The notes below the pieces were generated by a model, which saw only the letters and a list, made by a program, of their open reading frames with translations, did no database searches and was not told the origin of the DNA. Made by a program: the position numbers and the translations under genes. This document shows positions 1-64,000 of a DNA stretch of 64,000 nucleotides, in pieces (the first letter of the stretch is position 1; each line of letters starts with the position of its first letter). Origin of the DNA: Ruditapes philippinarum. Taxonomy: Eukaryota. Location of the stretch: positions 1-64,000 of the forward strand of contig NW_026852967.1 of NCBI RefSeq assembly GCF_026571515.1, in the 5' to 3' direction.

Positions 1-626
1 GGTCAACTCGGCCCACTTTTAAAAAAGGGTAAAGGACATCAAAGGACTCCTATTGTCACGGGCTATTATTATCAATCAATGTGTATGTTAAAGATACCGA
101 GTAATTAGGTGATAATTATGATTGACTTATTCATTCAAATTTGATTAGTGACCACGTGCAATTAATTAGAAGCTTATGCTTTTAAGTAAACACGTTTTTG
201 TTTCATTTTTTTTTTTTTTGAAAATTACTTTACAAACAAAATGCATCTAAGGAAACACATTTTTATTATATCTATATTCACAGGCACAAGTATCGTACCT
301 GGGAAGAAAAAATATGAAGTTATTTTATCAATCTGTTCATGTTTTTTCTTCCCAGGTTCGATAATCGTGCCTGTGTCTATATTAATTTTATCGAATCTGC
401 AAGACAAGTAAATAACTTTTTTTCTAAATATACTTTATTTCAGCAGAAGTACAATGTATAATTATATAATGATAATAAGATATTTCTTATTATTCATTTA
501 CCTTAACAACATGCAAAGCAAAGTAAATACGTTATAGGCCTATATATTTTTGTAAAGTGGGCCGAGTTGACCCGTGCCGAGTTGACCCGTGCCGAGTTGG
601 TATAGGGCCGAGTTGACTCTTTTCCC
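1..626. mobile_element. Non-autonomous DNA element (MITE-like) with subterminal 15-bp repeats; left end is outside the window
   Basis: 1-19 GGTCAACTCGGCCCACTTT is the reverse complement of 554-572. That copy is followed by further GCCGAGTTG(AC) units at 15-17 bp spacing up to about 617. No coding capacity. Confidence 0.6.
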
Positions 627-841
627 TAGGGACTGGTTCCCGGATTCCCTTGTATCTTAAAGCTGTTTCTTAAATGTATACAATGTATACCTGCTTAGAG
701 TGATCGAAAACGATTTTAAAGCAGTATAATGTAGAAAAAAAAATAAAATATTTTCCCTTCTTTCTCTACGTAAAATTTCCCCCCTGCCTCTGAAAAAATA
801 GGAGTGAATTCTCCCCCCCCCCCCTCCTAGAATAAACACTG

Positions 842-903
842 ATATACGCTCATTATACTATATATAAAGAATATTCTTTATATATAGTATTATGAGCGTA
901 TAT
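842..903. repeat. 62-bp near-perfect palindrome
   Basis: ATATACGCTCATTATACTATATATAAAGAAT|ATTCTTTATATATAGTATTATGAGCGTATAT: one mismatch, no loop. Confidence 0.9.
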
Positions 904-1397
904 GGGTAAAATAATTGTGTCTAGTGCCTGTGAGTGGGGAGGTCACGAGGGGTCCCTGTGTGTCCAGTAACACTTTCCGCGTATTTGTTCCGTTCGCTTT
1001 TCGGTATAATTTCTAACAAAATTGACAATAATAGAATTAAACATACAGGGTATCTTAAGCTTATTTACGGGTCTATACTTACACGAAAAGAGAGTTGGTT
1101 TGTTTCTCGTGTTGAAAGATGATGTCTTCCAATTTTTGAAGGGAGTTTGAACCAGAAAAATGGTATTTTTTCTGGACTATTTCCCGCGCCTCTGTTTTGG
1201 AAGCCTCCATCTTGTTTTTCTGTGATGTCATAAGCATGTGACTTCGAAACTCCGCCTCCTCCAGGAAAGGGATGTCAGAAAGTGATTACCTTAAAATTAA
1301 CAGGCAACCGTGCGTTTGTTAAATAACCCTGTGGCTACTACATTTGAAACAATTTAGTTTGAAATCGAGACGGCTATCCAGAAATACAGATGCAATA

Positions 1398-4300
1398 ATG
1401 AATCTGGTCAAGTTGTCATGCTTACATCATGTAGAAATGCCTATACTTGGTCGTGAGTATAAAAACTTGTTATTGTTACTCGTCAAAATTATCCCGGACT
1501 TTCTACACGATATTCGAATTTTTCTTTGGTCACTGTAAAATTTTATAACAAAGAGTAAATTATCAATTTTGTACAAAAATATAGAGTATGTTTAAACTAA
1601 CGCCAATTTATTTAAACAAAGCCCCAGTATTAACTCGGGAATAGCAGGGATTTTGATATTTTTTACCAAATTGCTCTATCATTCACTCACTCACATACAT
1701 GTAAGCCTAGTCCTTGCATTAATGTCAAATTCCTGGTAGGGACGTAGATATGTCTGCACGTCAAAGTAGCAAAAAGTTAAAGAGTTGTTTTAAAGAGGAT
1801 AAAAGAAGAATATTAAAATTGTTAAAAAGAGGAGGCTTGAAAATTTGCATGAGACATCTTCAATACACTGCACTGAACTGCTCTGGGGCAGAGAACAGGG
1901 CTACTGCAGGGGATAGGGGTGTCAGATATTCTTCTAGGGGGATAACAACCAGACCATGGTGAATCTTGTAGGAAATGGATAACTAGCTTCTATACGTCTT
2001 GAGTTCCAGTTTTCAAAGCTTAAAGAAATTAGCCCAGTTATATTGCTCTTTAATATTCACTACAGATACATTTGTATTTTGTTATAGCATACATGTAGTC
2101 TAAACTTTAATCATTACAAAGTTTAAAATGAATTTATGTGTAAACATATTTCAGTTGGTACATTCAAGCTTAAAGGGAAAGATCTTATGTATAAAACTTT
2201 GGAAACAGCCCTTGCAGCAGGATATAGATCTATAGGTAATGATTCAGTTTGACATTTCTGTATATGGCTTTTGGTAAACCTTACCAGCTATACTTTTCAG
2301 TATTATCACTTTAAGTATAATGGTAGGTACAATGCACCATATTTGTTACCCATAATTATGAATACTTCTTAGAGTTTAAAAAGTATTTCAAATGATTTAA
2401 ACCTGTTATAGCTTACTTGTGGCAACAAAATTTATCCTTCAACCAAGATCAGCTGTTTGATTTGATTTGATTTGATTGATTGATGGATGGATTGATTGAT
2501 TGATTGACTTATTTAATTAGTTATATAGGTGGGTATATTGTACTAGGTTGCTTGTGTGTTTGTCTCCTATTTTGTTAGTTATTTTGATTAAATTATTTAT
2601 TTTGTGATTTATTTCAGATACTGCTGCAGTGTACAGAAATGAGAGTGACATTGGAGACTGCTTGAAAGAACTTCTTCCAAAGTTCAATCTGGAAAGGAAG
2701 GACATTTTTATAACTAGTAAATTAGGTAATTAATCAGGTTTCAACAGCTCTATTACCATCTGTTTAGCTCAATAGGTAATAGCATTGGTCTGTGAATTGG
2801 GTAATCCAAATTTGATTCCCAGACTGTGCAGGTCCCTTTCATTATGTTTGATTATAAAATTCTTCCTACTGTCATTCGCACTGTACCTGTGCTCTGGCAT
2901 GCACAGAAGTTAAATGATCAGTTCCTTAAGAAAATGGAGGCAACTAGTACATGTACTTGTAAACTGCTTGACAGCATGCACAGGAATAATGCGGTGACTG
3001 AACTTTGCTCTGGTATTAAATTCTATGTGGCTTACTGTCATGATTTGTAGTGACACCTACCAATACCACTACCACCTAGTAAAGTAATGGCAAAAAGGTA
3101 AATCAGCACAACATCTATTTTATTTATAATTTCACTTCCCAACCAAAGAAGTCAATACAGTTTTCAGTATGCCATGTGTCTTTTAAGTATGCCATGATAA
3201 TTTTCCACAAGATTATTGCGAGAATAAACCAGTTCAAATTTTGATGAAGTAAAACTGAAAGCCATGCCAGTTTGCTTCGTAATATTTTCTATTACTTCTA
3301 TTGTAGTGTTGTTTAAATATAAAATTGTAAGGATATATCTATTTACAGAAGTAAACTTTTGATTATCTGTGTAATTAAGTTTAAATGGTTAAAAAAAGGA
3401 AGTGGTTTTCTACAGTCTGCCTCTCAACCCAGGGGTTTATACTGATTAAAGTCCCACAGTGACTGAAGTCACAACCATGTTTCCTGATATTACACCAGAG
3501 TTCTGGTTAGTTGAAGGAAGCAGTCTGATACTAAATTGAGTTGATGATAACTGTTAGTTGAAACTTAAAAACTGACTTGCTATATAGATAGTTCCCAATT
3601 TTTACAATATTTACCTCCCTTCCCAAAGTGGCTGCCATTTTTGGTGATCATTATTCTATATAGTATAAAATGTATAATTGACGAAATATGAAAAATCAAT
3701 ATAAACAGCTTAATTAGATGAATTGTCAAATTCTTTTATAGAAATGAAAGAAAATATTAAAGCACCAAAATGTAAAAGATAATTTATCATTTTTCATGAA
3801 GATGATAGAATTATGAAAGATTTTTATCTTATATAGGGAATGTAATATATTGGGAATGACTCTCAAAATGGTGACCAGGGGAGGTAAAAATTGCTAGGTT
3901 ATAAAGCATCTATTATTGAACTCTTACAGGACCTAAAGATCAAGGTAAAGGTAAATGTAAGGAAGCTTGCTTGAGGTCAATAGAAAATTTACAGACTGGT
4001 TACCTTGATTTATACTTGATACACTGGCCTGGAACTCAAGGCAAGAAACCTGAGGACCAGTCAAATATTCAGCAGAGACAGGAAAGCTGGAATGATCTTG
4101 AAGATCTTCATAAAGAAGGTAAATTCTTGTATTTTTTTCATAGACATGAAAACCCTATTTTAATTTTCAGATTTTACACTGGAGTCGGTCACATATACAT
4201 GATATACATGTATAATTATGCAATGAAAAGTTTAAGCCAATCTTATTTAGTTTGACAACAAAAGTTCTTCAGATTTTTAGTTGCGGCAGGGTCTTACAAA

Positions 4301-7300
4301 ATGAATAGTCTGGAAACAGCCCATGTAAACCCTTCTGGCTACAATTAAACATGTCTCGCTATAACTCAGAATCGTTTGCTATATGTGTTGAAGAAAAGGG
4401 CGAAAATTAAATACAACAGCAAAAAAGAAAATTCTAACAACATGGTTTGAAAGACCCTTGTTTAAAACCCCATAGAAGCAGTTGTCTTCTGTTCATGCAC
4501 AATGTATCTGTTATAACATGAGCTGCCTTTATTATATTATTGAACTAGATCCGGGAAGAGTTAAAAGCTTTTAAATCTTCCCAGATTAGATTGTGTAAAC
4601 ATGTGCAGCATTCATAGTGGATTCGCTAACTTATCTATTGAGTTATTCCCCATGTTATTTTCAAGTAGAAGCAAAAAAGAGAAAAAATTGAAAAGATTTA
4701 ACTGATTATAATAAGTAAACATTCAATTACAGATGTTTGAACTTTTTGGTGTGGTTATGGGGAAACATCCAATACATACATGTAACACACAGATAAATAG
4801 AGGATATTGAATGAGTGAAGGTTCAGTACCAAACTTATTGAACAAGTTGAATAAAATCATATTGTGCAAGCCTGTGGCTAGCATAGTATTGTTTTATTCA
4901 ACAAGTTCAATATATTTAGTATTAAATGTAAAAGAATATAATCTTCTATTTATCACATTTCAAAATATATTATTATTAATTCATGATGAAAACTGGGTAA
5001 AGGTAGACTTTTTCTTGGTAACAGCAAGTAAAATTGATACCAGCCAAATAGGTGGCAGCAATTTTGTGAAAGGTCATGTGCAAATTTCAGTTGTAAATTA
5101 CATGTAGAATATTACAAAAAAAATTATTGTAGGTCTTGTTTGTGGGTTAATTTATACAAGTTTATTCCATTTGGCATTTTTCAGGTAAACTTCGAGCTAT
5201 AGGAGTATCCAACTATGAGCAGAGACATCTAGAAGAGCTCCTGTCCACTTGTTCTATCCCTCCAGCTGTACTTCAGGTATGTCATATCATTACAGGTGTA
5301 TCATATCATTACAGGTATATTATATCATTACAGGTAGGTTTATCATTACATGAATATCACATCATTATAGGTATATAATGTCATAGGTATATCACATCAT
5401 TACAGTTATGTGATATCATTTTAGGTATATCATATCATTACAGGTATATCATTATAGTAATGTCATATCATACAAGAAAAGTTTCCTTCATTCTTGTAGG
5501 CTCATGTAGGTTAAGTTGAGGAAGACTTATTTCTATATAGTTGCGTGATGTCCGTGGCCGAGTGGTTAACATTTTTGACTTCTAACCACTTGTTCCTCAC
5601 AGCTGTGGTTTAGTTCCCAAGAGGGACTTTGTATTATTTCATGTGAGCAAGTTATCCAGCTAGCTTAGGGAACATCGGTGGTTCTACTTGGGTGCCTGTT
5701 TGTGCCTGAAATAATGTACAGAAGGGCACCTGATGTCTTTCTCCTACAATCAGTAAACTAAAGTTGCCATATGTAAAACCCAACCAAAAGAAATCTATAT
5801 ATGACATTGCATTTTGATGTAATTAATATGTTAAAATTGGCATTAAAACCAACCAAAAATGTCAAACAAAAAAGATAAACGATCTGGCTTAACCCTTTAC
5901 TCCATAGATACGTGTTTTAACGCATATGCGACCAGTGCAGATCCAGATTAGCCTGCACATCCTGATCAGGATCTCCACTGTTTCTATTTTATATCCATAA
6001 AAGAATTTCTGACTGAAAAGAGAACAGTGGAGATCCTGATCAGACTGCATGGATGTGCAGGCTGATCTGGCTCTGCACTGGTCGCATATGCGTTAAAACA
6101 TGTATTCATGGGGTAAAGGGTTAAGTAGTAACTCCATTTAGACTTACAATAGACGAGGCAAGATAAGTGAACCTGTGACAAGCTTAATAACATTTCTAGG
6201 ACAGGCTTTATACATTTTATACATTAAATGAACATGAATGTTTATCAAGGGTAAGTTCTAAAGTAAAGCTCTATCCCAACACAATTCTAACACTCTGCTG
6301 TGAGGGACACATGCTTTGAAGCCAATGGCCTTTACCACTTTGCCACTGACGCCCCTAAAAGCCAAATCAATGTACATTAAATCAACAGATGCTCATTTAC
6401 AACACAAAGTTTAAGCCTTTTTCATCTCAGGATTTCAGAAAATCTTAATAACCATTAAAAATGATTACATGATCATATTTTTGATGCCTAACTTGTAAGA
6501 TATTGACACCTGTCAATTATAGACTTGGATGTTGCAATTATGACATTTTATAATAAATATGGGATATATAAAGAAAACAGTGACGGTTCAAATATTTACA
6601 TTGAAACCAAACCAAAGTTACCTAAGGTCTTTCTCCACCAGTAAAGCTGGGACATCGCTATATGACCTATACTGTGTCGGTGTGACGTAAAACCCAATCA
6701 AACAAACAACAAACAAACATCATTTGATAAATAGTAGAAAGATAGATGAATGGAATGTCTTCTATATATTACAGATAGAGTTTCATCCTCATCTTGTACA
6801 GAGTTCACTAGTATCATTCTGTAAACAACATAACATACATTTCCAGGCATATTCTTCACTAGGGACAACTTCAGATGATAATAAAGTAAGTCCTTTTTGT
6901 ATAATTATGTGACCAAAAAAAAACCATCTGTAATTTCCACGTGCTCAACAATCACAAGTTCACAACTTCTGATTTGTACCAAATGTGACAGTCTAACATT
7001 TTTCTTTGTATTGGTATATCATGATGCAGGATCCATAAATATATCATTATTAGACAAGCGTGTATGGCTTTTTAATGTGCCATCACGGAACAACATAAGT
7101 ATTTTATTTCTTTGTTTGATTTTCAGTGGGGGGGGGGGGGGGGGGTCCCAGTTTTAAAACATATTTTGGGGGTTGATCTACCTTATTGGTTTTCTGGATA
7201 ATAAACCAGTAATTGCCTACATTTCCACAAGTAACAAGTGGTGTCAGAGAGGCAAATGATCATTAGGCTCAATATCACTGAAAATATATGTGTGGCCTGA

Positions 7301-8503
7301 AAGTCAAACCAACAACACCTGGCTTACTAATGCAGTCCTCTCCCTATTGGGCTAAGTGGGCTGACTGCAAAAGTATTTTTACCAAGGGTCAAATGTTATC
7401 AGTTATCATCAATACTTTATAACTTAACTGTTTTTACTTGTATACCAATCAAAACATAAGTGCTCTGATTTCAAACTTTTAGGGAAAATCTATCTTACAA
7501 ACCTATGACCAGTAGAAGCGTAAAATATAATTTCAAGCATCGAAATCTGTTTGTTTTACAAAGAAATTAAAGTTTATACAGTCAAGTTATTAATTTATTT
7601 ATCACACTCTGACGTAAAAGAATTGTAATCTTATAGCTAAAGAACTTTTTTAGTTTCTACTAATGTATCTGAATGAATATTTAGCTACACATCTTTCTTT
7701 TTCTCAAAATGTTCAGAAGTGGCATGCATACATGTAGGTAAGTGGCCTGATTTTTAAGGTTGGCTTATTGACCAATTTTATCTGTGTTTATAAATAAAGA
7801 TTCATTACTGCTTTCAGTTGTTAACTGATCTAACAGTTGCTGATATAGCAGCTAGATACGATAAAAATCCTGCACAGATTCTACTAAGATGGGCTATACA
7901 ACAAGATATAGGTATATACTAGTATACCAATTTGTAATGCATGTATTTTCCATAGTATACCAATTTGTATTGCATGTATTTTCCATAATACACCAAATTG
8001 TAATGCATGTATTTTCCATAGTATACCAAATTGTAATGCATGTATTTTCCACAGTATACCAATTTTATAATGCATGTATTTTCAATCTTTCTGACTTTAG
8101 ACTACACCAGATTTTATGGTTTTCGTCTTGTGACCTCGGGAGAGCTTCTTTAAAACCAGTGTTATGATCATTTTAGAATGGTTGCACTGATATCTGGCAG
8201 GCTAACAATGGTATCAGTCAATCACTGTTTTGTAAACCTATTTATAAATATCTTCATCATTGAAAACACTTAGTGATTTACATTTGTTTTTTTTTTAACA
8301 AATTTTTGTAGAAAATTAAGTTTAAAAATGTGTTAATTCATTGAATTTCTATTTCAGGTGTCATTCCAAAGTCTACTAATCCTACCCATATTAAAGAAAA
8401 CATAGATATATTCTCATTCAGTCTGGCTGAATCAGATATGTGCAAGCTCAGCAACCTTGATAGTCAACACCATTACTGCTGGAACCCGGCCTCTGTCACC
8501 TGA
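1398..8503 (+). CDS. Aldo-keto reductase family protein (glyoxal reductase/AKR5-like), 8 coding exons
   Basis: Exons 1398-1452, 2155-2235, 2618-2725, 3930-4118, 5185-5276, 6775-6885, 7818-7911, 8358-8503. All introns are GT-AG and phase-compatible. The protein has MPILGLGTF, GYRSIDTAAVYRNE, IFITSKL, YLDLYLIHWP, AIGVSNY, QIEFHP, QAYSSLG, AQILLRWAIQ and VIPKS..HIKEN. The catalytic tetrad Asp-Tyr-Lys-His is intact. Confidence 0.93.
2456..2507. repeat. (TTTGA)n/(TTGA)n microsatellite in AKR intron 2
   Basis: tttgatttgatttgatttgattgattgatggatggattgattgattga read directly. Confidence 0.8.
5277..5472 (+). repeat. About 19-bp tandem repeat starting exactly at the AKR exon-5 donor site
   Basis: Units gtatgtcatatcattacag, gtgtatcatatcattacag, gtatattatatcattacag and so on; about 10 decaying copies. 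Confidence 0.85.
5549..5790 (+). mobile_element. tRNA-derived SINE (family 1), degenerate
   Basis: A-box TGGCCGAGTGG; the body matches the copies at 44062 and 48020 (…gtggttctact…gtgcctgaaataatg…). Confidence 0.8.
5893..6120. mobile_element. piggyBac-type MITE with long TIRs
   Basis: TTAA|CCCTTTAC…GTAAAGGG|TTAA, with TSDs at 5889-5892 and 6121-6124. Arms of about 90-100 bp are inverted (TTTTAACGCATATGCGACCAGTGCAGA / TCTGCACTGGTCGCATATGCGTTAAAA). Confidence 0.88.
6620..6720 (+). mobile_element. 3' fragment of family-1 SINE with (AAAC)n tail
   Basis: ccaccagtaaagctgg…tatgacctatactgtgtcggtgtgacgtaaaacccaa matches the 3' end of the copy at 48020. Confidence 0.75.
7921..8086 (+). repeat. 33-bp tandem repeat x5 just inside AKR intron 7
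   Basis: Unit agtataccaatttgtaatgcatgtattttccat at 7921, 7954, 7987, 8020 and 8053. Confidence 0.9.
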
Positions 8504-8664
8504 TTAACGTTTACTCAGCCAGGTGCCAGATGTCATTTCTACTTGAACCCAGCCTCGTTTACTTGAATAATGTTAACTCAGCCAGGAGCCAGACGTCATT
8601 ACTGCTGCAACCCAGCATCTGTTACCTGATTGATGGTTAACTTAGCCAGGAGCCAGATGTCATT
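8471..8664 (+). repeat. About 63-bp tandem triplication spanning the AKR stop codon
   Basis: catt…aaccc(a/g)gc…tga…agccagg(t/a)gccaga(t/c)gt occurs three times; the first copy encodes HYCWNPASVT*. Confidence 0.85.
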
Positions 8665-9595
8665 AGACTTTTGATAAGTGATATCATGTCACAAGTTGTT
8701 AAATACAGTGTAAAGATGCTAAACCATTTGCAAACCATTAAAAAACAAGCGGAGAACTTTAAGCATATTGTGTTCTTTCTTTGTCTGATTCTCAGTAGAT
8801 CATTTTAAATTTAGTCATAGCCAAAGTTGTCATTCTAAGTGCTCCATCTTGAAATATATAATAACTTAGTTATCCTTAAATAGACCATGGCTTTAACTGT
8901 AATCTTAGCCGTGAATAGACTGAGATAGGAAAATCTACATGTGTTTGTTATGGACATTATTTTATCTTTTTATTGGGTTTTAAATAGCATCAGCATTGCC
9001 ATGGTCAAAGAGTAAGTTTAGTTATAGAAAAATGCTGCAAACATGGCTCTGTGCAGGTAGAAACAATGAAATTATGCAATTATATTTGTTGGGGGGTGAG
9101 GGTAAAAGTTGCATGATACATCTCAGTCATATCTGTTCCAATCATTGACCATTCTTTAATAAATATCTTCTTTAAGTTTGACTTGTTCTTGTGACTTGTT
9201 CTTGTCTGTTTCATTATACTCCCTTAGAAACATTTATATTTACAGTCGGATTTGGTTTTGAGACATCTATGGAGTATCGATCAGTTTTCAATTTAGGTAT
9301 TTTAATTACATATACACGTTCTTGGTTTTTCCAGGTATATATACCATATACCTGGTTTTTCGTACGACTATCAGACTATTCTTAGTTTGCTTGAAGTGAG
9401 TCTGATAACACATTTGGAAGTTTTACATTATCTAATTTATTTCCATTATACTTGTATTTAATTCCAATGTATTACATCTTTGTTTTAGTAAAATTTACGC
9501 ACTTTAGATAGGGAAGGCAAGACATATATGCAAAGAAATGAACCGTAATTACTTTTAACCTTTATTATTTCATGATATTTTAAATGGAATTTGCT

Positions 9596-10580
9596 TTTTA
9601 GCTCGACTTTTCTATGAAAAGGGGAGCTATCCTACTCGCCCCGGCGTCGGCGTCGGCGTCAGCGTTGGCGTCACACCTTGGTTAAGTTTTTCGTACCACC
9701 CCACTTTATTTCAGAAGTATTACAAGTATGGCTTTGAAACTTACCATACTTGTTCACCATCATAACCTCCATCTACAGACAAGAGTACATAACTCTGTCA
9801 AGGTTTTTGACAGAATTATGGCCCTTTTTTGACTTAGAAAGTGTATTGAGCTTGGTTAAGTTTTTTGTACCACCTCACTTTATTTCAAAACCATTGGAGG
9901 TATTGCTTTGAAACTGACCATACTTGTTTACCATCACGACCTTCATCAACAGACAAGAGGACATAACTCTGTCAAGGTTTTTGACAGAATTATGCCCCTT
10001 TTTGACTTAGAAAATACATTGAATATGGGTAAAATCCACTTATTGCCCTAACCCTTTGAGATATTGCTTTGAAACTTTTAATGCTATTTCACATCATTAC
10101 CCCCATCTGTACGCAAGAGAAGGTAACTCTGTCAAGGATTTGTTTTAAAAATTAAGGCCTTTTATCGACTTAGAATCTTGGTTAAGTTTTTAGTACCAGT
10201 CCACTTTTTGACTGAACTGTTTGAGATATTAATTTGAAAGTTGGAATACTTGTTTACAATCATGATTCCCAAACATGTCCAGGAGAAGGTAATTCTGTCA
10301 AAGATTTTATTTGAATTATGGCCCTTAACTGTCAATGTTTTGTATTATAGGCAAGCACTAAAAAACTTAAAAAATCTAAAAAAATTCATTCCTATCCACT
10401 TGTTCACTTTACCATAAATTATGTCATAATAAAATAATTCTTCACTAAATATCTTAATGCTCATGGCCATTGTTCACTTTAAAAATACAGAGATTCTTGT
10501 ATTGCCTTTTACTGCAAAAACTTTTTTTATTGGCAAGCAATAAAAAAGTCGAGCGCGCTGTCTTACGGACAGCTCTTGTT
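9596..10580 (+). mobile_element. Helentron/HINE-type non-autonomous element with internal tandem repeats of about 170 bp
   Basis: 5' TTTTTAGCTCGACTTTT and 3' AAAAGTCGAGC subterminal inverted repeat; (GGCGTC)n microsatellite; about 4 repeats (TTGGTTAAGTTTTT..GTACCA at 9678, 9852, 10178 and one degenerate copy); 3' hairpin GCTGTC-ttacg-GACAGC followed by TCTTGTT. Confidence 0.82.
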
Positions 10581-10656
10581 ATACATGAATATTATCTGAA
10601 AAACGATGTTTTACAGCACCTACATATTTAATTGAGAACGTTACTTTAACATCGCA

Positions 10657-12670
10657 TTAAGCTTCAAAAACATGCATTTCATTTGAGCAGTTTGAAGATA
10701 TTAGGCACTTTGAAGAAAACGAGTCATAAACAATCGCCTGGGGATTTATGACATTATCTGATTCCTTTACCAGAATCTCGCAGCTTTTCATGTCTTCATT
10801 TACCCGGAGAACGTTGTTTGATGCATATCCACAGACAATAAGGTCACCCGCATGATCAACGCAAATGCCACGTGCTTCCGCCAATTGTTGTGACGTAAAT
10901 GAATTCAAGTATTGTCCGTCAACAGTTATTGTAATGATTCCTTTATAATTATCAGCTATATATATTTTCGTTTCGTCTGCACTGATAGCCAAGTACATCG
11001 GTTGCGGTGAAACTATTTTTCCGTCTCTATCCTTAGTAAAAGACCTCAAAAAGACTCCTGTAGAATAAATAAAAAAAACAATGTAAAATATATATACATT
11101 TTAAAGATGAAGCATTTACGTTGTACATGAATTTATTACACTTACTCATATCTTAGAATATAGATGTGTAAACATAAATACCTTTTGTGCTATAAACACG
11201 TATTTGCCCGAGACCTTCGTCGGCATAAGAGCCACCTCCACATGCAACAAAAAGCTCCTCTTTCTCTCTACTGTAAACTATACCCCGACAATATTCTCCT
11301 AAAGATATATCAGTCGTCAGTTGTATATTACAGTTTCCGATCTGGTACAGATTGACTACCTTATCTCGGACCATTGACACGGCAAATTCGTCATCTGTTA
11401 TACAACATATACTAAAAGGTTCAAATGTGCGTTGATCATCAGAGTTTTCAATGTCAACTTTCAAGTCAAATGTTTTAATGATATTTAAATCAGTATCTAA
11501 AATCTTGATATTCTTATTTTCTGCGTCTAGTATTAGAAAATGTCCCGAACTTGTCTGGATAGCATCTTGTATGTCGCATGTTGCACCATCGTCCTCCACA
11601 TGAACAGAGAAACCAGTCATCTTTACACGAGAGGCGCTTTTTGCACCTGTTGATCTCTTACACGTGCCAATACTTTTTAAAGAACAAACATACTTTTCTA
11701 GATGTTGATTTGCGACAAAATTTACTGATGTAATATTTCTTTTATCCCGTAATGATTCGCGTATTTGCTTCATGTCTTTCAAAAGTTTCTGTCCATTCAA
11801 AATATTCAAGTTAGATTCAGCTAGATTTTTATTAGATTTTTCCTCTGAGTATCTTATTTGTTTCAGACCCATGTCTAACAAAGTTATAGAAGCTTCCGAT
11901 TGTCTCAAGTCTGATTCTATAGCGTCATCTTCTTTAATACACTCTGTGTTAATTTCATCAACAGCAATTTTCTCTAGTTCATCAAATTTATCATTGACTT
12001 TCTTCCGTAAGTCACGAACATTTGACAGAGACTTGGCAGTGGATTTTCTCAACAGTGACCGGTCGTTTCTTCGTGATACGTTTAAATCTTTAAAGTTGTT
12101 GATCATTTCCTGTAGATCTTGAATAAGAACTTCGACGTTTGGTTGTGATTCTGTTTCACCAAATAATTGGTATAGGTCTTTTACGTTCTCACATGAACTG
12201 AAATGGTCGTGAAATTACATTATAACTGTGTGAATGCAAAGGAACATCCTTTAATTTCAATATTTAATATCTATTTAAGTACAAATTATTAGATTTCAAA
12301 GTTCAAAAAAGAAATAGCTCATAAACGTTTTTTTGAAGTTTTTGATGAAAGTTTTTAATTCTTACCTATGTTCGATTACTACGCATGCGCCGCAACATAA
12401 AATTTCATGATCCTCGCAATATGAATCAAGCTCATTGTCAGGGTGCCTTGTGCAATTATTTTCTGTTTTGCTTGCATTTTTGAGCCATTCTGGCATTTCA
12501 TCTCTGCTCAGTAGTTTATGTTGTTTTGAAACACTAGCAAACTGTTTTATATGTTGTCTTAGACAAGTCCTGCAGAAGTTCTCATTGCAATCGGCACAAT
12601 ATTTAACGGCATCAACTGTTTTATCATCTCTGACACATGGTGTGCAGAGAATTTTAGCTTCAACTGACAT
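10657..12670 (-). CDS. RING-less TRIM-like protein: B-box1, B-box2, coiled coil, NHL-like beta-propeller (573 aa), 3 exons
   Basis: Exons 12670-12366, 12197-11182 and 11057-10657 (1722 nt, GT-AG, in phase). B-box1 is CTPC…CADCNENFCRTC…H…H and B-box2 is CTRH…YCEDH..LCCGAC…H. These are followed by a heptad-rich region and propeller blades (ARGICVDHAGDLIVCGYASNNV). Confidence 0.9.
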
Positions 12671-13372
12671 CCTTTTCTTCCGTAGAAAAAAAAACACTAG
12701 AAAATCGTTCAACTCTTTATAAGTGAATAGCTTTTTATGAAATAAGATAAAAGGTAAACGACTTGTAACAAAACGGTATTGGGTTCCTTTTGTTTCTATT
12801 TATTGTGTACGTATAAATGTCAGTTTAATCTATCGCTTGACTAGTGTAATGAATTGTTCTGTCCGTCAAGCTATTCACTAGGTTTTTAAATTTGATATTT
12901 CGTTAAATAGAAATACCAATGACGATTTCATTTAGTAATTCAATATTTTTAAAGGCTGAGAATAAGAAACGCTACTAGTATATATTCTATACTTTATTAT
13001 TTTATAATACTGGAAAAATAGGTCACATATAGACAGATAAAAGTACATGTATATGATTTATTCCAACTACTAGTATCAATTTTATTTTGATACCAGATAG
13101 TTGTATTTTAATAAAACTCTTTGCTTAATTCATTAATTCAAGATATACCTGATAAATTATAATTTGTATGACCAATACTGTATTAATTGCCTTTATTTTA
13201 ATATTTTACACAGAATATTGTCTTCATTTAAAGCTATATATAACATAATTTTGAATACCAGAGTTTCCTTGGCCAAATACTTTAGAGCACAAACTTCTTA
13301 CTACTTTCTTTTCCTCTCCGCTGCGAGTATTTCATTTTGAAAGATATATATACAATCTTTGTATTAGATGCA

Positions 13373-15121
13373 TTAGATAGGCACTATTTTGATCGATCTA
13401 GATTTAGTTTTGTGTTTGCTGTTTTCTTGAGTCACCAACAAAGTTCCTGTATTTGGGTCGACACACAGCGATTGTAATCGTCCGTAACATTGTATCTCTC
13501 GTACTAATATACCATACGTTGACATGATAAGAATCTTTCCTTTGACATCTGCAATAAACAATTGGTTAAGGTCCACCGCAAGACTACAAGGCTCTAACTC
13601 ATCTTGACTGTATTCCCATCTGGTCTTTCCCAACTCATTCATGCAACTTACTTTTCCTCCTACGAAATCTGACAAGTATATTTTACTACCGGCATCGGAC
13701 ATAGCTATTTGTGGAAAGTGTGCCTCTATTTGTATCCTTGATATCAAGGAACCATCGTCGCTGGAAACTATTCGTATTTCTCCGCGGCGACAAACGGCGA
13801 ACCGATTTTTGCAGTATGCTACACTGTAGCTTCCCCCTCTTCCACTTATACTTATGTCTCTTTTATGACTAAGCGCCCGATAGGAGGCTGTATAGATACT
13901 GATGAAATCTTTCTCTATAAAGCTGACTACCACCCCGTTTTCTGAAATTGTTGCTATGTCACATGGCTTAAAGTGAAATACTAATTCGTCAAGGACCTCG
14001 CTATTCCTGTTAATTAACTGCACACACTTGTGTTTTTGATCACAGACAACCACTCGACCACTAGTAAGTGCCGCTACGCCACTTAAGTTACACGACCCCT
14101 CGTGATCTGAACTAAGAATAATAGGATCATCTCGGATACCTTCTGTCTCTTCATATTCATCTGTAAATTCATTGCCGTGTTCATTACGGTATGTTACTCC
14201 CCCGTTTGATCTTCTATTAAATTGGGCATTGAAGGTATGATAAGGATTCGAAATATGCATACCGTATTTGTTTTTTATTCTGTTGTTTGGATACTTTTGT
14301 AATAAACTTCTAGGAGAATCATGATTTCTGAAAGATAATGGTGTCGAATTTCCAGCATCTGCGTTTGATGGATAATTGGTCGGTATAGCCGGTGACCTTT
14401 GCGACAGTGGTGACGATTCCGAAAACTCGTTAAACTCGTCGAATGGTATCTGGAGCGAAACGTCACCAAATTCCTGGACATTATCCATAAAGTCCAAGAT
14501 GGCATTTGAAATTCGGAACTGCAATGACTTTGTTGGCATTTTCTCTTGCTGGACTCTAAGTTCTGTCTTTTTACTCTGAAATGCAGATTTCTCCGAGACC
14601 AGTCCTGATATAAGCGCTATGTCATCACTTGTTTTTAAGCATACTTTGATACTGTCCTTCATCTTATAAAGATCGGATTCTAAGAGTTGTATGTCGCTCT
14701 GATCTTTGGTAAAAGCTCTGCCACTTTTTTCGACAATCTGCTTTAGTTTGTTTGTTAGCTTTTGCTCTATCAAGTCTAAATGTCTGTTCAATTTATCGCG
14801 TGTTTTCCTAATCTCACCTCTTATGTTTTTCTCAGAGAGACGTAACCTCTCTTGATACCTGATTCTGTCTCGTTTTAATGTTTTAGATGTTTCAACCATC
14901 AGTGACATTTCATCTTGAAGAATTTTTCCAACGGATTTCATTTTCTGTACACCCTCAGATATTGGCATAAAATCACTTAACATGTCGTGTTGTTCCATTG
15001 CACATTTTAAACACATGCATTTTTCAAATCTATTTGAGAAAATGGTAATTGGCTCGCCGTGGTGACGACGGCATTGTGGAGGAACTTTCGTCTTTCCGTT
15101 CTGCTGTTTTGTTGAAGCCAT
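13373..15121 (-). CDS. Single-coding-exon TRIM-like protein: degenerate B-box, coiled coil, Ser/Pro/Asn-rich linker, NHL-like propeller (582 aa)
   Basis: Uninterrupted 1749-nt ORF from the ATG at 15121 (MASTKQQ). Contains CRRH…CMCLKC…H, a long coiled coil and C-terminal blades (GRVVVCDQKHKCVQL, KPCDIA, LEPCSLAVD, LQSLCVDP). Confidence 0.88.
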   Translation of the reverse strand: MASTKQQNGKTKVPPQCRRHHGEPITIFSNRFEKCMCLKCAMEQHDMLSDFMPISEGVQKMKSVGKILQDEMSLMVETSKTLKRDRIRYQERLRLSEKNIRGEIRKTRDKLNRHLDLIEQKLTNKLKQIVEKSGRAFTKDQSDIQLLESDLYKMKDSIKVCLKTSDDIALISGLVSEKSAFQSKKTELRVQQEKMPTKSLQFRISNAILDFMDNVQEFGDVSLQIPFDEFNEFSESSPLSQRSPAIPTNYPSNADAGNSTPLSFRNHDSPRSLLQKYPNNRIKNKYGMHISNPYHTFNAQFNRRSNGGVTYRNEHGNEFTDEYEETEGIRDDPIILSSDHEGSCNLSGVAALTSGRVVVCDQKHKCVQLINRNSEVLDELVFHFKPCDIATISENGVVVSFIEKDFISIYTASYRALSHKRDISISGRGGSYSVAYCKNRFAVCRRGEIRIVSSDDGSLISRIQIEAHFPQIAMSDAGSKIYLSDFVGGKVSCMNELGKTRWEYSQDELEPCSLAVDLNQLFIADVKGKILIMSTYGILVREIQCYGRLQSLCVDPNTGTLLVTQENSKHKTKSRSIKIVPI

Positions 15122-16166
15122 AGTTTTAATCTTTTCTGTTCGCTTAATGTGAAAAAACAAAACAGGATGTTGTTACAAAACAAAAATGGCACGAAACAGT
15201 GAATTTAGGAAATAAACAGCACTATACTTCAGCTTAAAAATTATCAAAGAAAAAAATAGAATTATCAAATGAAAAAAAAAATAAAACGCCCGTGTACTTC
15301 AATTTAGCATTCTTATTTTCTTTAGTCATAAGTTATTTTTTGTGAGACGTAGTTTTCTCCTTTATACGACGTATTATAGAGCATTTTAAAAATAACTTAA
15401 CCATGTTACAAAAGTAAAAATTGTTACGAAAAACTGTTTCGTTTAATCTTGAAAAAAGAAAAATAAGTGCCCACTTACCTATTAAATAAGATAATTCTTT
15501 TATCTTTTCTATAAATTACTATTATGGTTTACTTGTTTCAATTAAACGATAAGAATAAACTTTCATTTTAACTTTTTAAATGACTTGATTTCAGGTTAAC
15601 ATAAACAAAGAAGTCACAAAACCATAGCGTGTTCCAATTGTTTGATTTTTCTATTTAAATACCATGCAATGCAAACTTATTATCGGTCATAATGTAAACT
15701 TGTATATTATTTCTAGTAGAAATTGATATATCTGTGGTGCCTAAATTAGTAATTTACAGTAGATAAACATGATACATGTGTTGTCTTTTAGAGAAATGAA
15801 CCATTTGTAAATGAACCAATAAACCGATGTTTCACTTATTTGCCCCGAAAGCAGACATATACAAACATTAATGTATAATAATAGGGAAACAGTAACCATA
15901 AAGGCCGACTTAATTTTCAAAACTAAAACAAAAAAGTTGCGAGAAAAAATTTGACTATGACTGTTCATGTACGGTAGAGGTTGATGCAAGTTACCTGCGA
16001 AGATCCTTCCACGATCTAGACTGGAACAAAGGTTAGTTAGGTGTCATATAGTATAAACTATATATACGGGAGTTATTTAAAACAAAAATGTTGCGGGGGA
16101 AAATGATAAAGCTTGTTCATTGACGGTAGTTGTTGATGCAAGTTAACTTCCACGATTACGACTATA

Positions 16167-16342
16167 GGCACTTGGTTTCGGGATTTAGAAATCCTTCTGA
16201 GAGGTTTGTAGAACTCAAATTGGATTGAATGTAACGATTATTTCAACGCAGATGTCTCGATTTTATAAAACGTCATTTTTCCGATGTTACTAAGTTTTTT
16301 TCCTACAAACCTCTCGGAAGGGTTATGCCGAAACCAAGTGCC
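16167..16342. mobile_element. Small MITE inside the second copy of a local duplication
   Basis: TIR GGCACTTGGTTTCGG / CCGAAACCAAGTGCC, with an inner inverted pair CCTTCTGAGAGGTTTGTAG / CTACAAACCTCTCGGAAGG. The flanks resemble 15965-16080. Confidence 0.7.
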
Positions 16343-17411
16343 CATGATCAGGACTGGCGTGAGACTGAAAATAGATTACTTAAATTATCTTATAGTATAA
16401 ATTATATATAGGGGAGTTATCTATTTAGGTGATGTGCCTGAATTTTTATAATGATTGCGATCATTTGTTGACTTTGTCTTGTAGAAAAGAAGGGATTGAT
16501 GAAGGGTAGATTATTTCAGAATTTACACATTATGTCAACTAAAACAAATCCCCCTCCCCGCTACCGCAACACTGTTACTTTGACTCGAAAATGTAAGATT
16601 TCTGAATAATTCAAACCAAGCTATATTTCTGTCATGCACTTTTCTAGAAAATCTTGTAATAATTAACACTTTTCTGGACAAGTTGCCTCTAAAGGTTTTA
16701 AATGGTAGAAATATATATTAGACCCTCTGAAATTTGTAGATGATTTGTTTGTAAATAGATAAAACTCATTACAGCGGGATAATATTTGTAGATTTACAAC
16801 AGAGCAGATGGTTAATGCTCATGTGTAGCAAACTAATAAAATATTGTTATGGAACATTTTATTCTGTTTATATAAATCGTTTATTGTATAAAAAATACAA
16901 GATATGATCGCATGAGTACGACTGCAACCTGATAATCAGATTGTAAAGTCAACAGCTATGACTGTGTCGAATGTTATAAGTCGCAAACATACGTTTTTTG
17001 AAGTTTACTTCAATAGTTTACACATCATCGACTTTTGCTGATCTTTCGTTTTTTAAAATTAACACATCCTAGTATGCAGAAAAAAAATTAGTTCGTGACA
17101 GATGTTGCATAACCAAATGGGTATTTGAATGGATTATATGTATTTATGAAACATATGTATATAAGTGGAATAAAAACTTGATAATGATATGTTTAATTAT
17201 TATATAAGCGCAGTATCTTGTTTTATGGATATTTTAACTTGACATGAGAGTTTACTATTTCGTATCATTCAATCACTGATTTGGTTAGTTTTATCAGCTT
17301 GAGAGTCATCTCATACTGAGCCCAAGTATAGATTAGACCTTATATAGTTGATGACCGTGCAATAAGGGAGTTATAATTACATCTGTGTCTTTACTTTTCG
17401 GTCGTTGCAAA

Positions 17412-20400
17412 ATGGAATCTCTGTCGGCCGTTTTGTGTGGGAAAGAAACGATAAAATTTGTAAGTTTTTATTTATTTTATTTCATTTTTTTTTTAATTTT
17501 ATTTATTTACAAAAACCACTTAAAGCAATACTTTAAATTATGTTGAAAAGTGCGTGGTCCTATATATTTAATATTATATGTGCTAACTTACAACATGTGC
17601 TATTTTTTCATACTGTAAGCTAACTTCAAACATTTGCTGTATACCTATCGAAAGTATTACATACTTTATAAAATTTAAAGAGATGAATCACTTTTTTTAC
17701 AAAAATAAACAAGAAACTATTTGCTTTTCACAGTCATATAAAACTTTGTTGTTTTCTCCGAAATTGTCGTGCTCTAAGAACGTCATGTCTATTGTTATCT
17801 ACTGGCTCTTTTGTTAAAAGCAGTCTAGTGAATCACTTACCGACCGCTTAAAATTCATCTTCTTTCATTTCGTAAATTATATGACACTTGTCGTTCGACA
17901 AAATGACCCAGGTAATCCGAAAATCCGAAAAACTAAGTATTATATATGCGTTTCTTGTACTGTTTAACACCGACAAACCAAAAAGTTGCTTCTATAGTCC
18001 GGCGGCTTGGTCATTGATCATGAAAAGCAAATACTTTCTTGTTAATTTTTGGAAATAAAGTTAAAAGCCGTATTCGCAGATTCATTTTTTTTTAAATTAG
18101 ATTTAGTATATAATGTATATGCATCACAATGAACACAACAAGAATGTTTATACAATGAATGCTTTATAAATTATATAATAAGTATGTTTTCACAATAAAT
18201 TTTTCACAATTAATACTACAAGTGAGTACAACAAGTAACGCTTCACAATTAATACAAGAATGCTTTCTTTCACAATAAACTTTTCAGAATGAAAGTTCAT
18301 GTATGTTTTAACAATAAATGCTTCACAATGAGTGCAACAAGTATGTTATGACAATAAATGCTTTACAATTAATATAATAAACTTGTATGTTTTCACAATG
18401 AATTATACACAATGGGTACAAGTTTTTATAAGCGTAACTTAATTTCACTTAAGTTATATCAGTGCTATTTTTTAAATTAAAATAAGCACATGCAGTCAGT
18501 ATTTCATTCCAAATCAAAACTACATGCACTTGTATATTACACAAAACATAAATTGTCTATTTGTAGGAAAATCGAATTGTACAAGAACCCGGTCCTGGAG
18601 GTAAGAAAAAATTGAATATTTCTACTCGAAAACCTTTTTTTTTTCTTTCATGAACATTTTCCTGAATTGAAAGACATTTATGAATTTGCCATGTAATTCA
18701 TTTGAAACTGTCTTGGTTTAACGATGTAATTTTTTTCAATTGAAAAAAATGCATGTACTTATAAGTTTCAGTTTGTCTAAATATTGGCTATATTTCACGG
18801 AAGAATGTGCATACTGGCCTAGCTCTTCTCTGTTGGCTTGGGCAAGTCGTTATGACAGTTTAAACAATTAACTGATCAAAACGAAAGATGATAATAATTT
18901 ACTTTGTCAGAATGAAGATTTGTATTACATCTTACCACTTTTTTAGAATCTATGTGAATAATTAGAGATGTAAATTTAAGACAAGGAATTGTATCTTGGT
19001 TTTGGGAGATATAGAAAGATTTCCCAATGTTCAGATGAGGAACAATTTAACTATTCTGAAGTACGACAACTTAGTAAAGGTCTATTAAGGCACTAAAATT
19101 GCTATTTTATAATACATTATTGTATTTCAAACAACTTTTTGTACGTTTTGTTGCAGTATTACAGTTTCGTTTAATGTAATTATTAGCCAGGCTGCTGAGC
19201 CATCTTAAATTGATTATTGGTTATTATAATTAATACAGTAATAGTGAATATGTAAGGAAAACATGATACCAATTTATATGTGTTTTGCTTTAATCATGAA
19301 AATATTTCATATTCAACACTGCTTCTGATCATACGCGAAAAGTATATACCATTCTCTAAATTCATTATTTATGCATCAAACACAATTGTGGGTTTGCCTT
19401 ATCCCATGATCATATGTATCTCACTTTTTCAATCGTACCAAGATCAGATCCATTGGTAGGACCTTAATAGACAAGGAAACGTTATGAAAAAGATTATATA
19501 GAAATATGATCGGTATTACTTTAGTTGCATTCTTTACTTGATTTAAATCAGAAACATTTAAATGCTTTTCATTTAAAGGTAATTTTGCACAATAAAAAAA
19601 TTAAAATTATTATTTTGCAAGAAAAGAAAAGCAAGTAAGCGGATGATGTTAAATATTTGCACACAAGTTGTTGATATAGACCTATATCAAATGGTGTGAA
19701 ACTCTCGGGGAAATATTTCAAGTCCCGTCTGCATGCCAAACTGCTTGCCTCCAGATGAGTCAATTCACACTTCTTGATAAAAATGTTCTGAGATTAAAAA
19801 ATAATGTAGACCGATATTCAAGATTCAAGTCAATATTTACATAATATATGCAAATATTGACCGATTTTACAGTATTTATCGCCATATTCGTTCTCTACTT
19901 GTTGAAAAATAATCATCTTTCTATATAAGTCCTAAACCAATTATAGGCGACAGGTTAGAACGTGGACTTCATTAATCAGCAAAGATAAAAAAAAAGATAT
20001 ATACATATGTTACTATATAACAAAAACCTTGACTTTGATATACGATAAATTCTGAAAAGTAGATAGACGAAGAGCGGTAAACAACTGAAAATGGGTCAGT
20101 AACACTAAGGATTGAGAGATCGTGAAACAGGTTTTTGACTTACTATCTACATTTAAATGTTCTTGCACTCCTATGTATTAAACAGGATTTAATACAAAAT
20201 GAATGTTTACGTTGCGTTTATGCATCGACAAAACGTATTAACTGCATTTAAAATTTATTGGCAATTAGAGTGTTATGATATGTATGTAATTATTATACTA
20301 TAACATTAGCATATACATGTATATGTATATGACGCAATGCTAGATATTATCAAGTTTTATAAGCATGTACAAATGTTCATTTTAACGAAATACAGTCAAA

Positions 20401-23400
20401 CACGTCCTAAAGACCACATCATAAGGAAGGTAAGGCATATACTTTACTTTTCAAGGCTGGTCGTAGTTGATAGTACGAAATATTCACCCGAAACAAATAA
20501 TGTCGACCGAAGCGTTGGCCAAGGTTCAAAGCCGCAGTATGATGTGATATTATTGAAATATACCTGGAACTTAAAATAAAATAAAATAAAATAATATATT
20601 TTAAGTTTGAGAATATACCAATAAAATCAAATTTTAAGAGAGATATGCCAACAAATAACCAGTGGGCCGTTTGATAATAATTATAAGCGGTCGGAAAAAT
20701 GATGTTTACTTTAAAAATGATACTTTATGAATATTTTTGCCCTCTGGCGTCACAAAAAGGTTATATAAAGAGAATCGCGTAATCAAATGAAAGATATACA
20801 AAAGCAGTTTTATAAAAAAAATCAAAAAAAGTAGCTCTTGAAATGAAAATAAAAATGTAATGATTAAAATTTCAATCTCGATTTATTATGTTTGCTTATG
20901 CATGACTATTGAAAATGCAACATATCACACTCCCTAGCACCGATTTAAGCAGTATCTTATATATTTAATTTATTTTCCGATACTTTGAATAGAAGTGCAG
21001 CTGTCAATGCGCAATGTGGGTCTGTGTGGATCTGATGTGTACATGTATAAGAACGGATGTCATGGCACTCATAGATTAGGCGGATCAGGAATATTGGGCC
21101 ATGAGGCAAGTGCTGTTGTCACAAAGGTGGGAGAAGGAGTAACAAAACTTAAAGTTGGTAAGAATATTGTGATGTTACCTTTTATACATTGTTTATTGGT
21201 TATTTTGTTGTGGGAATATTTTAAGACATGCATTTATTTAGTTCAAGACGCCTGCTTGTTTTCAATAGTTATTATAAACAAGTTCATACATTTGCTTGTT
21301 TATACATTGAACATGATTCTCTAAATTTTCAATTTTATGTTATCTAGGATTAATGATAAGGTCTTGAAATTAAAGATTGCAAAGTGCAGTATGACACCAG
21401 GGTCAATGAAACGAGATGTTGGGCGGTGTTATAGCATTGTTTTCATTAAGCTTAGGCCAAGGAAGAATGGATGTTTATTGTACCTTGCACTATCTTTGAC
21501 GAATCATAAATATTTTTTTATTTTACAAATAAAACTTTACAAAAGCATATGCTCTCGAAAAGTTGCATTTATAAGTACTCTGTGGCGACAATTAATGATT
21601 GTATTAAAAGTAAAAAAAATATATTCAGGCGATCGAGTGGCTTTAGAACCAGGAGAAGCATGTAATAAATGCAAGAATTGCCTCAGGGATGTCCGTAATA
21701 TGTGCCTTACTGAGAAACCGTTTGATGGCAACACTTCCAAGTATGATGGTTATATAACAAAATGCAAACTAATGAGAGCAGACTATTGTTACAAGTACGT
21801 ATACATTTTTTTGATATAACAAATTACATTTAGAGGACCATTTAATCCTAAAACGATACAATTTTTATTTCATTTTTGGTGTACGTTTCATTGTGGCCTA
21901 AGGTAATTAGCCATATACCTTACCACTCTTTTGTTTCTATTCAGCAAGTGGCATGCAGTACAGATAACAATTTTTCATATGAAAGTCAAAAGACCACTTT
22001 GTTTACAGTTTGCTACTTTTGTGATAACATATTTTATAATAAGCGTTACTTTTCTCCTACGATATACATCTTATATGCTCTAGATTCATTATTAATACAG
22101 TATCAAATGCATGTTTTGCCCCTGTCCATAAAGTAAAAACACAAAAGTATCTCAGAGCTAAACGTGGCTTTAATTTCAGTTGCATGAAAACACGATGTCT
22201 CTCTGGTGGAATGGATTATTTTTGCATTAAACATTACACTAATGTCAAAATTTGGCTACTATTTGCTTAATGCATATTTAAGTAATTTGGCTCTAATGTA
22301 ATGGACTGGATAACTGGATAAGTTTTTAAATGAAATCAGAGCATTTTAAGCTGACAAGTATCATTATGTAATGAAAAGTAATAAAAGTACATTTAAGAAG
22401 ATTCAAAGTGATGGCAAACGTTTAGTCTGAAATTGTCCTAAGAACAACATTTTTTTCTTTAGTTTAAACTTATTTAGTTCGTCACGAAAGGACATATTTA
22501 CTTACATGACATGTACAATCAATACAAAAAAGGATTAGACTGAAAGCAACCTAATGCTAATTGAAGTTTTTCCCAACTTTTCTTTACTTACATAAATAAC
22601 TATAAAAATTATATTGTGTTAAAATGCAATTCAGATTGCCAGATAATGTGAGTGATGAAGAAGGGGCATTGATGGAGCCATTGGCTGTAGCTGTACAAGA
22701 TTGTAGACGAGCCGGAGTAGAGGCGGGAAAATCTGTCCTTGTGCTTGGTTCAGGTAGCACTGTATAATTTATGTAAAAAGAGCTGATAAATTTATGTATG
22801 CTTTTTAGATTATCAATATACCACAGATAGGTATTACTGTAATTATGGTTGACAGAATATTCCATTTTTTCAATTTTGTGCTTATGACAGCTTCAAAGTT
22901 CTGTTATGGACAATCCATGAAACATAGCTTTTATCAACACCTTTGTTTTTACAAAGGTATCTCTATACATATTTGCCTATTTAAACAGTTGAAATTACAC
23001 AGGTAAAATGTGAAGATTCTGATGGAACTTACTAATGAATATATTTATTAAAACGTAAAGTATCATATGTTGAAGGTAGTTAAAAATATATTCATTCATC
23101 TCTTGAATAATCAACCATTGTTATAGGTCATTGGTCATACCAATACGTTGCAAAATCATTACTTGTGACTTTACATTTTCAAAATTACATATATCAATCA
23201 ATATTTTTAACGTTTATCAAAATACTTGAAATTCTCATTGGAATAATTGTTCACAGTGTTACCTATTACAATTTTATTTTATTTCTTGCTCCTGCAGAAT
23301 ATAATACATATGCATTGTGTCCTTCCACATAACGGTTGTATGCATATGGGTCTGTAAAACATTAAATAAGCAATTTTCTCAAACGTGGTATTTTCAGGAC

Positions 23401-26400
23401 TTTTTTAAAATTTTGAAATTCACCATTTTCATGTGTAAATGTTGAATTCTGACTGTTGCTAGTAGGCGTTGACGGTATCTTGCAGTTATCACTGTTGTTC
23501 ATTTATACGCTAAATCAAACCGAACCTGCAATACATATAACTATGTTCAATTTGTCATTTTGGGGCGCTCCTTAGGGATTCCGTTTCTCTGTATTTACAT
23601 GATAGACCCATACTGTTGTTAGATAACCGAATTATTTTAATCTTTTGAAAAACATCTACATGATCTAGTTTTGTCTTCATTGATATACTAGTACATTATA
23701 TCAAAATAAAGTGTCATGGCTAATCTATACGGATATGATAGACTTGATAAAACTTCTTTCAGGTACGATTGGCTTACTCTGCATGATAACTGCTAAAGCT
23801 ATGGGAGCTACAAATGTTTGTATAACTGGTGAGTGATGGGTACACGTTTTTAAATGTTTCTTTATCTTATTTTAAAACAATACAAACTGTTATGATGACT
23901 ACTGCATCTAGCAAGAAAATTTTATTTAATTAAATATTTAATAGAAGTTGATAAAACAAAACTGCAAATGAAGATGTCTTTAGTTTAAATTGTAAAAAAA
24001 CTATATATCTGATGTAAAAATTATTATTTGAATTTTAAGAATAAAATACTTCCAAAATGCTTGTATGAAATAATTATGGTATGGTAATTTATTGCTTTTA
24101 AAGTGAATGATGAATGCACAAAATCATTGCTAAACGGATAAAACCCTACTTAAAATAGCATTCTAACACTATCGGATTTTTTTCTATATAGACAAAGAAG
24201 GCCGGAAGCGTGCATTATTCTACAACAATGCACTCGCCGTTCTTATTATCTCCCTGTGTATTTTCACATTGAAGGCGCCATTTTGTTTAAAAAATCTGAT
24301 AAATTAAAACAATTTTTTTCGAATTTTGTTGTGAAAACTATCTAGAATGAAAGAAAATGGTCTAACTAAGAAAATTAATCCGAACACCAATATCTTTAAT
24401 TCAGTCGTTAACGCTGTACAGACGTTTAAAGTGTTGTTTACGTGACGTCACAATGTAGCGCCAAACAGCACGTGCAAAACAATCAAATCAAGTTCGCCAT
24501 TTAATGTCGCAAACGAGTTTAGTTTTACATTTATTTCACTTTTAATAATTTGTATTTCGCTTGGAAAATTATAAACTGAAATAAATAAACAAACAAAGTT
24601 GTATCAACGTTTTCAAAATTCGTTATTTTCAAAATGTTTCTACAAACGGTAGATTTAACAGTTTTTTTTTTCAACCCACTGGAACGGCCTCTAAAGAACG
24701 TTTCTATTGGAAACTCTGAGGCGAAAACAAATTCAACCACCAAACATAAAGTCCAACGTTATAATAAAAATTATATTTTTTCTTGACGTATTAGAATGGA
24801 AATAGATATCAATTCTTCGTGCATTATTGTATAATAATGCACGTTTTTCGTTCAAATGCTTTGTAATTAATCACTCAGGCCTATCGGCCTTCGTGATTAT
24901 ATTACTACGCATTTGAACTCAAACCGTGCATTATTCTACAACAATGCACTCAGAATTGATATCTATTTCCTAAATATAATGTTTTGTTCCGGAACATTTT
25001 ATTCTGTTTAATACGTGCATTATTTATGTGTATAAAATAACAGAGACATTTTATGTTACAATTTATCGGGAATCAAACCACGGATGTAAAATAAATCCGT
25101 GATCAAACATATAATAATGGAACCAATATATTTCTACTGTTAAGATAAAGATTTATACCCTTTAATGTGCGAAATGTCATAAAACATAGAACTTAAAATG
25201 CAAACGAGTGAAATATATACTTTTCTCGTTAATTAACTGGTTCTGATCTCCTTATATATAATTCATATAACAAATTACACATGCCAAGTGACTAAGGTCG
25301 TTAACTTCAAACCACTTGCCCCTCACTGCTGTGGGTTAAAATCCCGCCAGCCAGATTGTGGGGAGTTATTCTTCTAGCTTACGTAACATCGGTAGTTCTA
25401 CTCAGGTGCATAGAATAATGCACAGAGAAGCATCTGAGGTCTTCTTCCACTAGTAAAGCTGGAATGTTGTCGCCATATGACCTACATAAAGCGTTATAAA
25501 AACGCCTACAAACGAGATAGAAAAAGGGACAGGGAAATCATGCTTTTTGACCAATATATCTCATAGGAAAAAAATCAAAGGACCATACTTCTGTCAAAAA
25601 ATAATCAAATAGATAATAAAATACCAAATACTTGATGACAAACATTTTGTGAAAGTTTGGTTGAAATTTAGGGCTGTTTGCGCACAGAAGAAGTTGGTTA
25701 TGCACAACCATTAACCCGCTGACATTTACCAATCTAGAGAGCTCTGTTGGAAAAACCTTGTTCAAATTTGTAATTCTTAAAAAGTATATATAACATGTAA
25801 CACGTATTATAGAGCCGCTATATTTATCATATTTATGATCATATTGCAGATGTTGTTGAAGAAAGACTGAAGCTTGCTAAACAGTTAGGAGCTACTCATA
25901 CTGTTCTTACAAACTCTTCTGACGTGGACTCTGTCGTCAAAGAAATTCACAGTATCATGGGAGAAATGCCTGACATAACTATTGAATGTACAGGGAACAA
26001 CTTTTGCCAACGATTAGCTATAATGGTAAGCATGGCATTTGACATATCTGCTTGTTTAAAAGTATGTTCGTTGATAATATTTTTTTTGTACGTGCCCAGC
26101 GCTGCACAGTAGATTTCGTAAAGAATATCCTGCATGAAATAATAAGTCGCACTCGACTAATACTTTGACAATGTGTAAACATAGCTCTACTGAATTGAGA
26201 CCTTAAGATATGTCTTGCTTTGCCGTAATTTGTAAACAACCAAAAAGAGTTACATATTTTGTATATACATATGATACAAATAGTGTGAATTTACTCATTT
26301 TCGTTAATTTAATTGTATGGTGTGTTATACCTTTGTGTTTCAAAGTATTCATATAAGTGGTCACAACGAAGTTAATGAATTTTGAATAAATCAAGTCATG

Positions 26401-27083
26401 GTGTCTGTTCAATTACAGTCTACAACACCAGGCGGCTGTGTTGCTATAGTAGGATATGGGGCAGAAGAAGTAACTTTACCTTTAGCAGTACTGTGTCAAA
26501 GACAAATTGACCTCCGACCTTCATGGAGATACGATCAACATTGGTAAATTTTACTTGATGAAATTAATTTCTTAAACATTTGAATTGGATCACCAATGAA
26601 TGACCTATCTTTTATATCAAGATAAGAAATGGCTCCAAACGATGTTAACCCTAATGGTTGGTCCATGTCGCAAACATTCAAATGGGTTGCACCGTCATAA
26701 TGCATTGTTTGAATATTATAATTAAATGGCTAATTTTCTGATGCAAATTATATATGTATTAATCAGTACATTTATTTGTTATTATTTGGAATAAGAATGA
26801 GTACCTTCAAGAAAAGCAATACGTAAAATAAATCTGCATAATTTTGACACTTTACATCTTATATGAAACAATATATTCAGTAGCTTTTATGTTTTAGGTT
26901 CAACTATACATAATTCTGTGTTTCAGTTATCCAATAGCAATAGATATGGTAGCATCTGGTAAAGTCAACATTAAACCATTGGTGACACATAGATTTACTT
27001 TAGAGCAAACTACAGATGCTATTCAAGTGGCAGCCAGTCGTAGACCAGGGGTCCTTAAATGTATGATAACTTGTAACGAGTGA
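17412..27083 (+). CDS. SORD: Sorbitol dehydrogenase-like zinc-dependent medium-chain dehydrogenase (351 aa), 9 exons
   Basis: Exons 17412-17459, 18567-18600, 20993-21157, 21629-21794, 22635-22753, 23763-23828, 25850-26025, 26419-26543, 26927-27083 (1056 nt, GT-AG). Motifs GLCGSD, LGHEAS, VGDRVALEPG, CNKCKNC…NMC, GALMEPLAV, GSGTIG, ITD (acidic, NAD-type), WRY and KPLVTHRF. The symbol means SORD-like; orthology is not proven. Confidence 0.92.
18128..18420 (+). repeat. Degenerate AT-rich minisatellite in SORD intron 1
   Basis: Recurrent ttcacaat(g/t)aa…acaagtatg(t/c)ttt…acaataaatgc units. Confidence 0.6.
24190..24972. mobile_element. Non-autonomous element ending in a palindrome of about 173 bp (Crypton-like architecture, tentative) in SORD intron 6
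   Basis: 24798-24970 folds on itself (GGAAATAGATATCAATTCT…AGAATTGATATCTATTTCC, centre aggcc-tatc-ggcct). CGTGCATTATTCTACAACAATGCACTC is repeated at about 24209 and 24925. The internal part 24269-24620 recurs at 33003-33350. Confidence 0.6.
25284..25500 (+). mobile_element. Family-1 tRNA-derived SINE in SORD intron 6
   Basis: aaggtcgtt..cttcaaaccacttgcccctcac..ctgtgggtt…gtaaagctgg…gccatatgaccta. Confidence 0.78.
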
Positions 27084-28300
27084 TACCTGAAGAACAGATA
27101 CAGTAATACAAAGACCGCTACAGTCGAATTTTTAGTTACATATTATTACTATATCTTCAAGAAAAGATATTGATATGCAAAACACAATAGTATGAATTCA
27201 TTATTGCATATATTACAAACGATAACGTATTATGTACATCTTGTATTAAAAAATAAAAGCAAAAATGTTAATGAGATTGTATTTTTGTGCTTGTGATGCT
27301 AATATTATGTATAGCAGATAGTTTTGTCAATTCAATATTATATAACGTAATATATATTTGAGGTTTTTTTGCAATTAGTATGTTATTAAATGATAAAATT
27401 ATCTATTTGTTCGGTTTTATATCAAAATATGCTTGAAAATTAGATACTTGTACAGATTTGCTTAAGAATTATGATTTAGAATAATTTATGGTGTTCAAAC
27501 TATTTTTCCAATGACATATGTTAAGAAACTATTGTTTCGGACTTAATCTACATTAGTGCAATACTGCATAAGAAAACACAACATTGCAATAAATTCATTT
27601 TCTTCTCCTAAATATGAAATGAGAAAAATCTAATATATAACATGTAGTAAGTTTTGGCAGGGAAAATGGCGGCCTATAATTTGTCGATATTTCCACCCAT
27701 ATGCATTTGATTCGATTTCTTGTTGGTACTCGGCCATTCCATATATGTCACCTAGTAATAGTTAGTCGAAGATCGGAGTAAACACTTGATATGCATGTAG
27801 GTTGTATAACTTTATTTCTTACTAGGTTGTAAGTATTTACTTCTTTCTCGAGTTTAATCAATATGTTTCCATACTTTATTGACATGGTTGAAAATAAATG
27901 TAATTTCTCAGAGATTTATTTTAAAAAAATGTTTATTGTCATTACAGTGTTTTATTTTTTTTTATCTTCATATACATCGAATCTATGACAAATACACGAA
28001 TTTGTGAGTGATGCATGTTTTTATCAAGTTTTCGAAATAAAAAATTCTTATTTTAATACATCAAATATTACCACTGACGACGAAAGAATCTGAATTCTTA
28101 CATTTCGAATTGGTAATACTTTTATGATAAAATCCTGGCCAGTAAACGAGAAAGCAATGAAAATATAAAGCTGAGCAAGCTAATTTAAACAAAAATATGA
28201 AATTTCTTTTTGTTCAATAGTTATGTTTGTCAAATGCGTTGTTTTAAATTAGTTATCTCCTGGCAATTTTTACATTAAATATATCAGTGTTTCATTCAAA

Positions 28301-29880
28301 TTATTGATACTGTTTGACCTCAAAAGTCAATGAAGGGATTTGTCCTCTTGTTGCAGAGGTGCCATTTTTACTATTATCATTTTGTAAGAAAAGAACTTCA
28401 AGTGGTCCAGATACGACTTTTTCTTGACCATTTTCTCCACAGAATGTATCAACTCCTGTTAGTAAGGTACATATAGTGTACTCTGTTCCTGGTCTAATAT
28501 CCACTGGTTTATCAAACAATACTTTTTCAGAAAACTTAGACTTTTCGTACATATAATCTTTAAATTGTCCTTAGATGTCATTTCAGATGTGCTATTTTGC
28601 AAACTAACTTTTCCTTGTAAACTTCCTGTTGAATTAGGAGCAAATAAACTTAAACCTAAAAGCTTACACGGAATCGAAACTTGAAAATTCAAAACGTCAG
28701 GCTTTCCACTATATCACAAACGCTTACAACGATTCGGTACAAATCTTTGTAGATCAACAATTTCTACTTTAGCCAGTCGTTTACGTGATTTTGTCTGGAA
28801 GGGGAGACATATATTACTATTTACTATTCCTGCTATAGTTTGAAATACGTACACTTTTTCTTCTGGCGTCAATATATTTTCAATGGCCACATTCTCAGCA
28901 AATGTTTTGAAAGACATTGTAGCAAACCTCACTAGATATATGAGTTCCCCTAACTCACGCCTCAGCTCTTCCCATGAATGTTCCTGTTGATCAGTTTTAC
29001 TATTACGCTGTGCAATTGCCCAGCTCTTGCATGCATCATACACATTTAATTCGTTAGCACAAAGTTCATCTGATTCAATAATTTTCTTTAAAACTTCTTT
29101 GGAAATAGTCGAAAAACCGTCTGATTTTAAGGCCGTTTCAGCGTTCTGCATCACAAACTTTAAACATCGGTTTTCCAAATCATCTTCGTGAAATTCAATA
29201 GCATGTTGCAATATTGTAAAGACATTTTCGCAAGACATATTTGTGTTGAGGAACTTTCGACAGGCTCCTTTAAGACGCTCCAGTTCATACTTCTTTGAAC
29301 AGTATAGTAGAGCCATAACATTATTCTCGTCAACGCAGCATTCTTCCGTATAAATGAACCTTTATAATAAAAGATTGATAAAGTGAATAAGTAGCATAGA
29401 AATTTCGTTAGATTGGCATAATATTGCAATATTTGTATGAATCTGTGGCTTATCTAACAGTCAACAAATGATATTTATTGCAATTTCATTATATTACAAT
29501 GCAGAATTGTAAGCCATTGGTATGTTAGATGCAGATGTCTCTACTTCAAGCAGGATTTTTTTTCTGTCAAAACTGTTTACAAGCTGCTGTAATAATTTTA
29601 TAAAAGTAAAGCAATTAAAATACCTTAACAAATCGAGGAATATAGCAGGTTCAATATCAGGAACAGGTATGTGATTGGTCTCTGGAAGTGATCCACAAAA
29701 CATTGTAAAGAAGACTGGACTTCTACTTGCTAAAATAAATCGGTGTGCCATTATTTTTTCTTCCTTTTCGCTCCCCACTAGAAAAGTGATGTCGCAAAGT
29801 CTTTCATCCTGCAACATTTGCCAATTGGTTTCTTCAAATGATCTCATAGATTGCCACGAAGTTCCTTTTGAGCACGTCAT
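28301..29880 (-). pseudogene. BTB-BACK-PHR gene copy A with an in-frame TGA and a frameshift in the PHR domain (could still encode a 300-aa BTB-BACK protein)
   Basis: Exons 29880-29624 and 29359-28301. BTB motifs CDITFLVG and AHRFILASRSPVFFTMF, plus a BACK domain. TGA at 28716-28714. An extra AT near 28553 shifts the frame. The PHR C-terminal motif NGTSATRGQIPSLTF is still recognisable. Confidence 0.85.
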
Positions 29881-31515
29881 GCTTGACTTATTCTACAAAA
29901 AGATAAGCAATATCTACAAAATTGAAAACTAAAAAATGCGGGCAAAAAGTGGTAAAGAAACATGCAGAGACTATAGACATCATGACAATTCAAAACAATA
30001 GTGAGGCAAAGAAGCATGTCGGGATTCCCCTGTATGCATTGAACTTTTCAGTTTTGGTACAGTACTCTGAACCCACAAGCATTTTTGAATTGATAGATAT
30101 CAATAGATAAAAGATGAGACACTTAAGTATTGAGATCAGTGGATAAGACATCTTTAGAAATGACTTATCTGTACAAAAAGTTTAACTATGTACAATGTAG
30201 TAAATAATACAATCATAAAATTAAAGATCTGTATTTTTGTAATACACTAAAATTATATAATTTCTGAAGTGACAAAGAGCTCTTAGCAGTCAAATGAGGT
30301 TTATAAGGTTGGTTTCTCCTGATTTTATGTGCATTTTTGTTTATATTGATTTGATGGGCTTCTATATACATTGTTTTCTTTCAAGTTCGATTGCCATACT
30401 CTGTAAGTTCGGAAAGATTGTACAATTGGTGAGCGTTAGTTGAAATTTAAAACAAGTGCCTTATTCTGACCGATAAATACCATTAATATAAAGAGTTCAA
30501 CTGAAGTTGATAACACAAATCATGGAAAGGAAATATAACACATGTTTGTATTTGAATTGTACCAGTGATCTTGCAAACACCAGGGAGCTCACTTCAATTG
30601 TGTAAAAATAGTCATTTCCTCGTTCCACTAATATGTTTTATACATTTATGTGTAATCTGTATATCAAATACTTACACATGACAAAGTGTCCAAGAGAGAA
30701 CAAAAGTTGTCGCCGCGAGGTCGACTTATCAAATATTGAATGCAATTACGAAAGACAAATTATGGGGAAAATATAATATAATTATATCTGCATCAATATC
30801 AAGAAATAACAAATGTTATATTCTTTTAACCACATAAAAAACACCCAAAAACTGTCTGGCAACCCTCTGAAATCTAAATCCCTTCGGTAGCAAAGATGAA
30901 AAGAGTAAAAACTCTTTCAAACAAAATTCTTAGTTCAAAAAGGTGAAAACTCTTGAAATTAAGACGCTAAGCTATGAACCTTGTCATATTTGTGATGTGA
31001 GGGGTGTCAAGAAACAAGTATCTGAAGTCTTAATAAACATTATCAGTAACAAAGAAGATAAAAGTAGGTTATGTAGGGCTTAAGTTCTCAATATTTTTGT
31101 TAATAATTACACCTGACTCAATGTCAAAGTAGTGATCAAATTATTTTGCAATGTCATTACCCCCTTTAATCCTCGGCAGCTGCGCGGAGGCTGAAGCCCT
31201 TTCTGTGTTCTGTAGTCTATATTTAATGAGGGTCCTCTACCATTTTGTAAATGCACAAAAAGAACTATTTTTTCACTATCGAGTACTGACCTCGGACATA
31301 CCAACAGCATACCTTTAAAATTTTAATTTTGAAGCACAAAATGTTGTCCGAGCATTTTCCAAAACCTATTACATGTATTAGTTACAGAATGATTTCTGAG
31401 TCGATAGAAGGTAACTGTGACGTAGCCCTGCCTGATAAGGGCAGCTTTTGCCAAGCATAAGACCCGTCTTTCAAGTCATCACTAAGAACTTTGCACTCTG
31501 GCATCCTGTTACAAT

Positions 31516-31945
31516 TGTAACGTTTTGAAGGCACACAAACCCTGTTTGTGAAAAAGCTAGCTCACCACCGAGAGTGGTTTGTGTCCTTATATATGGGAAA
31601 TATCCCCTTATGTTAATTTAACAACTTTAGTTTTTGCATATTATCATGCTCATTATGACGTTCTCCCAACGTCGTTAAATTACTTTCCCCTCCGAGAAGT
31701 CTCGTCCCGAGACTTGGCCTGGGAAATCTTTGGGTACGGCAACTCCAGTCCGGCAGTTGTCTACACCCCCCACACTGGCCACCAAATGTAACGTTTTGAA
31801 GGCAAACAAACCCTGTCGGTGAAAAGCTAGCGCACCACCGAGAGTGGTTTAATTGTTTCCTTATATACGAGAAATATCCCCTTATGTTAATTTAAGTTTT
31901 TGCATATTATCATGCCTATTATGACGTTCTCCCAACGTCGTTACA
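31516..31945 (-). mobile_element. Complete miniature LTR retrotransposon (terminal-repeat retrotransposon in miniature), 430 bp
   Basis: Direct repeats 31516-31679 and 31787-31945 with TGTAACG…CGTTACA termini. 4-bp TSD CAAT at 31512-31515 and 31946-31949. On the minus strand, PBS TGGTGGCCAGTGTGGGG (31784-31768) lies 2 nt after the 5' LTR and PPT GGAGGGGAAA (31693-31684) lies before the 3' LTR. Confidence 0.88.
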
Positions 31946-32699
31946 CAATATACATAAGTATTTAGTTACGTTTATCACGCCCGGCAAACTGTCGCTCCAC
32001 TTCAAAATTGTGGTGTACGGTAAAACGAGCGAACGGCATTTCCGAGATAGAGCGGAAGGCCGATTTAAACGCCTAATTGTAAGTATTTTTTATGTTTTTG
32101 TCTGTTATTCATTTAAGTTGTATTTTTTTCGAAAAAGGAAAATGGGTTCCGTGTAGGATTGATTTAGGCTTCCAATTATCTAAGCTGTTACAAAAAAAAT
32201 TGTATTAAGCCCGGGAGAACTTTTCTCCCTGACGAAGCGAACGATGATTTGTAGAATATTGAATTTCCCACCATAGAATGCCATACCTTTCGGATTTCTT
32301 GAAAAAGTGTATTAGTAAATTATCAAACCCGTAATAAAACTTGTCCTTCGTGCAAAATAGATTACTCCTGAAGGATTTCTTAAATTTGTAAACCGATATT
32401 TTTCGAAAGTAGTGGAGCGAAAGGGCAAGAGATGGAGCAAAAGGTTCGATGTTGAGCGCAAGGCGATATTAATTTGACGTATTAGGAGGAGCGTAGTCTA
32501 TGATTTTTTACATATAAAAGCTATAGAAGTTAAAATAGACGTAATCAAGTGTTCAGACCGATATACATGTATATACCTTTTGAAGACAACTGATAAAGTG
32601 TGATATCATTTCAACGACTCTAGCGTAATAAATGTAATCGCGAAGGTGTCACCTAGAATAGAATTTATTCAAATTTTGCACGATCTTAGATTAATTATA

Positions 32700-33890
32700 A
32701 TTGTTGTTATTATTATTAGCGAGCTCGACGAGCTGGCCCGAAGGGCCTGCTCGCAAAGCTAGCTTTACGGTAACGCGAGTACCTGCTAAGTGATGGTTTT
32801 GAAAACTTTCGTTCGAAGTACCGAATTTGACACATCGCAACCTTTCGAATTTAAAGATAACGATAAAAACTGAGGAATTCTGACTGAAAACGGATGTGTA
32901 AACTGGTAACCCGCGCACGTCTAAGGGAACCATAATTGGACAGGAAAACCAAATAACGGAAGCTGTCGATAAAATAACGAACGGAAAAATTTAAAATGAA
33001 AATTGAAGGCGCCATTTTGTTTGAAAAATCTGATAAATTAAAACAATTTTTTTGTCGAATTTTGTTGTGAAAACTATCTAGAATGAAAAAAAATGGTCTA
33101 ACTAAGAAATGAATCCGAACACCAATATATTTTATTCAGTCGTTAACTCTGTACAGACGTTTTAAAGTATTGTTTACGTGACGTCACAATGTAGCGCCAA
33201 ACAGCACGTGCAAAACAAACAAATCAAGTGCGCTATTTTAATGTCGCAAACGTTTTAAGTTTTACATTTATTTCACTTTTAATAATCTTTATTTCGCTTG
33301 AAAAATTATAGAGTGAAATAAAATAAACAAAGTTTTATCAACGTTTTCAAAACTCATTCATTTAACGACAGGGGCGGATCCATATTTAACACAGTACGTG
33401 TAACGTCACACGCACTCGTCAATGCATTTGAAATAAAATGCGCGATTATTTAATACTATTTCACGTTAAAAGTACATCGAGCTCGCTTTGAGGCTTTGCC
33501 TTTTTCATATTAGCGAACTCGAAGAGCTGACCCGAAGGGCCTGTTCGCAAAGCGAGCTTTACGGTAACACGAGTACCTGCTAGATAGTGATGGTTTTGAA
33601 AACTTTCGTCCGAGGTACGAAATTGACACATCGCAACTTTTTGAATAACAAGATAACGATAAAAGCCAAGGTATTCTGATTGAAAACGGAAGCTTAGACT
33701 GGTGCCCTTCGCACTTATATAGGAATCATAATAGGACAGGGAACCAGAAAAAACGACAGTAGTGTATGAACTACAGAATAAAAATTTTAAAGCGGAAAAT
33801 GTAAAATAAAAATGAACGATTATTTTATACTATTTCACGGTAAAAGTAAATCGAGCTCGCTTTGAGGCTTTGCCTTTTACATATTATTAG
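32700..33890. repeat. Composite repeat block with internal direct duplications
   Basis: 32716-32990 resembles 33510-33800; 33447-33510 resembles 33818-33885; 33003-33350 is a copy of 24269-24620. Confidence 0.7.
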
Positions 33891-35253
33891 AGCAACTTTG
33901 GGTAATGTCAACATTGGTGTAAATTCGACACCTTCTTCCTATTATATAATAACAATAAAGCACTATTTTCTACTTGATTTAAATCAATTTTACTATGTCA
34001 GAACTATATGTCACGTCATCACTTGCTCTTGGTCTTTTAGGCACTCTTCGTTTTCTAGAAATTTCCGGTCTATAGATGTCATTGCTCGTAATCTTATCCG
34101 AAAAAACGGCATTTACATAATCTTATAAGAAGGGTCGATAACTCAGGCACATAACTTTATCACCATTTCGTATTTTTGTATTGGTTTCGATAAAATTAAA
34201 CCTAAATATGAATGTTATGAACATTTAACCTTGAGTTTATTCTCAATTATAAGGCGCACAGGGGTGTCGAAATTGAACGATACTTATCTTCTCTGTCGGC
34301 CAATTTCGACACAAAGTCATAGAAATATTAAAACTTTATATTAACAATAGTTACTAGCTCTACATGCATTAATAAATAATTCAAATACATGTATGTTTAT
34401 TTAAAAAAACAAAAACAAAACACACACACACACATTATGTTATATTAATTTAAAGTTGCCAAACTGCAGAATGCTATTCATAATTTCCAACGCTGTATTG
34501 ACATTACAAAATTGACTTCATCAATTTGGACTAATAATAGTTTATAATTAACATACATATAAAATAGATAAGATGGGGAAATAAAAGACAATTGGAAAAC
34601 TTCCGAGAAATAAAAACAACGGCTTACCTCAATGGTAGTCAGAGCGCTTCTCGTCTTTTATGACGTCAAACCTTCACGTCCAAGTGTTCGTTCAAGTTTG
34701 ACGTCATAAAGTGACGTCATAAACGTGTCCATAAACAGAACCGTTGTTACGTAATAGTTATACATTTTGTAGTTATAATATATGAAACGAGTTAGTTACG
34801 AGGGTATAACACTGGCTCGGGCGACATCTCGGGATGTTTCTGCTAAAAAAATGTCGAGGCCGTTATCATTATTATTATTATTGTTATTGTTATTGTTACT
34901 ATTATTATTTGCTCCTGGGAATGTTCGTTACCGCTGCCCCAATGGAGCCTCAGTGAAAAATCTACACAGATATATACAATGTTCGAAAAAAAACTAAACC
35001 GATATATAGCAGTTGAGTTTTTTTTTCCTATGTGAATCAATGAAAAAACTGTACTGCTATATATCAATACAGTTTTCAAAAGCTCATTGAAAGTGTAGAT
35101 CTATAATGTATAATGGGTTAGTAAGAACAAAGGAAAAGTTCCAACCCATGCGATAATAGCAATTAACACACAAAACGGGATAAATTTACGTTGGCGAAAG
35201 TGCCAAATACTTACGTGTTTAGCAGCGTAATCAAATTGCCTAACTTGAAACAG

Positions 35254-35404
35254 GAAAAGTGATCGTATAGTGTTTGAGGAGTGATCGTATAGTGTTTCAA
35301 AAGTGATTGAATAGTGTTTCAAAAGTGATTGTATAGTGTTTCAAAAGTGATTGTATAGTGTTTCAAAAGTGATTGTATAGTGTTTCAAAAGTGCTTGTAT
35401 AGTA
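35254..35404 (+). repeat. 22-bp minisatellite, about 7 copies
   Basis: Unit aaaagtgattgtatagtgtttc. Confidence 0.9.
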
Positions 35405-35865
35405 TTAGTAGTACCATAATGGAAATAAATATATCAAAAATAAATAGAAGTATAGTACATGTAGTACTTATATAAAGTAAATTGGTATCTATTACATATA
35501 AATTCTTATCAAGTGGTCGATCAGTTTTAAGATTTTTTTTGTTTTTACGATTTTACGTCGCATCAACATAAGTAGTAAAAGAGGTCATTCATGACGACTT
35601 ACTTGTAAGCTTTACTCGTGGAGGAAGAATCGGTGCCTCCCCCGTGCATTTATTTCAAGCACGAGGCAGCCACCGACGTTCGTAAGATGACTTGATAGCT
35701 TCCTCGCAATTTCAATATATTAAAAAAAGGGCATATTATTATACATATTGTTTATATTACAAAACTTGGTAGAGTGAAGTATAAGCTTAAGGTATATGTC
35801 TGCAAAATATTAAAAAACCTGGAAGTCATAAGCACTGAGAAGCACTGTCAACGCATTGTAGGTAG

Positions 35866-36110
35866 TGGTGGCGCGGCCGGAGTGGTTACACGCGTTGGAC
35901 TAGTAATCTAAATAAGTAATCTAAGGATTGCCTGACCGGGTGGGTTTCAAACCCCCGTTGGGGGCAAGCCGTTTATTTCAGTCAGCAAAGAAAGTTTACA
36001 CCTATTGGCTAGTTACTGACTGGTTCTAGGAATGGATTCGATTGTTTCAATAAAAGCTTATAGCTTCCAACACAATACCACCGAAGTTTAATAAATTGGT
36101 ATAAACTAAA
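35866..36110 (+). mobile_element. tRNA-derived SINE (family 2-like), degenerate
   Basis: A-box-like GGCCGGAGTGGTTA, B-box-like GGGTTTCAAACCCC, and a CTGGTTC(T/C)AGGAA body motif shared with the copy at 47804. Confidence 0.55.
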
Positions 36111-36597
36111 AACATTGTAAGCCTAAATTTTAACGGCAGACACCGCGCTGTCTTGTCCTGTAGTTTTATTATTTTTATATTATTCATATATTAAAATTTA
36201 AATGGCATTCCTTTTTAGTATATTTTTAGTACATTTTATTATTATTGTTTAGTATAAATCTTAACTAAGTATCAGCTTATTACACTTCTATATCTCAACT
36301 ACAGGTGTTGTCTCAAAAATACACCTTTGAAGATAAGAAAATACACCTATATTTCTTGGTCAAGCAGATAAAAAGCATACACTCTTCTCCCCTTATAATA
36401 AATAAAACGAACATGTATTTGTAAATAGTTTAACACTTTATTTTATGCGGGACAAGAACACCGAAACAATCAGTATATAAAAAATCGTTAATGAATTATG
36501 ATGTTATACTCTTTCTAATTCCAATGAACCAGTTATGATTGGAAAGTATGATCAGTCATTTATAAATCTTGTTCAGAAAAAGTATGTTACTAATGAA

Positions 36598-37868
36598 AGA
36601 ATAGCCCCAACCATTACCATATTGATCTGCTCTAAATCGTTTCAGTTCAACAACTTCAGTTTTAAATTGTCTTCTTGGTATTGATGGAAACGGAAAAGAT
36701 GTTTTCTTGCTAGCTATTCCTGCTATAGTTTGAAATACGAACACCTTTTCTTCTGCCGTCAATATATCTTCAATGGCCACATTTTCAGCAAATGTTTGTA
36801 ACGACATTGTAGCAAACCTGACTGAATATATGAGGTCCCCTAACTCACGCCTTTGTTCTAGCTCTGAGCCCTCATGTTTATCACTTTTACCATTACACTG
36901 TGCAATTGCCCATTTCTTGCATGCATTGTATACACACAATTCATCTGCATTAAGGTTATCTAATTCAATAATTTTCTTAAAGACTTCTTTGGAAATAGTT
37001 GACAAACCATCTGATTTTAACACATTTTCAGTGTTCACCATCACAAACTTCAGACATCGGTTTTCTAATTCATCTTCGTCGAATTAATTCGCATGTTGTA
37101 AAATTGTGCAAACGTTGTCTGAAGAAATATTTGTTTTCAGGAACTTTTGACATGCTTCTTTGAGACGCTCCAATCCTTACTTCTTTGAACATTATATTAG
37201 AGCCATTACATTATTCTCGTTAACGCTGCAGCCTTCCGTGTAAATAAACCTTCAAAGGGTCATTATAATTTATAAATTCAACAACATTGTAGTATTTTGA
37301 TATCGATAAAATATTGTTATATTTATATGCGCTCTTGACTTCTCTGATAATCAACATGGAATATTCGCTATGCATTTTTATAAACATACCATGCAAAATC
37401 TTAGTGAATATTATTTTGTATGCAGTCTAAGCCTAAATCTTCAATCAAAAGTGACATTTTTGTATGTCAAACATGTTTGAAACGGAACGTTAATACTATT
37501 TTTCACACAAATATATTCAAACATTTCCTAGTATATTCAACCAAAAGTTCGCAAAGTTAATTCTTATGACGACTGTAAAAGTACTTCTATAAAAATATTC
37601 CTAAATACCTTAACAAATCGCGGAATATAGCAGGTTCAATATCAGGAACATCAACTGTTTTATTGGTCTCTGGAAGTGATCCACAAAACATTGTAAAAAA
37701 GACTTGGCTCCTACTTGCTAATATAAATCGCTGCGCCAATATGTTTTCTTCCTTCCCGCTTCCTACAGAAAAAGTGACGTCACAAAGTCTTTCATCTTGC
37801 AACATTTGCCAGTTAGTCTCCTCAAACAATCTGTTGGATTGCCATGCAGGTTCTTTTGAGCTTTCCAT
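36598..37868 (-). pseudogene. BTB-BACK-PHR gene copy B: pseudogene, 3'-truncated
   Basis: Exons 37868-37609 and 37249 to about 36600. In-frame TAA at 37194-37192, 37179-37177 and 37086-37084. Homology ends at GNGWGYS, the start of the PHR domain. Confidence 0.9.
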
Positions 37869-39446
37869 GTTTGTTGAGTTTTGAATCAGCAAAAATTTTG
37901 TTATATCTACATGAAAAATATGAACACAATCGATCATGCAAAGATAGCGTTAATCGTGAAAACTAAAAAACGAACAAACAAACAAAAATGAAAAAAAACT
38001 TAGTGCATCAAATCAGTTCTTCACGAATGCTTTGTTTTCTTAACGATTGTTCTTTGTAGCCCAGAGGATTTATATTTATTGATAGGTGAGACCCTTGAAA
38101 ATTATATTGAAACCAATTTTAACCTCCATCCCCACAATAATTTAATAAAGTGCGCAATTAAGTGCATATACTGAGTGAAAGTCAAAATAAGTTTACATTT
38201 TGCCAAATTTCTTTCAATTTATAATTCATTTCGCATAAACGATAAATAACTAACAAGGCCCAAGTGAGTTTATATAAATATACATCAGAATAAATTTGTA
38301 ACGTTCAAATTTATAAAAAGAGTGGAACAGTCTTTTTATATTTTAAGCAGATAAATAATTTATCCTTAACATTGTTCAATATCAACTATTATAACAGCCA
38401 GTCTTTTAAAATATAAAGTCAATTCAGTTCAATTGGACAATGACGAACTGTCCATAATGACACTTCAAAGATGTCATTACAAGATTACCATTTGTTTAAA
38501 GAACTATCAATTCCTTGCACTTATACACAGCATCAAATTTAGGAGACAAGTTACACATCACGGATTTCCATAGGTACACGAATGACAAAATGAAGCAAAT
38601 AAATCGTAGCAGAACTCTTTGTATACTCTGAACGATCTGGGGGTTGTCTGTTTGTTTTGTTGGGTTTTTTTGTCTGTTTTTTTTTTTCAAAGCTTCAAAA
38701 CACACAAGAATACCATCAATTACTTACGTGTAATTTGTACCGTTGTGCTGTGTTTGTACTAAACGCATAATTATAAAAACACTTAAATGATATAAAAAAA
38801 TATAAATATTTTACGTTTAAATGAATATTCCGCTTATATATTATAAGCATAGGTTTTTAGGACTGATCAGGGGTAGTAACTGCTGTGGGGAGTTGCATAC
38901 AAAGCTGTACCTAAATTGTATAAAGGGCGATCATTTATTTTAAGTTTTGCATTTAAAGACATGTATCTTTGTGTAGCCCTGTTTCAAATGTCTGTTTCTA
39001 TATGGTGCTGACGTCATAATGTGAAACGGTACGCTTAAAGTTAAAACACGTGCGATATCAATATATGAATACTATTAAAACGCTTAAACACCAAATATTG
39101 AGTAATCTTAAACTTAATTAGAGCAAGTAACCTTCAACTTAGTATGACACAGTTTAAATACCTTAATATAAAGGAAAAGCTTTATATTCACTTACTTGTG
39201 TAATAAAGACAGTAAATATTTAATCAAACTGTTTCCATCCTCTAGTTAAAATTCCCCTCTTTGTTTAAATCTTATAAAAATCTTTTTTTTTTTTTTTGAA
39301 AAACATTGAACTTCCGGGTAGTTTTGATAAAGTTGCAGTAGTACACTGCATGTTGATAAAAAAGAAAACATACCGATATGCATAGTCAGCACTAATCTCA
39401 ACAAATAATGTCTTGTGTGGCCTGAAAAGCAAATTATTGAGTCATC

Positions 39447-39513
39447 TTTTTGTGTCGCCCTCTACAGGATAGTGGCGACATATAGGGATCACTTCTCCGT
39501 CGTTTAACCATAC

Positions 39514-39544
<31 letters not shown>

Positions 39545-39670
39545 CGTGATCCGTCTGTCACAAAACTTGTCCGGACTTCTCCTAAAAATTTCATCTTAAT
39601 TTACAGGCATGATTTGTACCAAATCTAGTTGTTCATATCGCCGCCATTTTCGGCATATTGTGAAGAATTG
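39447..39670 (+). mobile_element. 5' fragment of a second Helentron/HINE-type element
   Basis: TTTTTG-TGTCGCC…GGCGACA inverted repeat followed by a (GTCT)n microsatellite; truncated where SORD intron-7 homology starts. Confidence 0.6.
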
Positions 39671-40459
39671 AGTTCATATGAGTGCATGCTGTGTTATACG
39701 TGCTAAACGATGCACAGCAGATTATGTATAAAGTCCTACGAAAAAAAGTGAGTCGAAACTGATTGATACTGTGACAATGTGTAAACATAGCCCTACTGAA
39801 TTGAAACATTAAAGAAATGTCTCACTTTGTCTATAGATATATGTGAACAACTAAAAAGAGTTACATATTTTGCATACACATAAGACACAAATTGTGTGGG
39901 GTTCCTTTCTAATTCAATTAATATGTATTTGTTATAACTCAAAGGTTCTCAAAGTATTTGCATGTGTTTAATTGGTCATAACGAAGGTAATGAACTTTGA
40001 ATTAATTAAATCATAGCGGTTGTACAATTACAGTCTACAATACAGGGCGGCTGTGTTGCTATAAAGTAAACGGAAAAAGGGATCGAGTAAGCGTACACTT
40101 TGCATATTTAGCCCCGCCTATAAATTAAGCACGAATTTCTTATAAAGCGTTATCATCATGATTAAAATAGACTATAAATCTGTGGAAATGATCAGTGTTA
40201 CTGTATGTTAGTGCATATGCTTAATCCCCCTAATAAATATACACGAATGTCTTATAAAAATGGAAAAAGGCTTTAAAGTGTTAAGTCGTGCAATAATGGT
40301 GCTTTCACTCATATGCCAAATGATTTAATCAGCATATGAACCTATGTGAGGATATCAAGTTAGATGACTAAAGGATCATCTGAATGTACATACAATGTAT
40401 ACTTATGTTCATATGAAAAATATATTAGAAATCACATTATAAGAGGACCAAGTTTATAC

Positions 40460-43400
40460 GGATCAGGGGATCATCTAGATGTGCACATACTATAATATTC
40501 ATTGAACAGAAATAAAGGGATACCGATCACGTTAGATGACCAGGGTATCATCTACATGTAAATTTATTCTTTCTTATTACGGAACAGATATATGGGTATC
40601 ATGTAAGCTGACCAGGGGATACGATCTATATGTACACATACTTTAGTATTCATTGAACAGATATAAGGAGATCACGTAATATGACAAGTGGGTCATCTAG
40701 ATTTACATAAACTATAGTTTTCATTTGGAACAGATATCAGGTGATCACGTAAGTTGACCAGGGAATCATCTTAATGTACATATACCGTACTTTTCATTGA
40801 ACAGATATAAGGGGATCACGTAAGATGACCAGTGGGCCATCCTGATGCTACATATACTATATTTTGCATTGAACAGATATAAGTGGATCATGTTAGATGA
40901 CCATGGGGTTCATCTAATTTTACAGATATACTATAGTTTTTATTGAACAGAAATTAGGGGATCACGTAGATGACCAGGGGATCGTCTAAGATGTTGCATA
41001 TAGTATAAGATTCATTTGAACAGATATCAGGGGATCACGTAGATGACCAGGGGAATTATCTACATGTATCTACTCTTTCTAATTATGGAAAGGATATATG
41101 GAGATCACGGATAAGATGACAAGGGGATCAACTATATTTAAGATTTACTATAGTATCAAATTGAACAGAAAATAAAGGGATCACGAAAATGAGCAGGGGA
41201 TCATCTACATGTACATTATTCTTTCTTATTATGGATAACAGATATATGGTCTATCATGTAAGCTGTCAAGGGGATCATCTAAAGATGTACATGAACTCTT
41301 TCTTATTATGGAAGGGATATTAAAGGGATAACGTAAGATGACCAGGGGATCATCTTAATTTTACATAATGTCTATATTTCATTGAATAGAAAATAAGGGG
41401 ATCTTGTAAGATTGACGATAGGGAAATCATCTAGATGTTGCATATACTGTTAAGTTCAATTGAACAGATTATAAGGGTGATCACATAAGATGACCAGGGG
41501 ATTCATTCTACATGTACATATCTCTTTCTAATTATGCGAACGGATATACAGAAATCATCGAAAGATGACAACGCGGTTAAACTATATCAAAATTTACTAT
41601 AGTATCCATTGAACAGAATTAAAGGGATCACGTTAGATGACCAGGGGTCATTTAGATGTACTTATATGACTTTCATATTTTGGAGCAGATAAATGGGGGG
41701 ATGATTTTAGCTGGACCAGGGGATCATCAGATTTACATATACTATAGTATGTCATTGAATAGATCTTAAGGAGAATCACGTTAAGATGACAAAGCTGATC
41801 GTCTATTATTACATTATACTATAGCATTCATTGAACAGAAATAAAGGTGATCAACGTGGTAATGAGCAGGGGATCATCTACATGTACATTTTCTTTCTTA
41901 TTATGGAACCAGATATATGGGTATTATGTTAAGCCAGACCAGAGGGATCATTCAGATTTACATATACTATAGTATTCATTGAACAGATCAAGGAGATCAG
42001 TAAGATACAAAGGGATCGTCTATATGTACATATACTATAGTATTCATTGGGATCACGTAAGATGACCAACGGGGATCATCTAGATGTACATAATACGAGG
42101 GGTTGTTCAAAAATAGTAATAGGAATGAGCAGTCTTGCATATTCATATTCCATCCCAATCCTAAAATACTTTCATTATGTATCAGTGATCGGTAAAATGT
42201 TTTTCTACAATGTATGCATAAGTTTATTTCATATTATTGTGATGAAAGGGCGCGTTTCCCTGTGATACTGAATAACCATGGTAACACGCACCGGCGCGCA
42301 CAATTAAAAATAGTTTATTAAAGCTATGTTGTACTTCTAATCAATTCATAATTATACTCCGGTTTGTTCCATAATATTCCACCAACACATTTCCTTCATA
42401 TTGAAATGACATTATATCTAAATTTGACGTCATTCAGGCATGAAATGGCATAATTATTTAGTTTTGAACAGCTGTGCGGTAAATGTAGAAAATATGGCAC
42501 TCAGTAAACAAACGAAACTTAAATTAAATTACTGTTTGATCGTTAAATTGTGCCAACGAATTGGCAAATATTCTTACAGATACATACAAAATGATAAAAT
42601 TAAGTAAGGAAAATTATTCTGCCATCAGGACACTCGTTTTCAGCTGGTACAATCAATTTAAAAACGGCGAATACAAAATCTCTAATAGGAAATTGTGAGA
42701 ATGAAAGCGGAAAATTGACGGGACGTTAGTGACGTTAATTGCAAAAACGCTGTAAATGGATCGACGGTAAACGGTACGCGGACTGTTCCGCGCACTCTTT
42801 TTGTCTGCTTCGCGATCTACTTAAGTTTTCACCAAAGAATTGTATATAAAACCATTCTATCAAACACTATTTCATTGTCTCTCATTGGATTATACTTGCA
42901 GTTTAAATAAATTGATATAATAATGATTTAACGGTAATGATTTAGTAGTATTTTCCCCCAATTTTATTTTAATAGATGATACTTTTCATTATACATATTG
43001 TTATTTTACTTAAATATAATCATATTGATTTAAAAACGTATGATGTGAAAAATAATAACATAAATCAATTTTGCATAATTTAGCATTAAAAGTCCATGCT
43101 TGTTGATTTCCCAGTTTACTCAAAATATTCGAGAAAAGTGGAGAATGGCCAGCTATCGGGCATTTTTCTTGGAGAGTTGAACGAAATTGTGATCGGTTTC
43201 TTTCTCGATAAATCTCCACATATGAGACATGATCATATGAACATGATTCAATCACCAAGAGCACTAGGAAGAATACTTTCAAGATGGATGACACTTGTTA
43301 TATTTGCATTTAGTTAACGACGTCATGAAAGTCATTTTCTGTATTGTCAGCGTGCGCCGAGTTTCGTACCCCTTGTCATTTGAAAAATTCAAAAAATTGT

Positions 43401-44050
43401 TATTTGTAAACATTTTGTATTGATTTTTTCACTTTATATAGAGATCATGTTCCGATATTTGTGTCTTGTAATGTTATGTACGTAAATAAACAAGTGTGAA
43501 CAGTAGAGCTACAGTCCTATTACTTTTTGAACAACCCTCGAACAATAGTATTCAGTTTGAACAGAAATAAGGGAATCACGTAAGATGACCAGGGGATCAT
43601 CATTAGATGTACACATTACTATAGTATCATTGAACAGAAATAAGGGGATCACGTAAGACGAGAGGGGATCATTCTAGATGTACATATATATAGTATTCAT
43701 TGAAAAGAATAAGGGATCACGCAAGATAGGCAAGGGTATCATCTAGGATGTACATATACTATAGTAATTCATTGAAAAATAAATAGGGGATCACATAAGA
43801 TGACCAGCAGATCATTCTAGATGAACACATGTATAGTTTTTCATTAAACAGAAAGAAAGAGATCAGGTAAGTCGGTCATCTATGTGTACAATCATTCTTT
43901 TTTCATTATGGAACAGATATGAGGGGGTAGTATCGCGTAAATGGATCAGGTTGATCATCTTGCCATGTTACATAATTATACTATAGCTTTCATTGAACAG
44001 AAATAAGGGGATCACGTGAGATGACCAGGTTGGTCATCTAGAATGTATAA
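40460..44050 (-). repeat. 71-bp satellite array, left arm (interrupted at 42096-43540)
   Basis: tagatgtacatatactatagtattcattgaacagaaataaggggatcacgtaagatgaccaggggatcatc units, with many 1-nt indels. Confidence 0.9.
42096..43540 (+). mobile_element. Degenerate Tc1/mariner element nested in the satellite
   Basis: TA|CGAGGGGTTGTTCAAAAATAGTAATAGGA … TCCTATTACTTTTTGAACAACCCTCG TIRs. A relic of the mariner N-terminal HTH (RTLVFSWYNQFKNG) lies near 42628-42670. The right TA is not preserved. Confidence 0.78.
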
Positions 44051-44061
44051 ATAATATTTTT

Positions 44062-44290
44062 GCGTCCGTGGGCCAAGTGGTTAAAGGTCGTTGACTTCAA
44101 ACCACTTTGCCCCTCACCGCTTTGGGTTCGAATTCCGACAGGCGGACTTTGAGATTCTTTCATGTGATGAAGCTATCCAGCTTGCTTACGGAACGTCAGT
44201 GGTTCTTATCAGGTGCCCGTTCGTGCCTGAAATAATGCACGGAAGGGTACCTGAGGTCGCCCTCCACCAGTAAAGCTGGAACGTCGCGAT
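44062..44290 (+). mobile_element. Family-1 tRNA-derived SINE at the symmetry centre of the foldback element
   Basis: A box, B box GGTTCGAATTCC and a body nearly identical to the copy at 48020; it lacks the 3' tail. Confidence 0.85.
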
Positions 44291-46980
44291 AATCTTACGT
44301 GATCCACTTATTTCTGCTCAATGAAAACTATAGTATATGTACATCTAGATGATCCTATCGTCATTTTACGTGATCCCATCAAATCTGTTCCATGTTGAAA
44401 ACGAGTATGTGCATCTACATGATATCCTTGTAATCTAACGTGATCCCCTTATTTCTGTTCAATGATAACTATAGTATATGTACATCTAGATGATCCACCG
44501 GTCATTTTACGTGATCCCCTCATATATGTTCCTTAATATAAAAGAGTATATGAACATCTACATGATCCCTTTGTCATCTACGTGATCCCCTTATCATCTT
44601 ACGTGATCCCTTTAATTCTTTTCAATGAAAATTATAGAATATGTACATCTAAATGATCCCCTTGTCATTTTACGCGATCCCCTCATATATGTTCCATAAT
44701 GAAAAAGAGTATGTACATTATATGATCTCCTGGTCGTCTTACCTGATCCCCTTATTTCTTTCTCTTTAATGAAAACTAAAGTATGTGTTTATTTAGATGT
44801 ACCGCTGGTCATCTTACGTGATCCCCTTTTTCTGTTTAATGAATACTATAGTATATGTACATCTAGATGATACCTTTGTCATCTTACGTGATCCCTTTAT
44901 TAAATGTATTTGTTCCATTATAAAACAATAGAATATGTACATCTACATGATCCCCTTGTCATTTTACGCCATCCCCTCATATTTGTTCCATAATGAAAAG
45001 GAGTATGTACACATAGATGATCCCCTGGTCGTCATATCTGATCTCCTTATTTCTTTCTGTTTAATGAAAACTAAAGTATGTGTCCATCTATATGATCCGC
45101 TGGTCATCGCACGTGATCCTTTTATTTCTGTTCAATGAATATTATAGTATATGTACATCTAGATGTTCCCCTGGTCATCTTACATGATCCCCTTATTTCT
45201 TTTCAATGCAAACTATAGTATATGTACATCTAGATGATACCCTTGTCATCTTACGTCCCCCCTTATTTCTTTCAATGAAAACTATAGTATATGTACATCT
45301 AGATGATACCATTGTCATCTTACGTGATCCCCTTATTTCTGTTCAATGAATACTATAGTATATGTACATCTAGATGATCCCCTTGTCATCTTTCTTGATC
45401 CCCTTATTTCTGTTCAATGAATACTTTAGTATATGTACATCTAGATGATCCCCTTGTCATCTTACGTGATCCCCTAATTTCTGTTCAATAAATACTATAG
45501 TATATTTACATCTAGATGATACCCTTGTCATCTTACGTGATCCCCTTATTTCTTTTCAATGAATACTATAGTATATGTTCATCTAGATGATACCATTGTC
45601 ATCTTACGTGATCCCTTTATTTCTGTTCAATGAAGTCTATAGTATATGTACATCTACATTATCCCCTTGTCATTTTACGCGATCCCCTCATATATGTTCC
45701 ATAATGAAAAAGAGTATGTACACATAGATGATCTCCTTATTTCTGTCTGTTTAATGAAAACTAAAGTATGTGTTCATCTAGATGATCCGCTGGTCATCTT
45801 ACGTGATCCCTTTTTTTTTTCAATGAAAAATATAGTATATGTACATCTAGATGACACCATTGTCATCTTACGTGATCCCCTTATTTCTTTTCAATGAATA
45901 CAATAGTATATGTACATCTAGATGATCTGCTGGTCATTTTACGTGATCCCCTTATTTCTTTTCAATGAATACTATAGTATATGTACATCTAGATGATACT
46001 ATTGTCATCTTACGTGATCCCCTTATTTCTGTACAATGAATACTATAGTATATGTACATCTAGATGATCCCCTTGTCATCTTACGTGATCCCCTTATTTC
46101 TGTTCAATGAATACTATAGTATATGTACATCTAGATGATACCCTTGTCATCTTACGTGATCCCTTTATTTCTTTTCAATGAATACTATAGTATATGTACA
46201 TCTAGATGATACCCTTGTCATCTTACGTGATCCCGTTAAACGATGTATTTGTTCCAAAATAAGAAATATTATATGTACATCTAGATGATCACCTGGTTAT
46301 ATTACGTGACCCCCTTATATCTGTTCAATGAAAACTATACTATATGAACATCTAGGTGATCCCCTTGTCATTTTACGCGATACCCTCATATCTGTTTCAT
46401 AATAAAAAAGAGTATGTACATCTAGATGATCCCCTGGTCATCGTACGTCGTCCCCTTATTTCTTTCTGTTCAATTAAAACTATATTAAATGTACATCTTC
46501 ATGATCCCCTTGTCATCTACGTGATCCCCTTATCATCTTACGTGATCCCTTTAATTCTTTTCAATGAATACTATAGTATATGTACATCTAGATATTCCCC
46601 TTGTATTCTTACATGATCTCCTTACATCTGTTCCATAATAAAAAGAGTTTATGTAGATTAGATTATCCCCTTGTCATTTATTTGATCCCCTTATATATGT
46701 TCCAGAATGAAAAAGAGTATATACATCTAGATGTCACCTGGTCATCTAACGTGATCCCCTTATGTCTGTTCAATGAAAACTATAGTATATGTACATCTAG
46801 ATGATCCCTTGGTCATTTTATTTGATCCCCTTACATCTGATATGTAATGAAAAAAAGTTTATGTACATCCAGATGATCTTGTAATCTTACGTGATCCCCT
46901 TATTTCTGTTCCATGATAACTATAGTATATGTACATCTAGATAATCCCCCGGGCATCTTACGAGATACCCTTATTTCCAT
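44291..46980 (+). repeat. 71-bp satellite array, right arm
   Basis: Unit agatgataccattgtcatcttacgtgatccccttatttctgttcaatgaatactatagtatatgtacatct; period measured at 45301, 45372 and 45443. A second subtype carries tatgttccataatgaaaaagagtatg. Confidence 0.95.
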
Positions 46981-47803
46981 AATAAAAATGTTTATATGTA
47001 TTTCCCTCACATATGTTGTTTAAGAACTACAGTGTTTATACACCTTAAAGACCAGATGACCGTTCTTCATATATATTCCATCACTACTAATGTATATTTA
47101 CATCTAGATGATTCCCTGCTCATCTTACATTAACCTCTCATGCATCTTCTATCAAAACTAGTATATGTTCATGCAGATGATCTCTTGGTCCTCTTATAAT
47201 GTGATTCCTCATATATCTTTAATGAACATAAGTATGCATTGTGTATAAGTGCATTCAGATGATCCTATAATCATCTTACTTGATATCCTAACATAGGTTC
47301 ATCTGCTGATTAAATTATTAGGCATATGAATGAAAAACCATTATTGTACAATTGTATGTCCTGAAGTTTAAAGCCTGTTTCCATTTTCTAGACATATGCA
47401 TAAATTTATTAGGAGGATTAAGCATATGCATTATTTCACAGTGACGCTAATCAGGATGATAACGCTTTATCAGAAATTCGTGCTTAATTTATAGGCGGGG
47501 CTAAATATGCAAAGTGTACGCTCACTCGATCCCTTTTTCCGTTTACCGTTGCTATAATAGGATATGGGGCAGAGGAAGTAACTTTACCTTAGCTGTAATG
47601 TGTCAAAGACAAATTTACCTCCGACCTTCATGGAGATACGATCAACATTGGTAAATTTTAATTGATGAAATTAATATCTTAAACATTTGAATGGAAACAC
47701 CAATTTATTATGTACATTTCATATTATGACAAGATATGGCTCCAAACGAATCTGATTAGTTGGTTGCCAATTTGAGTCTTTGCCACGCCTCAAATATCCA
47801 ATT

Positions 47804-47990
47804 GGGGGAGCGGTTGCCTAGTGGTTAAAGTACCTGCCTCTCTACCCAGGAATCATGGGTTCGAGCCCTGCTTGGGTCACGACCAGGTTTCTTCATATGA
47901 CACCAGTTCTGGTTGGTTCCAGGAAGCAGACTAGAAAGTGATTCATAAAAGTTGCAATAACTTGTTTCGCAATCGAGCTAAAATAAATAT
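47804..47990 (+). mobile_element. tRNA-derived SINE (family 2)
   Basis: A box GGTTGCCTAGTGGTTA, B box GGGTTCGAGCCC and an A-rich tail; absent from the parental SORD intron 8. Confidence 0.75.
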
Positions 47991-48019
47991 GGTAAAATTA
48001 TCCATTTGAATCGTACATT

Positions 48020-48294
48020 GGGCGTCTGTGGCCGAGTGGTTAAGGTCGTTGACTTTAAACCACTTGCCCCTCACCGCTGTGGGTTCGAATCCCAACAGGG
48101 ACTTTGGATTCTTTCAAGTGAGGAAGCTATCCAACTAGCTTACGGAACGTCGGTGGTTCTACTCAAGTGCCCGTTCGTGCCTGAAATAATGCACGGAAGG
48201 GCACATGAGGTCTTCATCCACCAGTAAAGCTGGATATCGTCGCGATATGACCTATACTGTGTCGATGTGACATAAAACCCAAAACAAAAACAAA
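48020..48294 (+). mobile_element. Full-length family-1 tRNA-derived SINE
   Basis: A box TGGCCGAGTGG, B box GGTTCGAATCC and (AAAAC)n tail. Flanking GAATCGTACA/GAATTGTACA is a possible TSD. Confidence 0.9.
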
Positions 48295-49069
48295 GAATTG
48301 TACAGTCATATACATTTTTAATTATGTCTGCTGGAACAAATTATCTATGTTTAATTAAATTATCTTTAAAATGTTATAATTTGTAATATGGATGATAACC
48401 TTCACGTGAAACAATACGTAAAATGCATCTGCATAATTTTGACACTTTGCATCTTATTCTAAAAAATTGTAGTTTTTAATGTTTTATGTTTTAGGTTCAA
48501 CTATACATAATTCTGTGTTTCAGTTATCCAATAGCAATAGATATGGTAGCATCTGGTAAAGTCAACATTAAACCATTGGTGACACATAGATTTACTTTAG
48601 AGCAAACTACAGAAGCTATTATATAGTATGAATTCATTATTGTTTGTATAAATTTAAAAAATATGATACCGCATGATGTACATCATGTATTCAAGAAATA
48701 CAAAAAAAAGTAAATGAGATGGGATTTTTGTGTTAATATTTCGTATCGTGCGAATACGGTATATATTTAGCGGCCAGTTTTATTAATGCAATATTCCATA
48801 ACGTAATATATATTTGAGCTTGTTTTGCAAATTGAAGTATGTTATTAAATTCGATATTTACTAAGTGTTTTCTATCAAAATATACTTAAAACAAAGACAT
48901 TTGTGCAAGACTTGCTTATGAAGTATAATTTAGAATAGATTGTTACATTTGAGTTAATTTTTTCCAATGAGTTATATTACGAAATTCTTTTTGGAGGACT
49001 TTATTGAGTGCAATAATACAAGAGAAAACACAAAATTGCAATTTATATATTTTCTTTTTCTTGATTTAA

Positions 49070-49150
49070 GGTATCTCGTGGCCACGACTTAGCTATCTCG
49101 TGGCCACGAGATAAATAAAAATACACACATGTCACCTTTGTGCGACCGCA
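49070..49150. mobile_element. Terminal fragment of a DNA element with 22-bp ATCTCGTGGCCACGA repeats
   Basis: tatctcgtggccacgacttagc followed by tatctcgtggccacgagata (palindromic core); it lies at a junction between two SORD-derived blocks. Confidence 0.5.
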
Positions 49151-49154
49151 AAAA

Positions 49155-50116
49155 AGTCAAAGGACCATACTTCTGTCAAACAATAAACAAATAGATCATA
49201 AAATACCAAATACTTGATGACGAACATTTTTTTAAAGTTTGGTTGAAAATTTAGGGATATTGCACATAGAAGAAATCTGCTGTGCATTTACCTGATGCCG
49301 ATCAAAAATCTAATTGTCAAAGAACTCTGCTGGTCAAAGAACTCTGTTGGAATTACTTTTTAAATGTATCTTTACTTGAAAGGATACATAATGTAACACA
49401 TTTCCCGCGCAAGTAAACCTGTTTTGATTATGATCAAATTAAAGATTTTGTCGAAAAAACCCTTAAACTTGCTTCACAGTTTTGGGCTACACATACTGTT
49501 CTTACAAACTCGTCTGACGTGGACTCTGTCGTTTAAGAAATTCACAGTATCATGGGAAAACCATTGAATGTACAGGGAATAACTTTTGCCAACGATTAGC
49601 TATAATGGTAAAATATGATAAACAAGATCAACAAGGAAAGGCGTAAGTATGGGCCATTGTTTTTTTTTTTGTTTTTTTTTTTGCATATCTCCTTGTCTAT
49701 TAAATAAAAGATTACTTTTTGTACGAACGTTACACAGTAGATTTTGTATATCCTGCATAAAAAGCGAGTCGCCCGCGAATAAAGCTGTGAAAATATTTTA
49801 ACATAGTCCTTCATAATTGAAACCTTAAAGATATGTCTTACTTTGCCAATTGTCAAGATATTACAATTTTGATACCTATATATGTGAACAACTAAAACGA
49901 ACTACGTACGTATTTTGGAAGTATATATTATACAAATAGTTTGAATTTACTCAATTTAGTTAATTTGATTGTATTTGTTATAACTCAAATGCTCTTAAAG
50001 TATTTAGATAATTGGTCACAACGAAGTTGATTAACTTTGAAATAATTGAGTAACATAACAGTCTACAATACCAGGTGGTTGTGTTGTTATAGTGGTGCAT
50101 GGGGCAGACGAAGTAA
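49155..50116 (+). pseudogene. Second SORD-derived fragment (intron 6, exon 7, start of exon 8)
   Basis: Exon-7 copy at 49445-49607 with a TAA and a deletion; exon-8 start at 50062-50116. Confidence 0.82.
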
Positions 50117-50766
50117 CCCTGCAGGCACATCAACGTTGTTTCAACGTTGAATAATGGTCAGATTTCAACGTTGAAATAAGGTTGGATTTATATTCGGATT
50201 TGAAAGTTTAAACAACGTTGAAATTTCAACGTTGATACAACGTTGCAACTTCAACGTTGGCACAACGTTGAAGTTTCAATGTCATTTCAACGTTGAAAAC
50301 CCACCATACTTTGATTTTAGGATATAAAGCAAAGTAACCGAGTTTAACAAAATATCAAGACAATATTAAATACTTCATATATTTTATTTCAAAAATACAG
50401 TTCAAGTGCAGCTTAAATTCACTATAATACTCAACAATTAAGCTCTTTTCTTTTAGATCTTTCTGGGTATGATGGTGTTTGAGTACTTCTTTGGCTGTCT
50501 CTTACTGCTTCTGCAAATAAAAATAAAAAGTTTGTAGTTAAAATTGACTTAGTCAACTTCAAATTCTATATATAATTACTCATCTTAGTGATTTGTTTTT
50601 ATCTTTAAATGCTTATCTCTAAGATTTACATCATAAAACAGCTTAGCATAGAAATTGACACATAGCTTAGTTTCATACTGACAGCAAATACTGTACATAA
50701 AACAACAAAATCTTTTTAAAAAAGAAGCTATTTAAAAGTCTCACCTATGATTGGTAAGAAAAACTG
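50117..50766 (+). mobile_element. Insertion beginning with clustered CAACGTTG repeats (one-ended DNA element)
   Basis: Present here but absent from the paralogous block at 60421-60450. About 9 CAACGTTG palindromes in 50130-50300. Confidence 0.65.
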
Positions 50767-51665
50767 CTTTTCAGGGTTTTCAATTATCTACAGAGATATA
50801 TAACTTGTTTTAAACTAGCGATCCTTCATGACTAATGATTTTCGGATTTGCGACGAAACGGTCAAAATAAAAAGTAAAGAGTTTGTTGTCGATATTGGGG
50901 TACGAATGTTATATTTTCAATAAAACTGGTTTATGACTCAAGTAATAATTTCCTGCGATTTCTTCGTCCATAACAGGTATGGCCATCAGGATATCGAATA
51001 AACCATGCAATACGACGTCTGATGAAAATTGATGTTTTGTTGTACGACATGAGGGACACTGTTAATCTATTCGATTTGCAGAGTATCCTGCCAATACCTA
51101 AAATTGTTGCCGACATGCTGTGATCAAGAAGAACCAAAATATGCTTCATAAATAGGGGTCATATGAAACAGAGAGACAAGTAAATACCTCTTCAATTATC
51201 CAATCTTTAAATCAGTGCACGTGATATAAAACGATGGCCAATATCACAATACCAAAACTTTTGTGTTGACTTCCGTTGAAATATTCCAACAAAATTTCCC
51301 AAGCATATAGCATGTATAGGCAATATACAAATTTAGTTTAACACGCAGCCAGTGTGAAATATGTTAAATATATATTTCTAAAGAAATTCTTACATGTGAT
51401 AATACAAGTATCTGAAATCTTGTTATATACGTGACTATCAGTTACTTTAATGATAGCATATAAATGCACGAGTATTTACAACACATCCCTTCAGGTTTTA
51501 CAATTGTGTTATCGCAACATCTTAGACCGACATAATATTGAAAAAACAAAACAATTTTAAGCAATAAATAAAACAAAAATGTAAACTACTTCAGTCTACG
51601 TTGTGGTGTTAGAAACATATTAATACTACATCTTCATAGAAAAACTTTTCGATATTAATATTTAC

Positions 51666-52035
51666 TGTTTGTTTGTTTGGGTTTCACCACAGGTAAACGT
51701 TGCGTGGCCATGACTTACACTAAACCCCCGTTCCCCCTCTACAACCCAAAACCCTAAAAAAATTATAAAAAAAAAATTTTTATGACTTAAATATTATTTA
51801 AGTCATAAAATTTTTTTTTTTCATAATTTTTTTTTTAGGGTTTTGGGTTGTAGAGGGGGAACGGGGGTTTAGTGTAAGTCATGGCCACGCAACGTTTACC
51901 TGTGGGTTTCACGTCGCACCGACACGGTATAGGTCCATATGGCGACGTTCCAGGTTTAATGGTGGAGAGAGACCTAATGTGTCCTTCCGTGCATTATTTC
52001 AGGCACGTTGTTTGAAATCAACGGCCACGGACGTC
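51666..52035 (-). mobile_element. Internally deleted family-1 SINE (host of the hairpin element)
   Basis: Reverse complement of the SINE 3' end (gtgcctgaaataatgcacggaagg…gtgtcggtgcgacgtgaaaccc, (AAAC)n tail). Confidence 0.75.
51687..51905. mobile_element. 219-bp hairpin element inserted in a minus-strand SINE tail
   Basis: CCACAGGTAAACGTTGCGTGGCC…GGCCACGCAACGTTTACCTGTGG. The arms are identical except in the poly(A/T) tract. GTTTCA is duplicated at 51681-51686 and 51906-51911. Confidence 0.88.
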
Positions 52036-55000
52036 TTCGATATTAATATGCAACACACAATAACATGAATCATTTTGTCTTTATTAAATATTATAACGCA
52101 TAATGTACATCATGTATTCAAGAAATACAAAACAAAAAACTGATGATGTTTGATTTGTGTGCTTGTGTTGCTGATATAATATATCATATGATACGATATT
52201 TTTCTAGCGGCTTTATCTAATGCAATATTCAATGAGGTCATGAATATATGAGCTTGTTTTCAAATACGATATATTATTAAATACGATATTTAATTACTAA
52301 GTGTTTTCTATCAAAATATGCTTAAAATATAGATATTCGTGCAAGACTTGCTTATGAAGTATAATTTAGAATATTTTGTTATATTTGAGTTATATTTTCA
52401 ATTCAGTGTAATTATACAAGAGAAAACACAAAATTACAATTTATCTGTTTTCTTTTTCTTGATATAAAATCGAGAAAAGTCCTGTATATTACATACGGGA
52501 AATGGGAGCCTATAATTAAGATGTCGATATTTCCACCCATGGGCAATTGATTCGAGCTCTTATTGGTACTTGAATATTCCACATATGGCTCTGAAGAATC
52601 GAAATAGAAAACAATTGATTTGTTAACAGACTAAAATGTAATTTTAAAAACTGCCCATGATTGAATCGTTTTAAAAAAGTATGCTACAGTTACATATAGG
52701 CATAATAACTGTATACGCGAATCATTTCAACTTGCATGGTTTTAAAATGATAACAAAAACAAATTGAGATAGGTGACGCCCAATTGTTTCGCATGAAAAA
52801 CTTCATATTTCTATAATCATATTGTAAAATCCATGATAAGTTAAAAGCCAATAAAACTGTGCATGGTGTTTTGACATAATGTTATTATTTCGATTTTAAA
52901 TATTGAAATATTATGAAGTTTGGAACTATTATTCCGTTGTTTTTTCCAATTATCTACAGAAATGTAGCGATCCGTATTGACTAATGATGTCCGGTTGTTT
53001 TGTGCAGAAAAGGTCAGAATGAAAATTACAATTTTGTGATATTGGTGTTCGATTCTCATAATTTAAAAATAAAGTATGTTTAATGACTGTAATAATTATT
53101 TTCCTTTAATTTCTTCGTCCATATAGGGTATGGCCATCAGCCTATCGAATAAACCTTACAATATGACGTCTCGTTAAAATTGACGTAACGTTGTACGACA
53201 TGTAATTTTCTTTGTTTGAGAGTAGCGAATAAGAAGAAAATTAATTTCCCTGAATGTAATGAGTGACCGCTAGGTGTCGCTATTCGTATAATTTTTGCAC
53301 GTGCAAAATTATCGATTCAATAGTCATTCAGCTTTGGACAGTCAGACTGACCTGTACGCTTATTTTAAATTTTTAGCAAGGTTTTCATATATTGTGGACC
53401 AACATTATGTATAAATGATATTTCAAGTTTTTCATATAGATGTGACGTAATCGTATAAAGTAATATTGCTAGTATTTCATTTAAGTATATTTATCAGAAA
53501 TAATGATATTATAAATGATTACGTGTTTTGCAAAATTGTTAAACATGTAAAAGTCAAGTTTTACTGTATTATTATACAATAATAAGGTTGTATGATGTCA
53601 TATTATAAGTGTTCATCTGACTGTCTAGACGCTTACTCAAATACAGAATTTGTATTGCAACTAGTTGTTGTTTTATATTAAAACAGTTTTAGGTATAGTC
53701 ATACTCTTATGTAAGGGAAGGAATAGTATAAAGGAAATGAGGGATACTGTCATTTTATTCGATTTGCAGAGCATCCTGCCAATTCCTATAAATTGTAAAC
53801 GCAATGCTTTGACCAAGAAGATTCCAAATATCCTTCATAGAACTGAGGTAAAAAAAAAACAGAGGGACAAGGCAATATCTCAACAATAATCCAATCTCCA
53901 AATCAGTACGCGTTAACAAACACACGACCTTATACCAATAATAAAATACCAATCATTACTCGTGTCATATATCACTTTCTACGGTGCAACACTTATACCA
54001 CAATATCGGACTTTGCTTGTTGACTTCCCTCGAAATATTCCAACACATTTTCGAAACATATATAAAAATGATATATACGCAACCAGAATCAACAATGTTA
54101 ACCATATAGCTGAAAAGAAATTTTTACATATGATCATACAAATATTTAAAATTTTATTAGATATATACTTTTACTGAATGAATATTTAAAGTGTTTTTGA
54201 ATGAAATTTTTTATCGCAAAATCTGCTTGTACCTACATAATACTAACTAAACCAATTTTTAAAGCTGCATTTGTTACATTTCATAAAAGCAGAAATAGCC
54301 ACTTTTCGTTTATAAAATGGGTTTCATATCAATTTTCTCTCTTATTTTGGTGTTCAGACGACCAAGGCGAGTTTGATTACCGTAAATATATGCAGCCTCC
54401 TGGTGGCAAAATTGACATTGCATGAGAAACTCCAACTTTGTGTTATTCGAACAGAAAATCAACATACGTGGTTGGTGCCTGTGCTGGTGCCTGTGCTTTT
54501 TATAGTCTTCTTTTGCATGTTACAAGAAAAATATTACATACATTCGTATGTAATATAGGTACGATTGCATACTACTTTTTGTGAAGACTTTATGTTTGCT
54601 GAATTAAAGGTGTAATGTAAAATGAACAAACATGTCATGAGATATTTTATATCTTTAAACATTTTCATGGAATGTAATAAATGTATCATCATATTAAAGT
54701 TGCATGCCTTCAGATGAGAAAAATGATTTCAAGAAAATCAAAATATGAAAAGAAAATTCACGGTCAATTGACTGCTTTGAAGCATAATCACAAAATAAAA
54801 TTACAGGAAATTAAAAAACCTTTTTAATACACTTAAGGTAGAATTTCATTGTAAATCATAGTCACAGATTTGAGATATTATTATTTATTCATATTAACAT
54901 CATTATTGGTTATATATTGATAAAAAAAACGAAAGACACAGTTTGTAAATATTTATTACAATAAAATATGAAAAAGGTATTTTCCATCCTATGCGACGCG

Positions 55001-56021
55001 CCGAGGTTAGCTATAATTAAAATTCCCGCGCAAAGTCGCGGTGGTGCTTGGGATAATCACTTGATACTGTAAATGGCAGCCATTTTACGATACGAAAATG
55101 CCTGGCCCTCCTCGGACAGTTTATCCTGCCGAAAAGATATGAAAAAATACTTGCAATTCAAAGTTTGTTTGCTACATAAAGATTATCGATTTACTCTTTG
55201 CACACTTTTTCTCTGCCTGATTGTAATAATATTGATGTGTTTTCATTGGCTTAAACCATCACGTTATCAATACACATAAAGGTGTGAACTAATTTCGTGT
55301 TCATTAAAATTATTCCGTTAATAGACATATAACAATCTTATTTACAAATGAAATGATAAAACAATAATCCCAGAAGCATTTAAGATAATAACAATCATTG
55401 GAAAAAAATAAATGCATATAAATTGTAAATTTGTGTATGACAACTCACCCCCTAAACAAAACATAATAGACTCAACCAAAACAAGCGCCTGCTTCTTCAC
55501 CTAACTATGTAGTTGCATGACCATGATTAGCAATACAGTAGCAAACCAAATCTAAGAGATAAACCTATTGTAAAAATAATACTATGACCACAGCAGATTT
55601 CGTACAGATAATTAGTAGACGTTACCGAGAATGTTTCCTTTTAAAATAATATTTTACGAACAACATTTGATTAAATCTAAAACAATACTATGCAAAAGGT
55701 TAATAAAAAAGACCGATGGCAAAATATTTTTCTATATTTATAAAATGCGTCTTTAAGCAATTAAGAAAACAAAAGAAACACACTTTGAATAATTTTGAAT
55801 TAAACTTGTTTTGCAACTCAAGGTTATGTGTGTTTCATCTAACTTTATTTCTCTATTAAACAACACTCCTTCGCTGACTAAAACAGCTTTTATTCAACGG
55901 AATACAGTAACGTATTAACAAATACATTTTTCATACACTGCTGCATCTGCGTTGTTGAAAAATCACTAGGTATTAAATAATTGTCTGCGTAAAAGGTTTG
56001 TGTAATTGCATAATACACAAT

Positions 56022-57801
56022 TTAATGTTGCTTTTTGATCTCGAAAGAGAATGAGTGGAATTGTCCTTGTGATTGAGAAGTGCTATTTGTACTTTTAACG
56101 TTGTTTGAGAATTCAACTTCAAGTGGTCCTGAAACGACTTTTACTTTCCCATCACTTCCATAATATGTACTCGCACCTCTAAGTAAGGCGATTATAGTGT
56201 ACTCTGTATCTGGTTCAATATCTACCGGTTTGTCAAACAAAACATTTCCATAATACTTTGACACTTCATACACTACCTTTATATTATTTTCAGATGTCAA
56301 TATAGATGTGTCATTTTGCAAACTCATTGTACCTTCTAAAACATCCTCCGAATTATAAGGAGCAAACAAACTTACACCTACAATCTTACATGGAATGGAC
56401 ACTTTGAAGTTCAAAACATCGGGACTTCCGCCGTAGCACCATGTCTGGTGATAATTCGGTCCAAATCTTTGTACTTCTACAATTTCAGTTCTAAATTTTC
56501 GCTTTTTAGATATTGCTTGAAACGGAAATGATGTTTTCTTGCTAGCTATTCCTGCAATAGTTTGAAATACAAACACTTTTTCTTCTGAAGTCAATATATC
56601 TTCAATGGCCACATTCTCTGCAAATGTTTGGAACGACATTGTAGCAAACCTCACTGAATATATGAGGTCCCCTAACTTACCCCTTTGTGCTAGCTCTGAG
56701 CGCTCATGTTTATCACTTTTACCATTACACTGTGCAATTGCCCATCTCTTGCATGCATTGTATACACATAATTCATCTACAATAAGTTCATCTGATTCAA
56801 TAATTTTCTTAAGAACTTCTTTAGAAATAGTAGACAGACCATCTGATTTTAACACCATTTCAGCGTTCTCCATCCCAAATGTAAGACATCGGTTTTCTAA
56901 ATGAACTTCGTCGAATTGAATTGCGTGTTGCAATATTGTACAAACGTTGTCGGAAGATAAATTTGTGTTCAGGAACTTTTGACATGCTTCTCTGAGACGC
57001 TCCAATCCATACTTCTTGGAACAGTATAGTAGAGCCATTACATTATTCTCGTTAATGCTGCAGTCTTCTGTGTAAATAAACCTTCAAAATTAATAATAAT
57101 TTTAATTTATTGAATAAATTCAATTGCATTGTTATATATTAAAATTGGTAGAAACTAGAAACCTATAATATTGTAATAAATTTATATTTATATTAGCTCT
57201 GGACTTCTCTCACAATCGCCAAAAACATGTAGAAGCCTAAAGCTGAAGTCTAATTGGATCAAATATATTTCTTTTCTTGTCAAACATACTTAAAGTTGGT
57301 GTTTTTCAAACAAATATATTCTCTTTTTACTGGTCTTCTTTTACGTCGTACCAACACAGTAAAGGTCATCTGGCGACTTTTAAGCTTTACTGGTGGAGAA
57401 AGACCTCGGACCCATGCATTATTTCAAAAAATTATATTCAAGGATTTACAGGTATATGAAACATTTTTAATTCTTACGACGGCTGCGAGTGAGGAGTGTA
57501 TTTATAAATCAAAGTATTTGAAGAAAAATATTATGAAGTACCTTAACAAATCGCGGAATATAGCAGGTTCAATATCAGGAACATCAACTGTTTTATTGGT
57601 CTCTGGAAGTGATCCACAAAACATTGTAAAGAAGACTGGACTCCTACTTGCTAATATAAATCGGTGCGCCATTATTTTTTCTTCCTTCCCGCTTCCTACA
57701 AGAAATGTGACGTCACAAAGTCTTTCATTTTGCAACATTCGCCAGTTAGTCTCCTCAAACAATCTGTTGGATTGCCACGCAGGTTCTTTTAAGCATTCCA
57801 T
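56022..57801 (-). CDS. BTB-BACK-PHR protein (BTBD1/2/3/6-like Cullin-3 adaptor), copy C, intact, 439 aa
   Basis: Exons 57801-57542 and 57081-56022 (1320 nt, phase-2 intron at DLLR/FIYT). BTB, BACK and PHR (WCYGGSPD…FDKPVDIEP…TNSTSQSQGQF) are all in frame. Confidence 0.92.
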
Positions 57802-59261
57802 GCTTGTTGGGTTTTGACTCAGCAAAAAAATGTGTAATATCTACAAGAAAAATATGAACGATAATTATCAAAACAATCGATCGTGCAAAGATTACGTTAA
57901 TTGTTAAAACTAAAACACGAACAAACAAACAAACAAATGGAAAAAACTTTGTGCATCAAATCATTTCTGTACGAATGCCTTGTTCTCTTAACGATTGTTC
58001 TTAGTAGCCCAAAGGATTTATTTATTGATAGGTGAGACCCTTGGAAATTATATTGGACCTCTCCCCCACTAACTTAATAATGTGCCCGATCAAGTGCATA
58101 TACTGAGTGAAAATCAAAATATGTTTACATTTTGACAATTTCTTTCAATTTATAATTCATTTCGCATAAACGATAAATAACTAACAATACCCAAGTGAAT
58201 TTATATAAATATACATCGAAATAAACCTTCAGCGTTCAATTTATAAAAGGAGTGTATTTTAAGCAGATAAATAATTTATCCTTAACAATGTTCAAGATCA
58301 ATTATTATAACACCCAGTCTTTTGAAATAATGAGTCAATTCAGTTCAATTTGACAATGAGAATAATGAGCATAATGTCTCTTTAAGATGATATTATAAGA
58401 TTACCAATTGTTTAAAGAACTATCAATTCCTTACACTTATACACAGTATTTAATTTAGAAAACAAGTTACACATCACTGCTCAATGACAGAATGAAGCAA
58501 ATGTTAACATAATTCTTTATATACTCCGAACATTTTTTTTAAAAAGCTTCAAAACATAAAAGAAGAAAAAAACTAGTTTACGCTTAAATTGAAGAAAAAA
58601 TATGCACCGCTTATACATTATGTTCAAAGGTATCTTGTTTACCATTATTTTGTACTGATTATGGGTAAGTTACCGCTGTGTGGAGTTACATACAAAGCTG
58701 TACATTAATTCTGATACCTAAATTGTATAAAAGGCGATTATTTATTTAAAGGTTTGCATGTATCGACATGTATCTTTATGTATCTATTTCAAACTCAAAC
58801 AAACAAACAAACAAATATGATGCTGACTTTATAATGTGATATGGTACGCTCAACATTAAAACACATGCGATATCAAACTATTAATACGATTAAACTCTTA
58901 AACATTACATATATTTCGTGATATTAAATTTAATAAGAGTAAGTTACCTTCAACTCAGTATGACATAGTTTAAATACTTTAACATAAAAGAGAAGCTCTA
59001 TATTCACTTACTTGTGTAATAAAGACTGAAAAAATGTTATCAATCTGTATTTATAATCTGTATCCCCCTTCTAGTTTAAATAATTGCTTTTGTGTAAATC
59101 TAATCTAAGTCCACCTTTTGGAAAACATTGAACTTCCGGGTCGTTTTGATAAACTGCATATCGATCGGTGAACTATAGTGGTTGATTTATGTCATGTATT
59201 TTCGCTCCACTGGGCGCCAGACGAAGACACGAGAATACGAGAACCACTTGCCCCTCATCGC

Positions 59262-60431
59262 TGTGGGTTCGAATCCCGCCAGAGACTTTGGGACGTTATT
59301 CTGCTAACTTACGTAACATCGGTAGTTCTACTCAGGTGCCTGAAAAAATCCTGAAAAAAGCACCTGCTGGGGGTTTCCTCCCTAGTACAGCTGGAACGTT
59401 GTCACAATATGACCTACGTAAAACGTAAAAACGTAATAAACGCCAAAAAAGCGTCCGATATAGAGTAAAGGACGAAAAAAGTAATGGTTTTTCGTCAATA
59501 TAACACATAAGAAAAAGTAAAAGGACCATATTTCTGTCAAACAATAATCAAATAGATCATAAAATACCAAATACTTGATGACAAACTGTCTGTGAGTTTG
59601 GTTGAAATTTAGGGATATTGCACATAGAAGAAAACTGCTTTGCAAAGCCGTTTACCTGATGCCGATCAATAATCTAATTGTCAAAGAACTCTGTTGGAAA
59701 TATTTTTAAATGTATCTTTACTTGAATGTATCACATTTTCCCGTGCAAGTAAACCTGTTATGCTTATGATCAAATAAAAGATTTTGTCGAAGAAACCTTT
59801 TAACTTGCTTAACAGTTTGGGACTACACTACTGTTCTTACAAACTCGTCTGACGTGGACTCTGTCGTCAAAGAAATTCATAGAATCATGGGAGAAATGTC
59901 TGACATAACTATTGAATGTACATGGAACAATTTTTGCCAACGATTAGCTATAATTGTAAGCATGGGGGATTGGTTTATTGACATATCTCCTTGTCTTTTA
60001 AATGAAAGATTACGTTTTGTACGTGCCGGACGTTGCACAGGAGATTTGGTATATCCTGCATAAAAAAGGAGTCACTCTCGAATAAAGATGTGATGTTTAA
60101 ACATAATCCTTCATAATTGAAACTTAAAAGATATGTCTTACTTTGCCAATTGTCAAGATATATTACGTTTTTGATTCCTATATATGTGAATAACGAAGAC
60201 GAGCTGCGTACTTTTTTGCCAATATATATGATACAAATAGTGTGGATTTATTCAATTTAGTTAATTTGATTGTATTTGTTATAACTCAAATGGTCTTAAA
60301 GTATTTAGATAATAGGACACAACGAAGTTGATTAGCTTGAAATAATTGAATAATGGTATTTTTCCCATTACAGTCTACAATACCAGGTCGTTGAGTTGCT
60401 ATAGTGAGATATGGGGCAGAAGAAGTAACTT
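59262..60431 (+). pseudogene. Third SORD-derived fragment (intron-6 SINE, exon 7, start of exon 8)
   Basis: The SINE at 59262-59430 plus its flank matches 25310-25800. Exon-7 copy at 59781-59955 with stops; exon-8 start at 60374-60431. Confidence 0.85.
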
Positions 60432-61539
60432 TTTCAGGATTTTCAATTATCTACAGAGATGTAGAACTTGTTTTAGACTAGCGATCCTTCTTGACTAATC
60501 ATGTTTGGATTTGCGTGGAAATGGTCAAATAAAAAGTAAAGCGTTTGTTGTTGACATTGGGGTACGATTTTAATATTTTCAATAAAACTGTGGTGTATGA
60601 CTCAAGTAATGATTTCCTGCGATTTCTTCGTCCTTATATTGTATGACCATCAGGATATCGAATAAACCATACAATACGACTTCTGATGAAAATTGATGTA
60701 TTGTTGTACGATATGAGGGATACTGTAATTTTATTCGATTTGCAGAGCATCCTGCCAATTCCTTAAACTTGTTGCCGCCATGCTGTGATCAAGAAGAACC
60801 CAAATATGCTTCATAGAACTGAGGTCCTAGGAAACAGAGAATCAAGTCAATACCTCGTCAATTATCCAATCTCTAAATCAGTACACGAGATATAAAACGA
60901 TATTTACGATCTTACGCCAATATCACAATACCAAGTGTTGACTTCCGTTGAAATATCCCAACACATTTTCCCAAGCATATAGACAATATAGTTTAACACG
61001 CATACAATGTCAAGAAAAATGTTAAATATATATTCCTAAAGAAATTCTTACATGTGATAATACAATTATCTGAAATCTTATTATATACATGATTGTCAGT
61101 TACTTCAATGATAGCATATAAATGCACGAGTATTTACAACAAATCCCTTCAGGTTTTACAATTGCGTTTTTGCAACATCTTGGACAGACATAATATTGAA
61201 AAATCAAATTTTAAGCAATAAATAATACAAAAGAAACAACTTTGAATGAAATTTAATTTTAAATTGTTTCTCATTCCAAGTTTCATTCAACTTCAATTTC
61301 TATAACATAACACGCCTTTGCTATGCAGAAGTGTCAACGCTCATCGGTGAAATGTTGACAAATACATTTTTTATTCATACGCACGAATTCTTGTCAAAGA
61401 CGTTGTTTCAAGTTTTCACAAAGTTGACTTACAATCTTCAATAATAAAGGTAAACGATTTTTGCATATGAGTGTGATAACATCACTAGATCTGCACAAAA
61501 GATATGTGCAATTGTATACCATTCAAATTAATGTTGCGG

Positions 61540-63232
61540 TTAGAACTCGAAAGTAATCGAGTGGAATTGTCCTCGCGTGTCAGATGTTTTATTTGTACTA
61601 TTACCGTTGTGTGAAAATACAACTTCAAGTGGTCCTGAAACGACTTTTACTTTCCCACCATTTCCATAATATGTTTTCTCAGCTTTGAGTAAGGCGAATA
61701 TGGAGTAAATTCTTTCTGGTTCAATATCGACTGGTTTGTCGAACAAAACAGTTTCATAATACTTTGACACCCCATACATTATCTTTATATTCTTTTCCGT
61801 TGTCAATACAGATGTGTCATTTTGCAAACCAATTGTGCCCTCTAAAATACCTGCCGAACAAGGAGCAAACAAACTTACACCTACAATCTTACATGGAATG
61901 GACACTTTGAAGTTCAAAACATCGGGATGTCCGCAATAGATCCAGTGCTGATAATAATTCGGTCCAAATCTTTGTACTTCCACAATTTTCGTTCTATAAT
62001 TTCGATTTTTTGATATTGCTTGAAACGGAAATGATGTTTTCTTGCTAACTATTCCTGCTAAAAATTGAAATACAAACACTTTTTCTTCTGGCGTCAGTAT
62101 ATCTTCAACGGCTACACTCTCTGCAAATGTTTGGAACGACATTGTAGCAAACCTCACTGAATATATGAGGTCCCCTAACGCACGCCTTTGATCAAGCTCT
62201 GAATGCTCATGATTATCACTTTTACTATTACACTGTGCAATTGCCCATTTCTTGCATGCATTGTATACACATAATTCATCTGCAATAAGTTCATCTGATT
62301 CAATAACTTTCTTTAAAACTTCTTTAGAAAGAGTAGACAGACCATCAGATTTAAACACTGTCTCAGCGTTCTCCGTCACAAACGTAAGGCATCTGTTTTC
62401 TAAATCAACTTCGTCAAATTGAACAGCATGTTGCAAAATTGTACAAACGTTGTCGGAAGAAATATTTGTGTTAAGGAACTTTTGGCATGCTTCTCTGAGA
62501 CGCTCCAGTTCATACTTTTTTGAACAGTACAGAAGAGCAATTGCTTTATGTTCATTAAGACTGCAGTCTTCCGTATAAATATACCTTCAAATAATTACTA
62601 TAATTAATGCAATAAATTCAACAACATTGTAGTATTTTGATATCGATACAATATTAATAATTTTAATACTTATATGAGCTCTTGAAAATAAACATGAAAT
62701 ATTATCTTTGCATTTTCATAAACATACCATACAGAATCTTAGTGAGTATTATTTTGAATGCAGTCTAAGCGTAAATCTGCAAGGTCTACTTCAATCAGTA
62801 ATTATTCATTTGCGTGTCTAACATGTTGAAAACGGGAAGTAATTACAGATTTTTCAAACAATTATTTTTAAAAATTTCCTAGTATATTAATTTCATCCTA
62901 AGTTCACAAAGTTAATTCTTTTGACGGTTGTAAATAAGGATCAAAGTATTTGAATAAAATATTGTAAAATACCTTAACAAATCGCGGAATATAGCAGGTT
63001 CAATATCAGGAACACCAATTGTTTGACTGGTCTCTGGAAGTGATCCACAAAACATTGTAAAGAAGACAGGACTTCTGCTTGCTAATATGAATCGGTGCGC
63101 CATTATTTTTTCTTCCTTCACGGTTCCTACAAGAAAAGTGACGTCACAAAGTCTTTCATCTTGCAACATTCGCAGGTTTGTCTCCTCAAACAATCTGTTG
63201 GATTGCCACGCAGGTTCTTTTGAGCATGTCAT
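61540..63232 (-). CDS. BTB-BACK-PHR protein, copy D, intact, 434 aa
   Basis: Exons 63232-62973 and 62584-61540 (1305 nt). The stop is 4 codons earlier than in copy C; the old CAA CAT TAA is still visible downstream. Confidence 0.92.
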
Positions 63233-64000
63233 GTTTGTTGGGTTTTAACTCAGCAAGAAGATATGCAATATCTACAAAAAAGGGAACATATGAACGATGA
63301 AATTAAAAGAATCGTGCAAAGATTACGGTAATACGGTAATTATGTAAACTAAATACAAACAAACAAACAAAACAACGTAGTGCAACAAATCAGTTCTTTA
63401 AGAATGTCTTGCTCTCTTAACGATTTTTCTCGGTATGTTTTGGCATATTCCATTTGTTAATGTACTTGTAAATCTAGGTAAAAGAACGTTTTAATAACTA
63501 CTTCATTCATGATGAAACTAGTATTGTTTTACAGAACATTTAAGTTACCTTAAATCTATTTTACAAACAATCAAATGGTACATATATGTGCTATAACTGT
63601 ATTACTGCAGCAGGATAGATTAGCTTTTAGGGGTGAGGCCGTTAAAATTTCATTGGAACCAATTTAAAAATACGCTTCAAAATATGGCCCTATTAAACAG
63701 ATAGGGCAATCGTTACACAAGTGCATCATTATAAGATGTATGCACAGCATTAAAAACGAATTCTAACGTTACAGGTGAGAACACGAAAATACGAAAAAGT
63801 GATGAATTTCTCGTACTTTTGCCCCGTGGGTCAGCTGACGAAGACACCAGAATACCACAAAGTGGTCACCGTGACTCTTTTGTAATTTCTTGTTTTCGCC
63901 TGGCGTCACGAGTGGCGCCCTGCAAAGTGAAAGGCAAAAACACAAAAACAGAATCACAAAGTATAATATCGTATTTTTTATGTTACACTTATCAGATACA

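What the first reader, a model, noticed from the sequence alone, without database searches (positions are those of the whole stretch)
40055..47557. 7.5-kb foldback transposon built from an inverted 71-bp satellite, inserted into a duplicated SORD exon
Seen: the exon-8 copy reads …GGCTGT-GTTGCTATAA, then 7483 bp, then GTTGCTATAA-TAGGATATGGGG. The empty site is known from the parental exon (26419-26543), which makes a 9-10 bp TSD clear. The element has unique outer TIRs of about 370-390 bp, then roughly 30 (left) and 38 (right) satellite units in opposite orientations, and no transposase of its own. Known: 9-11 bp TSDs with long modular, tandem-repeat-filled TIRs typify Mutator-related Foldback elements such as Drosophila FB. 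Inference: this is a non-autonomous foldback family that could disperse and amplify a satellite and promote local rearrangement. I do not recognise it as a described family.
Basis: partly seen in the sequence, partly recalled or inferred. Interest (0 to 1): 0.85.

Follow-up and report, generated by a model that had tools for sequence, protein, structure and literature searches.

The report
Clam foldback transposon carrying satellite arrays
This is a real 7.5-kb "foldback" jumping gene with no transposase of its own, one of about 50 young copies in this roughly 1.4-Gb marine invertebrate genome; its kind is already known from flies and nematodes, so it is a new family rather than a new type of element.

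Summary
Window 40065-47547 is a 7,483-bp element ending GGTAAACGG…CCGTTTACC (first base A in this copy). A perfect 10-bp duplication, GTTGCTATAA, flanks it, and a paralogue at 26440-26453 shows the uninterrupted site.

It belongs to a genuine family:
- The terminal 23-mer occurs 106 times in the genome and 0 times in the reversed control.
- Of 20 other paired copies, 14 have perfect 9-bp target duplications and 1 has a 10-bp duplication.
- Thirty ends sit in different flanks and differ from their majority rule by a median of 1%.

All large copies share one polar plan. There are two distinct outer ends (83-86% alike) and two inverted arrays of 71-bp units. The centre is either a 230-bp 3'-truncated tRNA-derived SINE (this copy) or a diverged repeat variant.

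The arrays are collinear between copies (85-97% identity) but only 75-83% alike within a copy. They therefore move as whole blocks and are not a locally homogenised satellite.

No ORF has a Pfam domain.

The 8-10-bp duplications (mode 9) favour Mutator/Phantom-type mobilisation, as for Drosophila FB, Tetris and nematode Tm1. No transposase could be linked to the family.

Other first-reader notes in this scan describe foldback elements elsewhere in this genome, and one may be this same family.

The parts
40055..40064 (.). Left target-site duplication GTTGCTATAA (10 bp; the first 9 bp correspond to the family's usual 9-bp TSD).
   Evidence: identical to 47548-47557.
40065..40463 (+). Alpha outer end. 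The terminus reads AGTAAACGGAAAAAGGGATCGAGT, where all 29 other alpha ends examined begin GG. About 290 bp are non-repetitive and then grade into degenerate units.
   Evidence: 40 scored matches at 86-100% out of 504 candidates; 30 ends, median 1% from majority rule, all in different flanks; 61 raw reads of another sample carry diverse flanks that stop at 40066.
40464..42096 (+). Left array, outer part: about 22 units of 71-73 bp. Each unit contains two roughly 20-bp subrepeats with a GGGGATCA core.
   Evidence: Collinear with the arrays of other copies at 85-97%.
42097..43541 (.). Nested, unrelated 1.45-kb non-coding TIR element (mariner-like MITE; TIR CGAGGGGTTGTTCAAAAA…). It is specific to this copy.
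   Evidence: Searches show the TIRs. One search finds no counterpart in other copies. One search shows the same MITE family inserted independently in L048. One search finds no Pfam domain.
43545..44061 (+). Left array, inner part: about 7 increasingly degenerate units.
44062..44291 (+). Central loop: a 3'-truncated tRNA-derived SINE (B-box-like GGTTCGAAT). The truncation point and orientation are the same in every SINE-bearing copy.
   Evidence: the SINE family has more than 4,500 candidates genome-wide; free copies run on for about 45 bp plus a (CAAA)n tail. ARAGORN and Rfam do not call a tRNA.
44292..46977 (-). Right array: about 38 units of 71 bp in inverted orientation, partly organised as a 213-bp higher-order repeat.
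   Evidence: A 5-unit block matches other copies at 96% but matches its own array at 93% at most.
46978..47547 (-). Beta outer end (degenerate units, then about 260 bp of unique sequence), ending …CCGTTTACC.
   Evidence: 92-97% identical to the beta ends of other full-length copies and 83% to the alpha end.
47548..47557 (.). Right target-site duplication GTTGCTATAA.
26440..26453 (+). Uninterrupted homologous site (GTTGCTATAGTAGG) in a paralogous zinc-dehydrogenase (SORD-like) exon.
   Evidence: The flanking intron is 75% identical.

Best explanation
This is a non-autonomous, foldback-type cut-and-paste DNA transposon.

Shown:
- It is one of roughly 40-60 copies of a young family with fixed termini GGTAAACGG…CCGTTTACC.
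- Target duplications are 8-10 bp, with a mode of 9 bp.
- The family has a conserved polar layout: alpha end, array, loop, inverted array, beta end.
- Whole 2-4-kb arrays of 71-bp units are copied to each new site as a block. Multi-unit gains and losses follow, and internal deletion can reduce a copy to a 110-bp mini-element.
- All SINE-loop copies descend from one master that had acquired, and 3'-truncated, a SINE at the turn-around point.
- The window copy landed in an exon of a SORD-like paralogue and was itself later hit by a MITE.

Inferred:
- It is mobilised in trans by a DDE transposase that makes 9-bp staggered target cuts. The most likely source is a Mutator-superfamily (Phantom-like FLYWCH-MULE) enzyme encoded elsewhere in the genome.
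- The iterated GGGGATCA-containing subrepeats may act as secondary transposase-binding sites, as shown for Galileo.
For: Family membership and copy number:
- The terminal 23-mer has 106 hits at 2 mismatches or fewer, against 0 in the reversed control.
- The alpha end has 504 candidates.
- Raw-read depth over the element is 53-85 against about 1.37x genome coverage in an independent sample, and 61 reads show diverse flanks ending at 40066.

Target duplications:
- 14 of 20 other copies have a perfect 9-bp TSD.
- One other copy (L046) and the window copy have 10-bp TSDs, and L045 has about 8 bp.

Shared layout and youth:
- 18 large copies have the same layout, with distinct alpha and beta ends.
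- The SINE has constant orientation and an identical truncation point.
- Arrays are collinear between copies.
- The 30 alpha ends differ from their majority rule by a median of 1.0% and a minimum of 0%.

No coding capacity.

Independent samples: contigs from two other samples cross the left junction. X2 crosses with 59 nt inside the element, and X17 with 30 nt and no differences.

Candidate transposases: the genome holds 38 MULE and 28 FLYWCH domain matches. At least 7 are adjacent FLYWCH+MULE pairs, and one of these is a multi-copy family.

Literature:
- FB-like TIRs with 9-bp TSDs go with a Phantom transposase in Tm1 (PMC3169594).
- Tetris was assigned to Mutator on its 8-10-bp TSDs (PMC4079207).
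- The tandem repeats in Galileo's long TIRs bind its transposase (PMC3688188).
Against: - No copy encloses a MULE, FLYWCH or IS1595 domain, and none of those domain hits shares a contig with an element terminus. The one exception is a decayed MULE 3.2 kb outside the copy on C3090.
- The superfamily call therefore rests on TSD length and architecture alone. Foldback architecture is known to be polyphyletic (Galileo belongs to the P superfamily).
- Merlin elements also make 8-9-bp TSDs, and 31 IS1595-type domains exist in the genome.
- The resemblance between the terminal motif and the array unit (13 of 16 bases) is not significant against shuffles: 70 of 500 shuffles score as high.
- Seven long copies (10-16 kb) could not be fetched, so a coding copy among them is not excluded.
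Confidence: 0.8

Rival explanations
1. The family is the same real foldback family, but it is mobilised by a transposase outside the Mutator superfamily. Candidates are Merlin/IS1595-type (8-9-bp TSDs), a P/THAP Galileo-like enzyme, or another DDE family.
For: - Foldback architecture has arisen in several superfamilies (PMC3688188, PMC3169594).
- No MULE domain is linked to any copy.
- 31 IS1595-type DDE matches exist in the genome.
Against: - TSDs are 9 bp in 14 of 17 copies that have a clear duplication, and 10 bp in 2.
- From my own knowledge: P/Galileo elements give 7-8 bp and hAT gives 8 bp. Merlin elements mostly have short TIRs of about 20-25 bp and often 8-bp TSDs.
- No IS1595 hit lies on a contig with an element terminus.
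Confidence: 0.15
2. The structure is an assembly artefact or a one-off local inverted duplication of a satellite, not a mobile element.
For: - Inverted tandem arrays are hard to assemble.
- No long reads could be laid on the region. Only short-read contigs and 151-nt reads were available, and they do not span the arrays.
Against: - More than 50 termini lie in different unique flanks, with exact 9-bp duplications.
- 18 copies share one architecture.
- The left junction is seen in contigs of two other samples.
- A paralogue shows the uninterrupted site.
Confidence: 0.01
3. It is a Helentron/Helitron-type or MITE-like tandem-repeat carrier of the kind already described as the vehicle of satellite-like repeats in bivalves.
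For: In oysters and clams, dispersed satellite-like arrays are typically attributed to non-autonomous Helentrons (PMC7492417, PMC8268682).
Against: - The ends are long inverted repeats with 9-bp target duplications.
- From my own knowledge, Helitrons have neither TIRs nor TSDs.
- The arrays are in inverted orientation.
Confidence: 0.01

Closest known systems
Drosophila melanogaster Foldback (FB) elements
   Same: Arms make up nearly the whole element and are built of tandem repeats that become more regular inwards. Arm length varies between copies. TSDs are 9 bp. Most copies are non-coding. (FB features are from my own knowledge and as summarised in PMC3169594 and PMC3688188.)
   Different: No sequence relationship was tested. 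Here the two ends are distinct (alpha and beta, 83-86% alike) and the arms are only about 70-75% alike. The repeat unit is 71 bp. The loop is a fixed SINE fragment. No coding copy (the equivalent of FB4) was found.
Tetris (Drosophila virilis foldback transposon carrying TIR-220 repeats), PMC4079207
   Same: A non-autonomous foldback element with an outer TIR domain, internal tandem repeats and a variable middle. TSDs are 8-10 bp. No autonomous partner has been found. It links a transposon to a satellite-like repeat.
   Different: Tetris has only 3 structurally complete copies, and its repeats also form independent kb-size satellite arrays. Here there are about 50 young copies. All satellite hits listed (150 of 532) lie on contigs that hold element copies. 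The host is a marine invertebrate, not a fly.
Tm1 (Meloidogyne Mutator/Foldback family), PMC3169594
   Same: Composite TIRs of variable length built of tandem repeats. The outermost motifs are asymmetric. TSDs are mostly 9 bp (8-10), with no target consensus. MITE-like deletion derivatives exist.
   Different: Tm1 repeats are 14 bp and the elements are about 1-2.6 kb. One Tm1 subgroup encodes a Phantom-like (FLYWCH+MULE) transposase, which anchors the family in Mutator. No such anchor exists here.
Galileo (P-superfamily foldback-like element), PMC3688188
   Same: Long, internally repetitive TIRs. The tandem repeats were shown to hold extra transposase-binding sites, which is the mechanistic model borrowed here.
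   Different: From my own knowledge, Galileo makes 7-bp TSDs and encodes a THAP/P-type transposase. Here the TSDs are 9 bp.

Membership tests
Foldback-like elements (structural class) | Long terminal inverted repeats that make up most of the element and are internally built of tandem repeats | tested here: met
   the arrays are in opposite orientation in the window copy and in 18 other large copies.
Foldback-like elements (structural class) | Arm length varies between copies; most copies are non-coding | tested here: met
   Element sizes are 2.3-9.1 kb in fetched copies, and up to 15.9 kb from paired termini. There is no ORF with a Pfam domain in the window copy.
Mutator superfamily (MULE, including Phantom) | Target-site duplication of 8-11 bp, typically 9 bp | tested here: met
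   14 of 20 other copies have a perfect 9-bp TSD, 1 has 10 bp and 1 has about 8 bp. The window copy has 10 bp.
Mutator superfamily (MULE, including Phantom) | A cognate autonomous element with the same termini encoding a MULE-domain DDE transposase (plus FLYWCH for Phantom) | tested here: inconclusive
   - There are 38 PF10551 and 28 PF04500 matches in the genome, and at least 7 are adjacent pairs.
- None lies inside a known copy.
- None shares a contig with a listed terminus, except a decayed MULE 3.2 kb outside the C3090 copy.
P superfamily foldback-like (Galileo type) | 7-8-bp TSD | tested here: not met
   the TSD mode is 9 bp.
Merlin / IS1595-like | 8-9-bp TSD with short (about 20-25 bp) TIRs and an IS1595-type DDE transposase | tested here: inconclusive
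   The TSD length is compatible. The TIRs here are hundreds of bp plus arrays. There are 31 PF12762 matches, none on a contig with an element terminus.
Helentron / Helitron-N satellite carriers of bivalves | No TIRs and no TSDs, with a 3' hairpin | tested here: not met
   TIRs and 9-bp TSDs are present.
Any described family in Repbase or Dfam | Sequence match of the ends or the 71-mer to a catalogued consensus | not testable with these tools
   - No Repbase or Dfam library was available.
- Full-text searches found no foldback element described in molluscs.
- A metagenome scan for the terminus found nothing.

The most novel reading that the evidence does not exclude
The family is mobile now, yet no element in the genome carries both its termini and a transposase. 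That would make it an 'orphan' cross-mobilised by a Phantom-like FLYWCH-MULE enzyme whose own ends differ. Signs of current mobility are copies identical to the family majority rule and one sample whose contig stops matching exactly at the left junction.

In this reading the roughly 60 iterated GGGGATCA-bearing units per copy serve as the recognition platform. The SINE in the loop, which still has its Pol III-type box B, would drive transcription into the arms and make each copy a hairpin-RNA (small-RNA) source.
Probability: 0.1. Interest if true: 0.6.

Novelty: new member of a known kind. Interest (0 to 1): 0.4.

Why it matters
In bivalves, satellite-like repeats scattered through the genome have so far been explained mainly by Helitron-type carriers. 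This family shows a second route: a cut-and-paste foldback element that copies whole 2-4-kb arrays to new sites.

With about 50 young copies, precise ends, a built-in SINE marker and natural mini-derivatives, it is a clean system for three questions. How do long repetitive TIRs evolve? How fast do arrays gain and lose units after transposition? Which transposase moves them?

It also interrupts an exon here. Insertions like this one are plausible sources of presence/absence and loss-of-function variation in a farmed species. None of this changes the general understanding of foldback elements.

Tried and rejected
Searches and fetches that gave nothing:
I did not try to read those letters another way.
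- MULE, FLYWCH and IS1595 domain searches gave no hit inside any copy.
- A metagenome scan for the terminus found 0 matches.
- ARAGORN and Rfam found no tRNA or other RNA family in the element.
- Pfam found nothing in the five ORFs of 70 aa or more.
- A search for an allelic contig with the empty site found only paralogues at 75% identity or less.
- The Phantom paper (PMC2927773) is not held.

Ideas rejected:
- Loop inversion by recombination between the arms. Once ends were typed over 420 bp rather than by the 23-mer, the SINE orientation was constant relative to the alpha and beta ends.
- A locally homogenised satellite. Blocks are more alike between copies than within a copy.
- The array unit being derived from the terminal motif. 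The 13-of-16 match is not significant.

Unresolved:
- In sample X1, a contig carrying 5 SNPs stops matching exactly at 40064 and has unmatched letters beyond the match.
- The 1-bp deletion in a T run of the interrupted exon could be real or a long-read consensus error.

My working note says 16/20 perfect TSDs. The exact count is 14 perfect 9-bp plus 1 perfect 10-bp among 20.
Full report
**1. The observation**

- On the left, the sequence runs …GGCTGT GTTGCTATAA (40055-40064), and the element begins at 40065 with AGTAAACGGAAAAAGGG.
- On the right, the element ends …CCCTTTTTCCGTTTACC at 47547. GTTGCTATAA (47548-47557) and then TAGGATATGGGG follow.
- A paralogous exon at 26419-26544 reads GTTGCTATAGTAGG without interruption.

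TRF and the repeat finder give these features:
- About 22 units of 71-73 bp at 40464-42096, and about 7 more at 43545-44050.
- About 38 units in the opposite orientation at 44292-46977.
- Outer ends that are 97% complementary over the first 99 nt.

The window copy has no ORF of 100 aa or more, and none of its five ORFs of 70 aa or more has a Pfam domain.

**2. It is a family, not a one-off**

- The first 395 bp find 504 candidate places in the window's own 1.408-Gb, 15,874-contig genome. The 40 that were scored are 86-100% identical.
- The terminal 23-mer, with up to 2 mismatches, occurs 106 times, against 0 for the reversed control.
- From the hit coordinates I paired 35 sets of facing termini and fetched 20 of them with 100-bp flanks.

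With the element defined as G+GTAAAC…GTTTAC+C, the target duplications of those 20 are as follows:

| TSD state | Copies |
|---|---|
| Perfect 9 bp | 14 |
| Perfect 10 bp (as in the window copy) | 1 (L046) |
| About 8 bp | 1 (L045) |
| Decayed 9 bp | 1 (L033) |
| None | 3 (L034, L038, L039) |

The duplicated sequences show no consensus.

Thirty alpha ends lie in thirty different flanks. All begin GG except the window copy, which begins AG. They differ from their majority rule by a median of 1.0% (minimum 0%; window copy 2.3%), and pairwise by a median of 2.5%. The family is therefore young.

**3. Independent samples**

- Contigs from two other samples cross the left junction. X2 crosses with 59 nt inside the element. 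X17 crosses with 30 nt inside and no differences.
- In raw reads of a further sample (X21), 61 reads carry diverse, unrelated sequence up to position 40066. That is what many insertions sharing one terminus should produce.
- Depth over the element in X21 is 53-85 against about 1.37x genome coverage, which implies roughly 40-60 ends.
- One contig of sample X1 carries 5 SNPs, stops matching exactly at 40064, and has further unmatched letters. I give it little weight.

No long reads were available, so the exact unit counts in the arrays are unverified.

**4. Anatomy of the family**

The two variants of the terminal 23-mer do not follow this split. The window copy has the 'A' variant at both ends, yet its right end is beta-type.

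Every large copy shows the order: outer end, array, short centre, inverted array, outer end.

There are two kinds of centre.
- **SINE loop.** The window copy and at least ten others have a 230-bp fragment of a tRNA-derived SINE as the centre.
  - The SINE is itself very abundant, with more than 4,500 candidates at 92-93% identity at unrelated loci.
  - Free copies, including one at window 48022-48290, run on for about 45 bp plus a (CAAA)n tail. The element-borne fragment is therefore 3'-truncated.
  - The truncation point and the orientation relative to the alpha and beta ends are the same in every such copy. They descend from one master element.
- **Repeat-variant loop.** A second subfamily (L033, L036, L040, L044, L045, L047) has a 450-1,260-bp block of a diverged ~70-bp repeat variant and no SINE.

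I first suspected that the loop flips by recombination between the arms. Proper typing of the ends removed that idea.

**5. The arrays are carried as blocks**

- A 5-unit block of the window's right array matches other copies at 94-96%, but matches its own array at 93% at most.
- Sliding 284-bp windows along the window copy find their best partners in other copies in collinear order at 85-97%. The best matches within the copy are 75-83% over most of the arms.
- The two arms of one copy are only about 70-75% alike.

So this is an old, internally diverged array that is copied whole at each transposition. Multi-unit indels follow; for example, the window copy lacks about 850 bp that other copies have near the alpha end.

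All satellite matches listed lie on contigs that also hold element termini or the loop SINE (150 of 532 matches were listed). I saw no free-standing satellite.

A 110-bp derivative (L032) keeps only 28 bp of one end and 82 bp of the other, between a perfect 9-bp duplication. It shows how mini-elements arise.

**6. This copy's history**

- The target was an exon of a zinc-dehydrogenase (SORD-like) paralogue. The Pfam match is ADH_zinc_N at E = 2.8e-4 on 42 aa.
- That paralogue lies within a roughly 10-13-kb unit that is repeated several times in the window.
- The interrupted exon also has an apparent 1-bp deletion in a T run, which may be real or a consensus error.
- After insertion, the left array received a 1.45-kb non-coding element with ~30-bp TIRs resembling mariner ends (42097-43541). 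It is absent from the other copies. The same MITE family hit copy L048 independently.

**7. Mechanism**

TIRs plus 8-10-bp duplications (mode 9) mean cut-and-paste transposition by a DDE transposase acting in trans.

In the literature this combination points to Mutator/Phantom.
- Tm1 has FB-like TIRs, 9-bp TSDs and a FLYWCH+MULE transposase (PMC3169594).
- Tetris was assigned to Mutator on its 8-10-bp TSDs alone (PMC4079207).
- Galileo shows that the tandem repeats in long TIRs can hold extra transposase-binding sites (PMC3688188).

The genome holds 38 MULE and 28 FLYWCH domain matches. These include at least seven adjacent pairs and a multi-copy family with identical FLYWCH scores.

However, none lies in a known copy or on a contig with a listed terminus. 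The one exception is a decayed MULE 3.2 kb outside the copy on C3090.

Merlin-type transposases (31 matches) cannot be formally excluded.

A 13-of-16 resemblance between the terminal motif and the array unit is not significant.

I therefore hold 'real foldback transposon family' at above 0.95 and 'Mutator/Phantom-mobilised' at about 0.6.

**8. Comparison and novelty**

The element works like Drosophila FB, Tetris and Tm1. Membership of Mutator is unproven, because the defining transposase link was tested and came out inconclusive.

Full-text searches found no foldback element described in molluscs. Bivalve papers cite Tetris only as a fly example and attribute dispersed satellite-like repeats to Helentrons. 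Repbase and Dfam could not be searched.

An earlier follow-up note in this scan (s1-813815) calls this genome the Manila clam. I did not verify that. From memory, the assembly size and contig number fit a published long-read assembly of that species.

The scan holds 37 'foldback' notes on this genome. One of them (s1-793120, 7.9 kb with satellite-built arms) may be this same family.

Verdict: a new, well-characterised member of a known kind, of moderate interest.

Noticed in passing
window 42097-43541; also L048 about 6180-6420: A 1.45-kb non-coding element with ~30-bp TIRs (CGAGGGGTTGTTCAAAAA…, reminiscent of mariner ends) is nested in the left array. A shorter member of the same family is inserted independently in another foldback copy.
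   Followed up: partly
window 48022-48290 (also 5550-5737, 25283-25467, 51938-52007): Free copies of the tRNA-derived SINE whose truncated form is the foldback loop. The full form carries about 45 bp more and a (CAAA)n tail. There are more than 4,500 candidates genome-wide.
   Followed up: partly
window 39464-39586: The two ~40-80-bp stretches flanking a (GTCT)n microsatellite (39514-39544), at 39464-39504 and 39546-39586, have enormous contig depth in all runs (up to about 3e5, against 10-30 for neighbouring unique sequence). This points to a very abundant short repeat.
   Followed up: no
window ~25.3-29.9 kb, 36.6-40.06 + 47.56-49.1 kb, 49.1-51.6 kb, 56-63.4 kb: A ~10-13-kb unit is repeated in tandem at 67-88% identity. 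The foldback sits in one unit.
   Followed up: partly
window 47583-47592 versus 26482-26492: The interrupted exon copy has CCTTAG where the paralogue has CCTTTAG. This apparent 1-bp deletion in a T run breaks the frame. It could be a true pseudogene lesion or a long-read consensus error.
   Followed up: no
L048 (G000:C3504:86567-93941), about 950-2540 and 4255-5845: Inside this foldback copy lie two 1.6-kb blocks of a different ~145-bp tandem repeat, inverted relative to each other at 93.5% identity. This may be a second foldback-like structure nested in the first.
   Followed up: no
L032 (G000:C1606:32398-32505): A 110-bp mini-element made only of the two termini, with a perfect 9-bp duplication GTGAAATGT. 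It is an extreme internal-deletion derivative.
   Followed up: yes
G000:C3090:28475-28759: A decayed MULE domain (4 stops) lies 3.2 kb outside the alpha end of the foldback copy at C3090:17823-25301. It is probably coincidental, and the sequence could not be fetched.
   Followed up: no

What the first reader, a model, noticed from the sequence alone, without database searches (positions are those of the whole stretch)
56022..63232. BTB-BACK-PHR paralogues diverge in the PHR substrate-binding domain while framework DNA stays identical
Seen (hand alignment of C vs D): 10 differences in 86 aa in the BTB exon, versus 42 in 144 aa in the PHR region. The differences cluster in patches (HQTWCYGGS/YQHWIYCGH, YNSEDV/C-SAGI, RGAS/KAEK, STSQSQ/KTSDTR), while a 67-nt framework stretch (56358-56424 vs 61861-61927) is identical even at silent sites. 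Known: BTB-BACK binds Cullin-3 and the C-terminal domain selects substrates; nematode F-box and MATH-BTB adaptors show this pattern under positive selection. Inference: a birth-and-death array of diversifying ubiquitin-ligase adaptors, possibly intracellular defence receptors.
Basis: partly seen in the sequence, partly recalled or inferred. Interest (0 to 1): 0.7.

Follow-up and report, generated by a model that had tools for sequence, protein, structure and literature searches.

The report
Clam ubiquitin adaptors with fast-changing loops
A clam carries a row of duplicated genes for protein-disposal adaptors, two working and two broken, whose likely target-gripping loops have changed much faster than the rest of the protein, probably by selection at a few positions; what they grip, and whether they serve defence, is unknown.

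Summary
The window encodes four BTB-BACK-PHR copies: C and D intact, A and B broken. C is identical to a protein named for Ruditapes philippinarum. C and D differ at 10 of 86 residues in exon 1, 44 of 291 outside PHR and 40 of 142 in PHR, at similar dS. The PHR domain as a whole is not positively selected: dN/dS is 0.64, against 0.29 elsewhere. The excess sits in five loops (1.12; rest of PHR 0.41). These loops are the most conserved part of PHR in canonical BTBD1/2 and BTBD3/6 and the most variable in venerid paralogues. Codon-only site tests were not significant. Mixed codon/protein tests on 11 paralogues and sites chosen in Mercenaria point to dN/dS above 1 at about 2% of sites. The 68-nt identical tract is unremarkable. 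Alleles are not hypervariable in the loops, and nothing links the genes to defence. Verdict: a known adaptor family with an F-box-like evolutionary pattern that my searches did not find described for PHR.

The parts
57542..57801 (-). Copy C, coding exon 1 (ATG to BTB residue 87)
   Evidence: ATG and GT donor; Pfam BTB E 1.1e-15; spliced product equals P0001
56022..57081 (-). Copy C, coding exon 2 (end of BTB, BACK, linker, PHR, stop)
   Evidence: Pfam PHR E 4.5e-23, BACK E 9.5e-11; 100% to P0001
56040..56468 (-). PHR domain of C, residues 292-434
   Evidence: model pLDDT 96; Z 23.8, rmsd 1.4 over 149 residues to 3no8; dN/dS 0.64 vs D
56421..56462 (-). PHR loop 1 (294-307); candidate selected sites 298, 300, 302, 304 alternate with the conserved W301, Y303, G305
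   Evidence: per-site table; M8 posteriors 0.88-1.0
56340..56363 (-). PHR loop 2 (327-334), with a one-codon indel between C and D; candidate site 331
56250..56270 (-). PHR loop 3 (358-364), the least variable of the five in venerids
56148..56177 (-). PHR loop 4 (389-398), variable around conserved T392, G395, G398
56061..56102 (-). PHR loop 5 (414-427), variable around conserved N419, T421, G426, Q427; candidate sites 420, 423, 424
56357..56424 (.). 68-nt tract identical to 61860-61927; encodes the two core strands between loops 1 and 2; not significant on silent sites
   Evidence: P=0.035 overall, P=0.43 silent-only; strands
59012..59031 (-). 3' end of a probable non-coding first exon of C (GT donor at 59011); its 5' end was not determined
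   Evidence: one contig of run X1 joins 57815 to 59031, with letters that differ from the window, so a related allele or copy; donor motif and a homologous stretch upstream of B
62973..63232 (-). Copy D, coding exon 1
61540..62584 (-). Copy D, coding exon 2 with PHR; intact, 434 aa in all
   Evidence: Pfam PHR E 1.7e-18
36556..37868 (-). Copy B, pseudogene: exons 37868-37609 and 37249-36556; in-frame stops at 37194, 37179, 37086; homology ends inside PHR loop 1
28301..29880 (-). Copy A, broken: exons 29880-29624 and 29359-28301; stop at 28716 in PHR loop 1 and a frameshift near 28555
   Evidence: an intact relative P0003 differs at 54 of 426 compared residues
59242..61232 (.). Duplicated flank between C and D, with a stray copy of a zinc-dehydrogenase exon (59764-60051); also present at 49151-51578 with no BTB gene found beside it
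   Evidence: self-BLAST and tblastn

Best explanation
A lineage-specific tandem family of BTB-BACK-PHR Cullin-3 adaptors evolving by birth and death. Shown: segmental duplications made at least four copies here, two of which died; BTB-BACK (dN/dS about 0.3) and the PHR core (about 0.4) stay under purifying selection, while five PHR loops change at or above the neutral rate. Inferred from homology: BTB-BACK binds Cul3 and holds the PHR sandwich out towards a partner. Inferred from strand topology and from conservation in canonical orthologues: the five loops form one binding face. Inferred from site models: after duplication, selection favoured changes at roughly 2% of sites (298, 300, 302, 304, 331, 420, 423, 424), between fixed scaffold residues, so that each paralogue grips a different partner and delivers it for ubiquitination. 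The partner is unknown; the divergence is between paralogues rather than between alleles.
For: Equal dS with unequal dN (PHR dN 0.164, dS 0.205; rest dN 0.078, dS 0.238). Fixed-class ML, C vs D: 0.29 outside PHR, 1.12 in loops, 0.41 in the rest of PHR; loops vs rest p=0.0011. Loop codons: 20 amino-acid changes, 2 silent-only, of 51; outside PHR 44 and 35 of 291; p=0.0023. PHR diverges more than residues 102-262 in 55 of 55 venerid pairs but in 3 of 45 canonical BTBD3/6 and 24 of 78 BTBD1/2 pairs (pairs not independent). Loops vs other PHR classes, mean pairwise difference: 0.27 vs 0.38-0.50 and 0.33 vs 0.41-0.57 in the canonical sets, 0.47 vs 0.33-0.38 in Mercenaria, 0.42 vs 0.17-0.31 in Ruditapes. 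The same sites vary in both clams (Spearman 0.45). Sites chosen in Mercenaria alone give C-vs-D dN/dS 0.89, 1.33, 1.72, 2.83, 2.73 at five rising thresholds; the 19-site set has LRT 8.3, and 2.55, one-sided p=0.008, with multi-base changes modelled. Mixed codon/protein M8 vs M8a: LRT 20.1 on 11 venerid sequences, 13.7 with multi-base changes, 8.6 without the two rows with loop indels; 0 of 15 null simulations exceeded 7.0. All 7 sites with posterior above 0.8 lie in the loops. Fold matches 3no8, 3hwj, 3gbw at Z 22-24.
Against: Codon-only M2a vs M1a is not significant (p=0.18 for C,D; 0.32 for C,D,A). Loop dN/dS 1.12 does not differ from 1 (p=0.33) and falls to 0.81 with A. The first threshold tried (0.7) gave only p=0.037, 0.10 with multi-base changes; with A included the 19-site set drops to 1.57, p=0.057; five thresholds were tried. 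The mixed test is non-standard, written by me, and its neutral scale rests on one DNA pair; one null simulation reached 7.0, above the 5.3 of the Ruditapes-only test. 10 of the 20 loop changes are multi-base. Weak mosaicism (P=0.09 DNA, 0.047 protein) can inflate site tests. The loop set was drawn after I had seen alignments, and no atomic coordinates were available, so burial and co-location were not measured. Canonical sets were picked by a loop-1 motif; without residues 299-312 the contrasts are p=0.0075, 0.053 and 0.054 (interaction p=0.0014). Btbd6 binds Plzf through BTB, not PHR (10.1101/575910). Cul3 binding and any substrate are untested.
Confidence: 0.6

Rival explanations
1. Relaxed constraint: the copies lost the ancestral partner or became redundant, so the exposed loops drift at the neutral rate while folding keeps BTB-BACK and the PHR core conserved. 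No new specificities are being selected.
For: Loop dN/dS 1.12 (grid interval 0.72-1.75) includes 1; codon-only site tests not significant; 2 of 4 copies are dead; low read depth (0-4.5) over C and D in two RNA runs, about the level of non-repeat intergenic bins; among 17 distant non-canonical sister pairs, loops exceed the rest of PHR in only 6 (these pairs are near saturation).
Against: dN/dS rises with the independent Mercenaria threshold to about 2.8; M8 beats M8a in 5 of 5 data sets with multi-base changes modelled (LRT 5.3-13.7); scaffold residues inside the loops (W301, G305, T392, G395, G398, N419, T421, G426, Q427) are invariant in 11 of 11 venerid rows; the allele pair P0162/P0002 keeps the loops identical while differing at 11 of 190 residues in 102-291, which fits constraint within a paralogue.
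Confidence: 0.3
2. Gene conversion homogenises BTB-BACK among neighbours (and made the identical tract), so PHR only looks fast.
For: Informative sites among B, C, D split 13 BC, 13 CD, 2 BD of 28, with mild clustering (P=0.09); P0162 is mosaic between C and D (P=0.047); alleles differ more in BACK than in PHR (11 of 190 vs 2 of 142, p=0.048). Some conversion is likely.
Against: Conversion would lower dS in BTB-BACK, but dS is 0.238 outside PHR and 0.205 inside; the tract lies inside PHR and is not significant on silent sites (P=0.43); the loop-vs-core contrast is within PHR. Exon 1 alone has lower dS (0.13, interval 0.05-0.26).
Confidence: 0.05
3. One reading: intracellular defence receptors that recognise parasite or viral proteins and are in an arms race (a sub-case of the best explanation, not exclusive of it).
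For: Analogy only: C. elegans F-box genes show purifying selection on the F-box and positive selection on the substrate domain, with a suggested link to immunity (PMC8120010, passages). Birth and death plus selected loops fit. One D-like variant in three runs changes two loop-1 residues (Y298S, Q299E), allele or further paralogue unknown.
Against: No allelic loop diversity in P0162/P0002 or in three clusters of other non-canonical members (0 PHR changes among 3 and among 4 sequences, 4 scattered ones among 7). BTB/POZ genes as a whole are under-represented among dispensable mussel genes (observed minus expected -26.3, FDR 0.021; PMC7653742 Table S53; not PHR-specific). The BTB gene reported in a clam Vibrio study is a zinc-finger type (PMC9125321, passages). 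No tissue or infection data were obtained.
Confidence: 0.25

Closest known systems
BTB-BACK-PHR (BBP) family: human BTBD1, BTBD2, BTBD3, BTBD6 (PMC1257465, passages)
   Same: Domain order BTB, BACK, PHR; BTB best PDB match is human BTBD6 2vkp, E 3.9e-22; PHR fold matches BTBD2 3no8 at Z 23.8.
   Different: Not an orthologue of either canonical clade: venerid copies form their own clade on a BTB-BACK tree (support 0.80-0.84) and lack the canonical loop motifs. Canonical genes number four to seven per genome (PMC1257465) with conserved loops; these are multi-copy with variable loops.
Tandem BTBD6 expansions in vent snails (56 and 35 copies; PMC7736800, passages)
   Same: Molluscan tandem expansion of BTBD6-like genes.
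   Different: That paper reads the expansion as neural adaptation; the passages I saw hold no per-domain selection analysis. Whether the snail and clam expansions share an origin was not tested.
Nematode F-box (and, recalled, MATH-BTB) adaptors under positive selection (Thomas 2006, as cited in PMC8120010; original not read)
   Same: Works like it: conserved cullin-side domain, fast substrate-side domain, tandem duplication and loss.
   Different: Different substrate domain (PHR); signal confined to about 2% of sites with domain dN/dS 0.64; no excess allelic polymorphism seen in the little allele data available, whereas C. elegans F-box substrate domains are highly polymorphic.
PHR1 domain of MYCBP2/RPM-1 (3gbw)
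   Same: Same fold (Z 22.3, rmsd 1.8, 147 residues). A review describes a flat, conserved surface likely to mediate protein interactions (PMC4806438, passage).
   Different: There the surface is conserved. That it is the same face as the five loops is recalled from the structure paper, which was not held.

Membership tests
BTB-BACK-PHR (BBP) family | N-terminal BTB domain | tested here: met
   Pfam PF00651 in all four exon-1 frames, E 3e-12 to 1e-15
BTB-BACK-PHR (BBP) family | BACK domain after BTB | tested here: met
   PF07707 in all four copies
BTB-BACK-PHR (BBP) family | C-terminal PHR beta-sandwich | tested here: met
   PF08005 in C, D and the shifted frame of A; fold Z 23.8 to 3no8; lost in B
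BTB-BACK-PHR (BBP) family | Binds Cullin-3 through BTB-BACK | not testable with these tools
   No clam Cul3 sequence held. The region aligns with BTBD6 and SPOP and with Cul3-bound KLHL11; the Cul3-contact motifs are recalled, not tested
Canonical BTBD1/2 or BTBD3/6 orthologue | Groups with a canonical clade on a BTB-BACK tree | tested here: not met
   separate venerid clade of 16 of 162 tips
Canonical BTBD1/2 or BTBD3/6 orthologue | Conserved clade-specific PHR loop residues | tested here: not met
   positions 302, 304, 420, 423-425 nearly fixed in canonical sets, variable here
Positively selected birth-and-death cullin adaptors (nematode F-box type) | Tandem duplication and pseudogenes | tested here: met
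   4 copies, 2 broken, duplicated flanks
Positively selected birth-and-death cullin adaptors (nematode F-box type) | Purifying selection on the cullin-side domain | tested here: met
   dN/dS 0.29-0.33 outside PHR
Positively selected birth-and-death cullin adaptors (nematode F-box type) | Sites with dN/dS above 1 in the substrate-side domain | tested here: inconclusive
   not significant on codons alone; significant in mixed models and at Mercenaria-chosen sites; leans positive
Positively selected birth-and-death cullin adaptors (nematode F-box type) | Excess polymorphism in the substrate-side domain within the species | tested here: inconclusive
   one allele pair: 2 of 142 in PHR vs 11 of 190 in 102-291; one two-residue loop variant in reads; 413 variant rows were not shown
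Intracellular defence receptor | Expression in immune tissue or induction by infection; foreign ligand | not testable with these tools
   runs are coded, without tissue labels; depth low

The most novel reading that the evidence does not exclude
The PHR domain serves molluscs (and perhaps other invertebrates) as a re-programmable recognition module: a fixed scaffold with a few hypervariable loop positions, multiplied into a repertoire of Cul3 adaptors that tag parasite, viral or transposon proteins for destruction, as F-box and TRIM families do elsewhere.
Probability: 0.22. Interest if true: 0.75.

Novelty: new variant of a known kind. Interest (0 to 1): 0.45.

Why it matters
What the PHR domain binds, and with which surface, is poorly known: one canonical member needs its C-terminus for TOP1, another binds its substrate through BTB. 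Here evolution marks candidate specificity positions (298-306, 329-331, 420-425), conserved in canonical orthologues and variable in clam paralogues, which makes the binding face directly testable by loop swaps. If the partners are foreign, it adds an intracellular recognition family to the immune repertoire of farmed bivalves. If the loops only drift, it is an ordinary decaying tandem array.

Tried and rejected
No whole genome was held, so copy number and presence/absence could not be counted. The metagenome scan gave 1 locus from 378 pattern matches, 30% identical, not used, so DNA was available for the four window copies only. A second homologue search with D's C-terminal part returned only 3 known proteins among 66 candidates. 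Read laying showed 40 variant rows and hid 413, so no pN/pS could be computed; no C or D splice joint was among the 15 joints shown (21 hidden). Codon-only M2a vs M1a: not significant. Identity tract as a sign of conversion or of an RNA element: rejected on the silent-site test; no RNA folding was run. Viral structure library: no match above TM 0.48, nothing usable. Distant PDB matches to carbohydrate-binding modules (Z 9.6 and below) are the common jelly-roll and show no function. Mya arenaria cluster rows were too fragmentary to use. The PHR structure paper was not held. Three look-ups of earlier scan findings returned nothing. No complex prediction was run. Rows left out: B for PHR tests (domain lost); P0011, P0013, P0014 (A, a model with a deletion, B), P0012 and P0015 (outer branch) from the venerid rate sets; P0002 replaced by its full-length cluster mate P0162; 2 of 11 and 3 of 13 canonical rows with truncated PHR.
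Full report
What is there. Self-comparison and tblastn find four BTB-BACK-PHR copies on the minus strand, each with Pfam BTB and BACK hits, and PHR in A, C and D. All have two coding exons split in BTB codon 87. C (439 aa) and D (434 aa) are intact. A has a stop in the first PHR loop and a frameshift; B has three in-frame stops and loses homology inside that loop. [quoted passage not shown] Flanks, including a stray zinc-dehydrogenase exon, are duplicated with the genes and once without a BTB gene, so the copies arose by segmental duplication. Two more Ruditapes proteins, P0003 (intact, A-like) and P0162, lie on one other 41 kb contig. Seven of eight Mercenaria hits lie on one 82.4 Mb contig; their adjacency was not checked.

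The observation. dS is similar across the gene (0.238 outside PHR, 0.205 inside) while dN doubles (0.078 to 0.164). The identical tract is real, 68 nt, but P=0.035 overall and 0.43 on silent sites, with a 62-nt twin in BACK. It codes for two core strands between loops 1 and 2 and needs no special explanation.

Domain level. With a shared synonymous scale, dN/dS is 0.29 outside PHR and 0.64 inside (different, p=0.0003; below 1, one-sided p=0.019); with A added 0.26 and 0.50. The domain as a whole is therefore under weaker purifying selection, not positive selection.

Where the excess lies. The PHR model is confident (pLDDT 96) and matches 3no8, 3hwj and 3gbw at Z 22-24. This is inference from topology, made after seeing alignments; no coordinates were available. 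C vs D gives 1.12 there and 0.41 in the rest of PHR (p=0.0011).

Control with canonical orthologues. Of the 150 best representatives (403 with E up to 1e-30), 11 and 13 carry the BTBD3/6 and BTBD1/2 loop-1 motifs. They also form clades on a tree of BTB-BACK alone (11 of 11 tips, support 0.39; 13 of 15 tips, support 0.84), and one member of each cluster is named BTBD6 or BTBD1. In them PHR changes more slowly than BACK (median ratio 0.73, 0.84) and the loops are its most conserved part; in 11 venerid paralogues the ratio is 1.53 and the loops are the most variable part. Dropping the motif residues leaves p=0.0075 and 0.053 for the canonical sets, 0.054 for Mercenaria and 0.0014 for the difference. 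Positions 302, 304, 424 and 425 differ between the two canonical clades but are nearly fixed within each, the pattern of specificity-determining positions; they are among the most variable in the clams.

Is anything above neutral? Codon-only site models on two or three sequences: no (p=0.18, 0.32). Sites chosen by variability among six Mercenaria proteins and then tested on C vs D DNA give 0.89 (73 sites), 1.33 (43), 1.72 (30), 2.83 (19), 2.73 (14); 16 of the 19 are in the loops. With multi-base changes modelled, the one-sided p values are 0.10, 0.008 and 0.038 for the last three; with the pseudogene A added, 0.49, 0.057 and 0.17. Equally chosen sites outside PHR give 0.56 (34 sites) and 0.72 (10 sites); the 3-site set gives 1.67. 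A mixed model, with C and D as codons and the others as amino acids, favours M8 over M8a: LRT 8.6 on four Ruditapes and 20.1 on 11 venerid sequences, with about 2% of sites at dN/dS 4-8; 5.3 to 13.7 over five data sets with multi-base changes. In 15 null simulations the largest LRT was 7.0. The seven best sites are all in the loops (P=0.0007 even within PHR). These programs are my own, the neutral scale rests on one DNA pair, and mild mosaicism exists. I take positive selection at a few sites as more likely than not, about 0.6, not as shown.

Alleles and expression. P0162 and P0002 (one 90% cluster) differ at 11 of 190 residues in 102-291 and 2 of 142 in PHR, neither in a loop. Three clusters of other non-canonical members show no loop diversity either. 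A D-like variant in three runs changes two loop-1 residues. So the divergence is mainly between paralogues. Contigs of run X1 (kind not on record) match C without differences over 56075-56341 and 56358-56541, cover C's exons but few intergenic bins, and one joins exon 1 to an upstream exon, which suggests that C is transcribed; D is barely covered there. Two RNA runs give depth 0-4.5 over both genes. No tissue is known.

Mechanism. Established for the family: BTB-BACK binds Cul3 and PHR does not (10.1101/575910, passages); BTBD1 needs its C-terminal 112 residues for TOP1 (PMC9733930, passages); Btbd6 binds Plzf through BTB (10.1101/575910). Inferred here: the clam copies keep the Cul3 side and retune the PHR face, each towards its own partner. 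Defence is one possibility (about 0.25); nothing found supports it beyond analogy, and BTB genes are under-represented among dispensable mussel genes (PMC7653742, supplementary Table S53 rows).

Literature seen. Passages: PMC7736800, 10.1101/575910, PMC1257465, PMC4806438, PMC9733930, PMC8120010, PMC9125321. Term search without hits: PMC12373286. Supplement rows only: PMC7653742. Thomas 2006 and the PHR structure paper were not read. Nine searches listed molluscan BTBD6 expansions but no per-domain or per-site selection study of PHR; subscription journals and bioRxiv supplements were not visible, and supplements of bivalve genome papers may list this family.

Verdict. A real feature of a known family, with an evolutionary pattern known from other cullin adaptors and apparently not described for PHR. 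Interest 0.45.

Noticed in passing
window 25310-26477, 39691-40063, 49150-50117, 59242-60432: A zinc-binding dehydrogenase exon (Pfam ADH_zinc_N at 25813-26109; sorbitol dehydrogenase-like by recall) and its flanks were carried along with the duplications; stray copies at 49428-49611 and 59764-60051.
   Followed up: partly
window 49151-51578 and 52965-54166: Flank like that between C and D, but no BTB gene found by tblastn: probably the remains of a further duplication unit.
   Followed up: partly
window 40464-46977: Arrays of a 71-73 bp satellite; 44295-46977 is inverted relative to 40464-42049 and 43545-43871.
   Followed up: no
window 59242-59340, 57339-57426, 48022-48281, 5550-5739, 25283-25484, 44062-44291: Dispersed high-copy repeat with very high read depth; it looks like a tRNA-derived SINE (recalled); ARAGORN finds no tRNA gene.
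   Followed up: no
window 10657-12799 and 13373-15172 (minus): Two TRIM-like genes: B-box hits at 12365-12799, one NHL repeat hit in the 599-aa frame; the rest had no Pfam hit.
   Followed up: no
window 3920-6909 (plus) and 20989-26109 (plus): Exons of an aldo-keto reductase and of a zinc alcohol dehydrogenase gene (Pfam).
   Followed up: no
P0003, P0162 (41,237-base contig): A second Ruditapes contig holds an intact A-like gene and a C/D-like gene; it may be the other haplotype or a second locus.
   Followed up: partly
P0019-P0161: Most of the 150 best representatives are non-canonical BTB-BACK-PHR proteins; those looked up come from bivalves, abalone, a jellyfish and Nematostella, so divergent members are widespread in invertebrates.
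   Followed up: partly
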